64,000 nt of DNA. It comes from a virus. Its lineage: Duplodnaviria; Caudoviricetes. Every line of letters begins with the position of its first letter. Position 1 is the first letter of the stretch. The notes below the pieces were generated by a model. That model had not been told where the DNA came from. It made no database searches and saw nothing but the letters and a program-made list of their open reading frames with translations. This document shows, piece by piece, positions 1 through 64,000 of the stretch. The position numbers were made by a program, and so were the translations under genes. The stretch lies in IMG/VR virus record IMGVR_UViG_3300028603_000002, positions 64,001 through 128,000 of that record; one strand, given 5' to 3'.

Positions 1-1029
1 CCTGTAGGTAAGTTTAATATTGGTATAACAGCAGGTATAGAAACTACCCAATGCAAGGCAGAATGGATTGAAGGGTGTAATAAAATGGATCTTGTTTTAG
101 TCAGTAGTAATCATTCTAAGAATGTGTTTGAATCTATTAAATACGACAAGAAAGATCAACAAGGAAATGTGTTAGGTATAGTGAAGTTAGAAAAACCAAT
201 GGAGGTTTTATTTGAAGGAATTGATTTAGATGTTTACAATAAAAAAAATATAGTAAATATTACTAATAAATTAGAAGATATTGAAGAAGAGTTTTGTTTC
301 TTATTTGTTGGTCATTGGTTGCAAGGAAATATAGGCGAAGACAGAAAGGATATAGGAATGTTAATTAAAACATTTTTAGAAACATTTGTTAAAAAAGCAG
401 AACGCAATAGACCAGCATTAGTATTAAAAGTATCACATGCAGGTTTTTCAGAAACTGAATTATATGATATTGAAAAGAAAATAAATCATATTATTCTAAA
501 TGTTGAAGCTGAGCATGGTACTAATCTACCAAGTATTTATATTGTATATGGTGATATGACTGATACAGAAATGAATTCATTATATCATCATCCTAAGATA
601 AAGACAATGATTTCATTTTCAAAGGGAGAAGGATTCGGTAGGCCATTATTAGAATTTATGACGACTGGAAAGCCAGTTATGACTAGTAATTGGTCAGGCC
701 CAGTAGATTTTGTTAATCCAGATTACAATATACTATTACCTGGTAGATTAACTAAGGTACCAGGAGGAGCTTCCAATGATTGGATAATAAGAGGCAGTGA
801 ATGGTTTACAGTTGATTATAAATTTGCTTCAATGTTAATGAATAATATAATTAAAAACTATAAACAATTATCTGATATAAGTAGAAAGAATACTAAACAT
901 GTTTCTGATAATTTTTCATTACCTTTAATGGCAGAAAAGTTATACGAGTATATAGATAAACAAAAATCACTACAACCAGAACCAATTGATAAGATGAAAA
1001 TTACGTTGCCAAAATTAACAAAAGTATGA
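1..1029 (+). CDS. GT-B (GT4-like) glycosyltransferase, 5'-truncated by the window edge
   Basis: Frame open from base 1 (PVGKFNIGITAGIET...). FLFVGHW, RKDIG and SKGEGFGRPLLE/GKPV motifs of GT4 enzymes. Confidence 0.85.
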   Translation, partial: PVGKFNIGITAGIETTQCKAEWIEGCNKMDLVLVSSNHSKNVFESIKYDKKDQQGNVLGIVKLEKPMEVLFEGIDLDVYNKKNIVNITNKLEDIEEEFCFLFVGHWLQGNIGEDRKDIGMLIKTFLETFVKKAERNRPALVLKVSHAGFSETELYDIEKKINHIILNVEAEHGTNLPSIYIVYGDMTDTEMNSLYHHPKIKTMISFSKGEGFGRPLLEFMTTGKPVMTSNWSGPVDFVNPDYNILLPGRLTKVPGGASNDWIIRGSEWFTVDYKFASMLMNNIIKNYKQLSDISRKNTKHVSDNFSLPLMAEKLYEYIDKQKSLQPEPIDKMKITLPKLTKV

Positions 1030-1526
1030 GAATACACTATGATGATTTTTCACCTATTACTGGGAATAAATGTGTTCTAAAGGAACGAACTTTATATGAG
1101 GCAAATGATCCTGGTGCATATTATGGTTTATGTATGGAGAGTGGTTATTCAACTATATATGGTCTTCATAAAGAGGGAACTAATAGTTTAGATTTTTATC
1201 TTGTTAATGTTCCGGAACGATTCAAAAAAGATGCTATAACTGATAAGAATGGCAATCGATGGCACAGGGTACCATTCTTTTCCGATAAAGCAGTATTATA
1301 CCCAGAAGGTTCTAATTGGATTATTCAGGAAATGATGGAAAAAGATTCACCTGAAATTACAGAAGAAGAAATGGGATTGACAATTAAAGTAATGAAAGAA
1401 ACTCTTGATGAATCCAATCCTGAATATGTTTTATTAGTACCGAATCCTGAAAAGAAAACTATATATGAAAAATTTGAAGAAGCACATTACGATTTCTTAA
1501 AACTTCAAAATGAAGAAAATGATTAA
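1026..1526 (+). CDS. hypothetical protein
   Basis: 166-aa ORF overlapping both neighbours in the operon. Confidence 0.7.
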   Translation: MRIHYDDFSPITGNKCVLKERTLYEANDPGAYYGLCMESGYSTIYGLHKEGTNSLDFYLVNVPERFKKDAITDKNGNRWHRVPFFSDKAVLYPEGSNWIIQEMMEKDSPEITEEEMGLTIKVMKETLDESNPEYVLLVPNPEKKTIYEKFEEAHYDFLKLQNEEND

Positions 1527-2316
1527 AATAACGTATGCAGTAACAGTCTGCAATGAAGAAGAAGAATTCAGAGATTTAATGGATTGTTTATTGGAAAATA
1601 TCAATCCCACAGAATCTGAAATTTTAATTCAAATTGATTCAAGTAATACAACTGATGAAATTAGGAAATATGCTGATTTATATTTAAATTCTTTTGGGAT
1701 GGATGATAGTTATACTATTACAGTAACAGAATTTCCACTGAATAAGAATTTTGCTAACTTTAAAAATAATTTATTTGCACATGCACACGGTGAATGGATA
1801 TTTCAATTAGATGCGGATGAATTACCTCCAGAAAAAGTGTTGCAAAATATAGATGAGGTAATAAATAATGCAGATAATGAAAATATTGATTGTATAATAT
1901 TTCCAAGAATTAATATTGTGGAAGGAATTACAGAATACTTAGTTAATAAATGGAAATGGAATCTTGGAAAACTACAATTAGATGAAATGGTTGTAGAAAA
2001 AGAAGCAAGTGATATACCTCCAGAATATTATCAGACATTAGAGAAATTTAATTTTATTATAGAAACTAATGGTAATGTTGTAAAATATTACCAACCTGTA
2101 ATAAACTTTCCAGATTACCAAATGAGAATGTATAGAAATAATGGCAAGTTAAAATGGGTAGGAAAGGTACATGAGAAGATTGAAGCAATAGATGGAAGTA
2201 AAGTAGAAGCTGGAGCATTAAGTCAACAAATTGAAGTGTGTATTACACATAATAAAAATATAGACAGACAAATTAAACAGAACGATTTCTACAAACAATT
2301 GCTTGGTAATGGTTAA
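1510..2316 (+). CDS. GT2 glycosyltransferase
   Basis: ITYAVTVCNE, FANFKN, WIFQLDADE (DXD) and W.GKVHE motifs. Confidence 0.85.
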   Translation: MKKMIKITYAVTVCNEEEEFRDLMDCLLENINPTESEILIQIDSSNTTDEIRKYADLYLNSFGMDDSYTITVTEFPLNKNFANFKNNLFAHAHGEWIFQLDADELPPEKVLQNIDEVINNADNENIDCIIFPRINIVEGITEYLVNKWKWNLGKLQLDEMVVEKEASDIPPEYYQTLEKFNFIIETNGNVVKYYQPVINFPDYQMRMYRNNGKLKWVGKVHEKIEAIDGSKVEAGALSQQIEVCITHNKNIDRQIKQNDFYKQLLGNG

Positions 2317-3343
2317 TGTGCAGCTTGTCAATTGGAATAAGGGAAGGAATCAACCAACCTTTAGACCTTTCTTATCATTAGGACATTTATTTTCTACTTA
2401 TGGTATTAATATTGTTGATAGCAAATCTAATATCTTATGTATTGGAATGGCAGATTTTATCGACAAAAAAAAGTCATTAGAAGAATCAGTAGAATACGGG
2501 GTTAATAATATACGAAAAATACTAGACGAAAATCCACAGGCTAAAAGAGTGTTCCTTTTTGATGGGTCAGATTCTACTTCTATAATGGGAGCTTATGAAG
2601 TCTTTGAGCAAATGAGAAACGATGTTGAATTTCTCTTTAAGCCCCAAAAATTAAAAACCAAAAATTTATATTTGCCCAAATATCCTCACGGTAAATGGTT
2701 CTGGAAAAAATATGATGATGTAAAGTACAATTCATTCGGTTATGATTTATCTAATGAAATGTTTGATAGAATTAAATTAACTGGTTGGAATTTAGGATAT
2801 TATACTGATTACTTACATAATAGACTACCTATATTTGATTCCGGTGCTAAACAATATGATGTCTGTGCGGTATATCAATCAAAACATGATTATAATACTG
2901 ATTTTAATATTGAAAATTCTGACTTATATACTAAACATAGACAGGAACCTATTGAATATTTAAAGAATACTAATTTAAAGTATATAGATGGTAAATTAGC
3001 ATTTGATGAATATGTTGATTGTCTAGTTAGCAGTAGGATATGCATATCTCCATTTGGAATGGGTGAAATTTGTTTTAGAGATTTTGAATGTGTTCAATAT
3101 GGAGTTCCGTTTATTAAAATGAATATGGATAATGTAGATACATATCCGAATTTTTATACAAGTGGTATTACTTATGTTAGTTGTAATGACTGGAGTGAAT
3201 TGCCATCTACAATAGAAAAATATATGGATTCGTTAGGAAATAATTTATTAAATGAAATCACCAGGGTTACAAGAGACACATATTCAAAATTATATAATGT
3301 CGAGAATATCATACTGTATTGGAAAAAAATACTAAATATATGA
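2303..3343 (+). CDS. GT-B glycosyltransferase-like protein
   Basis: C-terminal SRICISPFGMGEICFRDFE typical of GT-B folds. Operon context. Confidence 0.65.
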   Translation: MVMVNVQLVNWNKGRNQPTFRPFLSLGHLFSTYGINIVDSKSNILCIGMADFIDKKKSLEESVEYGVNNIRKILDENPQAKRVFLFDGSDSTSIMGAYEVFEQMRNDVEFLFKPQKLKTKNLYLPKYPHGKWFWKKYDDVKYNSFGYDLSNEMFDRIKLTGWNLGYYTDYLHNRLPIFDSGAKQYDVCAVYQSKHDYNTDFNIENSDLYTKHRQEPIEYLKNTNLKYIDGKLAFDEYVDCLVSSRICISPFGMGEICFRDFECVQYGVPFIKMNMDNVDTYPNFYTSGITYVSCNDWSELPSTIEKYMDSLGNNLLNEITRVTRDTYSKLYNVENIILYWKKILNI

Positions 3344-4137
3344 ATTATGTATTTTGGGTTGGAGTTAAATCTAAAGATTCTGTTATACGAGAGAAGCATG
3401 GGGATTTTAAATATTTGGACATATCTGAAAAATTCTGGAGAAGATGGTGTAAGAAACATAATGTTGAATTTGTTCCATATACAATAGATAATACAACTGA
3501 ATTAGATAATAATAAACATAAAGTTACTTGGACTAGATGGTTCGATATTATGGATATCTTACCTGAATCTTTAACTGGTTGGAGGTGGATAGTAGATGGT
3601 TCTTCACTTATAATCAATGATCCATTACCACCATGGGAAGTTGTTGATTTAGATGAGAATAAAGTACATGGATTCAGATCTTTAGAAAATTTAAGATGGA
3701 TTCATGAAGGAATAGCAGGATACACAAAAAAGTTATTTCCAGATCTTAAATTTGATTTTGGGAAATATATATCCTGCGGTAACCAAGTATTCACCGAAAA
3801 ACATTATTGGTTTTTAAAGGAATTGAAAAAATACTACTTTGAAAACTACGATGATATAATGTCGCTGCAACACGGAAGTGTGAAGAGAGGTACAGATCAA
3901 CCAGTATATAATTGTCTATTACAAAAATATGATAATATACACACCGCAGATCAAATACCACCAGATTATATGATAACTCATATTAACAGATTTCATTGGG
4001 ATGGCCATAATTGGCAGATAAATGATACTACACCATTCTTTATCAAGTATGGAAAAGTATTATTTTTTAGTGGATTTGTAAATAGAGGAGATAGATACCA
4101 ATTAATGGAATATGTAAATCAGAATTATAATGTCTAA
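3340..4137 (+). CDS. GT-A (GT8-like) nucleotide-sugar transferase
   Basis: IVDG, YISCG and TDQP motifs parallel those of the next GT8 gene. ATG at 3340 overlaps the upstream stop. Confidence 0.6.
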   Translation: MNYVFWVGVKSKDSVIREKHGDFKYLDISEKFWRRWCKKHNVEFVPYTIDNTTELDNNKHKVTWTRWFDIMDILPESLTGWRWIVDGSSLIINDPLPPWEVVDLDENKVHGFRSLENLRWIHEGIAGYTKKLFPDLKFDFGKYISCGNQVFTEKHYWFLKELKKYYFENYDDIMSLQHGSVKRGTDQPVYNCLLQKYDNIHTADQIPPDYMITHINRFHWDGHNWQINDTTPFFIKYGKVLFFSGFVNRGDRYQLMEYVNQNYNV

Positions 4138-4897
4138 TGTGATAGTTCAAATACAAGTAAATAGGGATGATAGGGCAAAGAGTCAGAAGTATGAATACTC
4201 CCGGAAATCTTGGTCTGAATATGCGAAGAAGAATGGTTTGGAATATTTTGTATTGGAAGATGAAATTGAAGGTTGCCCATTAAAACCTCAATGGTATAAA
4301 CTATTTATTCCTAAACTATTAGATGATAATTATGCACGAATATTATATGTTGATTCAGATACAATAGTACACCCAAAGGCACCCAATATATTTGATTTAG
4401 TAGCAGATGATGAATTTGGAGTGGTGAGGAATTATGGTAGCATGGAGTGGGTATGTAGATCATGTGAATTATTTCATATAATGTTTAATGAAATAAAGGA
4501 AAGTATTTCAACTGCATTTACAACGTTACCAGGTCCACTATCACCATTTAAGTATTTTAATAGTGGTCTAATGTTATTCAACAAACAGAAATATGAAAAG
4601 GAATTTGATAGTATTATTGATTTTGTTTTTTCAGAATATCCAACACTTGATAAATATTTGAAATATTATGTGGGGAATGACCAACCAATTTTAAATTATT
4701 TCTCATATTATAGAAATTTTAAAATGAAATATTTACCTTACGAATTTAATATGCAGGATATGCATAGATTCGAGTTATTAGGTAATGATATGCTACATAC
4801 AAAAATGGGTTGGGTATATCATTTTAATGCAGGGGTGAAACCGTCACCCGGAGAATGGATGTCTGCTACGTATAAATATTTAAATTCAGAACTATGA
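4130..4897 (+). CDS. GT8-like glycosyltransferase
   Basis: ILYVDSD, YFNSGLML, NDQPILN, LPYEFN and YHF motifs. Confidence 0.85.
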   Translation: MSNVIVQIQVNRDDRAKSQKYEYSRKSWSEYAKKNGLEYFVLEDEIEGCPLKPQWYKLFIPKLLDDNYARILYVDSDTIVHPKAPNIFDLVADDEFGVVRNYGSMEWVCRSCELFHIMFNEIKESISTAFTTLPGPLSPFKYFNSGLMLFNKQKYEKEFDSIIDFVFSEYPTLDKYLKYYVGNDQPILNYFSYYRNFKMKYLPYEFNMQDMHRFELLGNDMLHTKMGWVYHFNAGVKPSPGEWMSATYKYLNSEL

Positions 4898-5919
4898 AAA
4901 TTGTAATTGGTACAAATATAATGTTTTATGAGTATGGAATGTTAGATGATTATCTAACATCTATCAAAAATGCTATTGATACAGTTAAAGAAGAAGATGA
5001 CATTCGTGTAGAATTAGATTTCTTTATAAATTGCGATCAAACATTTGAAAAATTTGACGGTGACATTGATAAGCATTGTCTTGAAATGAAGGATAAAATT
5101 AGAGGATATTTTGATTATGCAAGAACAAAAAATTATGTAAATGGAACAATACATTCATCAGATTCAATGATATTCTACGAACCACCTCCTGTTACAATGA
5201 CATCTTATAGAAGGTGGTTAAATACTGAATATTCACATTATGATTATGTTATATGGGGAGAAACAGATTGTTTAGTACCACACGTAATATTTCATGCACT
5301 TAAACAATTAAGATTAAAAACAAATTCATTAGAAATATATAGATACATTGCTACATTTGCTACAAGAAAAATGTGGGATGAATCATGGAAACCATTAGAA
5401 TTAGATATTTTTGAAGATAAAGAATATTACGAAAGCACAGATCCAAGAAGTAAAACTGAATTGCATAGTATTAGAAGATACATGACAATAGATGAAATGA
5501 ATAAAATAAATTCAAAAGTAGAGGATCTAAAGATAAACTCTATCACTTCTCCTAAATTTGACGGTAGTATCTTAGTTATAACGGGTGATCTAATCCAAGC
5601 GGGTGCTAATATCCCTTCTGGATTTTGGGGCTTATCTGGGGAGGATACGGCGTTTATGCAGAGTTGTATGAACGTAATGAAAACTCATTACGTTCAATTT
5701 ATCTTCAAAAACATATTAAAGGTTCATAATAGAGAACATCCATTGAAGAGACAAAAGGTTTTAACAATAGATGGGGAACCGAGCACACAAGAAAATAAAG
5801 GTTCATTGTATAATAAAGTGCGTGATGTCAATAAATACAATTTGGCGACATTAACTAATCCGTCATTATTAAGAAAGAAAATGATATCATATACTGAATT
5901 TATTAAAGAAAATAATTAA
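4894..5919 (+). CDS. GT-A fold glycosyltransferase-like protein
   Basis: YDYVIWGETD and GEDT motifs. Operon context. Confidence 0.55.
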   Translation: MKIVIGTNIMFYEYGMLDDYLTSIKNAIDTVKEEDDIRVELDFFINCDQTFEKFDGDIDKHCLEMKDKIRGYFDYARTKNYVNGTIHSSDSMIFYEPPPVTMTSYRRWLNTEYSHYDYVIWGETDCLVPHVIFHALKQLRLKTNSLEIYRYIATFATRKMWDESWKPLELDIFEDKEYYESTDPRSKTELHSIRRYMTIDEMNKINSKVEDLKINSITSPKFDGSILVITGDLIQAGANIPSGFWGLSGEDTAFMQSCMNVMKTHYVQFIFKNILKVHNREHPLKRQKVLTIDGEPSTQENKGSLYNKVRDVNKYNLATLTNPSLLRKKMISYTEFIKENN

Positions 5920-5928
5920 TTTTAATCC

Positions 5929-6612
5929 ATGGGATACATACTACCAGAAATATACAATAGCATATGTAAGTTAACCTTGCAACCAATGCCAAAGGTATTC
6001 ATTGAAACTGGGACGTTTAAGGGTGGCATACCATTTAGATGTTTGGAGGAAAAAATAGGATTGAAAGATTTTGATAAGTGGTACACAGTTGAATTAGGAG
6101 GAGAAATATGTAAAATAGCAAGTACACGATACAAAATGTTTGAAAAGTATTATAGTGGAGAAATGCCATGGCCCCACTATAAAGTATTTCACACAAATGA
6201 ACCCGATGATGATTTTGTTGGAGTAGGATCTTATTTTGAAAATAAATTAAATTTATTCCAAGGAGATAGTAAAGAAGTATTGCAAGACATATTACTTGGA
6301 GTTGATGAACCATGCTGTTTTTGGTTAGATGCTCATGCGGGGGCATCTAAATATGCTAGAGGAGAAGAAGACGTACCATTATTTGGGGAGTTAGAATGCA
6401 TAGCACATCATCATATAAAGAATCATATAATTGCAATTGATGATCCACATCTATTTGGAACTAATCAAAAAGGAATGTGTGATTATACAAATATAACATT
6501 AGAAAAGATAACAAAGATCATAAAAGATATTAATCCTGATTATGGAGTTGATATTTTTAAACCATACGGTATGGAAATGTTAATAGCAGCATTAAACTTA
6601 GAACCTCAATGA
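5929..6612 (+). CDS. class I SAM-dependent methyltransferase-like protein
   Basis: FIETGTFKG, QGDS, FWLDAH and IIAIDD motifs. Confidence 0.7.
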   Translation: MGYILPEIYNSICKLTLQPMPKVFIETGTFKGGIPFRCLEEKIGLKDFDKWYTVELGGEICKIASTRYKMFEKYYSGEMPWPHYKVFHTNEPDDDFVGVGSYFENKLNLFQGDSKEVLQDILLGVDEPCCFWLDAHAGASKYARGEEDVPLFGELECIAHHHIKNHIIAIDDPHLFGTNQKGMCDYTNITLEKITKIIKDINPDYGVDIFKPYGMEMLIAALNLEPQ

Positions 6613-7535
6613 AAAAGATATTAGTTCTACATCAACCATTCCCAATGGGAAATTTTGGATTGAATCGATATATTGCTAATATATTAAGTGGTGATCCATA
6701 CAACTATGAAGTACACACATTACAACAATTAAATATACAATATCAATTAGAAAATCATAAAGTAATAGATAATTACGTCAAGATGATTAATGATGCTAAT
6801 TTTGATTGTATATATTATGAGATGTTAGATGCTACTACATTTGGAATTGTAAAAAGGTTGAATTGTGAAAATAGGATATTAACAGTTGCCAGCGGGGGCA
6901 TATGGGGATTTGAAAATATATTATTGAAGGCCGGTGTATACTATGATAAAATATACACGAACAGCAAAGAATTTTATAGGTCTGTGGATACTACAATTCC
7001 AAGTGGATATTTCAAATATTATCCATCAAGATTAAAGAAATTTCATACTGATAAAGTTTGGAATGACCACCGTGCGGTATTTGTAGGAATGGGTAATCAT
7101 AGAAGAATCTCCCCAGAATATAAATTGGAAAGAGATTTGTTTTTTGATAATGATATACCATTGACAATTTATGGCACTGGATGGAAAGGCCATCCAAAAT
7201 ATGCAAATCTAGTTCTATCAGATAGTAGTTTAGACAAGATATATACAGCAGCGCATTATGCAGTTGGAATGATAGCTACACAACAACGAGAACATGGAAT
7301 GATTAATAATAGGTATGTTGAAGCAATTGCATGCGGTACAAGAGTAATAACACCCAATTACGATATTGAATGGGGACCAATTGAAGAGTATTTAGATATA
7401 GTAGATACACCGGAACAAGTACAAGAAATATTAACTGAAAATATAACTGAAAAACCAACGGTAAATTCAGAAAAGTTAATTGAAGAGATTAATAATAGAT
7501 TTTTTAATACATTAGATGAACTAATTAAATTATGA
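6609..7535 (+). CDS. GT-B glycosyltransferase (CgeB-like)
   Basis: AVFVG, IYGTGW and INNRYVEAIACG motifs. Confidence 0.7.
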   Translation: MKKILVLHQPFPMGNFGLNRYIANILSGDPYNYEVHTLQQLNIQYQLENHKVIDNYVKMINDANFDCIYYEMLDATTFGIVKRLNCENRILTVASGGIWGFENILLKAGVYYDKIYTNSKEFYRSVDTTIPSGYFKYYPSRLKKFHTDKVWNDHRAVFVGMGNHRRISPEYKLERDLFFDNDIPLTIYGTGWKGHPKYANLVLSDSSLDKIYTAAHYAVGMIATQQREHGMINNRYVEAIACGTRVITPNYDIEWGPIEEYLDIVDTPEQVQEILTENITEKPTVNSEKLIEEINNRFFNTLDELIKL

Positions 7536-8506
7536 ATGAAGACTTAGTTTTTATTGTTGAAGGAACTTCGGAATATATACATCATGTAGACAGAAAGCAT
7601 ACAAACTTAAGAACAGATTTGGCGTGGATATCTTCTATGAAAGCAAGGGTTATTAATCCACCTTTTATTAGAAAACATCTTAATGAATTTAAAGCGAAGA
7701 AAGCAATTGCTATAATACCTAAATTAAGCGCACACGATTTTATTGAATTATTAAAAGAAATTAGGCCAAATATTGGTGAATTATATATCATGCAGGAAGG
7801 TCCTAATTGGTATTGGCAGGATTGGCCTATAGAAACACAGCTTGAATACTTTCAATTTTTATGCGATCCTTATCTAAGTGATGCTATTTTAGTACACAAC
7901 CAAAATGATATATCTTACTATCGTGGATTGTTGAATAGGGACGCTATTTATACAATGCCAAGTTTAATGATAACTGATTCATTACAATTTGATATAAAAA
8001 GCAAAGAGGAGAGAGAGGGAGTTATTATAGGTGGAAATTTCGTAAGTTGGTATGGTGGGTTTGATAGTATGATGATAGCATTGCATTTAAATGATGAAGT
8101 ATATGTTCCATCAATGGGTAGAATGCAAAAGGGAGAAAGTAAAATAGGTAATTTAAAACAGATACCATATATGGAATGGAACAAATGGATGGAAGTTTTA
8201 AATACTAAAAAATATGCTGTTCATTTAATGAGAACATTCGCAGCAGGCACATTTGCATTGAATTGTGCTTATTTAGGAATACCATGTATAGGTTATGATT
8301 ATTTGGACACACAAAAATTATGCTTCCCAGAATTATCAGTTGATACAGGAGATATGCAAACAGCAAGGGAGATAGCAATAGAATTAAAAGATGATAGTTT
8401 TTATGATGAGGTATCAAAATATGCAAAACAAGCATATAAAAAATATTTTAGCGAAGAAGCATTTATTTCAAAAATGAAGTTAATTGGAATACTAGATGAA
8501 AACTGA
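7532..8506 (+). CDS. GT-B glycosyltransferase-like protein
   Basis: AAGTFALNCAYLGIPCIG C-terminal motif. Confidence 0.6.
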   Translation: MNEDLVFIVEGTSEYIHHVDRKHTNLRTDLAWISSMKARVINPPFIRKHLNEFKAKKAIAIIPKLSAHDFIELLKEIRPNIGELYIMQEGPNWYWQDWPIETQLEYFQFLCDPYLSDAILVHNQNDISYYRGLLNRDAIYTMPSLMITDSLQFDIKSKEEREGVIIGGNFVSWYGGFDSMMIALHLNDEVYVPSMGRMQKGESKIGNLKQIPYMEWNKWMEVLNTKKYAVHLMRTFAAGTFALNCAYLGIPCIGYDYLDTQKLCFPELSVDTGDMQTAREIAIELKDDSFYDEVSKYAKQAYKKYFSEEAFISKMKLIGILDEN

Positions 8507-8921
8507 TATAGCCAAATTACACAAATTACATTTAGATAATTTAGACATTCTTAGAATATCTGGAAGAAGAATTGGTAAAACATTATATTTGGTTCATAGT
8601 ATTATAGGACATATTATGGTTACTGATAGTGAAGATGTCATTGTGGTGGTTAATTATATGCAAAGGGCGGTAGAAATATCTAGAATGATTGTAGAGGTAG
8701 CAAGAGATGAATATGGATTAGAAACGAAAATAGATTTAAAGTCAAGAAGAATCATTTTTGATGGTTGTACTAGCAGTGTAAAGATATTAACACCTGATTA
8801 TTATAATTTTTTATCACAAGCGCAGACTAATCGGCATAGTTATTTGTATATTGATTTTGGTAATGTAGTATCAATACAAACAGTTTTAGAAACATTAAAA
8901 AATGCAAAATATGAAAATTAG
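8496..8921 (+). CDS. small P-loop-like protein
   Basis: SGRRIGKT Walker-A-like motif in only 141 aa. Confidence 0.4.
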   Translation: MKTDIAKLHKLHLDNLDILRISGRRIGKTLYLVHSIIGHIMVTDSEDVIVVVNYMQRAVEISRMIVEVARDEYGLETKIDLKSRRIIFDGCTSSVKILTPDYYNFLSQAQTNRHSYLYIDFGNVVSIQTVLETLKNAKYEN

Positions 8922-10317
8922 CTTTATACAACCATCAAGAAATAACTTGCGTTACTTGAAGTGGTCTTATGATTCAATAAGAAAGAATCAGGGAGATCAC
9001 GAAGTTCAAATATGTATTGCTGATGATGCTTCAACAGATGGTACAAAAGAGTGGTTGGAAGAAGTTAGTAAGACTGATAAGAATTTAGATTATATTGTCA
9101 ATGATACTGGGAAGAGATTGGGTCATACAATACTATATGATAGGTTAGTAAAAGAGGTAGCAAAATATGAATTGTGTATGATCTACCATGCAGATATGTT
9201 TTTATGTCCTGGAGCATTGGATGCTATTGAGAAGCATATGTATAGTGGGATATATACAATTAATGTTGGGACGACACCTGCAAAAGAATTATCCGATCTA
9301 TTCGAAAAAATACAAAGCGAATATAATAATTCTACTAATCGTGATAAACTGCGTACCGAGATTGATGCATTGGGAGTTCCGTATACTTACGATAAATATG
9401 GTATTGCTAATGTAAAAACAATAGTATCTCTTACAAGAATTGAACCACCATTACACCCCGAAGGACCAGAAAAAATAATAGCTGACTTCGGTACTGAACC
9501 TGAAGATTTTAACGAAGATGGATTATTAAAATTTGTAAAAAATCTTAGAAAAGAAAATGAAGGTAAAACTACTGAAGGGATATTTGCACCATGGGCATTT
9601 TGGAAAAGCGAGTTTTTAGAAATTGGTGGTCATGACCCATTATACAAACCTCAATCGAAAGAAGACAGCGACATTTTTAATAGATTCCAACTTAATGGCA
9701 CTAAATTCATACAGACGTGGGAAGGGTTTGTATATCATATGACCTGCCGAGGCAGTAGAAGAAATACACATGATGGAGCACCAAATATTCAAACCAATAA
9801 CCCAGAATGGGAAGCACAGAATATACGTTCAACCCGCAATTTTATTAGAAAATGGGGTTCATTTGTGAAGCATGACGAATACATGAAACCAATTGTGTTG
9901 CCTAAATATCATACTACATTTATTTTGAAAAATATTGTGCCTCCAATTGGTGTAATATCTTATTTTGAACCTTGGTGTAATGTATTGATATTTGATAATA
10001 AGAATAATGTTAAGGAACAATACATAGAACAAGAACAACAAAATACATTGTATGATTTAAATAAAAGACTACGCCCAGATTTATTTGATCAAAAAGTAGA
10101 AGATGTAATTAATAATGAATATCATGATGTAGTAGTTGAAATACCACTTAATACATTAACTGATACTGATATACAATACATTTTTAATATTCCAAGATTA
10201 GTAAAAGATGCGGCAGAATTAAAAAATTGGTACCAGATTGGCAACATACTATTATACATTGATAAGAAAATAGATACTGTAAATGAATTGATAGTAAATA
10301 AAGAAGTGTATGAGTAA
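8902..10317 (+). CDS. GT2 glycosyltransferase
   Basis: ISFIQPSRNN, IADDASTDGT, YHADM, IGGHD..Y....EDSD and VYH motifs. Confidence 0.9.
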   Translation: MQNMKISFIQPSRNNLRYLKWSYDSIRKNQGDHEVQICIADDASTDGTKEWLEEVSKTDKNLDYIVNDTGKRLGHTILYDRLVKEVAKYELCMIYHADMFLCPGALDAIEKHMYSGIYTINVGTTPAKELSDLFEKIQSEYNNSTNRDKLRTEIDALGVPYTYDKYGIANVKTIVSLTRIEPPLHPEGPEKIIADFGTEPEDFNEDGLLKFVKNLRKENEGKTTEGIFAPWAFWKSEFLEIGGHDPLYKPQSKEDSDIFNRFQLNGTKFIQTWEGFVYHMTCRGSRRNTHDGAPNIQTNNPEWEAQNIRSTRNFIRKWGSFVKHDEYMKPIVLPKYHTTFILKNIVPPIGVISYFEPWCNVLIFDNKNNVKEQYIEQEQQNTLYDLNKRLRPDLFDQKVEDVINNEYHDVVVEIPLNTLTDTDIQYIFNIPRLVKDAAELKNWYQIGNILLYIDKKIDTVNELIVNKEVYE

Positions 10318-10357
10318 TAATTAAATTGTTAATTTATATTTATATACGGAGGAAAAC

Positions 10358-10879
10358 ATGTATTATTTCGATTCAGATTTTTTACAATACTATTTAGATC
10401 AAGGAATACAACCGAAAGTGTTAGTAGGTGGTAGGTTCTTAGATATACCATCAAAGGAAGATATCTCAGATCCACAGAAAGGTTATGGTATTGATGAAAG
10501 AGGACAAACACATAGTTTTGATTATAGAATGATTGAAAAATTAATAGCGGGGCAATTTGAGATGGATTTAGGATCTTTACAAACTCATATAGACGGAGAA
10601 GAAGAACCAGAAGAACCAGAAGGCGATGAAAGTATGGAAGATCAAGCATCTATAGATGCGGCTCCAGAAGAAGAAGAACCACCGCAAGAAGGTAAAAGCA
10701 ATAAAACACTTGGTAGAATTTTTGAGGTAACAAATAGAAACTCAGAACTTTATAAATGTAAAGGGGTTATTGTAGAGAATGATACCGGCGGTTTATTGAT
10801 AAAAATACACGAAAGTCCAAAATCAAAATATTTCGCAAAAATAAAATATGTGAGTTATTTAGATGGAAAAGTTAGATGA
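10358..10879 (+). CDS. hypothetical protein with acidic linker
   Basis: 173-aa ORF with a GGAGG RBS at about 10347. Confidence 0.65.
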   Translation: MYYFDSDFLQYYLDQGIQPKVLVGGRFLDIPSKEDISDPQKGYGIDERGQTHSFDYRMIEKLIAGQFEMDLGSLQTHIDGEEEPEEPEGDESMEDQASIDAAPEEEEPPQEGKSNKTLGRIFEVTNRNSELYKCKGVIVENDTGGLLIKIHESPKSKYFAKIKYVSYLDGKVR

Positions 10880-11078
10880 TGGTTATATGGAAGATATAAT
10901 GGAAGATATGTTCTTATTAATGGCTCAGGAAAATATACCTTGGCCAGAAAAATTTGGATTATATGAAAAAAAATCATTACTTTTAAAGATGAAAGAGTAT
11001 TTTTCTCATTGTGAACAATTTGAAAAGTGTTCATTTCTAACAAGTAAACTAGAAGAAATTATTTCAAATGAGCAATGA
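10863..11078 (+). CDS. small hypothetical protein (UVR-like helical hairpin)
   Basis: C-terminal E.FEKC..L pattern. Confidence 0.45.
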   Translation: MEKLDDGYMEDIMEDMFLLMAQENIPWPEKFGLYEKKSLLLKMKEYFSHCEQFEKCSFLTSKLEEIISNEQ

Positions 11079-11355
11079 CGATTGTGGAAATTGTAAGAAA
11101 GATGGTAAATCAGATCTGAAGTTAGAGCTATTCTTAGAATACAGTCCTAATACTTCTGATGCATCATACACGGAAAGTCTTAGAAAAGTATTTGGATATG
11201 GTGAATATCAGTCCAAATTAGTATTAGACATAGCAAAAAAGAATGGTAGCGTGTCGATTTATGAATCAACAAGAGACGATGTATTGAATATAACAACCAA
11301 ATTAGCATTGGAATCAATACCACATCGAGTTGAAACAGTAAGTAAAATAGTCTAA
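11068..11355 (+). CDS. ClpS-like adaptor, degenerate
   Basis: LRKVFGYGEYQSKLVLDIAKKNGSVSIYESTRDDV follows the ClpS core pattern, but the NDD motif is absent. Confidence 0.5.
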   Translation: MSNDDCGNCKKDGKSDLKLELFLEYSPNTSDASYTESLRKVFGYGEYQSKLVLDIAKKNGSVSIYESTRDDVLNITTKLALESIPHRVETVSKIV

Positions 11356-11356
11356 T

Positions 11357-11710
11357 ATGAGTGTTTTATTCAGTATATTAGTACCAACAATAGCAATAAT
11401 GCAATTAGCAGAAATAATTGCTAATACTGATTTATTAGATCCAATACGAGATCGATTAAAAAGTTATGGTACTATATTCTCTAAGAATTATTATGGAATT
11501 ATACATATAATTGGAGAATTATTCTTATTATTTTATAAGTTTTTATCTTGCTGTTTTTGTATACAGATATGGACATCATTAATATACATAATATATATAG
11601 ATATACCATTAGAAGATATTTATAGTAGTGGATATGTTTTAACAGATGTAATCATCAATACTTTATTTATATCTGCATTATCATGGGCATCTAAAAGATA
11701 TTTAGCATAA
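11357..11710 (+). CDS. DUF1360-like membrane protein
   Basis: Hydrophobic helices and an LSCCFCIQIW (CxxCxxxW) motif. Confidence 0.55.
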   Translation: MSVLFSILVPTIAIMQLAEIIANTDLLDPIRDRLKSYGTIFSKNYYGIIHIIGELFLLFYKFLSCCFCIQIWTSLIYIIYIDIPLEDIYSSGYVLTDVIINTLFISALSWASKRYLA

Positions 11711-11711
11711 T

Positions 11712-12242
11712 ATGAAAAGAAGAGTAGCATACAGGTTAATGGAAGATGAGATTAGATATGCTATGGCGAATAGCAGAAATAATATGGAAGCTGCGAGATT
11801 TTTACATATACATCATTTAACATGGGCAAAATATGCGAAGATGTATATAGATCCGGAAACAAATTTGACTCTATACGAATACCATAAACGATATGGTAAA
11901 CTTAATGCAAAAAGAGCGGCACCTAATGAAATAACAGCTGAGCAAGAAATAAAGAAAATACTAGTAAATAAAACAGGAAAGACTCCATTAAAAATAATTA
12001 AAGCTAAATTAATTAGATCCGGTGTATTGCCGGAAATGTGTCAATACTGTGGATTTCATGAACGAAGATTAACAGATCAAACAGCCCCATTACAATTAGT
12101 TTTCAAAGATGGAAATAAGAAAAATTTGAGCTTAGATAATTTTGAGTTAGTATGTTATAATTGCTACTACTTAATGTTTGATGATATCTTTGAAAAATCA
12201 ACACTTAAAGTACCAAAATTCAGTGAAGGAGGAAATTACTGA
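11712..12242 (+). CDS. HTH + HNH-like zinc-binding protein
   Basis: CQYCG ... FKDGNKKN..LDNFELVCYNC. The catalytic His appears replaced. Confidence 0.6.
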   Translation: MKRRVAYRLMEDEIRYAMANSRNNMEAARFLHIHHLTWAKYAKMYIDPETNLTLYEYHKRYGKLNAKRAAPNEITAEQEIKKILVNKTGKTPLKIIKAKLIRSGVLPEMCQYCGFHERRLTDQTAPLQLVFKDGNKKNLSLDNFELVCYNCYYLMFDDIFEKSTLKVPKFSEGGNY

Positions 12243-12568
12243 TGACAATAGATTCAATTTATGATTGGTTAATAAATCATGCTCCAAAAAACGGCACTAC
12301 AGCAATTTGGCAGAACTTGGCATCACATATTATGTTGATGAATGAATTAGAGCCTGATAATGTAGAACCTTGTAAAGTTGAGGAGATAAAAAGTTTAGCG
12401 GAGAAATATCAGATTAATATACCTGATGAAACTCATAGAAATATAATGAGTGAATTGCAAAGTTGCAGAGCATGAATGACAATATATTCGAAAGTTATGG
12501 TAGAGTCATGTTTGACATCTGTAAATTGGAACAGAGGCTGCAAGAATTATATCTAATAAAAGAATCCC

Positions 12569-12991
12569 TTGAACATGAGATTACGAAAAATAATGTTAAC
12601 GATGTTGACGGTGATACTGATACAGAAATCGACCCTAATTCAATCGAGAACTAGCTACAATATATCAGAAAACATTATTGATACTGTAAGTGCAACATGC
12701 TATTATCCAGATCCAAGTCAGACAGATAATACACCATATATAACTGCAGATAATAGCATTATAAATAAAACATCACCAATTAATCATAGATGGATAGCAG
12801 TATCAAGAGATTTATTAGGTGTTTACAATATGGGATGTACAGTTAAAATTTCAAATACTGGAGTATATGATGGGTTATGGGTAGTTAAAGATAAGATGCA
12901 TAAGAGATGGCGTAAGAAAATAGATTTCCTAGTAAACAAAGACAGTTACATTGATTCTTGGGGAGATAGTATAATAATAAAAAGAAAATGA
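12569..12991 (+). CDS. 3D/RlpA-like (DPBB) domain protein
   Basis: QTDNTPYITA, WIAVSRDL and V.D.M.KR....IDFL motifs. N-terminal hydrophobic segment. Confidence 0.75.
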   Translation: MNMRLRKIMLTMLTVILIQKSTLIQSRTSYNISENIIDTVSATCYYPDPSQTDNTPYITADNSIINKTSPINHRWIAVSRDLLGVYNMGCTVKISNTGVYDGLWVVKDKMHKRWRKKIDFLVNKDSYIDSWGDSIIIKRK

Positions 12992-13433
12992 AAAAAGATG
13001 CTTATATAAAAATTTACGTACTGGCAGAAGAACTGAATAGTATATTGAACAAAGGGAAGAAACCAAGTGTGTATTATTTACATAATGCCGACCCTACATT
13101 AGTTGAAATATCTATGCCATCTCATATCGTTGAAGGTTGGGGTGGCCGCCCGAAATCATTACTATTTGGATAATGGCTCGTAAGAAGAAAGAAGAGATTG
13201 AAAGGCTGCTTTCTGACATAAATAGTAAAATACTATCATATTACGCCATTCATTGGACCCAACCAGAATGGATATACAGATTCACGAAATTAGCCGATGA
13301 AGTTACAGAGGAAGACTACCAGAGTTACCGTATGCGGGGGTGTAACATGACAAGAAGGATGATTTTTCCATATGATAAAAGAAAACAATATGATACTTTG
13401 TTAAAGAAGAATTCCAAAAAAATCTCGAAATAA

Positions 13434-13470
13434 TTTGGTAATTAGGTATAAATCTTATATCTTTATTATG
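13434..13470 (+). promoter_or_regulatory. representative Bacteroidota-type promoter TTTGG-N19-TATCTTTATTATG
   Basis: Recurs on + at about 21548, 24418, 28580, 30193, 30847, 33508, 39950, 47171, 47568, 49631, 61357 and 63922, and on - at about 39900, 45270, 45930, 52690 and 61215. Mostly intergenic and pointing into the downstream gene. Confidence 0.8.
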
Positions 13471-13499
13471 AAATTAAACAAAAACCAATTTTTGAGATT

Positions 13500-14264
13500 A
13501 TGGAATTAGTGAAAAGTTATGATGAATTGTTGAAAGTTGTCCCACAATTGGACAATAAACAACGCCATCCAGATGCCTCCAAACACTACGTGGCAGTAGA
13601 TACTGCAAAAGTAGTTAAAGGATTTATGAATTTAGGATGGCAACCACGTCAGGCATTTTCTAAAAAAGGTAGTTGGGGTCATCATATGATTAAATTAGAG
13701 CATGAAAGTGATCTGAGAGTTGGAGATGATATAATACAAATCGTCATTCAGAATTCATATGATAGAACCAGCAAATTCCAACTTAATGCTGGAGTTTTTC
13801 GAGTTGTTTGTCAAAATGGAATGATTATACCTAAGGAAAACTTAGGAATGGCATCCATCGAACAACGGCATATGGGCTTTGATCCTCAAGAATTTTATAC
13901 AATGGTAAATGAGGTGATGGAAAGTGTATCTAAAGTAGGGAATGTAATCGGATCAATGAAAGCAAAGATCTTATCAACTCCCGAAAAGATAGATTTTGCA
14001 CGAAAAACATCCTTATTGCGAGTTGATGAAAGTGTAGCTGAAACAATCAATTTTGAAGAAATATTGGAACCATCAAGGCCAGAAGATCAATATGATGATT
14101 TGTGGACTGTTTCAAATTTACTTCAAGAGAAGATGATTCGAGGTGGTGTAACGTATGTGACTGATAAAGATCGTTCACGCAGGATGAGAAAATTATCCAA
14201 CTACAAAAGAGAAGTTGAAATTACTGAAGGCATTATGAAACATGCTTTCGAATATTTGAATTAA
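13500..14264 (+). CDS. DUF932/DUF945 family protein
   Basis: NSYDRTSKFQLNAGVFRVVCQNGM and RH motifs. Confidence 0.8.
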   Translation: MELVKSYDELLKVVPQLDNKQRHPDASKHYVAVDTAKVVKGFMNLGWQPRQAFSKKGSWGHHMIKLEHESDLRVGDDIIQIVIQNSYDRTSKFQLNAGVFRVVCQNGMIIPKENLGMASIEQRHMGFDPQEFYTMVNEVMESVSKVGNVIGSMKAKILSTPEKIDFARKTSLLRVDESVAETINFEEILEPSRPEDQYDDLWTVSNLLQEKMIRGGVTYVTDKDRSRRMRKLSNYKREVEITEGIMKHAFEYLN

Positions 14265-14286
14265 TTGTCCATTTAATAACTAGAGT

Positions 14287-14318
14287 AAGGGGACAATTGA
14301 AAAATTGTCCCTTTTTTT
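14287..14318 (+). terminator. intrinsic terminator
   Basis: GGGGACAATT-GAAA-AATTGTCCCT hairpin followed by a T-run. Confidence 0.85.
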
Positions 14319-14329
14319 ATTGAATACGC

Positions 14330-14785
14330 ATGAGAATATTATACAAAAAGGTAAATGGTGATGTTGTAGATATTGTAAAGTACACCAATGAAGTACTTGC
14401 TAAATATCCACATTGTGAAGTAAGGATTGGGACTGATAGTCAAGTACACAGAAAAAGTGTTCGTTATGTTACTGTAATAGCATATAGATGGGGAACAAGG
14501 GGCGTGCACTTAATATACAAGAGTGTAACAGTACCAAAGAAAGGTTTGGATCGTTATACCCGTTTATATAATGAGGCCGTTAGATCAATTGAATTAGCTG
14601 AATATTTAAAAAAAAATGGTATTCTTGTTTCTGGGATTGATATGGACTATAACGGTCAGAAGAAAACACCCTCAACACCAGTTATAGCACCTACGAAGGG
14701 ATGGGCAGAAGGATTAGGTTATACAGTTTACATTAAACCAGATGCACAATTAGCTACTAAAGCAGCAGACGAATTATGTAGATAA
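14330..14785 (+). CDS. RNase H-like YkuK family protein
   Basis: IGTDSQ, RLYNE..RS, IDMDYN and IKPDAQLATKAAD motifs. Confidence 0.8.
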   Translation: MRILYKKVNGDVVDIVKYTNEVLAKYPHCEVRIGTDSQVHRKSVRYVTVIAYRWGTRGVHLIYKSVTVPKKGLDRYTRLYNEAVRSIELAEYLKKNGILVSGIDMDYNGQKKTPSTPVIAPTKGWAEGLGYTVYIKPDAQLATKAADELCR

Positions 14786-14803
14786 ACCTATATTTATATA
14801 AGT

Positions 14804-15517
14804 ATGGAAAAACTGAGAATATTATATAAAGATGCTTTTTATCAAAATCTCCTTAAAGAAGGAGTATATGATCCCGCAATATTCAAGGCAATATTTATGG
14901 CAGGGGGGCCTGGTTCGGGAAAATCATATATTGCAAAAAAAGTAACAGGGGGATTAGGGTACAAATTCATAAGTTCAGATATTGCTTTTGAACATTTCTT
15001 AAATAAATTAAAGATGTCTCATAAATTGGATAAATTATCTGATGAGGAATTCAATAAAGTAATACGAACTAGAAATAGGGCAAAGGAACTAACTAAGAAA
15101 ATAAAAGCTTCTCATGAAGGTGGGAGATTAGGATTGATATTTGATGGTACAGGGTATGACTATTTAAAGATAAAAAAATTGAGGGATGAAATTACTAAGT
15201 ACGGATATGATACATATATGATTTTTGTGAATACTTCTTTGGATGTAGCATTAGAAAGAAATCAAAAGAGATCAAGAACTGTACCTGAAGACGTAGTGAT
15301 AGGAAAATGGAAAGCAGTGCAAGAAAATATTGGTAAATTTCAAAATTTATTTGGATCTAATTTTACTGTTATTGATAACAATACACCAGATGTTGAAGAA
15401 ACACTTGATTTAGAACGAAAGCAAGTCATGAAATTTACTAAAGCACCCATAAAAAATCCAATTGCGAAACAGTGGATTGATAGAGAATTAGAATTAAAAA
15501 ATAGATTAAGTAAATAA
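14804..15517 (+). CDS. P-loop kinase (AAA_33/zeta-like)
   Basis: AGGPGSGKS, LIFDGTG and FVNTSLDVALERN..R.R motifs. Confidence 0.8.
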   Translation: MEKLRILYKDAFYQNLLKEGVYDPAIFKAIFMAGGPGSGKSYIAKKVTGGLGYKFISSDIAFEHFLNKLKMSHKLDKLSDEEFNKVIRTRNRAKELTKKIKASHEGGRLGLIFDGTGYDYLKIKKLRDEITKYGYDTYMIFVNTSLDVALERNQKRSRTVPEDVVIGKWKAVQENIGKFQNLFGSNFTVIDNNTPDVEETLDLERKQVMKFTKAPIKNPIAKQWIDRELELKNRLSK

Positions 15518-15649
15518 AAGACATATTTTTTAAAAATATTACTATATTTATTAGTAGAATGAGAAGTAAATATCATATAGATAGTTTGTTTAATATTACA
15601 TGGGTACTGTCTATGTAATAAGGGAGGAATAAGAATCTGACATAGATTT

Positions 15650-15688
15650 AGCCCCTTCCAAAGCAGTTTGAGAGGGGCTTTTTATTTT
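15650..15688 (+). terminator. intrinsic terminator
   Basis: AGCCCCT...AGGGGCT stem followed by a T-run. Confidence 0.75.
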
Positions 15689-15718
15689 GGTGTTGATATT
15701 GTTTAAAGGGAGACAACA

Positions 15719-16084
15719 ATGAAAAAAATACTAACAATTGTCGAACCAGCATTATATTGTAACAATATAGAATCAATATTAACATTAAGTAGAAAGTATA
15801 AAAATGATATTGATATATGGGTAATAACAAATTTGTGCGATGCACATAGCATAAGGATGTTAGAAAAGAAAAGAATCAACTCTTCAAATTTGTATTATGC
15901 CCAAAATAAGCAGGATAAAATACAATTCTGTAAAGAGACTAGTTGTTATCATATAGATGATGACATTAATGATGTTGAAATAATTAAATACGAAGCCAAG
16001 ATTCCAGTTAAATTAATATTTGATAGGAGAATAATTACGGACTATCGCATTTTTTTAGAAAAAAGATTAAAAAAGATTTTGTAG
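15719..16084 (+). CDS. HAD-like hypothetical protein
   Basis: VIT, K and HIDDD motifs. GGGGAG RBS. Confidence 0.5.
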   Translation: MKKILTIVEPALYCNNIESILTLSRKYKNDIDIWVITNLCDAHSIRMLEKKRINSSNLYYAQNKQDKIQFCKETSCYHIDDDINDVEIIKYEAKIPVKLIFDRRIITDYRIFLEKRLKKIL

Positions 16085-16255
16085 ATATAAAAATGTTATT
16101 TATATTTATGATGTTGAAAAGATATTTGGGTGTTATTATTCTAACACGAAGTTATTTGAAACGCTGGCAGACATAGACGCATACATCTAACCAAGTAATA
16201 CGATCTGGTATGGTAATTTTAGAATTACGAGTCAGGTGTGTATGAGTCATTTTTA

Positions 16256-16329
16256 GTAGGGGTAGCTTAATTGGCGAGAGCACTTGTTTTGGGAACAAGT
16301 AGATGTGGATTCGACTTCCACTCCCTGCA
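16256..16329 (+). tRNA. tRNA-Pro(TGG)
   Basis: Cloverleaf. Anticodon arm CTTGT-TTTGGGA-ACAAG. Confidence 0.85.
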
Positions 16330-16332
16330 CAA

Positions 16333-16409
16333 AAAATAGAAACATAATATATGTTACTTACATCAATTTCATAGACTGACTTAATTACATATATTGATTA
16401 TTCTATTTT
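16333..16409 (+). ncRNA. ACAT/TACT/GATTA stem motif, copy A
   Basis: AAAATAGAA-ACAT-AATATATGT-TACT...ACATATATT-GATTA-TTCTATTTT. Confidence 0.7.
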
Positions 16410-16420
16410 ATTTTAAGAAC

Positions 16421-16536
16421 AAAAAGAAAACATTATTGATGTTACTCTGGATTAATCTCCCGAATGGGGGATTGATAGGTTCGATTCCTATCAGGACCGA
16501 ATGGTCTTGTTATACATCAATTGATTATTTCTTTTT
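16421..16536 (+). ncRNA. stem motif copy B carrying a tRNA T-arm (Y-RNA/YrlA-like)
   Basis: Same motif, with the loop holding ATAGG-TTCGATT-CCTAT and two extra hairpins. Confidence 0.7.
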
Positions 16537-16547
16537 TTACAATACAC

Positions 16548-16623
16548 AGCGCGGTGAGTCTGGAGAGGCACCAGGCGCGGTCTCATAAGCCGAACGACGT
16601 GGGTTCGAATCCCACCTGCGCTC
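16548..16623 (+). tRNA. tRNA-Met(CAT), extended D stem
   Basis: Acceptor AGCGCGG/CTGCGCT, loop CTCATAA, T arm GTGGG-TTCGAAT-CCCAC. Confidence 0.75.
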
Positions 16624-16670
16624 CTAAAATTTAATTAACTTTTATATTTATTGTTAAAAGGAGTTTCAAT

Positions 16671-16895
16671 ATGGATAAGTACATTTGTACAAAAGAATGG
16701 CCAAGACATGCTAAAGGAGATGTCATTGAGGCATGGGAATATAATAGAATACCACGGGAGATTCAACAAGAACATTTTAAGAAAGTAGAAAAGGAAACTA
16801 AAAAAGAAATTAGGCCTACTGACAAAGGAAAAGGAAAAGTATCATTCACTAAAAAAATTGAAAATGAAGAACCACTGGGTAGTAACAATATCTGA
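16671..16895 (+). CDS. hypothetical protein
   Basis: 74-aa ORF with an AGGAG RBS. Confidence 0.6.
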   Translation: MDKYICTKEWPRHAKGDVIEAWEYNRIPREIQQEHFKKVEKETKKEIRPTDKGKGKVSFTKKIENEEPLGSNNI

Positions 16896-17034
16896 TGATG
16901 GTAATGTTAAGAAAAAAAGAAAGTTTAAGGGACCTGCAGAAGTAGTAGCAGGACAAGAATATCATAAGCAAATTAAGAAAATGGTAAACATTACTAAACA
17001 TCGTATTAGTAAGAAATACGGATTATAATTATAC

Positions 17035-17406
17035 GGGCCATACAGGAATCGACAGGTATAAGAAGTATATTAGGCGATCCGCACAATGATATTAACGTGC
17101 GTCAAAAAGGTATATCAACACAGAGTTGACAAAAATGTCAGTTTAGATTTGGCACTAGAAGCATTGAAAAATGATACTAGCGGCGGCCGTGCTATTAACA
17201 TGGTTACCAAGCCAGCAGCTTTCGCGGTAGCTGCGTAAACCAAACCGTTCTTCCTGAGCTTTCTACCATGTGTAGGTAGCCAACAATGGTTTTTCTTATT
17301 GTACCCATTAAACAATAAGATGGTGGAGTTGCAGGGTTAGTTTATGATCGTTATTCCTAGTATATGTATTATGTTCTGGATGTGGGTTCGAATCCCACAT
17401 GGTCCA
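17035..17406 (+). ncRNA. ssrA: tmRNA
   Basis: 5' GGGCCATACAGGAATCGAC. 3' T arm plus ATGGTCC-A gives G3:U70 and A73. Internal frame ends ...PAAFAVAA-stop at 17238. Confidence 0.9.
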
Positions 17407-17480
17407 CTTCAAACATGGAATGGGTCACCTCTAGAGCAGGTGTTGCAATGGGGGTGGCTTTATTAAAAACAAGGAAAGAT

Positions 17481-17990
17481 ATGAAAAAATTAATATTGTT
17501 TATTCTGTTATTAACTGTTACTACATTAAATAGTCAGGCCATAGAACAAAATAAAGTTGATAAAAACATTAAATTGCTTTCCATTCCTATAAATACAGGT
17601 ACTGAACTGACACCAGCTGTGATGGATGTAATAGATCGTGTAGCAATTGAAAATAAGATAAGAAAAGAAGTACAAGCTGAAATGGCAGCTGCTTGTGATG
17701 AAAGGCAATTAGCTATTGAAAAGATGAAGTTGGAAATTGAATGTAGAGGTATTACACCAGGTGAATTAGGAATTGCTCCAGATACTATTTGTGTTGGTTT
17801 AGGATTGTATTCCGAATGGATTGTGCGAGCTATATCTAATACAAGAATTGGTGGTACTTATACCGCATTGTTAGATCCTGCTACATCACTAAGCACACCA
17901 GGCCCATCTGGCACTCTAAGATCACGTACAATTGTAGGATTTGATAAATTTATCCCAGTAGGGACAGTGATTATAATGGCAGAAAAGTAA
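17481..17990 (+). CDS. secreted hypothetical protein
   Basis: MKKLILFILLLTV signal peptide with an AAGGA RBS. The longer ORF call overlaps the tmRNA. Confidence 0.65.
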   Translation: MKKLILFILLLTVTTLNSQAIEQNKVDKNIKLLSIPINTGTELTPAVMDVIDRVAIENKIRKEVQAEMAAACDERQLAIEKMKLEIECRGITPGELGIAPDTICVGLGLYSEWIVRAISNTRIGGTYTALLDPATSLSTPGPSGTLRSRTIVGFDKFIPVGTVIIMAEK

Positions 17991-18192
17991 TTATATTTTT
18001 AGTATGATAGTTTTAAATAAAATATATTATTTAGATCTAGGAAGTTCAAGTCCGGTGGAAGTAAAAACTATATGATTTTTACAAACTGGTGTATTATGTA
18101 AATATCTAAACTCTGCACCTGGTAGGGAAGAGGTTATTGATTACGATTTATTTGAAGAAAGTATTATAAAAGTTCATTAAAACATTTTTAAG

Positions 18193-18363
18193 ATGCCTAG
18201 AAATAACGATCCATTTAAGCCATGGAATGATGTAATGAAAGATACACCATTTGCTCCACATAACGGGCCTGAAGCAGATAATCCATTTAAACCATGGAAT
18301 GATCCTGCAGGAGATACTTCAAGATTAACAGATGAAGAAAAACGTTATTACGGTATAAGATAA
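18193..18363 (+). CDS. 56-aa protein with (D/N/T)PFxPxN repeats
   Basis: MPRNNDPFKPWNDVMKDTPFAPHNGPEADNPFKPWND... Below the ORF-track cutoff. Confidence 0.6.
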   Translation: MPRNNDPFKPWNDVMKDTPFAPHNGPEADNPFKPWNDPAGDTSRLTDEEKRYYGIR

Positions 18364-18450
18364 CCCCCAGTGGCGAAATAGGCAGTACGCGTAAGACTTA
18401 AAATCTTATTCCTAGAAATGGGAGTGCAGGTTCGATTCCTGCCTGGGGGA
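18364..18450 (+). tRNA. tRNA-Leu(TAA)
   Basis: TAAGA-CTTAAAA-TCTTA, long variable arm. Confidence 0.9.
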
Positions 18451-18531
18451 CTAAATGACTATGTCACGGGTGTTATAAACATAGTCATCAGTTGGAATGT
18501 AGTGAATCACACCCTAACATTCCAACGAACC

Positions 18532-18605
18532 GCCTTCATAGCTCAATAGTGTAGAGTAACTGGCTCTTAACCAGTGGGTTCCGAGTTCGAGTCTCGGTGG
18601 GGGCA
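18532..18605 (+). tRNA. tRNA-Lys(CTT)
   Basis: ACTGG-CTCTTAA-CCAGT. Confidence 0.9.
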
Positions 18606-18664
18606 CTATAAACAGGCTTGGTAAAGCCTCTTGTAATTATTACAACGTAACCAAGTAATTGAAT

Positions 18665-18749
18665 GGTAGGTTGCCAGAGTGGTTAACGGAGCAGTTTGCT
18701 AAACTGTCATCTCGAAAGGGGTGCACTGGTTCGAATCCAGTACCTACCG
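18665..18749 (+). tRNA. tRNA-Ser(GCT)
   Basis: GCAGT-TTGCTAA-ACTGT, long variable arm, G73. Confidence 0.9.
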
Positions 18750-18761
18750 CAATTTAAATAT

Positions 18762-18832
18762 TGCCCTGTAGTATAATGGTAGTATATAGGAATTTGGATC
18801 CTATGGTTTCAGTTCGAATCTGAGCAGGGCGT
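18762..18832 (+). tRNA. tRNA-Gln(TTG)
   Basis: TAGGA-ATTTGGA-TCCTA. Confidence 0.85.
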
Positions 18833-18840
18833 CTAATAAA

Positions 18841-18912
18841 GTCCCATAAGCATTGATGGCGATGTATCTGTTTTGTAATCAGAATAAGTCGGTTCGAATC
18901 CGGCATGGGGCT
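18841..18912 (+). tRNA. tRNA-Thr(TGT)
   Basis: Anticodon loop TTTGTAA, acceptor GTCCCAT/ATGGGGC. Confidence 0.85.
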
Positions 18913-19083
18913 CAAATAAAAAAATTTAGGATGAGGATGTGGTGAGTATAAGCTCCTAATGTGTAATAAGGAAGAAGTACAAAGAAAAAGGGATTGTAGT
19001 ATTTGTATGAAACAGCCGACACACATGAGAATCCCTGACGCCATTATGGCTAGACCCGTAACCACATCCTTTATTTTAATTAT

Positions 19084-19180
19084 GGAAGAGTAACGCCGTC
19101 AGACTGTAAATCTGATCCGCTTTAACAAATTGGCGTAGTTGGACTTCGCGGTAAGTCGGGTTCGAGTCCCACCTCTTCCA
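19084..19180 (+). tRNA. tRNA-Tyr(GTA)-like, no D arm, giant variable arm
   Basis: GGAAGAG/CTCTTCC-A acceptor and TCAGA-CTGTAAA-TCTGA. Only 8 nt between the acceptor and anticodon stems. Confidence 0.7.
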
Positions 19181-19189
19181 CTTATATAT

Positions 19190-19262
19190 GGCAACTGAGC
19201 AAGTGAGGTCATTGTGCTGGTCTGAAAAACCAGAGAATCCGGATCGTTACCGGGAGTTGCCG
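19190..19262 (+). tRNA. tRNA-Phe(GAA)
   Basis: CTGGT-CTGAAAA-ACCAG. Atypical T loop ATCGTTA. Confidence 0.8.
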
Positions 19263-19275
19263 CAAAATTAAATAC

Positions 19276-19347
19276 GCCTCCATAGTGTAATTGATAGCAT
19301 ATGAGCTTCCAAACCTCAAGGTCCGAGTTTGAATCTTGGTGGGGGTG
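19276..19347 (+). tRNA. tRNA-Trp(CCA)
   Basis: TGAG(C)-TTCCAAA-(C)CTCA, G73. Confidence 0.75.
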
Positions 19348-19370
19348 CTAATATAAGTTTTATTTTTTAC

Positions 19371-19444
19371 GGTGTTGCAGCATATTGGTGCATGTTACCC
19401 GCCTGTCACGCGGGGGATTGTGGATTCGAATTCCATCAACACCG
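19371..19444 (+). tRNA. tRNA-Asp(GTC)
   Basis: CCCGC-CTGTCAC-GCGGG, G73. Confidence 0.9.
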
Positions 19445-19450
19445 CGATCA

Positions 19451-19524
19451 GCGGGTTACGCATAAGTGATGGTGCACCTGCCTTCCAAGCAGGAAAAGAG
19501 CCAGTTTGATCCTGGCAACCCGCA
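19451..19524 (+). tRNA. tRNA-Gly(TCC)
   Basis: CCTGC-CTTCCAA-GCAGG. Confidence 0.85.
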
Positions 19525-19528
19525 CAAA

Positions 19529-19602
19529 AAATAGAAACATAACACATGTTACTTTATGAATCGTTTATTTCAACCAAACTACATGTGTTGATTATTCTAT
19601 TT
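19529..19602 (+). ncRNA. stem motif copy C
   Basis: AAATAGAA-ACAT-AACACATGT-TACT...ACATGTGTT-GATTA-TTCTATTT. Confidence 0.7.
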
Positions 19603-19611
19603 ATTTTTAAT

Positions 19612-19684
19612 GGGGGTATAGTTTAACTGGCTAAAATCAGTGATTTGCACTCACTAGATCCGATTTCGATCATCGGTACCTCCA
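19612..19684 (+). tRNA. tRNA-Ala(TGC)
   Basis: AGTGA-TTTGCAC-TCACT, G3:U70. Confidence 0.85.
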
Positions 19685-19692
19685 CAAACTTT

Positions 19693-19835
19693 TGCGTGGT
19701 AGTTGAATTGGAATATTATTCGTCCGACGGTAGTATTTTGAAATGAATGACGATTCATTAAGTTTAATACCTTAGAATAATAACAACACTCCCGGCTAGA
19801 GGGAGAGATTGCAGGTTCGACTCCTGTCCACGCAA
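19693..19835 (+). tRNA. tRNA-like RNA with CTA anticodon and 69-nt D-loop insertion
   Basis: TGCGTGG/CCACGCA acceptor, D stem GTTG/CAAC, CTCCC-GGCTAGA-GGGAG, canonical T arm. Confidence 0.65.
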
Positions 19836-19858
19836 CTATTAACAGGTAACTACTAGAT

Positions 19859-19930
19859 GGCCCGTTCATCTAATGGCTAGGATACGCGACTTTCTATCGC
19901 ACAATGAGGGTTCGATTCCCTCACGGGCTG
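19859..19930 (+). tRNA. tRNA-Glu(TTC)
   Basis: GGCCCGT acceptor, GCGA-CTTTCTA-TCGC. Confidence 0.8.
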
Positions 19931-19940
19931 CAATAAAAAA

Positions 19941-20014
19941 GAACAGGTACTCAATATTGGCTTTGAGATAGGTCTGCAAAACCTAGAATGTGGGTTCGAT
20001 TCCCACCTTGTTCT
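19941..20014 (+). tRNA. tRNA-Cys(GCA)
   Basis: TAGGT-CTGCAAA-ACCTA, U73. Confidence 0.9.
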
Positions 20015-20021
20015 CAAATTC

Positions 20022-20095
20022 GCCTCTGATGCTCGTATGGTAGAGCACCGGACTTTTAATCCGGGTATAGCTCAGTTCGAATCTGGCCAGGGGCA
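20022..20095 (+). tRNA. tRNA-Lys(TTT)
   Basis: CCGGA-CTTTTAA-TCCGG. Confidence 0.85.
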
Positions 20096-20111
20096 CTAAA
20101 AACATTTTAAT

Positions 20112-20477
20112 ATGAAAACAGGATTTTATAATCTATCAACACTTTCTTTAGAAGAACTAAAGTCTTTTTATAAAGATACAATTCCTCTTTCATATTGTAT
20201 CATGTGTGAATCAAAATACACCACATATAAAAATAAATGGAGATCTGTAGATAATAAATACAATATCAATGATTATATTGAGAGAGTAAATCATGCTAAC
20301 CACAATGTTTGTATAGATAGATCAATTCAAGGAGCTAACCTCCCAGGAACTGAAAGAGGAGAGATTGGATTCAAATTACATGAAACATATGATAGAGACT
20401 GGCATCAAATAACATTCTATACTACATTAGAAAACTTTTATAAATTAGTTGACAAATTTAAACTAAAAGAATTATGA
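20112..20477 (+). CDS. hypothetical protein
   Basis: 121-aa ORF coupled to the next gene (ATGA overlap). Confidence 0.6.
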   Translation: MKTGFYNLSTLSLEELKSFYKDTIPLSYCIMCESKYTTYKNKWRSVDNKYNINDYIERVNHANHNVCIDRSIQGANLPGTERGEIGFKLHETYDRDWHQITFYTTLENFYKLVDKFKLKEL

Positions 20478-21169
20478 GATGTTTAGCAGTTGGTGATATA
20501 CACGGCAATTATGATGCATTAATGGATGTATTAGAAAAATGTAATTATGATCCTAATAATGATATGTTAATTGCAATGGGCGATTATACTGATAGAGGAC
20601 CTAAAAACATTGCAGTAGTAGAATTTTTATTATCAATTGGTCATTTTATTGGATTACTTGGAAACCATGATGTTTGGGTAAGAGAATATCTAAATGGAAA
20701 TTATAGTGGAATAGATTGGATATTGAATGGTGGAAAAGTAACATATGATGAATATGAAAAAGCAAAGAAACTTGGTTCATTTGATATTGGTCTACATAAA
20801 GAATTCTTTAATAGTTTACATGAATATTATGTCTTAGAATTGAATGGTAAGAAGTATGGATTCGTCCATGGTGGATTTTATTCGTGGGATGGATTAGGAC
20901 ATGATGATACAGTAAAATATACTTGGTGCAGAGAGTTGTGGGAAGATGTATTTAATGGGCGGAATGAATCAGTAAAAAATCAGTTATCACATTATGATAC
21001 ATTATTTATAGGACATTGCCCGACAAATTTATATGGTGTTAAACCAGATAAACTTCCAGTTAAATATGCAAATGTTATTAACCTAGACCAAGGTATTGCT
21101 TATGAAAATGGAAGATTAACAATATGTGATATAGAAACTGAACAATGTTGGCAATCCAGTAAAAAGTAA
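20474..21169 (+). CDS. metallophosphoesterase (Ser/Thr protein phosphatase-like)
   Basis: GDIHG, GDYTDRG, GNHD, FVHGG and GHCP motifs. Confidence 0.9.
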   Translation: MRCLAVGDIHGNYDALMDVLEKCNYDPNNDMLIAMGDYTDRGPKNIAVVEFLLSIGHFIGLLGNHDVWVREYLNGNYSGIDWILNGGKVTYDEYEKAKKLGSFDIGLHKEFFNSLHEYYVLELNGKKYGFVHGGFYSWDGLGHDDTVKYTWCRELWEDVFNGRNESVKNQLSHYDTLFIGHCPTNLYGVKPDKLPVKYANVINLDQGIAYENGRLTICDIETEQCWQSSKK

Positions 21170-21173
21170 AGTC

Positions 21174-21452
21174 ATGACTTGGAATTTCAGATTAATGCTT
21201 ACAAAACACCAACATCCAACAGGTGATCCTGATAATTCTTATACTATAGGAATACATGAAGTGTATTATGATGAAGATGGGTCACCTAACGGATACCATG
21301 AAAATCCTAGAGAGATGTCGGCAGAAGATATTAAAGGTATGGAATGGTTACTCGATGCTCTTCATGGTGCATTTGATAAACCAGTATTGTGGAATAGTGA
21401 TAGATTTCCAGAAGAAGTATCTAAAGAAGATTTAAAAGCCCTTGTAGCTTAG
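21174..21452 (+). CDS. conserved phage hypothetical protein
   Basis: WNFR...IHEVYYDEDG motif. Confidence 0.6.
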   Translation: MTWNFRLMLTKHQHPTGDPDNSYTIGIHEVYYDEDGSPNGYHENPREMSAEDIKGMEWLLDALHGAFDKPVLWNSDRFPEEVSKEDLKALVA

Positions 21453-21513
21453 CCTGGTTTAAAGCGCGTATTTTACATGTACGAGATCATTGGTTCGAAT
21501 CCAGTTGAGGGCA
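21438..21513 (+). tRNA. tRNA-Val(TAC)
   Basis: CGTAT-TTTACAT-GTACG. Overlaps the upstream stop codon. Confidence 0.85.
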
Positions 21514-21603
21514 CTAGAAAAATATATGAAAAATATTTCAAGAAATATTTGGTTAATTGGAAAACATTACTTATCTTTATTATGAAATAAAAGAGTATAA
21601 GTT

Positions 21604-22050
21604 ATGAAAACCGAACAATTAAACGTTCTTCAATTAGTTAGAAAATTCGATAATGGAGATTTTGACAATCCAAGTTTTGAAACTCAATGTGATGCTGGAT
21701 GGTATGATTGGTTTTGTAAACAGACTAGTTTAGCAGGCAAGACTAGAACATTATATAGAAAGGTTAAACAGTTATTGAAAACGAAGAGAATTCAAGAATT
21801 GAACCTTGAAAAAACATATGTGTGGTTCAAAAATAATTGTCCAATGAATGGTAGTTTATATGATGATATCCGATTTGCGGATATTGAGACAGGGCAGGTT
21901 TTATTTACTATAGTACCCAAATGCGGACATAGAATAAGTGAAGGGGAAAGGGCACAAATACATGGCAACCGTTTAAACCCAGATGATGAGTTTATAATGG
22001 ATGTGTACAAAGGTGATTGGAAAGGAGTATTAGAATTTCTTAATAAATAG
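21604..22050 (+). CDS. conserved phage hypothetical protein
   Basis: GWYDWFC and YVWFKNNCP...LYDD motifs. Own promoter at 21548. Confidence 0.65.
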   Translation: MKTEQLNVLQLVRKFDNGDFDNPSFETQCDAGWYDWFCKQTSLAGKTRTLYRKVKQLLKTKRIQELNLEKTYVWFKNNCPMNGSLYDDIRFADIETGQVLFTIVPKCGHRISEGERAQIHGNRLNPDDEFIMDVYKGDWKGVLEFLNK

Positions 22051-22110
22051 TTAACCCATATCAAATCTTCCATCAGGTAACAGCGTATAAGTGGAGACTA
22101 AGGGTTATTA

Positions 22111-22192
22111 AGGCGTATACCAGCCCATCCTGATAAGATGGAGAACTGTAGCAGGTAAGTTGAAAACATGGGTTCGAATCCCATTACGCCTA
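22111..22192 (+). tRNA. tRNA-Ile(GAT)-like, no D arm, long variable arm
   Basis: AGGCGTA/TACGCCT-A acceptor and CCATC-CTGATAA-GATGG. Only 7 nt in place of the D arm. Confidence 0.7.
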
Positions 22193-22395
22193 CAAAAAAT
22201 GTTCATTGAAAGATATAACTGGAACTTCCAGATGAAAGTGAGTGTCGAAAGCTCATTAGATAACGGTACAAGCCCGACCCAATTGGATGCTATCATTGTA
22301 ATCTGATCAGAAGTTATGACCCTCTGCCAATGCATTGTAAAACTTGAACGCAGTTAACAGTAGAGCGAGACGGGTACTCTACACAGTTATTTTTT

Positions 22396-22470
22396 GGACC
22401 TATAGTTCAGTTGGTTTAGAATTACTCGCTCATAACGAGGAGGTCGCAGGTTCGAGTCCTGCTAGGTCCA
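22396..22470 (+). tRNA. tRNA(CAT), Ile2 or Met
   Basis: GGACCTA/TAGGTCC-A acceptor, loop CTCATAA. Confidence 0.85.
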
Positions 22471-22472
22471 CT

Positions 22473-22559
22473 GTGTACGAATCGGATATGGTTTGCCGAG
22501 TCAGGTTGTGACCCTGGTGTGATGAAAGTCACGTGCGAGTTCGAATCTCGTCGTACACC
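22473..22559 (+). tRNA. tRNA-His(GTG) with long variable arm
   Basis: TCAGG-TTGTGAC-CCTGG, C73, extra arm GTGA-TGAAAG-TCAC. Confidence 0.8.
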
Positions 22560-22564
22560 TAATT

Positions 22565-22640
22565 GCCTGGAAAGCTTAAGTCTGGTATAAGCGGCGGTTT
22601 GTTAAACCGAGGATAGTGGGTTCGAATCCTTCTCTAGGCG
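22565..22640 (+). tRNA. tRNA-Asn(GTT)
   Basis: CGGT-TTGTTAA-ACCG, G73. Confidence 0.8.
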
Positions 22641-22734
22641 CAATTTCAAAGTTTAATTATTATGTTAATTCAATTATTATTAATAATTTTATTGTTTATT
22701 GGAGTCTTATACTTCAATACTAGAAAATAAGTAG

Positions 22735-23319
22735 ATGAGAATAATATTCGATATTCATGGAAAGATGCATCGGTATAAACAATTAACAACTGATGTCAAA
22801 AAGAGTGTACAAATAGGTGATTTAGGATTTAAAAGTCAACATGAATGGTTTTTAGCTAATATGGATTGTGATAATCATAAAGTATTATTTGGTAACCATG
22901 ATTATTATCCATATATAAATCTAAAACATTCGTTGGGTGATTTTGCTTTCTATGAAGGAATATTCTTTATACGTGGTGCTGCTTCAATTGATAAAGCATA
23001 TAGAGTTGCTTATAGAGATTGGTTCCCAGAAGAAGAATTGAATTTTAGACAAATGACTGAATGTTTCAATCTTTATAGTGAAATTAAACCAAAGATTGTA
23101 GTTAGTCATGATTGCCCACAAGCTGTATGCAAAGAATTATTCGGGCATCCAGGTTCTCACACAAGAAATTTTTTACAATTATTATTTGAAGAACATCAAC
23201 CTGATATGTGGTTATTTGGCCACCACCATCAAAATGTAGAATTGGTTCTTGATAATACTTATTTTAAATGTGGTGAAGAATTAGAATATTATGATATATC
23301 AGAAAATTTATTAAAATGA
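22735..23319 (+). CDS. metallophosphoesterase
   Basis: DIHG, GDLG, GNHD, GAASID, SHDCP and FGHHH motifs. Confidence 0.85.
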   Translation: MRIIFDIHGKMHRYKQLTTDVKKSVQIGDLGFKSQHEWFLANMDCDNHKVLFGNHDYYPYINLKHSLGDFAFYEGIFFIRGAASIDKAYRVAYRDWFPEEELNFRQMTECFNLYSEIKPKIVVSHDCPQAVCKELFGHPGSHTRNFLQLLFEEHQPDMWLFGHHHQNVELVLDNTYFKCGEELEYYDISENLLK

Positions 23320-23322
23320 AAA

Positions 23323-23396
23323 GGCGCTATGGCGGAATTGGCATACGCACATGTTTTAGGAACATGGTCTTGTGGGTTCGAGTCCCACTGGCGCTA
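23323..23396 (+). tRNA. tRNA-Leu(TAG), short variable loop
   Basis: CATGT-TTTAGGA-ACATG. Confidence 0.85.
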
Positions 23397-23401
23397 CTAA
23401 T

Positions 23402-23473
23402 AGCTTCATCGTTCAATTGGAAGGATACATGGCTACGAACCATGAGATGGGGGTTCGAGTCCTCTTGAGGCTA
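23402..23473 (+). tRNA. tRNA-Arg(ACG)
   Basis: CATGG-CTACGAA-CCATG. Confidence 0.9.
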
Positions 23474-23490
23474 CTAATAAAGGATATAAT

Positions 23491-24063
23491 ATGATAGAAA
23501 AAGGATACCAAATAAATGTTAATCAAACTTTAACAGTTATTAATGATGCAATTGAAAATAAAGGATTTCATCTATTAGAATCAGTTTTAGATCATATGAG
23601 GTTTGATCCATTATGTCCTAAATTAGATGGTTGGTTAAGAACATTAACTAAAGATGAGTTAATGAAATTGTTTTCAATGTATATTTCTTTCAGACATAGA
23701 AATGAGAAAAACAAATCAGGAATATTGGAAGATTTTATTGCTGAGTTTGAATTGATTATGGTATCTAAATTTATTGATTTTGATTTTAGATTAAAATTGA
23801 CAAATATTCCGGAATCAAAAACATATATTGATTTTATCAATGAGTATGAAGAACGTATACGAATACTAAGTCTAAAAGAATGTGCTGCAATAGTTGATGA
23901 TATTGAAAGATCACTAGTGTCAATTATACTATTAAAAGAAGATTGTATTAAATTGATTCAATCGGAAGGCGCAATAGATAAATGGAAGTATACAAGAACA
24001 GATAAATATAAAGAAGCGAGAGATATTATTTTAAAGTATACAAAATTAGCTCCCGTCATCTAA
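23491..24063 (+). CDS. hypothetical protein
   Basis: 190-aa ORF with an AAGGA RBS. The 3' end overlaps tRNA-Arg. Confidence 0.6.
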   Translation: MIEKGYQINVNQTLTVINDAIENKGFHLLESVLDHMRFDPLCPKLDGWLRTLTKDELMKLFSMYISFRHRNEKNKSGILEDFIAEFELIMVSKFIDFDFRLKLTNIPESKTYIDFINEYEERIRILSLKECAAIVDDIERSLVSIILLKEDCIKLIQSEGAIDKWKYTRTDKYKEARDIILKYTKLAPVI

Positions 24064-24120
24064 ATGGAAAGATATGGGTCTTCTAAACCTAACATACCAG
24101 TTCGAGTCTGGTCGGGAGTA
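24049..24120 (+). tRNA. tRNA-Arg(TCT)
   Basis: GGGT-CTTCTAA-ACCT. Confidence 0.85.
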
Positions 24121-24125
24121 CAATC

Positions 24126-24215
24126 GGTAGGTGATATTTTTAATGGAAAAATCCCCGTCTTGAAAACGGGTGGATCTCTGAGAAAGGGGTTGGGGTTCGA
24201 GTCCTCCGCCTACCG
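24126..24215 (+). tRNA. tRNA-Ser(TGA)
   Basis: CCCGT-CTTGAAA-ACGGG, long variable arm. Confidence 0.85.
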
Positions 24216-24235
24216 CAAATAAATCTTTAACACAA

Positions 24236-24406
24236 ATGAACGACTACACTATAATGTCCTTCGGAGAACATAAAGGAAAACATCTGAAGGATGTACCTGC
24301 CAGCTATTTCATATATCTACATGAAGAAAACATAGCCTTTGGACCTATTAAAAGATATATAGAAGATAACTTAGATGTATTCTATCACGAAGTTAACCAA
24401 AAATAA
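24236..24406 (+). CDS. DUF3820-like small protein
   Basis: MSFGEHKGKHLKDVPASYFIYL. Paralog of 56846..57034. Confidence 0.65.
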   Translation: MNDYTIMSFGEHKGKHLKDVPASYFIYLHEENIAFGPIKRYIEDNLDVFYHEVNQK

Positions 24407-24523
24407 TAATGAAGATATTTGGATAAGTTAAATACTTTTCTTATCTTTATTGTCTAATTAATTATTTGACTTGAATACTTAGTATCATGAAAAGACTTCA
24501 TAACAACATATAACTGAAACAAG

Positions 24524-24647
24524 CAAGGGGTAGTGTAATTGGCAGCACAGGTAAATTACATTACACGATTATTATTTAAAAATAAACATGTTTAGTGTTA
24601 CTCGCTTTCTGGTAGCCCTAGTCCTGGTTCGAATCCAGGCCCCTTGC
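24524..24647 (+). tRNA. tRNA-Gln(CTG)-like with 52-nt insertion in the anticodon stem (motif copy D)
   Basis: Removing 24552-24603 restores GGGCT-TTCTGGT-AGCCC. D arm, T arm and CAAGGGG/CCCCTTG acceptor intact. Confidence 0.7.
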
Positions 24648-24651
24648 CTAA

Positions 24652-24712
24652 ATTAAACATCTAGCAACTTACTCTTAAATTGACAATTAAATTAGTTGTT
24701 AGGATTATTAAT
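24652..24712 (+). ncRNA. stem motif copy E, in the 5' leader of the 694-aa gene
   Basis: ATTAA-ACAT-CTAGCAACT-TACT...AGTTGTTAG-GATTA-TTAAT. Confidence 0.7.
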
Positions 24713-24732
24713 CTTTCTAAATTTTTAAAGTT

Positions 24733-26817
24733 ATGGAAAAACATGAATTGAAGCACAAAATTACTTTCCTAAAAGTTAAAGGGCTTCATGTTAAACAAGG
24801 TTCTGATTCAGGTAATGATAGCCTAGTACATCAAATCAACCATGAGTTGATGGGTATAGGTTATATACTTGAAAAAGACCTATTTGATAGGTTATGTACT
24901 TTAAAAGAAGGGCAGTTAAATAATGTCTATCATGGAATTGTATCCGCTATAAAAGATGTAGTTGGTGATTCTGATGGATATGAGCCTATCTACAGAAACT
25001 TTCCTCAATCAGTATTAAGCAAGTCTCATTTTGAATTATTCGTCAATGCTATAATTCATTATTGGTCACTTGGTACTTGGAGACCCGAGGATGAAGAATT
25101 TCTTAATAGAGAAGTTAAGTTAGAAAAGGTTGAATTTAAACCTGTTAGATTGCTTATCGATGAACAATTCCACAAAGTATTTGAAAACATTGCTTATAGT
25201 GGTGAATCAATAAGTGCTTTTGATAAGGAAGCTATTGATTTTTATATTGATAATTATGATGCTGTGAATATTGAATTGAGTAAAATCAGGTTCAAAGAAA
25301 CTGCATCATATATTGGTAAGAGATTGATGGATAGTAAAATTCAAATGTTACCAACTAAATCTGCTACTACTGTATTGCGTATAATGAGTGCATATTCTGG
25401 AGGTGATGAGGGATTGAAGGAAAATACTAAATTCAAAAATCCATCAACCAGACAGTGTAATATATTACGTAGGACATTGGAGCAATGTTTTGATTTAGAA
25501 GATTCATTCAAAACATATCGTGAACCATGGTTAAGGTTGTTATTTTACTTGAATCCATTAGCTTCGAATAATGTTAAGAAGTACCCAAACCTTGCAGCAT
25601 ATACTAACCTATTAAGGAATGATCCTGGGTTGTTGGAAACATTCAATGCTAAAGTTGAAAAAGCATTGCAACATAAAAGTCCTGGTATATTTGAATTGTT
25701 GAAACACCGTCCAGGAGTATTTACTAGAAGATTAGATCATTTAGTACGGGTATTTGGTGAAGTTGCAATTGATAATTACCTTCAATTATCAAAATTATCA
25801 TTTGCTAATTTAATTGATGCATATAACCATTTCAGAAGTAGAGACAAAGTACAAAATTCCCGTTCTTCCGTAGTTGCATCAAGTAAAAGAAGCAATGCAC
25901 ATTCATATAAAGCATTAGATGCATTAGATTCAAAACTAGTAGTATCTATTACATCAAAGATCCTTAATAGGATGGTTGATATGAAGGTACAAGGTTTTGA
26001 GGATAAGAAAGTATTCATTGATCGTCAATGGTATTTCAAATCAATTCCAACTAATAATAGAGCGGCTGATTTATCATTAACTCAAAATGCATCATTTGAT
26101 TGTGAGTTATATGATGATAAGAAGAAATGTATCAGGATGTATGTACATTGGCCAGGTAGGTTTGATATTGATTTATCAGGTTGGTTGGTAAATGAAGACA
26201 GAACAGAAGTTCAGAAAATTGGTTGGAATGCTAGATATCATGACAGTGATGGTGCAGTTGTTTATTCAGGTGATAATACAGGTTATAGTGCTAAGAATGC
26301 TGAATACTTAGATATCAATATTCCGAAATTAAAGAAGAAGAGTATTGAGTGGGTAATAACTGAGGCTAGAGTATATCGAGGACCCAAGTTCTCAAAATGG
26401 TCAGGTCAAGGTGTCCATACAGGATTCATGGGTATTGATCATCCTGAAGCAAATAATAGATGGCAACCAAAAACATTGGAAAATGCCATTAAGGTAACAG
26501 TTGATACAGGTAATGTTTATTTAATTGCATTCCATATACCGACTATGAATGTTGTTTATTTAAACTTATCCAGTCCAGATAATAATAGTGTTTCAAATGC
26601 TGATACAGTATTGAAATTCCTAGATATGGTTGAACAAAATGCTGCTTTAGATTCCGGAGCTGTCGAATTTAGAATGTTGGAACTAGGTAGAAAGATAACT
26701 ATTGGTCACGCTATACAGATGAGAATGCCAGCATTATCTGATACGTTAGAAGGAGCGGATGTTGTATTTGATGAAAATACACAAGTTGAAGAACTTCTAA
26801 CAATAGTTAATGACTAA
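24733..26817 (+). CDS. large helical-repeat protein with C-terminal TerD-like domain (candidate Ro/TROVE-like)
   Basis: YEPIYRNFPQSV...NAIIHYW and RPGVFTRRLDHL in the N-terminal part. TerD-like DIDLSG, YSGD and AEYLDI motifs. Confidence 0.65.
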   Translation: MEKHELKHKITFLKVKGLHVKQGSDSGNDSLVHQINHELMGIGYILEKDLFDRLCTLKEGQLNNVYHGIVSAIKDVVGDSDGYEPIYRNFPQSVLSKSHFELFVNAIIHYWSLGTWRPEDEEFLNREVKLEKVEFKPVRLLIDEQFHKVFENIAYSGESISAFDKEAIDFYIDNYDAVNIELSKIRFKETASYIGKRLMDSKIQMLPTKSATTVLRIMSAYSGGDEGLKENTKFKNPSTRQCNILRRTLEQCFDLEDSFKTYREPWLRLLFYLNPLASNNVKKYPNLAAYTNLLRNDPGLLETFNAKVEKALQHKSPGIFELLKHRPGVFTRRLDHLVRVFGEVAIDNYLQLSKLSFANLIDAYNHFRSRDKVQNSRSSVVASSKRSNAHSYKALDALDSKLVVSITSKILNRMVDMKVQGFEDKKVFIDRQWYFKSIPTNNRAADLSLTQNASFDCELYDDKKKCIRMYVHWPGRFDIDLSGWLVNEDRTEVQKIGWNARYHDSDGAVVYSGDNTGYSAKNAEYLDINIPKLKKKSIEWVITEARVYRGPKFSKWSGQGVHTGFMGIDHPEANNRWQPKTLENAIKVTVDTGNVYLIAFHIPTMNVVYLNLSSPDNNSVSNADTVLKFLDMVEQNAALDSGAVEFRMLELGRKITIGHAIQMRMPALSDTLEGADVVFDENTQVEELLTIVND

Positions 26818-26908
26818 TGTTCAATGTGTTTAGGTGTAGGGAAGTATTGGAATTGTTATGATTCCTTACTTCCTTTTTAATATTTATTACTAAAATTGAG
26901 GGATATGA

Positions 26909-27436
26909 GTGATATTAGGTATAGACCCAGGAGGGAATGGTGGAATTTGTTTAATGAATCTAAATGGTGAAATTGTTAAGTATAACAAACTACATCCAAA
27001 AGGTTTTGATGACATTAATTCAATAAAGATTCTTTTAGAAGAATATATGACAACTGATGTATCACATATTTTTTTAGAGGATGTACATGCAATGAGAAAT
27101 GTACAAGCATCGGCTACATTTGGTTTAGGATTTGCATGTGGTTTTATTCGTGCTATATGTTTAATTTCAGAAATAGAAATTAAAATGATTCAACCTAAAG
27201 AATGGCAGAAGATAGTTTGGATTGAAAAGGATATGGTCAGAGAACCAACAAAGAGAAAAAAGAAAGATGGTTCATTCGTGATGAAGACACTAACTAAAGA
27301 AACTTCATTAAACAGTGCAAGAAGAATATGGCCGAATGAAACATTTTTTGCAACAAAGAGGTCGTATACACCGCATGATGGTATTATAGATAGTTGTTTA
27401 ATAGCCTTAGCAGGCACAAAAATAATACAGAAATGA
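26909..27436 (+). CDS. RuvC-like Holliday junction resolvase
   Basis: ILGIDPG, LE.VHA, F.LG...G, P..WQK and HDGIIDS.LIA motifs. Confidence 0.85.
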   Translation: MILGIDPGGNGGICLMNLNGEIVKYNKLHPKGFDDINSIKILLEEYMTTDVSHIFLEDVHAMRNVQASATFGLGFACGFIRAICLISEIEIKMIQPKEWQKIVWIEKDMVREPTKRKKKDGSFVMKTLTKETSLNSARRIWPNETFFATKRSYTPHDGIIDSCLIALAGTKIIQK

Positions 27437-27918
27437 AAGTTATTAGATATCTTCCGGGAGATGTTATTGGTTATGTAGACGCAACATGTGATGAATGTGG
27501 TTGTGACTTTGAGGTTGAATACGAATACGATGATACACCAATGAATAATAATGCAATATCATTTGAACCGGAAACCGTTATTGAAGAATTATTATTAGAT
27601 GATATTGCGGAATTAATGCTATATGATATGGAATCATTAAAAAAAGCTATTGATAGTGTTAGACAATAACTACATTCTAAATCTATTATTATACTATGTT
27701 ATCATTGCCATGGTAATAGATTTCCTATTATCCAGGTTACGATTGTACGTAAATGATGTAAATCTAAGCACACATATACCACCAGAATTAAGATTACTAA
27801 TAGCAGCTTGTTGGCCAATATGCGCAGCAATAGCTATATGTATTTTTATAGTGCTTATATTCATATTCATAGGAGGTGTAATATACGGTATTATAGAAAC
27901 AATTAAAAATATGAGAAA

Positions 27919-28173
27919 ATGAAATACTTATTACTTTTTCTATTGATTATTTTAATATATGGTTGCGCGGAACCATTAAACATACAAGAATGTATAACTG
28001 AAACACCCGCTGGATTTTGGTCGGGTCTTATACATGGTCTTATTGCTCCTTTTACTTTCATAATTAGTTGTTTCAATGATTCGATAACTATGTATGAAGT
28101 AAACAATATAGGTGCCTGGTATGATTTTGGATTTGTACTTGGATCAGGAATACTAGTTGGAAGTTCAAGATAA
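27919..28173 (+). CDS. membrane lipoprotein-like protein
   Basis: Lipobox-like YGC. AGFWSGLIHG and WYDFGFVLG motifs. Confidence 0.6.
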   Translation: MKYLLLFLLIILIYGCAEPLNIQECITETPAGFWSGLIHGLIAPFTFIISCFNDSITMYEVNNIGAWYDFGFVLGSGILVGSSR

Positions 28174-28184
28174 AATGCAAAGAA

Positions 28185-28574
28185 ATGAAATTCCTATTTA
28201 AATTAGTTTTAACGGTAGTTTTTTGTTTTAGCATATCCTTTGTTTATTCTCAACAGAACTCACGTTACATTAGAGTATACATAACCAAATCATATGAATA
28301 TGCGGGAAGAGTTGGAGCCAAAATAACATTCGTTGATAATATCTCACAGTGTGATTGTGTTATTAAGTTAACTAAATCAAATAACCAAAGATATATAGCT
28401 AGAGAAGAAGAGTATTGGAATGTAGTTAATAGTATACATATGGCTGATTTAATTGTTAGAGAATATACATATCAATCTAGTTTTAACCATGTTAAATTGG
28501 TGAGGATATATGTAGAAGAAAATCATAATAGAATTATACCAATGAATAAGTTATGTTCAAGGTTTTTTAGGTAG
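28185..28574 (+). CDS. secreted hypothetical protein
   Basis: N-terminal signal peptide. Confidence 0.55.
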   Translation: MKFLFKLVLTVVFCFSISFVYSQQNSRYIRVYITKSYEYAGRVGAKITFVDNISQCDCVIKLTKSNNQRYIAREEEYWNVVNSIHMADLIVREYTYQSSFNHVKLVRIYVEENHNRIIPMNKLCSRFFR

Positions 28575-29193
28575 TATAATTTGGTTAATTCAATTATTTC
28601 TATTATTTTTATATATGGATTGGAAAAAAGAAGTATACAAAGAAGTTTTAAAACTGGGTGGTGTATTTGAAAATTTGTCTGAAGTATCAGTTGAATATCT
28701 TCAAGTCATACATAGGATCAATAAAAAAATAGGAAATAAATTCCCAGCAACATTGGGGAATAAAGCTGAAGATTTAATTGAGATTTTTGATAATGCTCCA
28801 TTACAAATAACATTTCATAAAGCAGCATTATATACTACAACATTTGAAGAAGAGTATGGTATAAAAATGACGCCTGAATTAATGTATGATTTAGCTTGTA
28901 TAATATGTAACATAGATACGGAGGCACAATGCAGAAGAACAATATCAGCTATTTGTGGATGAATATGATGAAAGGAACATTAATAAAAAGTACGATGAAT
29001 GACGTTCTTAATGAAATAAAGAAGAAGAAACGTGGAAAAGTACGAAGAAATAAAGAAACTATACGAAAAGCTAAAACCTAATCAGCAAATCATTTTCGAT
29101 CATTATTATGATCCAAATAGATCTATATCGGTTCATTTGCATAATAGTATAGTTGAAATGCTGAAGAGATTGTAAACCAAATTTTTAAACAAT

Positions 29194-29637
29194 ATGAAAA
29201 GTTTTTTATTTACTTTATTAATGTTGTGCAGTGTTTTTGCATTTGCGCAAGAGGAACAATCCTCAAACACTCCAATTAATCAAGGTGATTTTTTGGTAGG
29301 TGCTACACAGATTTCAGGAACTTCAATTTCTGATATTGCTTTCAGTCCTTCAGTTGGATATGCAATAACAGATCAGATAGTACTTGGAGTATCTTCACTA
29401 CAAGGTGGAGACGGTGATTGGTCAGGAGGTATTTTTGGTAGATATTACTTAGATTCTCCTTTCTTTGCTGGTGCTTCTTTAGGTTATGATTCAAATACTG
29501 AAGATGCTCAAGTAGGAATTGCCGGTGGTATTACAGGATTTGTTTGTCGAACAGTATTTTTTGAACCAGTTATTAATATTGCATTTGGTGATGAAACGAC
29601 GTTTGGATTAGCATTAAACTTAGGAATTAGATTTTAA
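29194..29637 (+). CDS. small outer-membrane beta-barrel protein (Bacteroidota type)
   Basis: Signal peptide ending AFA-Q, FSPSVGY, FGRYY, FFEP, and C-terminal LGIRF (terminal Phe). Confidence 0.7.
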   Translation: MKSFLFTLLMLCSVFAFAQEEQSSNTPINQGDFLVGATQISGTSISDIAFSPSVGYAITDQIVLGVSSLQGGDGDWSGGIFGRYYLDSPFFAGASLGYDSNTEDAQVGIAGGITGFVCRTVFFEPVINIAFGDETTFGLALNLGIRF

Positions 29638-29664
29638 GTTTTCATTTTAATTGATTTATAGTGG

Positions 29665-29700
29665 ATAGGGGTGGATAGTATTATTCATCCCTATTTTTTT
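29665..29700. terminator. terminator between convergent genes
   Basis: ATAGGGGTGGATAG...TTATTCATCCCTAT followed by a T-run. Confidence 0.7.
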
Positions 29701-30110
29701 GATTTTGGTGTAATAGAAGATGTGAAAGCAATTGCATTCTCATGAAGGATTTTTGTTAAATGCTCTATTTCCTGAGTTTTTAACAATATTTCCGACTCCA
29801 GAGTAAATATCAATTTATCTTTTTCAGAAATAATGGCATCTTTTGATTCAATTGCTACTTTCAGTATTTCAACTTGATGTGATAAAGTAACAATCTTTTC
29901 ATGAAGATTTTTAATCTGATCGGTCATAGACACAATAGATGATAGATACTCGTCGGATATATTCTTAACTGTTGTAAATTCAGATGATGAAGTATCAACA
30001 TCTTTCTGACGTCTTCTAAACTTATAGAAAGCTAAGGTAGAAATAATTCCAATTAGTATATTGATTAGAGAAGTTAAATAAGGTGATAGTAAATCAATAA
30101 TTGGTTGCAT
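29691..30110 (-). CDS. membrane-anchored coiled-coil protein
   Basis: N-terminal TM helix, basic stop-transfer, heptad-rich tail. Confidence 0.6.
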   Translation of the reverse strand: MQPIIDLLSPYLTSLINILIGIISTLAFYKFRRRQKDVDTSSSEFTTVKNISDEYLSSIVSMTDQIKNLHEKIVTLSHQVEILKVAIESKDAIISEKDKLIFTLESEILLKTQEIEHLTKILHENAIAFTSSITPKSKK

Positions 30111-31484
30111 GTATATTATCTCGTTATTTTTTGTGGTGATCTCTTTAATAAATATATAGTTGTAAACCCTACTTAATGATATACAAAAAATATTTGGAAA
30201 TTTAATTTTTTTTATTTATCTTTATTGAAAATTTACATTATATGTCGAAGTATAACACTATTGATAGGAAGATTAAAGTGCATCATGTGCGACATGCTGG
30301 CAATTTATCACAATTAGAAGAAGCGATTGATAAATGTATTAGCGAAATTAAAAAATTACATGGTGATTTGTATGAAATAACCGATATACAAATAACGGGA
30401 GGCGTCGAGAACGGATGCGGACATACTGCATTCATCATTTATACAGTACCAAATTCTTGGGAAGATTCGGATGGGCCGGCTTAACATATTACTAACATAA
30501 AATATTTTAATCATGAAAGTACATTTTGAAAACAACGAAGAGTACACGTTTAAATTCTATCAGCGTTCTCCAAATTCAGTAACAAGTAAAATCAGTACAA
30601 TTGCTAAAACTAAATCGGCTATACAAAAACCAGGGACTTCTTGTGTTTTATTAAAAGGAGATCAAAAGTTGGATGAAGTGCATTTAGCATTGCATCACAA
30701 AGATAGATTTGAAAGAAAGGTTGGTAGGAAGTATGCATTAATTGAAATTATGGATAGGCAACAATTCACAAGAGAACAACGCAAGAAAATCTGGAATGAG
30801 TATCTGAAGAAACATAAAGTATAGATGAAAAATATCTGACCAGATATTTGGCTATTTGCTATATTTTACTTATCTTTATTATAGAAATAATGAAGAGATG
30901 AAATTACATACCTTTAGAAACTTGCTAATAGTAGAGATAAATGATATCAAAAAGATGTCCACTCCAGATGAATTAGCAAGATTAACTACCGAGAACCTAC
31001 AGAGCACGAGTCTAACGCATTCAATTTTTGGGCAGTTAACTGGATACTCATTATCAGATAGAGCCCAGGATATTCAACCTAAAGTGTTTGGAGGGTTAAA
31101 TTTTACACACAGTGATGGTTGGAAGTTAGATATAGAAGCAGGACAATATACTATACTTGAAAGGTATATGATGCTAGCAAACAAAACATCCCAGGAAAAT
31201 GTTATTAGATATTTAAAGGGTGAAGTGGACACTCTAATCCTAGATTTCACGAACATATCACAATATTTAGTAAACGATGAGACAATATAAGAAATGGGAT
31301 GATGTAGAGAAAGGGTGCAAAGCATTGATAAGATGGATAGTTAGTTGTGAAACGAAGGAGCAGTTGAGAAATGTCGGGTTATTTGCAGCTAAGTATATCG
31401 ATACAATACCTGATTATTATATAAATATGCGTATTCTATCAAATTACATAGGTAGGATTATTCAAGCACTTGACATGAAAAAAG

Positions 31485-32117
31485 ATGAAATCAGACGAGC
31501 GACAAAAAATTCATGATTTTGCTAAAGTTAATTTAGCCAATTACAATTATACTATCATAGATTTTATAATTGACGCACATGGCGATCAAAAACGCAAATA
31601 TACAGGTGAACCATATGTATATCACCCTATACAGGTTTCTTCTATTTGTGAAAAGTATGGTATTGATTTATATGGGTGCATTGCTGCATTGTTGCATGAT
31701 GTTGTGGAAGATACCGACCGTGGTTTTAATGATATACATAACATGCTAACTACTGTACTGGTTAAAAGACGTTCTATCAGTTTCGTAATGAAATACGTTA
31801 TTGATTTAACTGATGTTTATGATAAAACAGCATATCCGGAATTAAATCGGAGAGAACGTAAATCATTAGAAAGGAATAGATTGGCTCAAATAGATTCAGT
31901 TTCACAATCTATTAAATACGCAGATATCATACATAATACATCTTCAATTATATTACACGATCCTAATTTTGCTAAAGTATATCTGAAAGAAATAAAAGAT
32001 ACATTGGAGGTAATGAATACTGGAGATTTTGAAATGTATGAAAATTGTTGTGATTTAGTTCAAAGAGGAATTGAAATGTTACAATCAGGCATATCAATAA
32101 AAAATGCAAACAATTAA
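31485..32117 (+). CDS. HD-domain hydrolase (SpoT/Mesh1-like small alarmone hydrolase)
   Basis: AHGDQKRKYTGEPYVYHP, ALLHDVVEDT and IKYADIIHN motifs. Confidence 0.85.
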   Translation: MKSDERQKIHDFAKVNLANYNYTIIDFIIDAHGDQKRKYTGEPYVYHPIQVSSICEKYGIDLYGCIAALLHDVVEDTDRGFNDIHNMLTTVLVKRRSISFVMKYVIDLTDVYDKTAYPELNRRERKSLERNRLAQIDSVSQSIKYADIIHNTSSIILHDPNFAKVYLKEIKDTLEVMNTGDFEMYENCCDLVQRGIEMLQSGISIKNANN

Positions 32118-32848
32118 TATCATGAAAATATTATTCCCAAAAACATTTGCTTATAAGTATAAGCATTTGGGGTATTCATATACTGGATCCATACCAGGAC
32201 CGTGGGAAGAACCAGTTCAAGAATTTTTAAAGTATATAGAAAGAAAGAGTTGGCCTAAATACCTACCCAGATTCATTTGTCGAGCTATACATTATTTGGC
32301 ATATCAAAGAGGTGGGTCATATTGGATACGATATAATTATTGGTATAATCTTCGAACTGAAATTACTAAACATATTATCATATATGATATCAAAGAAAAG
32401 TTTGGTGGAATAAGAATATATGGTATTTTTTCAGATGAAATAAATAATGAGCTGGATAAGCTTGAGAATAAATTAGATCACATATGTTCAAATTGCGGAA
32501 TGGAAAGTGAATATGTAAAAATAACTAGTATTAATGGGTGGTATCAAACTGCATGTCCTATTTGTAAACATATGAATAAAAGCTATGTATCATGTTAACA
32601 TTAAAAGATTTATTGTTATTGGGATTTCAAAGAAATTTTGTACCGAGAAGCGAATCGGGAGATATATCATTTCATTATTTCACATATAGAATTGGAAATG
32701 ATCATGAGGAATTTTGTTTAATAACAAATTCAAGTGATTATTGGGATGATGATGGTATTGAAGTACAAATATTTGATTACACGATTTTCAAATATGATAA
32801 CATAACAGAATTAAGAAATTTAATATTTTGTTTAGAAACAGGAGTAAA

Positions 32849-33358
32849 ATGAAGAAGAAATTATTAATAATTGGAGATGCCAGATGGGGCAAGGATACTG
32901 TAGCTAAAATATTTAGAAACAAGTATGGATTCTCGTTTAAAAGCTCATCTGTAGCAGCTGCTGAAATATTCATTTTCGACACACTTAAAGAGGAATGTGG
33001 TTACAAGACTATTGAAGAATGTTTTAATGATATGAAAACAAGCCCGGAACTAAGGGCGAAATGGCATAATCTCATAGCTGAATATAATAAGGACGATCCT
33101 GCTAGATTAGCTAAAGAGATATTGAAAGACAATGATTGTTATGTTGGAATGAGATCTGGTATAGAAATTGATGAATGCAAAAAACAAAATATTTTTGATT
33201 TAATTATTTGGGTGGATGCATCAAAAAGATTACCTCCGGAATCTCGAACATCAACTAATATCGATTCATCATACGCGGATGTTATCATTGACAATAATGG
33301 AAGTGAAGATAAATTAGAACCACAAATAGATGAAATTTATAACAAGTATCTAAAATAA
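32849..33358 (+). CDS. dNMP kinase-like P-loop protein
   Basis: IIGDARWGKDT, YVGMR, IWVDA and D.IIDNNG motifs. Confidence 0.75.
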   Translation: MKKKLLIIGDARWGKDTVAKIFRNKYGFSFKSSSVAAAEIFIFDTLKEECGYKTIEECFNDMKTSPELRAKWHNLIAEYNKDDPARLAKEILKDNDCYVGMRSGIEIDECKKQNIFDLIIWVDASKRLPPESRTSTNIDSSYADVIIDNNGSEDKLEPQIDEIYNKYLK

Positions 33359-35565
33359 CAAATCGTGATTAAATTAAGAAAAAATCACATTACAGTTAGG
33401 TTATTCAGGATGCTAAAGAACCAAACATAATCATTGAATGGTGGAAAGGTTTTAAAGGAAAGTATTGCACTCAAGTAAAGATTGTGAGCTAATAAGTCAA
33501 CTAAAAATTTGGTAATCTGATAAAGATTCATTATCTTTAATATGAATAAAAAACCTAAAGCACATGAAATACAATCTAGTTTTTAATCCAATTGATGGTG
33601 ACTTAGAAATCCTTACGGATAGCAGCTATTACTTTCAACAATTCAAAGATACATTGGAGGTATTAGCATCCGGGACTAAGAGTGAAATGGAAGATTTGAA
33701 AAGAGCAATTCAAAATGCAGAAAATGCAAGAAGATGAATAACGTAAAAATAACTGATCTAGATATCAGTAAAGTAGCATCTGGTACGTATAAAGTTGGGT
33801 ATGAGGGTAAGTATACAACTACTCATGATTCGTTGTTATACGATGACCTAATGACGGTTAAAGATGCTGGGGGATTAAAGAACCTATATGCATCTGAATT
33901 AAGTGAATTATATCACGAAGATCCAATACAAACAGTGTTGGACTTATTGTAAAAATACATGAAACTATATTTCGTTAAAATTGATCTTAATAGCATCAAA
34001 AAAAATAAAGATGCGGGTAGCTGTCAAACTCTTATTCCAGGTCCATGGGATATAAGATTTAAAGCAAAAACCTTACCTGAATATATGATAGAGGGGAAGA
34101 ATTGTCTTGTGACTGAATATGACGTCATGAATGGTAAACGTATAAATGTAAAAGGATTCATTATAGATCCGCATATAATAGACGAATTTTGTAATGATGA
34201 TAGGTGTATGAGTATTGTTAGTGAAAGAAAAGTACACCGAATAAACCATTCACTAATTCCAGAATATTCATACATGTATGAAAATATAGAGATAGAATGT
34301 TGTCACTGTAATTCGACAATTATGACAGATGATTTAGAAACAACATGTGGGTATGTTGATGGATTAGAAATTTACGAAGACAGATGTTGCCCTGAATGTG
34401 GTGAATCTAATTGTTGTGAATTGGAATATGAAAAAATTAATAATGCAATAGAAAGGAAAAAGATATCATGAGTAACAAAATTCAAAGTACAAATTCTATC
34501 CGTGTATATGAGCTTAATGGAAAAGAATGTCTACCATATGAATCATTTGATAAAATAATTGTAGAAAATCACTGGAATAGAAAGGCATTTGTTGTTTTAG
34601 AAGTTGCCGGTAAGAAATATACTGTATCTGCCGATCATCTGAAAAGAGCAATTCAAAATGCAGAAAATGCAAATGATTAAGTATGAATAATAACAATACA
34701 ATATGTTGTGATACATTTAGAAAAATGTTATCTGCATTTCAATGGTTTACATATACTGAAGAAGATTCTGATACAATGTTAATGCCTTGTATAGAAGTTA
34801 ATGGTATGAAGTGGAGAGTGAATCATTGTCCTTCATGCGGAAAGGAAGTTAGAAATGTCTTAATATCAAAAGATGAGTATCGAGAATCTACTTTAAATGT
34901 TCTAATGGAAAAGGAGAAATTGAATAATGCTAAAATGTAATTGTGATGTATAACTATATAGTAGGAGCAAACAATCCTGAATCTCCAGATGCCTATCATC
35001 TAAGTCATGAAAATTACTATTCTGAATTAGAGTTTAATGAGTTGGTAAGCAATGTATTTGCCGAAGCATATGAATTGGTTGATAAGAGATTTAACGCATC
35101 AACAGAGGTAACTGAAAAAGCAGTTGAATTATTACTACAAAATCATGGATTTGAAAAAACACATATTACAGCTAGTTTCTGGGTTGAATATAATATTGAT
35201 ATGAATGTCAATGGGTACGGCTTCGATTATGATGAACAAGGAGATTTAGTTAGAGAGAAGATTAGATTAAGAAAACAGAAATTGGAGTAATCAATGCAAT
35301 ACACATATAAAGACATTATATTACTAGCTGAACAACCTACTGTTTCTATAGAATCTACATTAGAAGCATTGGTTGGATTAGGTTATTGTCCGAATCTGTT
35401 AAGTGATGATAATGGTCATTGGGCTGTTACATTTGATGGGTTGCAGAATGTTCCATTTGGAGAAGAAGCTGTAGACATGGTAACAACAATGTTCGTTGAA
35501 GCTACAGCATGGAAGGATACTATTCGTGAAGCTTTATTATACGCACTTAAACAAGATGAAGAAGA

Positions 35566-35961
35566 ATGAAGATGATAACTAAATTAGAACCCAATGAAAT
35601 CTTTGTATTCGGAAGTAACTTAAGAGGAATACATGGAGCGGGTGCAGCTAAACAAGCATTGAAATGGGGAGCTGTAATGCACAACCCGTTTGGACTGCAA
35701 GGGCAGACATTTGCTATTCCCACTAAAGATGTGAACATTGAAACATTGCCACTTTATAAGATAAATGTCTATGTTTCTATGTTTCAAATAACAGCAAAGG
35801 CCAATGAATCAAAACTTAGATTCTTGGTGACTCCAATTGGCTGTGGATTAGCAGGATATACTCCTGAGGATATTGCTCCAATGTTTAAAGGATGTTTAGA
35901 ATTAGATAATGTAGTCTTACCTGATGAATTTTTAAAAGTGTTGAAAGATGAAAGAGATTAA
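35566..35961 (+). CDS. macro-domain-like phage protein (A1S_2505 family)
   Basis: IFVFGSNLRGIHGAGAA, FAIPT and VTPIGCGLAG motifs. Confidence 0.75.
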   Translation: MKMITKLEPNEIFVFGSNLRGIHGAGAAKQALKWGAVMHNPFGLQGQTFAIPTKDVNIETLPLYKINVYVSMFQITAKANESKLRFLVTPIGCGLAGYTPEDIAPMFKGCLELDNVVLPDEFLKVLKDERD

Positions 35962-36160
35962 GTTCAGGTATTGGAATTACATGAAAAAAGAAATGACGTA
36001 TCAGGATATTCACGGAATGGTGTTAGGAAAGATGGGTACTAACATAGATGAGAAATATCTAATGCAGTTTACTGGGTTAAAAGATAAAAAGGGTAAAGAC
36101 ATTTATGAAGGAGATATCGTAAAAGCAACAGACTATAGAAGTGGCCAGATTGCGGGATGA
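35948..36160 (+). CDS. YopX-family protein, short or truncated
   Basis: MKEIKFR.W and LMQFTGLKDKKGKDIYEGDIV motifs. Confidence 0.7.
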   Translation: MKEIKFRYWNYMKKEMTYQDIHGMVLGKMGTNIDEKYLMQFTGLKDKKGKDIYEGDIVKATDYRSGQIAG

Positions 36161-36957
36161 TATTGACCTTCTGCTTGCTGATGCTGAATATAATCAAAGT
36201 AAATATATAAATTATGAATGACAAGAAAATATCATTAGGTGAAGAAGTACTCCAATGGGCTGAAAAGAACTGGGCGTTGGATAAACTAATTAAAGGAGAG
36301 ATGCCAGAAGGATCGGAGAGTGTATCATACGACCATCTACGAAGGGTGTTGGTAAATGTAATCAATAGAACTGCGGAAGAACGCATCATTCAACACATGA
36401 AGTTACAAGCATGTCTGCCGGACCAAGTCTTAGTACATTGGGTTCGGATGTTGGTCTGCAGTCCATAACAGGAACTCAACAACCACCAGACGCACACGGA
36501 TTAAATGATTGACAATGAATGAAGAAATTTTAATAACAGATACATCACTTATTGCGTTAGGAGTAATTGCACTTTCTGGTATTATCATATACTTAATGGT
36601 CATTTATTTCAAAACTAAAAATAAGCTCGAACAATATGAAAACGCAGAACATATTGTACTTTGTAAAGAAATTGATCTCGATCCTAATATTCCCGACATA
36701 CGAATCACTCTCCTAGAAGAAATTGGACCTAATGATTGGTGGGATGTTCCTAGATTCTTACCACCGAAAGGTGAAGAAGTTCAGTTTACTTGTTACATGA
36801 AAGATACGGATAGTTTTACTGATATAAAACAAGGGTGGTGGGAAGGTGGTTATACTGCTAATCCAAATGTTCTTGTAATGAAGTATGAAGATGAAGAGGA
36901 CTGGTTACCATGCACACATTTTAGATATTTACCTGAATACCCAAATGTAAAGAAAAA

Positions 36958-37311
36958 ATGATAAAATCAGGTGTAACTAGAATAGTATTCATAAGCAAGA
37001 ATAGAGTATACAAAATACCTAACATTAAATCATATAGACAATTCTTAAATGGGTTGTTAGCTAATATGAATGAAGTAAGTTGGTGGAGAGATTCATCACA
37101 AGATATGAAAAATCTATTATGCCCAGTAAAATGGTATTTTCCATTTGGTTTATTGGTAGTAATGTCAAGAGCTGAAGAATTGAAACCACCTATTATAGAT
37201 GACAATGAAATATTTGATAATCTAATAGAAAACAATTTACCATATGATCCTAACCCTGAAAACTTTGGAAAATATAAAGGTAAAATAGTTTGTATAGATT
37301 ATGGAAGTTAG
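36958..37311 (+). CDS. minimal protein-kinase-like protein
   Basis: GVTRIV, KIP and D..PENFG....IVCIDYG motifs. Confidence 0.5.
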   Translation: MIKSGVTRIVFISKNRVYKIPNIKSYRQFLNGLLANMNEVSWWRDSSQDMKNLLCPVKWYFPFGLLVVMSRAEELKPPIIDDNEIFDNLIENNLPYDPNPENFGKYKGKIVCIDYGS

Positions 37312-37312
37312 A

Positions 37313-37678
37313 ATGAAAATAGTATACATTGCACATCCAATAAGCGGAAATATTTCAGAAAATTTGCGAAAAATACAGGAAATTGGTAGACAAATTAATC
37401 TTGAAGAACCTAACGTAGTACCATTTGCACCTTACTTTTTTGATTGTCATGCATTGGATGATAATATATTAGAAGAAAGAGAGCGTGGAATTAAAAATAA
37501 TATTGCTTTGATATCTAAAGGATTTATTGATGAAGTAAGATTATATGGTAATAGAATTAGTTGCGGAATGCATGAAGAAATAAAATTAGCCAATACATTA
37601 GGCATTAAAATAGTACCAATGACCATCGAGACAAAATATGCATTAAATAAAATGAAAGAATATGAAAAACTTACCTGA
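37313..37678 (+). CDS. DUF4406/nucleoside deoxyribosyltransferase-like protein
   Basis: VYIAHP and ISCGMHEEI motifs. Confidence 0.65.
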   Translation: MKIVYIAHPISGNISENLRKIQEIGRQINLEEPNVVPFAPYFFDCHALDDNILEERERGIKNNIALISKGFIDEVRLYGNRISCGMHEEIKLANTLGIKIVPMTIETKYALNKMKEYEKLT

Positions 37679-40600
37679 AGGAATGAAGAAGTTTTGTAAT
37701 TGGATATTTGGTAAGAAAGAAAATAAACCAAAAAACTTTGAAATTAGTCTTGGTGAAAGAGATGAAAAAGGTTTCTGCGATACATATCTAAATGGTAAGA
37801 AAACTGGAATAAGAATGCTTGTCTTTACACCGGAACAAATGGATAAATTTCATAAAATAGAACAAAAAATACACGATGATGTTAACAGAAGAACAAATTA
37901 AACAGAACGATCATATATCTACCGAAGAAATAAATCGTGATATAGAAGATACAAAAAGGGAAATTAATCAAATGGAAGAAGAACTTTCAATTTTTAAAAA
38001 AGATTATACGAGAAATAGATTAGATATTATGAAACGCGAAGTTGGAATAACTAATAGAACTGAATTTATTAAAAAATTAGAATCTATATTAGAGTATAGA
38101 AAAAAGAATAATTATGAAACAAATATCATACACGGAAACAGTAATATGTAGATTGGTGTATCTACTATCTCTATTATCTTACTTAATATTGAATCCTGGG
38201 TTTAATCAATATGTAGGAATAGCATTATTCGCTCTTTCTGGGTACTATTACTTCAATGTCCTTGAGAGTAAAAAGAAGGTCTGGTATCTTATACCCCTTT
38301 CTATTTTCGGCTTGTTAGGAGCGAGTATACAGGGTAGTTGGAATGATGTTCCGTTATATGTTTTTGGTTTAGTATTAGCGTATATTGACATAAAATGGGC
38401 TTGCTACTGCTGCGAGTAGTCATTTACCTTTACTCTTTTACTATTCTTCCAACCTACCTTTTCCATAATTTTCTTATTAGATTAAATATTAAAATTTCTA
38501 ATTTATTCATCGTCAAGTGCTCAATGAAATCTTCAAGGTGTTTCTTTTTGAGAAGATTATATTTTTCATTCGTGATAGATCTGTTACTAATAACATTATA
38601 ATAGAATGCTTCATTATAAACAAATTCTGGGATGTATTTATCTCCATAATCTGCTATTTTATTAATTGTTTCTTTTAGTAATTTACGATTAGTGATATTG
38701 GCATGACTACAAATGTAAAATCTACCACTATAGGCATAGGATAGTATAGCATTACTATCATAATGCCTTATACGATCATTATCAATGGCGTATTGCAAAT
38801 CTTCTAATATATATTTCGTCATTGCAAGTATAGAATATTTATTCATAACATTATTTTTCTTCTTCAAACCACCCTATTTTTCTAACGATTTGGCAATTAT
38901 AACAATATGATACGCCATCAATTAAACACCATTGATCTATACAATAACTTATATGCCTTCTGTCTCCACATCCACCGCATTCTATAATATCCTTATCATG
39001 CTTTTTCAATTCCTCTTCGGCTTCTAGAAACTTTTGTTGTACATGATCTGGTCCGTCCCTCCATGTTTTACCTGTAACCTCATCCCAAACATCAATGATG
39101 TATTTAACTGCTTCAATACATTTATTCATATTAATTGTTTATCTTGTAAGTAACATGATATTCGCATATTCATATCTTAGTTCTTTTTGCATTTCCATGA
39201 TTAGTTTATTTTATTATACTTCCCATTTATTAAGTGGATTCCAAACACGCGTATTGTCAGCACCTACAAATGATAAATAATAACCGTCTATCATTCGTAT
39301 TATTACTATATACCCTGTTAGACACATATCTATATCACCTTCAGTAATTCTGTCTGCTATATAAGGCGATCCTTCTTCACCAATAATTAGATATTTAGTT
39401 TTTATCATTCCACCTATTTTCTATTTCGCTGTTGCCTTGCAAGTATTGTTGTTTGTTTAATTCAAGTTTATATTAATACCCATTACTCGTGCTTTTGTTC
39501 GAGTTTCTTTTACCAATCTATCTATTTCGATAGCTTTATCTTCTGGGATGTTATTTACATCTTCATTTTTCAAGATAGCTTCAATTTTATCTAACAATCC
39601 TAGTATCATTTTATCACCAGGTCCTGAGGGTCCTAATATTATGGTCTTCAAAAATGATATTTGAGCATCATGAATTTTCTTTGCTATTGTCATCAGTTTC
39701 GAAAGAGCAGGATCATTATTACACCCCAACTCTTGCATTAATTGAATCATGTGCACAGGTCCTAACAACTCTAAAGTTGCTGTTGATAATACTTCGTGGT
39801 AATCATTGCTTCGTGATAGCCACAACTCCAATGTTTTTTGATACTTCATAATAATGTTTTTATTATTCTGTTCTTAATTTGATAATAAAGATAAGTAAAC
39901 ACTTTCATTTATCCAAATATTTAGCAGAAAAAAAATATTTCGCGATAAATTTGGTAGTTTCATATACTTTCATTATCTTTATTATGTAATAGAAGAAAAT
40001 CAATTATGAAAGACAAGCAAAAAGTACCAAAGTATTACATTATGAAAGCCGCTACAAAGCTTAAAAATAAGGATAATACTGATAACAAGATAAAAATGAT
40101 TGAAGAATTAGCATTGAAGCTATACTTAGATGATGAGAAGTATAGAGCCAGGATGTTGAAGCTTCAACACAAAGAAAACAGAGGAATCTAAACATAAACC
40201 TATAACACATTAAAAATGGAATATTTAGCATTTAACAAGGACAATGAAAAAGTCAACTCATTTAACACAACTGATAAATATCAGTTAATGGAATTGTTAA
40301 TGGAGCATAATAGCAAAGTGTTCCAAAAAGGAAAAGATTTAGGTAGCAAGATGATTACAAAGATTGTCGATGTTACTGGAAAAGTAGTGCTGAGAAAAAA
40401 TTAATCAGCAAGTTGGCTAAATTTGTTGCTCGCCCTTAACTACGCCCTGAGCATGGCGTTAAACTGTTCTTTTCAGAATAAAATTCCGTACTAAAATTAA
40501 TTTAAAAACAAAATGAAAGCAATTTTAATTGACGAATTGGTGAAAGACCAATCAACAACAGAACAAGTATCAGTAGTGATTGGAGGTAAAAAATTAGAGG

Positions 40601-41176
40601 GTTGGCAAATTGCTAAACCGCTTAATTACGAAAAGAAACACACCACATTAAAGGAACGATTTGCTATGGCAAAGAAAGTGTTATTTGGAAAAGCAATAGC
40701 GGTGCAATTTTTTACCGACTTGACCGAAGAAGAGAAAATTGCGTATGTAAAAACACAACTTCCAAACGAAGTAGTAACGTAGCTATCGGCTATAATATCC
40801 CTATAACCTTAACGTACAAGTTGTAAACGCCTTTAAAGTAGAATTTGAGGTATGAAAAAACTAACTAAAAAACAGATAAAAATGATTGCGACAATGCACT
40901 CTGCAATGCACTTAGCAGGGGTGGACTTCTTTATGTTCGACCAACATTGTAACGCAACAGTTGATGAGCAATCATTGATTTTGAAAGAAATACATTCTAT
41001 AGCAGAAAAATTATCTAAAGGGGAGGCAATGAATTTAGGTTCAACGGAAAATATAATTAATTACGTGCGTGGGAAATTTTAATTTATTTCCTATAACACC
41101 CGTATAAACTTAACTACCCACAGCGATAGGCTGAACGCTAGCGGGACGGGTATAAACAAAGTAAAACGAACGAATT

Positions 41177-41320
41177 ATGGAAATAACAATTAATTTACCT
41201 GAATGGATTGCTTACATAGGTGTAATTTTAATAGCACTATGGGCAACAGATAAAACACTATTACTTATAAAAAAGTGGTATGAATGGAGAATACGCAAAT
41301 TGAAAGACAAAAGTAAGTGA
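41177..41320 (+). CDS. 47-aa membrane peptide (cassette gene)
   Basis: MEITINLPEWIAYIGVILIALWA... Below the ORF-track cutoff. Confidence 0.55.
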   Translation: MEITINLPEWIAYIGVILIALWATDKTLLLIKKWYEWRIRKLKDKSK

Positions 41321-41635
41321 GTGTATGAGTAGGGAGATTTATTAACGAAAACTTTAACAAAATGACAAAGCAAGATTTTGACAGATATTTAGATTATTTA
41401 ACGTCTGAAACTGGATATGACTTTAATAAAGTGCAAAAAGCATTTGCATACCAAGCAGCTAAAAAGTACCATGAGCAAGCCTTACGCAAGCACGATGCTG
41501 TAGAGCGAAGTGAACAGTGTTGCTCACCTACCGATGGTTTTTATTTAGGAACTACTTGTCCGCATTGCAACAAACCTTTCAGAAAGGATATAAAGTGAGC
41601 AACACTGCCTACAACACCCGTATAAACTAAACATC

Positions 41636-41803
41636 ATGAAAGTAAAAGAGCTAATTAAAGAGCTTCAAAAGCAAGACCCGGAAAAGGAGGTAATGATACA
41701 GCAGGGCGAAGAATTTGACTACATGTCGATTCAAACTGTAAAAGAAATGTATGTAGATATGGACGAGGAGATGATTCTATCCGTCGTTATCAAACATTCC
41801 TGA
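41636..41803 (+). CDS. 55-aa hypothetical protein (cassette gene)
   Basis: MKVKELIKELQKQDPEKEV..., starting 4 nt after a repeat copy. Confidence 0.6.
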   Translation: MKVKELIKELQKQDPEKEVMIQQGEEFDYMSIQTVKEMYVDMDEEMILSVVIKHS

Positions 41804-41807
41804 TTGC

Positions 41808-41939
41808 TGCCAACGGTTCGCAGCTATATTTAGTTGCGGATTTAGAACCACAAAACTTTAAGATTAGATAAAATGAAAATGAAAAAAGAAAATTTGGATA
41901 ACCTACAAAAACCGCAATTGAATATAGCTGCTGTTAGCA
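41808..41939. mobile_element. attC-like recombination hairpin overlapping the start of the 41873 gene
   Basis: AAC(41812)..GCAGCTATATTTAGTTGCGG / CCGCAATTGAATATAGCTGC..GTT(41933). Confidence 0.7.
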
Positions 41940-43838
41940 ACAGTTGTTTAGTCTGCGGAAAGCAATTAGTCAAAGAAACTGCCGAACATGGTAACGGTAC
42001 GTGCTCTGAATATTGTAATGCTAAATATAGCGGGTATCCAATGCCACACGATTATTCAGAAGGATTACAGAAGTTAGTTAACAATTGTTGCTAACGGTCG
42101 TATAAACTTAACTACCTGAATGAGCTAACTGATAACATTAATCACCTTTTAAAGTGTCATTTTCAATTATGGGAGCAGAAACAAAGAAATTAGCAGAAGT
42201 GCGCTACGTTACAGATACAGACGTAAGTTACTATGAAATTGGGGAAGTCGAAGGCGCGTTCCAAGAAGCACAACTTAAAGACTACATTAAAAGATTTGGG
42301 CACGAAAAACTATGTAGCCGACTTGCTTATATGCAGTTCCAAATATTTAAAGCTGTGCGTGAAATTAATGGCGAACGTGATGAAGAAACAGGTGCGGAAT
42401 GTTGTAATGCTACATAACACCCGTATAAATGGTAACGGTTATGTATCTGGTGGCGAGTAGCAGGGGAGTTGTAAACCCCATTGCAATGACAATGACAAAC
42501 ATTGGTAAAAACAGTGCAATATGCTTCCTCGCCACTTGTACATCACGGCTACGGCTGAACTCTCGTTGCCGACCTAAATACGAGAGATGAACTTTCAAAC
42601 ACAAATTACGATGAGTAAAAAAAACAAAGCATCGAATCAACAACAAGGCAATGGAGCTTTAGCCAATGTTAGCATTAGTGCTTCTTCGGTTGGTTGCCCA
42701 GAGTGCAAAAAGAAAGGCTGCGGATTCTGCAACGGTACTGGATTAATTTGGTTTTATCCTTCACCTGATGTTTATGACCATATAGAGATATCAAGAAGAA
42801 AATGGCGAATAGCTCAAAGGCATAAATGCTAACACCTGTATAAACTTAACCATATCCGCTATGTGTAGTAGCGGTTAAATAGAGCGAAAATTATGAATAT
42901 AGACGAAGTGATCAAAGAAATTAATGATTTAAGTGCTGAAATACAATATGTAGGCATTGATTCAATCAAAGATGATTATTCCGCACAACAAGCACTTCAT
43001 ATATTGAAGCAGAGAATAGAACCATTACCTGCACACAAAGTTAGACGTTGTGCTTTTCAGTATTGGGACGGACGTAAAATAGTTGAAGATAAAGATCAGC
43101 TTACACTTGATGAGGCCAAAGAGCTATGGAATAAACACTATACTGATATGGTGAAGAAAGTCGAAGAAGGTGAGGATATAGAAGTTGTTATTTGGGTTAA
43201 CATGAAACATCCATCAGATTATCAGGAAACTTTAATTCATTTATACGCACCCGAAGTTAGGAATGGCAGTCTTTATGAGCCTAAATATTATGGTGCAACG
43301 ATATAGAATTAAACCTAAAAATCAATAACAGATAAAACTTAATAAAATGGAAGAAACTAAAAAGCAAGCATTACATAAACTAATGACTAATGAAGAAATA
43401 CTTAGCTTATATAACAGAATAACATCATTAGAACATAACAGAATAACATCATTAGAATATAGAGTTAAAACTCTTGAAGAAGAAATTGAGAAATTATTTA
43501 AAATCAATATACAACTGACAAAAAGAATTTCAAGATTGGAAAGTAAAAGATTAATAAAAGGTAGAATAGGAAGAAAATAAAACTTTGATATATCATGACA
43601 TTTAAAGAACAATTACGGAAAGATTTTATCCCCAGATTGTAACGGATAATTGAAAAAGAAATAGATCATTTAAAATGGTTGATGGATAATAATGCCGATG
43701 AGAAGATGATTGAATCTAGTGTGAAGTATTTACGACATTATAAAAAACGACATAGGGAGTATACCGAATATGCTGCACAGACAGATGATGAAAATGATTT
43801 TTAGCATTGCATTAGGGTATAAGAAAGCAAATTCAGAA

Positions 43839-44237
43839 TCAGTTATCAAATATATTTTTAATAGTATTTAACTTAACTTTAGATCCGTCATATATTATAT
43901 GTTCATCATATGGAGTTTTATAATAATCAAATTTAGTAGATAATTGATCAATAACTTTCTTCATATTAGGATTCACAATTCTACCCTCAGGTATTGATAT
44001 ATGTCCATATTTATGAATTATCATAGATATCATTTTCATCGCATATCCTCTACGTTGATATTCATCTTTAATGTCGATATGTAATTGATTCCACCCCTTC
44101 TTCAATCTAAGATTAATATTGCCAATTTGATTTCCATCGTCAGTAAAATCAAATTGAACAAATTCACCATTTGTTGACGATTTAAATTTCAAACCCGATT
44201 CGTGAATAAAACGCCTATATATTTCTATCAATTTCAT
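43839..44237 (-). CDS. GNAT acetyltransferase-like protein
   Basis: LHIDIKDEYQRRGYA motif A. Confidence 0.65.
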   Translation of the reverse strand: MKLIEIYRRFIHESGLKFKSSTNGEFVQFDFTDDGNQIGNINLRLKKGWNQLHIDIKDEYQRRGYAMKMISMIIHKYGHISIPEGRIVNPNMKKVIDQLSTKFDYYKTPYDEHIIYDGSKVKLNTIKNIFDN

Positions 44238-46479
44238 AAATATTCCTTTTTACCAACAGCCATTAGTTATTTCGTAATATGAAATAAATATAAGGAAGTT
44301 ATTTGTCCTAATATTTCTGTCGGTATAATGTTTTATGTTAGTTTATGATTAGATTTATATCTTTCAGCTAGTTCTTTTAATGTTCTTTTGTCCATTGCTT
44401 ATATCATTTTAGGACTGTAACTAACATATGATTTATCCATAATTACTTCCATTAACCTCAGATCCTCAATAGATAACAGTCTAAACTGTACTGGGTCTTG
44501 GGGTATTTTATGAAGTAAACCATATCTCTCTTTATCATAGTTCAGACATAGTACTCTAACATCGTAACTCGGACCAACATCTAAGTAAAGAGTTCTCCCT
44601 ACAAAATATGCTTGCCGCAACTCTTCTAATGATTCGTTATGTTTCCCTGCCAGAAATCTTAAACAATTTGTTATGAATCTATGAGATAAACCCATTGTTC
44701 CATACCATTCAAGTAATTTTCTTTTTTCTTGTATGTCCATTATATGCAGTGTTTTATAGGTTACATAATTAACCTGATAAGTTATAATTTATACTATTAT
44801 CCTTAAATGCCTTTCGCAAATGTTTCAAGTTTCTCTCACAATGATTAGCAAACTCCGGGTCCGCGCTCCCGATGCTTGATGCATTCTCTTCTATCATACA
44901 CACAAGAGCTTCAAATTGCCTGGGTGTTAGTACCAAAGTTATCTTTTTTGCCATTTCTTAATAGTGTTTAGAAGTTATTGAATTAAGAAGGAATATCATT
45001 TCCATCATATTGCTTGAATTGTTTTTGTGTCCATCTTGTTGTGAAATACCCTTTTTTATAATTGAAATGTGATGATCTAACACAAGTACCACTAAACATT
45101 TCTCCGTACTCTTTTCCTTGTGGAGTTTCATTTAGTTTTCCGGTACATCTGACTACAATCCCATCGCTCTCTACCAAATTGCCTTCCTTAAATAAATTTA
45201 ATTGTTTCATCTTTAATAGTGTTTAGTTATCTAATACTTCTTAATTACATAATAAAGATAAGTAAAGTTTTTCAATTATCCAAATGATTACGAGAATATT
45301 TTCGAGAAAGATGAGAAAGATGCTATATAAAACAACCCATATAACTTAGTTGTAACAAGAGATAATCTTTATAATGGTATAAGGGTATAGATTCTCATAA
45401 ATAATCAAGGAGAATTAAAGTATGTGGGTGATACAGCAAAGTATAGGTATGGTGAGATAGTAAAACTTTAAGTGATGGCATATTAATCAGACATATTCTA
45501 GAGCCATTGAAGTATAAGATCTTGATCAGTAGGATTTAATCTCTTTTCTGAAAGAAGTTGTTTTAATTTAATGCTCATTATTTTCATTCCTTTTATATAA
45601 TTACTTGATTTCTAATTCACCCTCGAATGGGTTGAAACGATCTGTTAAGAATGAAGAAGATCTATGTCCTTTCTTAATATGGGTTCCTTCGGCTCCTACA
45701 ATAACAATACCACTAAATACAGTTTCACCTCCCCAATTATCAATTTTACCATCACAAAGAACTACATATTGTTTAGATGTAACGTCTGATTTAAATATAA
45801 CAAATTTATCTTTGCCGAATATCTCTTTTATCACTCGGTCAAAATCTGAGGTTGATTCATCTTCTCTTAACAAATCTTTTAGTTTTGTGCTCATTACAAT
45901 TTTCTATTTTGCAATAAATATAAGGAAGTTATTTCAATTATCCAAATGATAAGTAAAACAAGTTGCATTGAATAACAAAGTACTTTGAAGTACAAAGTGG
46001 ATATAATCAGAGGGAAGCAAAAACAATCGTTGGAGGAATAAAATATTTTTTATACATTTATAATCAAATTAACTAAACTAAAAATAATAGTATCATGAAA
46101 AAAGACAAAGAGTAAGATAAAATAACAAATGCAAGTATAAGACCAGGAATTGAAGAATTCACAGTACACATGCTTTACAACGCATTGAAAGCAATGAAGA
46201 AAGATAAAGAGCGGGAGGAACTAAATTCAATAATTCCAGATAAAGAATTAGATGATGCATTTACAAACACCAATTTCGGAAATATTACAAAAAGAGATGT
46301 AGTAAGATATGCACTATTAAAAGCAGCTTGTGGATATTATAGTGGACATACAGCTCAACGTATTATAAATGAATTAGGTTTGTGTAGTAAAGATTTAAAA
46401 TTAACAAAGAAAGGTAAAAAATATTTGTATGCATCATTTAGGAATGGAACGAATCATTAAAATAAAGTAGAATACTGAA

Positions 46480-47160
46480 TATGTGATATACGTGTAGAAG
46501 AATAAAAGTATAGTAGTATAAGTAGTTATAAAGGTTAATGGAGTATACTGATATAAGATGTATAGATTAGTAGATTGTACCACTGAGCGAAGCGAAGTGT
46601 TGAAGTAAAGTGTATAGGAATAGTTTAAGCAAGTAGAATAAAGTTATTAGGTTTGAAGGTTTGTATACGGAACGGAAGGAACGAAGTGACTGGAGTGGAG
46701 TGTATAGAAGGAATCTATACGATTAATAAAGTTATTAGTTTTACCTATATCCTGGAGATAAGTATAATTAAAGGTCTAGTTAATATTATATACAGGGGTA
46801 AGTAAAGATTTTAAAAGTACTTTGAAATACAAAGTGGATAATATATGAAAAATAAACTGTAAGGGTTGCTCTGAGTCTTCGCTTGATCTCCACAATTCCC
46901 AAACTATATTAAACTTTAATCTAATACCAAATCTTAATAAAACCAAATATCCTATTGTTGGGTGTAAAAAATCCGCGGCCTACAAAAATAAGATCAAAAG
47001 ATTTATAAACTTTAATCCACTAAAACCAAATAAAACTAAAGTTTCATAGAAATAAATACTAAACAACTTCACTCCAGTCACTCCAGTCACTTCACTTCAC
47101 TACACTATGTTACGTTTCACTTAGTTCCTTTCGTTCAGTACATAAACCTAGGAATCAATT
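46480..47160. repeat. strand-asymmetric non-coding region with an imperfect inverted repeat
   Basis: 46659-46704 GGTTTGTATACGGAACGGAAGGAAC..GAAGTGACTGGAGTG is complementary to 47070-47150 CACTCCAGTCACTTC..GTTCCTTTCGTTCAGTACATAAACC. Confidence 0.65.
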
Positions 47161-48287
47161 AAACATTAGTATTTGGTTATCTCCTATGTATTCATTAACT
47201 TTATTATCTAATTAACTAAACATATTATGGATAAATACGAGATTACAGTATGGAGATCTGATAAGGATAATGATCCTTGGGTGGAGTATGTATATGCTGA
47301 TTCTAAATCAGAAGCTTTTAAGAAAGGAAAGGAAATGTTTTATTCATTTCAGGTAGGTAGTATATATGATGTACTTGTAGTGAAAGTTTAAGTGTTCTGG
47401 AATGCCCGTGAGATTGTAACTATTCCCAGAATCTTGTTATCACTTGTTTTCCTTAGTTCTCCTGTGTTTTATTGTATATTGGATACCTTATTATACCTTT
47501 GCTGTATCTCTTATTATACGTTAGTTATACACGTTATACAACTATATGAAAAATAATTGGTTAAAAGTTTGGAAATCTGAAAAACTTTACTTATCTTTAT
47601 TATGTAATTAGGAAGTATTAGATAACTTAAAACACTATTAAAGATGAAAAAGATATCATTAAAACAAGTAAAACAAATAGCCTCTGAAATTTCAAAGAGG
47701 TGGAAATTTGTTAAACACAGTTCATATTACAACTGTATTGATACTAAAACTGGACAGGAGTCAAATGTGGGAGGAGATTATAATTTTGCCAGTTATCATT
47801 TTAATAATGCTGTTGAGGCAATGTATTTGAGTATGATTGGTGAGAACGCGTTGTATCTTGATTGGAGTACAGTGGGTGTGAAAGAATCTGAGGAACGCAA
47901 ATCCTACATTTACAAAATACGAAAAGAGATAGTTCGACTTCTTTGTGGTTTTGACTTTGCGGGTTGCGAAGTACTTAATTATCAAAAATAACTTAGTAAC
48001 ATTAAACAAAATGGCAACAGAACAAAATATAAAAGACGGACACAGATATTTGATACAATTAAGTGTAAAGCAAGATAGCTTTTTGTTTAATATGTGGGAT
48101 TACGTTGAAAGTGTAAAAACACTTAAAGAGGCAGAAAAGCTATGTGAAGGACTATATGATAAAAGCGTTCACAAACTTCAAATATGTGATTTAGTAACGA
48201 ATACTATTGTTAGAACGTGGACGTAGCCTTGCAGCTAACATCCATATAAACTGTACATAAAATAGCAGAAATTAAAACAATAACATT

Positions 48288-48821
48288 ATGATAAACAATA
48301 TAGTCATTAAAAATGAAACCCGTGAAATGGGGAGGAAAATAATTAAATACTTCAATGATCGAGGTATTGATACACGTATACTTAATGGCACAGCTTGCGC
48401 GGAAGAAATGCATAACAATATATACTATGGAGTTATTGATGGTTATTTTGATAACTACACCTTAAAATATGTAGAAAGAGCAGGGGCTAAAATAATAACG
48501 CTACCTGAATACCCAAAAGTAATGAGGGTAGCGCATGATAAATATTCTACCAGAACCCAACGTGTGGTCATAGGTACAGCAGATGCTGGCACCCATATCC
48601 AATATGTTGCATATAGAGATGCAAAAACATTAGATGATATACCATATCCCACTGAATTCAGGCTGTGGGACTATGCGGAAGATATTACAGAAACAGAACC
48701 TATCCTAATAGGAAATAGAGAAGTAGAAGTAACTGAAGATGGAATAAAGGTAGGTTGTACACAGGTAGACAATGAAACAATAAAAAAGATATATAACTTA
48801 AAATTTAAAGATAATGAGTAG
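48288..48821 (+). CDS. hypothetical protein, N-domain paralog of 51008..51556
   Basis: Shares RG.DTR.L.GT.C and YYGVIDG.FDNYTL..VE.A.A.II.LP. Confidence 0.7.
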   Translation: MINNIVIKNETREMGRKIIKYFNDRGIDTRILNGTACAEEMHNNIYYGVIDGYFDNYTLKYVERAGAKIITLPEYPKVMRVAHDKYSTRTQRVVIGTADAGTHIQYVAYRDAKTLDDIPYPTEFRLWDYAEDITETEPILIGNREVEVTEDGIKVGCTQVDNETIKKIYNLKFKDNE

Positions 48822-49108
48822 ACAAACATTCGACACTAGAGTACCTGATATGGTACAAGCAGTACTAAAGAACAATGGTGCAACCTATATAAGGAGATAC
48901 ACCGAACCAAGAATCAAAGGATATAGAACTAAATGGTGGGGAATAAATAACATCTCCCTTAATGTAGAAGAAAGGATTAAGATGTTACCTGGTATAAAGA
49001 GAGTAGTAAATATACCTGGCAAAGTTCGGTCGCCACAATCATTTGCAGTGTTTTGGGAATAATTAAACATCCTGTATAACCAATCTGAGATTTCATTTTT
49101 ATAGTGTT

Positions 49109-49147
49109 AGCCCTTCATGGTAGAGATATCATGGAGGGTTTTTCTTT
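49109..49147 (+). terminator. intrinsic terminator
   Basis: GCCCTTCATG...CATGGAGGGT followed by a T-run. Confidence 0.75.
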
Positions 49148-49379
49148 TATACTAGGATAGGTTATTGTTAAGGGGGGGTAATTGTATAAGTATAGGGGGG
49201 TATTAAAGGGGTGGGGTAAATAGGGGTTAAAAAGGGGGGTAGGGGGGTATAGATATTACGTTAAGAGGTGGGGGGTTCTACCTGTTAAAAGCCGGCCCAT
49301 ATGGGGTCTTAACGTGAGTATAATTTTTACTATTTCAAAACAACATTTTATTTTTTATAATATGATAATGATTTGTTGC

Positions 49380-49592
49380 TTTACTCCTACTATTCCAGTT
49401 ACAATCCACTTCGCCTCCACTTCGCCTCCGTTACACTCCGGCTCAGTATACATATCTTCAAATCTATTCCACTTTACTCCTATTATCCCAGTTACACTCC
49501 GGCTCAATATACATATCTTCAAATCTATTCCACTTCACTCCAGTCACTTTACTCCTATTATCCCAGTTACACTCCGGCTCAGTATACAAACC
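49380..49592. repeat. about 61-nt tandem repeat, 3 copies
   Basis: TTTACTCCTATTATCCCAGTTACACTCCGGCTCAGTATACATATCTTCAAATCTATTCCAC at about 49380 (with an insertion), 49473 and 49548 (partial). Confidence 0.85.
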
Positions 49593-51007
49593 TTTGTTAT
49601 ACCCGTAGTACACAAATAAACAATGAAATACTTGTATATCTCAGAAAAATTCATTATCTTTATTATGTAAATAAAAAGTAGAAGTTATGACAACTAATTG
49701 TACAACTTGTAGTAATTGCGGGCAGGTTATTGAAAATGTCATTATCATAAAAGGGAAACCTTATGGTAATACATGCGGTGCCAGACTATTAGGATTCAAA
49801 GAATTTCCTACTTGGTTTAAAGGTGGTGATTGGGATATGGCACATAAAGCGCATATCAAGTCACAGGAAGAGCAAAGTCAGTATTTTGAACGTAGACGAG
49901 AGATTACCCGCAAGCATTCTTTTCTGCTCTTGCAAGGTATGAACGATCGTTAAAAACTCTACAACCATAAATACCTTCAGTCGTCAACCTCTTAATCTCT
50001 TTCCAGGACTTCACCCGCACTTTATCGCCGAGTTTAAAATCTGTAGACTGTTCACCTGCTTGTTTACCGTTACAGGACGTATCTGCCGGTGTTGCAAGTA
50101 ATTGGTCAAGCTTGGCCTCGATGCGGTTTAGCAAATCCATCAACTCGTCATCTTGCACGGATACGAGGACTTTGGCATCTTGCGGTGCTTCCGCTGGCTC
50201 GGGGTATTTTTCAAAGAATAGAGTGTAATTACCGTCATTAAGGACCGATTTCCAAAATGAATAGTCCTCCGGGGTTTCAAACCAGTCAAATCCGCCATTT
50301 ATTCTGCCAGTGGTCCGCCTCTTCTCAAACACGCTCACATCTCTTGGATTACCCTGCGTCACCTGATGCTCTAACATCTTATGAACAATTGGGTCTGCAA
50401 TGTTTTTAAGGTCGCCTTTGTATGAACATTTCATTTTGCTTGATTTTTATGTGTGAATTAATGTTATTCTTCCTCCTCCCACTCAATCAACGGACAGTGG
50501 TCGTCTTTTAATTTCTTCAGGCCATGTCCTACTGCTTTAAAGCTCTGACCTGCTTTAGATTCGCGGTTCCTCAACTTTTCAGGTAGTGCTTCGAAAAAGA
50601 GGTAGCTTAATAAAACCGTAGCTAATGCCGCTACGGGAACGAGAGCAAATACCAGAGCTGCGGCCCATACTACTTGGGATGCTGTGTTTATATATCCCTG
50701 ATCTAACTGAATCAATGCAGGCATAATGGAGATTATCAAATGAGTCAGGCCGATGCCCCATAATGCCTTAGTGCAATACATACTATGCCATGTAGGTTTA
50801 GTAGTATCTTTATCAAAATAAGACAATATATATGCTATAGAATAGTATAACACCCCCGGTATTGCAGTCACTAAGAGAAGTATAATCCCCACTAGCCCTT
50901 TCCATGTAAGGCTACACCAGTTAGTAGGATAAGAGTATGGATTACCTTCAGTAAACTGCCAGGCTTTTACGAATAGGTTGTTTTTACTCAGTTTCATAGC
51001 GGGGTAT

Positions 51008-51556
51008 TTAGCTTTTGATTATTACCTGGTCAACGCCCAATTTCTCGGCTATTTCCTCCATTGTAAGCTCCATTATAATTTTGGGCGGAGTGTATTTGTA
51101 CTCGTCGGTGTAGAATAGATCGTCAATGCTACCTTTGATGTACTTATCTGCCTTCTCGGGCGCCAAAACTGAATCCCGCGAGATTATTCCGTCCTTTTTG
51201 GCAAATAAATATAGAAGGTGCTTGTTTTCGCTGACTGAGTCGCGACCATATAACCAACGATACCCCAACTGAATAAGCCTCACCTGAATAGCTCTTGAAA
51301 GTTCAGCGGTAGGCACATTAAACACATAGCCGCCGATTGAAGGTAATTCAATTATTTCAGCGTTGGCTTTCTCTACTTGACGCAATGTGTAATTATCGAA
51401 TTCCCCGTCAATAACTCCGTAATACCTGTAGGAATCACCATCAGATTTACAAGAGGTTCCTACAAGGTGGCGTGTATCAAATCCCCGACTTTTCCAATAC
51501 TCAATGACCTTTGCCCCGTGGTCGGGCGTTAGTGCTTCAATTACTTGGTTTTTCAT
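51008..51556 (-). CDS. hypothetical protein, paralog of 48288..48821
   Basis: Shared N-terminal domain. C-terminal ELTMEEIAEKLG motif. Confidence 0.7.
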   Translation of the reverse strand: MKNQVIEALTPDHGAKVIEYWKSRGFDTRHLVGTSCKSDGDSYRYYGVIDGEFDNYTLRQVEKANAEIIELPSIGGYVFNVPTAELSRAIQVRLIQLGYRWLYGRDSVSENKHLLYLFAKKDGIISRDSVLAPEKADKYIKGSIDDLFYTDEYKYTPPKIIMELTMEEIAEKLGVDQVIIKS

Positions 51557-52068
51557 TTTACAAAAGTTTTTGTTCGTTCTAAAATCTCATCCCCCAACAT
51601 CCTGCGAACAATATCGGCAGTTTGGCGTTGGTTGGCCGCTTTGTCTGAGGCAGTACGGTCAGCAGCAGCAGCAGCAGCAGAAGAATTACCACAAACAGCA
51701 CAATAAGCAGCATCAGCAGCAGCAGAACGATAACCAACAGTAACAGCAGCAGCAGCAGCAGCACGATAAGCAGCCTGCAACTCTTCCTCCGTAAGCAATC
51801 CCTCTCCGTAGGCAATAGCCGCATCAACACCCTTTATGCTGCGCGCATCTTTCATCAAATGCCTGACCGTGTTCGCACAGTGTCCTGCGCAGCCGACTAA
51901 TTTACGGCGATAAACGCCCGCTTTCTTCGCCCACCATAGCAGCCAATCGCCACGATGGCAGTCGGCTAAGGTTTGGGTAGGGGTGCGGTCGCCAAGCCAG
52001 TCAATGGCATCTTCGCAGGCAGGACCTAAATGGCCTTCGTCTGATAGTAGAAATTCTCTGAATGTCAT
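51553..52068 (-). CDS. poly-Ala tract protein
   Basis: RGDWLLW and D.RS motifs followed by GCT-repeat poly-Ala. Confidence 0.65.
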   Translation of the reverse strand: MTFREFLLSDEGHLGPACEDAIDWLGDRTPTQTLADCHRGDWLLWWAKKAGVYRRKLVGCAGHCANTVRHLMKDARSIKGVDAAIAYGEGLLTEEELQAAYRAAAAAAVTVGYRSAAADAAYCAVCGNSSAAAAAADRTASDKAANQRQTADIVRRMLGDEILERTKTFVK

Positions 52069-53205
52069 AATATAGATTTAATTACAATGTAATTTAGCAA
52101 GAAATTCCATTTATCACAAATTGTGGGTGCGCAATTTACTATTTAAAATGATAAAAAAGAAGGTACACTACCTTTATAGTTCACCTTCTTGAAAACACGA
52201 CCCGACAAAACTTTTACAGTCGGAATTGGCCGATGAGTTCATCAGCATGGTGACACTCAGCATGACAGTCGCAATTTCCAACACAGCTGTTTCTTGCGGA
52301 TAGCCAGAGATGATTAATCAATGGCAATTGGGAAGATTTCGACAACCCTGATAACAAGTCATTCATGCTAATTACTAACCATGATTTACTATCATGAGTT
52401 TGTACATGAATTTCTTCCACTATGTCGTCATCTAACACAAACTTAATCCTGTTACCATTATCTTTACATTCATAAATTACTTGTTCCATTTCTTTTTGTT
52501 ACCTTAAATTTCAAAATTGCCAGTAGGGTGAGGGTCGAACTCACAATATAGCTTCTGAATAAAGTGGGTTGCCAATTATTATCCTTTTCCCTAACGCTCC
52601 TAGACCAGTCTTATACTTTGTTACTTGATGCTGGTTTTAATTAAGCCTTTCTAATTAGAACCTTTTGATTATACTATAAATATAAGAAAGATCTTTCAAA
52701 GTACCAAATTATTTTGAATAAACTTACGTAATCAGTTTGATGGTACAGCACTGGAGCTCCTAAGTGGAGCTCCAGATTTTAAAAATATATGGTATGGTGC
52801 AGAGTTGCAAACTCTGTTTTGCCAACAAAAGAACTATGGCTAACAGCACCTAACCTCAATAAATTATCACGGTATTCATCGGCTGTAAAGTTTTCAAAGT
52901 TTGTGGTTTCTATATTCATTTGTACTAATTTTAAGTTGAAGATGTTAAGCTTATACGGATGTTAGCAAACATTTTCCAACCCACACCGCACTTGAATATT
53001 TCCAAGTTCCAATTCTCTTTCAATATCTTCAATATCTCTCCAACAATCTACTCCAACTGTATAACTATACCATCCACAAAAATCTTCAATACTATCATCA
53101 AAATAACCTTCTGAATATATTTCATATTCAAAACCATCGACAAATTCTTCTATTGTCGGTATTCTATATCCTTTTCTTAATTCTTCTGCCATCGCTAAAA
53201 ACGTT

Positions 53206-53299
53206 TGCTAACAAGGTATATATGCAATACCCTATTAAGGTTTGTACTAAATTTTAAAGTTTGGTGCAAGGGTGCTGCATATATACCCAACCGTTAGCC
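53206..53299 (+). mobile_element. complete attC-like site
   Basis: GCTAAC-AAGGTATATATGCAATACCCT...AGGGTGCTGCATATATACC-CAACC-GTTAGC. Confidence 0.75.
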
Positions 53300-54987
53300 A
53301 CCATTTGACGACCGTTGTACTTCGACTGCAATTTCTTCAAGCAATTCAAGTATTTCATTTGCCCAAGTGTGGTCTATGTTTATTTTTGATACCTGAGTGT
53401 CAAATCCGAGCTTTTTAGCAACATCCATATCGTGTCGCATTTCGCCCTTGAATCTCCTGTATTCTTCTTTTTTCTTTGTGATGAGTTCTAATACTTTTTC
53501 CATAACCGTTATCATTTATACAGGTGTTGACTACTCACCAATATAGTGTGTTTCAAAATCATAACCATCATTTACCTTTTGAAGTTTACCTTCGTCAAGA
53601 TTTATGATTTCTCTTATATTTTTAAGTTTAGTGTCAGCAATTTCTTTTGTGTGTATTTCAATATCAATACCTCCAGAACCGTCACCATCAATTTGAATTG
53701 GCAATAATCTGTTTGCACCAACATCACCACAATATTGTATTTTTCTGAGAGCAATCATAAAATCTTTTAAATCTTCATCAGAAATTGCTGTAATTCGCAA
53801 GTCAATAAATTTTCGTTCCATATTGTCGTTTTAAGTCGTTAAAATTATGTGCGCATAGCCATAACCGTTACCATTTATACGGGTATTGTAGCACATACGC
53901 TCACTACTTTTTCGGTTTCAATTTACCGTCTGCACATTTAGGGCAGTATATTGTTTGATGTTTTGTAATTCTCCACCCTTTTTTACTCCACGCACTGGCA
54001 GCATCATACGGGTCGCAATCCATTTCTCTTCCAATAGTTCTACACTTATGGCACATTATTGTGTTTTCAGTAGTACAATGTTCGTATAGTTCATGTATTT
54101 CATCCATCTCCGTTCGTTTTAAGATGTTAGTAATAGTTTATAAGGGTATTATCGGCAATTATTCCCAAGTAATTTCCACCATTTTTGCATCTTCCATCAT
54201 TTTCATTAATCCGCAAAATTCTCTCCAATGATATTCAGTTATTGTTTCACCTATACTATTACTAAGTTTATTTAAACAGTTGTATATCTCTGTATTAATA
54301 TAACTACCGCTAACAACAGGTGTACTTGATGCTTGTGTTTCTGCCATTTGTAAGTTCGGTTCTTTTTTCATGTTGATTAGTTGGTTGGTTTATACGGGTG
54401 TTATAGGCAATTGCCACTAAAGTATCTCTCTACATTCGGGACAATAATTTTCAGCAATTTGTTGAACCCATTTTTTATTTTTATGTTCACATCGTGGCAA
54501 CTGTTCGCTTTGCCGTACAACATTGTATAAATCCAATTGCTTACGTGCTTCAATCAATTGAGCTTCCAACCAATCCTTGTAGTTGTCGAGGTCAAAGTGT
54601 ATGTCTGTTTCACCAACCGTTTCAGGATGGTCAAGTCTAAATTCTTCTTCAAATGTATATCTCATAATTTCTGTTTTTTAATTCGCCCTACGCATACAAT
54701 CGACCGTTAGCGTTCAGCCTATCGCTGCGGGTAGTTAAGTTTATACGGGTGTTAGGTGTAATGTCAACACCATTCTACGCTAATCACTTTTAGTTTACAC
54801 CCATCAACATCATTTATTACATGCCCTTCCTTGGGGTGAGAGTCTGTAATTGATATTGGTTCATTTGTCGGTTCACACCCCATTTTGAACAATAGTCTTG
54901 AACCTTTAGGTAAAAATGCTTTTGAGGTCTTTGTGATGAACCAAGTTTTTAACTTTTCGTTACCCCAAGCAAATCGAACAACGCTAC

Positions 54988-55107
54988 ACCTAACATCCGC
55001 TATAGTGCACGTATGTTCTGTTGTTTTTGTAATATTTTGCATAACTCAAAGTTTATTTCTGTTTGGATGCGTTATTGAAGCCACGCACCATAGCTTTACC
55101 GTTAGGA
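54988..55107 (+). mobile_element. attC-like site containing the start of the 54764..55042 gene
   Basis: CCTAAC..GCTATAGTGC / GCACCATAGC..CCGTTAGG. Confidence 0.65.
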
Positions 55108-56288
55108 GAAGTTAAAGAGAAAACCAATCACTTTCCTCTTGTCTACTCAGAAGCTCCTCAACAGCCTCTTTGGTAGCAGGACAAGCGGAGTAAAAACAAT
55201 TCTTTGCTTTCACCTCAAGTTGCTTCAGCTTTTCAAAGTCTCCGTCCACTAATTGAAAAAGAAACAGAGTTTGCTCGTTGCTGTGATTAGTCCGATCGGT
55301 TAACCAATTAAGTCGTTCTTTATCAAGCTCGTACTTATAGGTATCTTTGCGTCCATACTTCAATTCCATATTCTATTAGCTTTACGATGTTACTGTTTAT
55401 ACGGGTGTTAGACGCAACGCTAAGAAACCAACCTACCTTCGACATTTTCTTTCATTTTGATTAACTCATCCCTATAACCAGAACCACCATCTTGGTTGGA
55501 ATAGGGCATTTGCAAGTGTTCATTTATTTTTACCAACAACTTAGCTGTTTTCACTTTGTTATCCTGATGCTGGTCAATCCATTTATTGTATTTACGAATA
55601 ACTTTGTTTAGTTTGGTTCTACCTTCTTTCCACCAAGATATACCTACATTTTCATCCCACTCTACTATTTTTTCCATATTCCGTTCGCTTTACGATGTTA
55701 CTGTTTATACGGGTGTTGTGTGTAATTAAAGCAAGCCATCGTTATTTTCGCCCATCATCGTATCAACGGCTTTTTCAGCATCTTTAGCCGCACTTTTAAG
55801 CAGCTTCTTTGTGTTTTCAGGTTCGTTTCCTGTGGCTACATCTACCACGTCTTTTACAATTGCAACAGGTGTAAGTGCTGTTTTTACTGCTGCTGAAATT
55901 ACGTTTGTTAAGAATCCCATTTGATTAAAATTAACTGCTGCCAACAATGTAGTAAGGCACAGGCAGCGTTTGTGCTTATCGCTGTGGGTGGTTGAGTTTA
56001 TACGAGGGGTAGGTGTAATACTAAAGATTCCTACTAACCAACCCTGTTCCATTACACCAAGTACAATCTTCTTCATTACCAAAATCGTCTATTTCAATTT
56101 TACCGCCACCCCAACAAACAGTACATTCCAATAATTCCTTAGTGGAAGTACTGCTGCCAACAGCACCTAAATCGCTATTGGCGGTGCTGTGGTTGTTCTT
56201 ACTTTCGTTCTTACTTTCGTTCATTACGGTTTAAGTTTTACCGAGTTTCCTAAATTGAGGGTAGTTATGTTTATACGGGTGTTGTGCT

Positions 56289-56693
56289 TCATGCAAGGAA
56301 ACTCCCGTGCTTAATTATGAAGTACAGTTTATTAGGGTCTCCGCCTAAATCAGGCTTGCCCCATCCGATCTCAATTCCTTTGTGTTCCATTTTCAATATC
56401 CTTTCCTTATCAGTTGATTTTGGATAACCCAATGTCATTGTGTTTGTAAGGAATGGCTTAAAACCAATCATACTTCTTTTCAATTTATCCCCTGCAATAC
56501 TTGACAGATAGGCGTTTATAGATTGTTTGTCCAAGTAATCCCAATCATATCCAGACGTGTACTTAAAAACCTTCTTATAGTCAAATACAAGTCTTTTAAA
56601 CCAGTAATCGTTTATGTCTCGATAATCTTCGGTTTTTACGCCCGATTTGGTCATGTCGAACCATTTTTTTTTAAGTGATAATTGCAAATTCAT
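56289..56693 (-). CDS. ASCH/PUA-like domain protein
   Basis: L.LKKKWFDM.KSG.KTEDYR....YW..RL and LGY motifs. Confidence 0.75.
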   Translation of the reverse strand: MNLQLSLKKKWFDMTKSGVKTEDYRDINDYWFKRLVFDYKKVFKYTSGYDWDYLDKQSINAYLSSIAGDKLKRSMIGFKPFLTNTMTLGYPKSTDKERILKMEHKGIEIGWGKPDLGGDPNKLYFIIKHGSFLA

Positions 56694-56715
56694 TTTGTAT
56701 CAGTTAAGCACGAAA

Positions 56716-56844
56716 GCACAACAATTGCTATAAAACATAGGGCGTTCGTGCGGTTATTAAAGTGTAGGGTTGTTTTTCAGGTGTTCGGTGTTTTCGAACA
56801 ATTCGGCTATCTATACCCTACGTTTCATGGCATAGCCGTTAGCG
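56716..56844 (+). mobile_element. complete attC-like site
   Basis: GCACAAC..GCTATAAAACATAGGG / CCCTACGTTTCATGGCATAGCC-GTTAGC. Confidence 0.7.
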
Positions 56845-56845
56845 T

Positions 56846-57034
56846 TCATTTTGACGACGCTCTCCGTACTTCTTCATTAAGCACATCGTAATTGTCTTTA
56901 ATGTACGCCTTTACATCGCCACTGCATTTGTTATTGTCATACAACCAAATCAGATAAGACGCAGGGACATTTATCATTTTATAACCTTGATATTTTCCCC
57001 AAGGCATAGGGCTTTCATCTGTTAAGTTTGCCAT
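56846..57034 (-). CDS. DUF3820-like small protein
   Basis: MPWGKYQG.....VPASYLIWL. True ATG at 57034, just after a repeat copy. Confidence 0.7.
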   Translation of the reverse strand: MANLTDESPMPWGKYQGYKMINVPASYLIWLYDNNKCSGDVKAYIKDNYDVLNEEVRRASSK

Positions 57035-57071
57035 TTTGTTTAAGTTTATACTGGTGTTGTAGCACATACGA

Positions 57072-57287
57072 TCACTGCACTTTTGGTCTCCAATGTGTGA
57101 TTTCGTAATCAACATCACCATACTGTCTGTAATCGTAATGTCCAATTCCTGCCTCAATCCACCAAGTATCCCCCAAGTAGTAGCCAACAAGTATCTCATC
57201 ATTATAGTCTTGCCTTAGCTCACAATCAATAGGCTCATCGTTTGCGTCTAATTCAGGCAGTCTTTCATTTACATTTATCCAATTCAT
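57072..57287 (-). CDS. DUF551-like protein
   Basis: WINVNERLP...ITHWRP. A related gene lies at 59308..59508. Confidence 0.7.
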   Translation of the reverse strand: MNWINVNERLPELDANDEPIDCELRQDYNDEILVGYYLGDTWWIEAGIGHYDYRQYGDVDYEITHWRPKVQ

Positions 57288-58923
57288 ATCAGTTCACGTT
57301 AAGTTTATACGGGTGTTAGCAGCAATTATGCCCTTTTAGGATAGTGCTTCATACATTTGAAACAAGCCATTTCATCATATAGTGGTTTTAACTCAACATT
57401 GCAATCAGGGCATAACTGTTCGCTTTGCCCTACAACATCATGTATGTGTAAGGCTATGTTTAGTGCTTTATCAGCAAGTTTGTAAACAGTTGTAGTTCTA
57501 GCAAGCTGTTGTGTTTGCATTTGATGTTCCTTTATTTCTTCAAGTATCTTAATTATATCTTCCATTTCTAATAATGTTTAGTGTGAATATTCGCCCTACA
57601 TATACACCCGGCCTTTAGCGTCCAGCCTATCGCTGTGGGTGATTAAGTTTATACGGGTGTTATGTGCAAGCACTACTGACCTGCTTCTTTATCAAGTTTT
57701 TTATAATGTCGTATAACATACGCAAGTTTATCTCTAAAATTAACCCTTCGCAATTGTTGAATAATGTCGCTGAATTTTTGTGCTTCATTATCAGGTATCA
57801 TCGAAATTAGTATATCATCGTGTTCGCAATGTATAGTTTCCATAAAATCATCTTGTGTCAAGCCTTCATCACAATGGTCATACATTTTTAATCTTGATGC
57901 TATTTCAGCACAATATTTGTGAGTTTTCCAGTCGTAAACTTGACCATCGTATTTGTGAGTAGATTTTATATAAGTATCACCTTTAGGTATTCTACACGCA
58001 CAAAAATTACAACTATGTTCTTTAATGGCTTTCGTTTCTTTTGGGTATGTTAATGTTTCCATATTTTAATCAAATTTTAGTTGTTAATAACCCGCTACTA
58101 CATATATCGGATGCGGTTAAGTTTATACGGGTGTTGTAGGCAAGCTCTACTTACATCTGAAGTGAGTGAGTACTGCCATCGGATGTTCATCTTCATATCT
58201 ACATTCCGTACCATCATCAAACCTACACAGGCAGTTTCGTTTTGCGTACTCATTGAATATTGATTCATTACCTTCAAATTCGAGCCAGCCACTAACAGCA
58301 AATAAATCCAATATTCTGTCAGCGGTATTGGCAACGCTTTCACCTATTATACACTTGTTTAATAGGTCGATAATTTGTTCTCTTTTTTCCATACTGTCTT
58401 TATTATTTAAGTTAGTTGTAATGTCTCCATACTAAGCCACTCGCCTTTATATTTACCAGTGTAAAAGGGTATATTGCAAAAGCTCTCCAAAAGAAGGAAA
58501 CTTCGGCATCAAGTGCGCTTAGTATCCCGATAGTGGCGTACCACATAATCCATAATCCCACTATAAGCACCACCGCTAACAATCTACGAAATGCATTCCT
58601 ATTGGTTTCTTTATAATTTTCATCCATGATTCTATGTTTTGTGTTTATTTATTAAATTCTATGGTTCAACGCATCTAATACTCTTCCGTTGGCAGAAATA
58701 CAAGTTGGCCGTTATCCCATCCGCTCAGGTTAATTTCAATCGGCAAAAGTGACTCCTTGCCGTCATATATGCCGTGCGTGTATTGATGCAAAAACGCTAA
58801 CTGCTCATTCTCTGTCAACTCGCGGGTAACCTTAAACGACCCAGAGCCTATCGTTTCGCCAGTGTCACGTTGGTAAACTTTGAATCTGTATGCAAATCTT
58901 TGCATTCTAATTTTTCTCTAATG

Positions 58924-59301
58924 TTAGGCACAAGCACTACCGACACGCTCCAAAATAGCATCTGCGTGACAAGGAGAAGAAAGCGAGCAAAAACACGCTA
59001 AATCCTTTCCTTTTAGTTCGGTAATGCTTGGCGGAGTTGGCAAATAAGGTGCAATTGCTTTTAATTCACCATCAAGCCATCGGCCGTATAAATCAACAAT
59101 ATCTTTTGTTTCAAATCCACCTGAATAACTCCACATTATCCAAGGGTCTAATATTTTCCGATTAGTCGAGTAGCATTGAATAAAGCCATCATGTGTTAAT
59201 CGAAATGGATTTCCCCATTTAGTAGGTCTCCCTACATACTTTGCGTTTTCGGGCATTCTCCATCCCTTTGTTCGCCTTCTTTGTATTCGTTTCATAATCA
59301 A
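58924..59301 (-). CDS. DUF4326 family protein
   Basis: YVGRPTKWGNPF and ELKGKDLACFC....CHAD motifs. Confidence 0.85.
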   Translation of the reverse strand: MIMKRIQRRRTKGWRMPENAKYVGRPTKWGNPFRLTHDGFIQCYSTNRKILDPWIMWSYSGGFETKDIVDLYGRWLDGELKAIAPYLPTPPSITELKGKDLACFCSLSSPCHADAILERVGSACA

Positions 59302-60580
59302 AATTTATCACTTATTTGGTAGTTCTGGCAACTCCGTCCAATGAGAAGGGAACACGCTCTCCCCATTTACTACCCATGTTTTGCCATCTTTGTGTAAATG
59401 TCCAACCCTCATTATAGAGTCTTCACCTGTTTCTTGAAGTATTAGCAACACTTCTACTTCCGTATCGGGGGTATTGTAATTTACATCAAACCAAATTGTT
59501 TCATTCATATCTGTTCACGTTAAGTTTATATAGGTGTTAGCAAACATTAGGTAAGTGATATGTAATATTTTTTCTTTTGATTTTCGACTGCATCAACAAA
59601 CCAACTTGGTAAGTTGTATTCAGTACATATTTTTTCAAACTCTATTTTAGGTAAGTAGCCTTTTGCTCTATCTTCTGCATACATTTTTATATGTAGGTTT
59701 ACACTACCTTTCGTCTTTAATAGAGTTTTTAACTTTTCAGGTTCACAAGTTGGTTTTATTACACCATTAGTATCATATAGGTAAAAACATTCCTTTGCGG
59801 TTTTACCGTTTTTATCAAATTGTATCAATTCAATTCCTTTTTTATTATGATAGTATTCAGTACCATCAAAAGAAAAAATATTAGATACAGATAAGTACCA
59901 ATTATAGTCTCGCTCAAAGTTTTTGCTGTATTTCATAACGTTTGCTAACAAAGTGTATGTGTAATAAGGCTACTTATCTACTACCTTTTCAACTTTCAAC
60001 TCATAAAGCTCACCTTTGTATTTAAACTGAACTTTTTCTTCAAGCTGTAAAAGGTGTTGAGCTACTGCGCCAACAGCCGTATCTGTTACATCATGTTTTG
60101 TTTGCCCCCAAGTTCCGTTCTTCAAAACTCTTCCAGCAAATAATCTACTCGTTAAAGGTGAGCAACCTACTTTAAAATCTGACATAATCTTTTTGTTTTA
60201 ATACTGACTACTTTACATTCCATATCAGTTTCCGTTAAGTTTATATAGATGTTGACAGCCATTTATTGAAACCACTGCTTAATCTGTTCTGTTCTTTGTT
60301 CGATCATCTCATTAATCTTTGGCAGCAATGGATAATTAGTTTCGTCAATCCAAACAGTTTCAGACTTACCATCTTTGCCTAATATAACTGTCGGAGTTGC
60401 TACAGAATAAATTTCTGTTCTTTTAGCGTGGAGTTGTTGCAACTGGTTATCGTTCAAGATCGCTTCTGAAATTAAACGGGGGCGAAGAGCGTATTTATTC
60501 AATGTGGAGTTTTTGTCGTTATTGTTCATTTCGGTATTTCGTTTTAATCTTCCGCGCTGGCATAGCGGATGACGTTAAGT

Positions 60581-60835
60581 TTATCCGGGGTTGATTGTGT
60601 CTTGAAACTTCTTCCTCAATGCTGACATCATAGCCTCAATAGCCCTGGGCATTTTTTTCACAACTTCATCTTTTGTTCGGCCCTGAACGACAACACCCTT
60701 AAGCTCCTTAATAATTCCTATGAACAATCCGGTTTTCTCATTATGAATTATCACCCCAGTGAAATTCTTGGTTTGTGCTTGTCTTCCCATGATAAGTGCT
60801 TTTGATTGATGTATGAAATTAATTAGCTTCCACAT
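60581..60835 (-). CDS. HicB-like small protein
   Basis: ELKGVVVQGRTKDEVVKKMPRAI pattern. No adjacent HicA seen. Confidence 0.6.
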   Translation of the reverse strand: MWKLINFIHQSKALIMGRQAQTKNFTGVIIHNEKTGLFIGIIKELKGVVVQGRTKDEVVKKMPRAIEAMMSALRKKFQDTINPG

Positions 60836-61627
60836 GTAGTCCGGATTTTTTGAACTTTTTTATAGCATTCCTGAGATTCAGAGCCGTAATGTAGTAGCAC
60901 TCCTTCCGGAGAATTAATTTGTTCCGTTTAACGTAACTCCCAGTTAACGACTCTACCGCTATATCCACCTCCTCCAACGGAGCTTCTGTCACTACCCCAT
61001 CATCCCATTGATACACTGTATGCCCAGGCTTCAGTCGTCGTGTACCGATAAAGCGGACTTTTTTCTCCTCCGCGGGGGTAACAATTTGCTGTTCTTGTTT
61101 AATTTGATCTGGCTTAATCTCCTTCATTGTTTTCCTTTTTTGTCAATGTAACGTGCAATAATTCATGTTTTCATAATTTTATCTTTTTAATTTGTACTAT
61201 AAAGATATGAAAAATATTTCAAAGTACCAACTATGAAGCGAAAGATGTTTCTAAATTTGACCCGACCGCGGGAAAATTTATAATATCAGGTACAAAGATA
61301 AAATTTATTGTGTAATTATCGAAATTTTCAATTCAAATAATTTTCCTACATGTTTATTTGGATATCTCCTAAAAATTCATTATCTTTATTATGAAATAAA
61401 ACAAGAAACTATGTATTATGTAGAAACAATGATTGATGGTATACTCCATTACAAAACAACACCGCATGGAAATTGGATACCTATTTCTATAGAAGTACTA
61501 TCACAAAGGGTGGTAAAAGCGGAAAAAAGAGTATCATTACTTAAAGATCAATTGCAAGAAGCTAAAAGTATACCCAAACTAACTTCTGAAGCTCTTGGGC
61601 AATTATTCACTGGAAAATCTAATTGAT

Positions 61628-63457
61628 ATGAATAAAGAAGTATCCAAATTAGTACAAGAAATTACAACTGAAAAACACGGTACTATATCTGTGGGTGGTA
61701 TATTATATCGTCGTGAGGACGTATATAAGATTGTTAAAATTGAAGAAACTGAGTGGGGTCCTGTATGTTATTGTATCGATCCTGATGGTGATGAACATAA
61801 AGTGTCTCGCAGTAGTTTACAAGACTATTATCAATACTATGAAGGTGATTTCGATGATCTGGTTAAGAAAGCAATAGCATTGAAACGAGGAGAATTTGAT
61901 CTAAGTGAATACCAGGAACAGTCTAATTCCGAATCAACTCAACTGATGAAGATAGATAAGAAATCATATGAAGTCTTATTATCTGATGTTAAGCGTAGAA
62001 GACATGAGCTTTCTATAATTCAAGCTCATTATCTCAGTATATTAGAAAGAGAAAAACGTAATTTAAGATCTATTATAGATACGTTTAACAAGAAGATTAA
62101 TAAGTTACGGGAGATTATATGGACTATTGAATTATATCTTGGTATAGAGGAGGATATAGTGCGCATTCAACAAGGAGCACCAGCATCAGACGAGGAACCT
62201 ATACATTTATTACAAGCTAGGCTATACATGGATGAAGAAGTTGGAGATCCAAGTGACGGTGGTCTTGATTTCAAAAATATTGAAGATTTCGATAATTGGA
62301 TGCTTAGTAAAAGCAAATTTTATGGATTTGAAAATTACAAATTGATAGTACCATTTCCGAAATGTGTACGTATAATGCGAGTAAGGCGGGATCAAAAGGA
62401 ATACCATGATAATCCATGGGTTAACTTCGAAATGAATATCCCGAACATGGAGACGTATATCATTATACGCAACGGTGAGAATATTTACACCATATCTACA
62501 ACTATGAGATTCGATGAAAAGTTATTTCCTGATTCTGATGAATTAGTGAAAATGTACGAGGAGATGGATAAAGATATCAATAATCCAAATATAATCAGTC
62601 GCAGCTATGATCCCGAAGAAAGGCATAAAAATAAAATTGATGAATTCATGCATACATACCGTAGAAATATGGTCGTAATGCAAGGTTTGCTTGATCGTAC
62701 CGAGGTTTTTGGTAATATGTCGGGTAAAGTATCCTTTATGAATGAAAAGTCTGCAGAAGAAGGCAAAATAGTGTTCTTCTACGAGAATCAAGGCAACCAA
62801 ATTGAAGATGGATCTGTCGATCCATTAAAATGGTTTGAAATCGCCAGTAGTAATCCAGTAGAAGGTCAACGAGTATTAGTCATTACTGAATCGGATTGGA
62901 AAACTTCAGAAGAACGTAATTATCGAATATATAACAGATATTTTTCAAATAAATGGGCATATCCAGATGCCATCCGAAACGGTATATATACCTTACATAT
63001 AGATAAGGAACATAGAGAATATGGTGAAAATAAAACTGTACTATATGTTAAATATTTGCCGAATGATGAAGTTTACACTGAGTATGGTAGCAAAGAAAGA
63101 ACCAGAAGATTTAGGTGGCGTCTGCATCCTAAAGAGTGTATTAATTTCGATCTTATATCACATAGAAATATCCAATGGGTAGATAATATGCTACATGATA
63201 GGAGAGTTAGAAAACATTATTCGAGATACATGAATACATTAATTGCTCTGAAGAAATACAAAGATAAAGAGTTAGAAGAAGAGTTACCATTCTGTCAACT
63301 CATACAAAGTTACTATCCAAAATTGGATATTGATGAAATCAGAGATTATGTATTTTGGTGGAAAACTAAGAATAAATGGAAGAGATCATTGACAGTAGAT
63401 GATCAGAAAGCGATTCGAATGATTAGAAAGAAAATTGAATCAACCTATAAAACATAA
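61628..63457 (+). CDS. large coiled-coil hypothetical protein (about 610 aa)
   Basis: Long ORF downstream of the 61357 promoter. IELYLG.EE and LYMDEE motifs. No function recognised. Confidence 0.75.
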   Translation: MNKEVSKLVQEITTEKHGTISVGGILYRREDVYKIVKIEETEWGPVCYCIDPDGDEHKVSRSSLQDYYQYYEGDFDDLVKKAIALKRGEFDLSEYQEQSNSESTQLMKIDKKSYEVLLSDVKRRRHELSIIQAHYLSILEREKRNLRSIIDTFNKKINKLREIIWTIELYLGIEEDIVRIQQGAPASDEEPIHLLQARLYMDEEVGDPSDGGLDFKNIEDFDNWMLSKSKFYGFENYKLIVPFPKCVRIMRVRRDQKEYHDNPWVNFEMNIPNMETYIIIRNGENIYTISTTMRFDEKLFPDSDELVKMYEEMDKDINNPNIISRSYDPEERHKNKIDEFMHTYRRNMVVMQGLLDRTEVFGNMSGKVSFMNEKSAEEGKIVFFYENQGNQIEDGSVDPLKWFEIASSNPVEGQRVLVITESDWKTSEERNYRIYNRYFSNKWAYPDAIRNGIYTLHIDKEHREYGENKTVLYVKYLPNDEVYTEYGSKERTRRFRWRLHPKECINFDLISHRNIQWVDNMLHDRRVRKHYSRYMNTLIALKKYKDKELEEELPFCQLIQSYYPKLDIDEIRDYVFWWKTKNKWKRSLTVDDQKAIRMIRKKIESTYKT

Positions 63458-64000
63458 TAACATGAATATACGCATAACAGGATTCATTGTAAGATTTTCT
63501 GGAGATGAATCTGCAGGTATTTTCCCTCAAGAATGGGAAGTTAAAGGAGATTTTGAGTTTGACACGTTGGAAGACTTAGATCTATTCAAAAATAAGCTGA
63601 TTGAAGCATGGGAATATGCCTCTGATACCCCTATTTCAGTAGAAACATTCGAGGAAATACGAGAAAGAGACATAAAAAGTCGTCCAAAAACCACAGAAAT
63701 CCCAGAAAATGAGTGGGGTGTACATATAACACATTGTTGTGTAGATCATGGATGTAAATATGGGTATGATGACTGCCCTGTTTATTTAGGTATAGTTGAA
63801 CAGAAATATCCTTGTGAAGATTGCAATATTGACTGGTAGAACCACGTTTCACCACATTTTCACTGAAAATCTATGACCCCCCCCTATTTCACTGATTTTT
63901 GGTAAAAAATACCCCAAAATCTTTGGTTTTTTGGTGGAAAATACTTATCTTTATTATGTAATTAATTAGAAACCTATAAAAACACATTAAAAATGAAAGA

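Follow-up and report, generated by a model that had tools for sequence, protein, structure and literature searches.

Most genes of large phages are small ORFs without assigned function, and how such genes are gained and exchanged is poorly understood. In T4-like phages, a promoter-bearing repeat (PeSL or PmSL) occupies nearly all intergenic spaces of hyperplastic regions (PMC2839356, PMC4122927), and has been proposed to mediate excision, insertion and swapping of ORFs (Arbiol et al., 2010, PMC2839356; Comeau et al., 2014, PMC4122927). Clusters of attC sites without an integrase (CALIN) have been reported in phages including Polaribacter phage P12002L, with two to four predicted sites per phage; neither cassettes shared among phages nor a dedicated short repeat were described (Qi et al., 2023, PMC9892861). 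One of these sites, P12002L_attC1, gave no recombinants with IntI1; the neighbouring attC2 did recombine (Qi et al., 2023, PMC9892861).

We analysed a 64,000-nt stretch (the window) of a phage from a landfill whose complete genome is 171,908 bp long. The phage is T4-like, with a T4-type portal, gp23 capsid protein, sheath, family B polymerase and terminase, and its host is probably a member of the Bacteroidota. The arrays described here sit in the hyperplastic region of this 172-kb genome and, like PeSL/PmSL loci, have a conserved repeat in the intergenic spaces between small ORFs. The best overall explanation, to which we assign a probability of about 0.55, is that they are two convergent arrays of core-bounded single-gene cassettes of two kinds, one with an upstream hairpin and the other with a short repeat unit.

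A short repeat precedes genes in two convergent arms

The minus arm (52944–60592) consists of about 26 ORFs of 46–134 aa, all on the minus strand (gene calls were taken from an identical public contig), with 17 copies of a 20-nt repeat at their junctions. The convergent plus arm (41095–43580, plus strand), likewise made of small ORFs, contributes five copies, at 41095, 41613, 42093, 42416 and 42831, and an outlying diverged copy lies at 48237–48256 (plus strand) upstream of a 177-aa ORF (48288–48821); with these six, spread over 41095–48256, the total is 23. On the gene strand the repeat reads AACACCCGTATAAAC and is usually followed by TTAAC. Our exemplar, an exact match to the consensus, occupies 54734–54753 (minus strand), and the other minus-arm copies start their AAC at 52963, 53528, 53887, 54150, 54402, 55409, 55717, 56010, 56283, 57058, 57317, 57661, 58135, 59538, 60253 and 60592.

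The 17 minus-arm copies, counted by mismatch scan, agree with the original prediction of about 17. A 14-nt core of the repeat, with up to two mismatches, matches 19 times in the window against 0.7 expected from shuffles, and none of 100 shuffles reaches 19. A 15-mer with up to three mismatches recovers 16 minus-strand copies between 52944 and 60253; the extra copy at 60574–60592 has a 1-nt deletion, and the four remaining three-mismatch matches elsewhere in the 172-kb genome look like chance. Conservation falls off on both sides of the 20-mer, except for a weak TGC about 8 nt upstream.

Every copy runs in the direction of its arm's ORFs. The genes had been predicted to run antisense to the site; since the minus-arm genes lie on the minus strand, the repeat reads in the sense direction and immediately precedes each ORF. 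All 23 copies are intergenic and lie 8–81 nt 5' of the start codon, with the first ATG overlapping the unit in two of them, and the preceding stop codon falls 0–18 nt before the AAC of the unit or overlaps it.

Exact 15-mer scans of IMG/VR and metagenome contigs returned single chance-like matches and no second genome with the unit. Sister phages sought through the neighbouring 620-aa and 182-aa genes yielded relatives at 33% identity or none, and the repeat of those relatives is an ordinary Bacteroidota-type promoter. A 169-kb ENA contig considered as a sister genome was rejected as the same phage (100% identical across 14.4 kb). At gathering thresholds, Rfam detected only tRNAs and one tmRNA in the 64-kb window.

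Hairpins of attC type lie upstream of a minority of genes

Three or four junctions of the window hold a full imperfect AAC-to-GTT hairpin. We searched for these with R1, a covariance model of the hairpin family trained without this genome and on other phages only; one training member is the HattCI-predicted P12002L_attC1, the sole member of the family tested experimentally. By our own reading of its intergenic sequence, P12002L holds about a dozen such junction elements. The array segments of five phage groups contain 25 AAC-to-GTT hairpins against about three in shuffles, and these have 24 different stems with a consistent spacer asymmetry. Compensatory changes occur in 11 of the 19 consensus pairs of the family, and fold z-scores range from −2.7 to −4.8 in six of the eight hairpin elements folded.

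Across 344 kb of searched strands R1 found only three significant places, all in the arms and in gene sense. The best lies upstream of a 76-aa gene at 53202–53303 (minus strand; 37.6 bits, E 7e-5; DNA fold z −2.7), and is laid out as AAC, a 4-nt spacer, a 13-bp stem, loop, stem, a 1-nt spacer and GTT. A long element upstream of a 134-aa gene (56289–56693) lies at 56712–56848 (minus strand; 29.3 bits, E 0.003), and the flank of its right arm is complementary to the 3' flank of that gene (56281–56289). The third, at 41804–41943 in the plus arm (plus strand; 32.0 bits, E 9e-4), was also recovered by a stem scan, and its right arm falls within a called 73-aa ORF (41873–42094). The stem scan and flank complementarity further identified an element at 54992–55103 (minus strand) on which R1 is silent at E up to 10; its right arm and GTT lie inside a called 92-aa ORF (54764–55042), and its end pairs with 54751–54760. 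All four are imperfect palindromes of 55–140 nt with paired AAC/GTT ends and unpaired spacers, the form of an attC site, and those at about 53.25, 55.05 and 56.8 kb lie on one strand less than 2 kb apart, within the spacing of a CALIN (at least two sites within 4 kb). The three hairpins proposed to survive in the minus arm are thus real, two by covariance model (53202–53303 and 56712–56848) and one by stem scan (54992–55103).

Cassettes end in a fixed short core, the 4-nt TAAC, divided as AA|C on the gene strand and G|TT on the other, and placed just past the stop codon or overlapping it. The ends beyond the core are self-complementary. All four of the complementary flank pairs first quoted for the minus arm exist, and GTTAGCAAAC occurs only four times in the genome, forming two inverted pairs that each enclose one of two unrelated genes. 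Exact flank complements of at least 10 nt are found in 4 of 39 arm genes against 1.3% of non-self flank pairs. Beyond the core, 25 of 140 genes show complementarity of at least 5 nt, compared with 1.6% of cross pairs, and at least 15 different end sequences take part. The 3' ends of cassettes share a loose 8-nt consensus before the core.

In the first kind of cassette, with four or five examples in the window, the ORF is preceded by an imperfect hairpin of 55–140 nt built from AAC, 4–6 unpaired nt, stem, loop, stem, 0–3 unpaired nt and GTT. The bases past GTT are complementary to the cassette's own 3' end, giving attC topology with the gene on the opposite side. As in classical integrons, the core is G|TT, the cassette's 5' end matches as a complement the inverse core on its 3' side, structure rather than sequence is what the site conserves, its spacers are unequal, and single-gene units form direct arrays. 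In contrast to classical integrons, IntI, attI and Pc are absent, the complementary ends reach 8–14 nt instead of 7, and the hairpin has the gene on its opposite side, which could let every cassette bring its own expression signals. Together with PeSL elements, phage CALIN are the nearest precedents. The arrays share with phage CALIN, including that of the virulent phage P12002L, AAC-to-GTT imperfect hairpins between small genes and the lack of an integrase; they differ in that the hairpin here travels with the downstream gene and most junctions hold only a non-folding half-site.

The repeat unit resembles a hairpin left arm and is a putative promoter

The original prediction was of an integron-like cassette array punctuated by the 20-nt repeat. 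The array, with its fixed core, self-complementary ends and a few integron-type hairpins, held up; the repeat itself is not an attC. Folding of six unit-bearing junctions does not exceed that of shuffles (z −0.84 to +0.39), the unit has no right arm, and R1 gives no match on junctions that carry it. The unit does resemble the left arm of the hairpins, with the end consensus, AAC, a 4-nt spacer and GTATAA. Because a sequence profile built on 25 left arms of other phages leaves the consensus unit unscored, and picks up only the variant at 42085–42106 (E 0.43), a left-arm origin for the unit is a resemblance and not a result.

The unit is more likely a promoter-type 5' module resembling a hairpin left arm than an attC-type hairpin. 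The second kind of cassette, with about 23 examples, carries only this left-arm-like unit of 17–20 nt, which lacks a right arm and cannot fold; the unit may form a third class of promoter or regulatory site, one that a phage-modified RNA polymerase would read. Two other upstream motif classes exist in the genome, a Bacteroidota-type −33/−7 pair found mostly in its accessory part and a solitary −7-like box that mainly precedes structural genes, and unit-bearing arm genes have neither; a host-type −7 box stands at the first minus-arm gene. The unit fits neither the Bacteroidota −33/−7 consensus nor either of these two classes, so the promoter reading requires some further factor. Sigma70_r2, MotA and T7-type polymerase profiles gave no match, T4-type factors being too divergent for such profiles. 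It also demands nearly leaderless mRNAs at the few copies where the start codon is only 8–10 nt from the unit. If the unit is a promoter, it would define a transcription class new to T4-like phages of Bacteroidota.

Known phage signals offer partial parallels. PeSL is a host-type −35/−10 promoter with a stem-loop just upstream, whereas the unit has neither, there being no −33/−7 pair and no stem between stop codon and unit; it is also shorter (15–20 nt) and lies beside a fixed 4-nt core common to attC-like hairpins. In the PeSL/PmSL family as a whole, a Mot box plus −10 can take the place of the host-type early promoter. Like the MotA-dependent middle promoters of T4, the unit is a third, sharply conserved upstream motif confined to a block of small accessory genes and distinct from early and late signals, but its sequence shows no resemblance to the MotA box, and neither a MotA nor an AsiA homologue was detected. 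We dropped a late promoter of giant-phage type, read by the phage's own polymerase, as the genome is T4-like and its largest ORFs were scanned with no polymerase match. An antisense host-type promoter was likewise rejected: the opposite strand resembles a −7 box, but has no −33 at the right spacing.

The unit could instead act in RNA, either as a site of processing or as the target of a translational repressor, on transcripts that read through the arms. T4 has the RNA-level regulators RegA and RegB, the unit is intergenic and sense-oriented, and read-through is likely because the arms have no evident terminators. Against such a role, the distance from unit to start codon (8–81 nt) is unlike that of a translational operator, the unit is unstructured, and it sits against the stop codon of the preceding gene instead of near the ribosome site of the following one. 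We consider an RNA-level site very unlikely, and return to the unit as a putative promoter. About 20 near-identical direct copies could also offer short stretches of homology by which unit-plus-gene modules are excised, inserted and shuffled, in the manner proposed for PeSL; counting against this, an identity of 15–20 nt is short for homologous recombination.

Hairpin cassettes recur in unrelated phages

The cassette at 52961–53296 (minus strand) comprises the hairpin and the 76-aa ORF (52962–53192), with TAAC cores at both ends. An identical 76-aa protein is encoded in 18 contigs; among the eight places shown, two are this phage. The cassette lies in six foreign contigs at 100% protein identity, core-bounded on both sides in five and cut at the 5' side in the sixth (L197). 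The cassette at 59536–59970 (minus strand) carries a 129-aa ORF (59547–59936); an internal deletion has left the hairpin upstream of it decayed, the two ends of the cassette are an inverted pair, and in alignments with six foreign contexts (88% protein identity) the blocks end at the core. Each of these two hairpin cassettes recurs in six to seven unrelated phage contigs, and the similarity begins and ends within one and the same core, TAAC. L181, whose contig also encodes a 221-aa recombinase (L191:10650–11315), and L182 differ by a permutation of three cassettes whose junctions are exact to the base, and the homology at the 3' end of a unit-bearing cassette (57673–58062) also stops at the core. 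Exact-protein look-ups with two proteins of unit-bearing cassettes and one of a plus-arm hairpin cassette found this phage only or nothing, and tblastn of the 129-aa protein against isolate phages gave no match.

The original prediction had proposed breakpoints at the core in other phages as a test of cassette movement, and unrelated phages do carry the same cassettes with breakpoints there. Because the limits of similarity fall within this one TAAC core in unrelated phages, site-specific exchange appears a better fit than homologous exchange, and hairpin cassettes would most likely travel by strand exchange within the core. The units of exchange can be read directly, each a single gene plus the site upstream of it, with the cut at a 4-base core, and the same cassette is found unchanged in unrelated phages from different samples. 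Such cassettes are concrete substrates for recombination assays.

A purely regulatory account would make the unit a promoter and the hairpins terminators or RNA-stabilising stems, with sharing by relaxed homologous or microhomology recombination as in the PeSL model and no site-specific enzyme. It draws on the T4-like genome, on PeSL and PmSL acting in this way in other T4-like phages, on the loose 8-nt consensus at cassette 3' ends as possible microhomology, and on the failure to find a recombinase. Yet flanks past the core differ at 3–4 of 8 positions, with no similarity further out, and block ends still coincide within 1–3 nt in every intact context examined. Self-complementary ends of at least 15 different sequences have no role in such a model, and the hairpins lack T-runs. 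We regard it as unlikely and prefer core-bounded cassettes.

The genome encodes no detectable recombinase

The complete 171,908-bp genome has no tyrosine or serine recombinase, with no match to PF00589, IntI, TIGR02249 or resolvase; PF00589 and TIGR02249 were searched in six frames, and controls matched in 14 of 14 genomes. This extends to the whole genome the earlier statement that the window holds no integrase, and takes away the enzyme from the idea that the phage itself collects cassettes. A survey of 301 sampled Flavobacteriaceae genomes turned up no canonical IntI, and P12002L has no recombinase annotated. The array is not a complete integron, as no integron integrase lies beside it, and nothing resembling a unique head site was seen at its start, attI having no general model.

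In most copies two AAC cores 17 nt apart bound the unit, and in several junctions (53853–53873, 54689–54711) the second core leads directly into a typical left arm; the unit therefore behaves as a separate module between cores. That placement, together with genuine cassette exchange at the core in relatives, speaks for an active phage integron variant, in which the 17-nt unit is an attI-like double-stranded site re-created at each acquisition by an integrase from the host or another element. We know of no integron reaction that predicts duplication of attI or regeneration of an attI-like unit with each acquisition. Neither this genome nor the 301 Flavobacteriaceae genomes supplied the integrase, and exact-protein look-ups place unit-bearing cassettes in this phage only, the movers being hairpin cassettes. 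An integron variant of this type seems distinctly improbable.

In the preferred reading, exchange of the hairpin cassettes would probably rely on a tyrosine recombinase provided in trans. More tentatively, and with the odds somewhat against it, we suggest that Bacteroidota phages, from small temperate-looking phages to T4-like myoviruses, share a pool of single-gene cassettes by site-specific exchange in the TAAC core beside an upstream attC-like hairpin, with no canonical integron integrase and perhaps a host Xer-type or other tyrosine recombinase, and that in the present phage the left arm became a promoter and landing module at about 23 junctions. If an enzyme acts at the core, this would be an integron-like system operating between viruses without its defining integrase, and the few reported phage attC clusters would point to a general mechanism of phage mosaicism.

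Contigs of four sequencing runs compared with the stretch contained many joints with short sides or undefined inserts, and from these data we used only raised depth. In other metagenomes, read depth is raised at 53196–53306.

Organization of the phage genome

The virus record is a 171,908-bp genome that carries direct terminal repeats and has a G+C content of 31.7%; the window comprises its bases 64001–128000. Its large genes are of T4 type (gp20 portal, gp23 capsid protein, tail sheath, terminase, and family B polymerase) and include one for a fused Mre11/Rad50-like protein. Weak DNA matches to Cellulophaga phages, together with a −33/−7 type promoter motif preceding many genes, point to a Bacteroidota host. 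Two convergent arms of small ORFs, one on the minus strand (52944–60592) and one on the plus strand (41095–43580), are cassette arrays within the hyperplastic region of this T4-like phage. Between the arms are four neighboring minus-strand ORFs of 171–182 aa (49904–52068), and long non-coding gaps of the plus arm (46460–47227 and 47391–47644) hold many short GTATA-containing repeats and runs of direct repeats. Elsewhere on the plus strand, 21 tRNA genes are densely packed at 16256–24120 with a tmRNA (17035–17409), and overlapping ORFs follow in series at 85–10317, several matching glycosyltransferase.

Single-gene cassettes are shared with other phages

The 129-aa gene at 59547–59936 has 345 homologues, and a homologue at 88% identity occurs in six contigs from five samples. 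In an alignment, all six agree at every base from a core AA(C/T), ~100 nt before the ATG, to a second core right behind the stop codon; outside the two cores the six upstream flanks are all distinct and the downstream flanks comprise four different sequences. Alignability of our phage's copy to these contexts ends at the identical 3′ core. The 76-aa gene at 52962–53192 encodes a protein found, identical, in 18 contigs; eight places were compared, two in this phage and six foreign, and in five of the foreign places the block runs from within a TAAC located 100 nt before the ATG to within a TAAC at the stop codon (the sixth, L197, is cut on its 5′ side). L181 and L182, two related temperate-looking phage contigs, differ by permutation of three blocks with base-exact junctions. 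The original prediction proposed comparing phages for breakpoints at the core, and the block ends in these phages fall where it expected them. The compared genes are single-gene mobile cassettes whose crossover region is short and fixed; beyond the core, the flanks appear too dissimilar for ordinary homologous exchange.

Cassette ends can be complementary to each other. All four complementary flank pairs first described for this array are present in the sequence. Genome-wide, GTTAGCAAAC has four copies, which form two inverted pairs, each enclosing a different, unrelated gene. An exact 5′/3′ flank complement of at least 10 nt is found in 4 of 39 arm genes versus 1.3% of non-self pairs; in all four cases the complement takes in the first four bases of the 20-nt junction repeat and goes no further. 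Among 140 small genes in array segments of these contigs (16 segments, 14 loci), end complementarity extends at least 5 nt beyond GTT/AAC in 25, versus 1.6% of cross pairs, with at least 15 different end sequences.

An attC-like hairpin family lies at cassette junctions

Many junctions of these phages carry imperfect palindromes with a common layout: the cassette end, AAC, 4–6 unpaired nt, a 10–20 bp stem, a loop, and the returning stem, then 0–3 unpaired nt, GTT, and a stretch complementary to the following cassette's 3′ end. Array segments contain 25 such AAC-to-GTT hairpins, with 24 different stems, versus ~3 in shuffles; the consensus of 15 aligned short members has compensatory changes in 11 of 19 pairs, and 6 of the 8 elements folded as single-stranded DNA reach z-scores of −2.7 to −4.8. 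The topology is that of an integron attC site, and the hairpin cassettes belong to an attC-like family moving between phages at the fixed core, probably through an enzyme acting there. In contrast to classical integron cassettes, block comparisons have the hairpin moving together with the gene downstream of it.

A covariance model of these hairpins built from other phages only, and searched on both strands of the whole genome, gave three significant matches, all within the arms and in gene sense (53202–53303 and 56712–56848, minus strand; 41804–41943, plus strand); a stem scan located an attC-like hairpin at 54992–55103 (minus strand), and the element upstream of the 129-aa gene is a decayed hairpin copy with an internal deletion. 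The inverted flanks and “surviving hairpins” of the original prediction fall on cassettes with these elements. Two hairpins have their right arm and GTT core (41873–41943 and 54992–55042) within called ORFs, so that either translation starts further downstream than annotated or the coding sequence runs through the site. In other metagenomes, coverage of the ~110-nt hairpin region at 53196–53306 exceeds that of the remaining stretch by a factor of 25 to several hundred, and one contig closes it end-to-start with a 111-nt step, which suggests tandem or ORF-less site copies elsewhere.

One member of the model's training set is P12002L_attC1, a HattCI prediction from Polaribacter phage P12002L. 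attC clusters have been reported from 17 phages, with 2–4 sites each; in the same study, IntI1 yielded recombinants at a neighboring, oppositely oriented site but none at P12002L_attC1 (Qi et al., 2023; PMC9892861). Experimental support for an integrase acting on this family is accordingly mixed. By eye, we count ~12 junction elements of the family on the minus strand of P12002L (29974–41006), among small genes and methyltransferase genes, far above the two sites reported.

The 20-nt repeat is a distinct module

The 20-nt repeat is real: its 14-nt core occurs 19 times with at most two mismatches, versus 0.7 expected. On the gene strand it reads AACACCCGTATAAAC, usually followed by TTAAC, and high information content is confined to this 20-mer besides a weak TGC ~8 nt upstream. 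Its 17 copies in 52944–60592 are on the minus strand, as is every ORF there, and its six copies in 41095–48256 are on the plus strand, as are the small ORFs there; the repeat is therefore always sense to the genes. It lies 0–18 nt behind the preceding stop codon and 8–81 nt before the next start, and two copies overlap with the first ATG, each followed by a further in-frame ATG 12 nt downstream.

The integron-like reading holds for the cassette boundaries and a minority of sites, but not for the repeat itself: six unit-bearing junctions show no more folding than shuffled sequences (z −0.84 to +0.39), and the covariance model has no match on them. The unit and the hairpin left arm share a layout (loose end consensus, AAC, 4-nt spacer, GTATAA), the variant unit at 42093 opens with CGG, as left arms typically do, and left arms lacking a right arm are likewise common in L181. 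As the consensus unit gets no score from a sequence profile of 25 left arms, we regard the apparent relation as resemblance only. At several junctions the unit's terminal AAC directly precedes a typical left arm (53853–53873, 54689–54711), and the unit therefore behaves like a 17-nt module of its own, set between two cores, in line with the original suggestion.

Orientation, position, and lack of structure suggest that the unit is a promoter-type module, as does the absence, from genes downstream of it, of both other upstream motif classes of the genome. One class, mostly at accessory genes, is TTTGG, ~19 nt, and TATCTTTAT, a Bacteroidota-type −33/−7 pair; the other, mostly at structural genes such as the sheath, is TATATTTAT alone. 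Both are found genome-wide (examples lie upstream of 13500, 21604, 47644, and 61411) and resemble promoters of an early and a late class. The promoter-type reading also draws on T4-like phages, in which conserved promoter elements between comparable small ORFs of hyperplastic regions also mediate shuffling (PeSL, PmSL; PMC2839356, PMC4122927). Searches with Sigma70_r2, MotA, and T7-type polymerase profiles, for which T4-type factors are too divergent, found no factor for the unit. The system belongs, as a variant, with phage attC clusters and PeSL elements, and is set apart by its scale, cassettes common to unrelated phages, a reversed position of site and gene, and a half-site repeat.

Candidate enzyme

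Extending the earlier remark that the window holds no integrase, profiles for tyrosine recombinases, integron integrases, and resolvases match nothing in the complete genome. No recombinase is annotated in P12002L, and a search of 301 sampled Flavobacteriaceae genomes found no canonical IntI. The L181 contig, which has a long hairpin-cassette array, encodes a 221-aa tyrosine recombinase (L191:10650–11315) adjoining a repressor-like gene; its best match, at a weak score, is a Xer-type model, and it is a candidate enzyme for cassette exchange.
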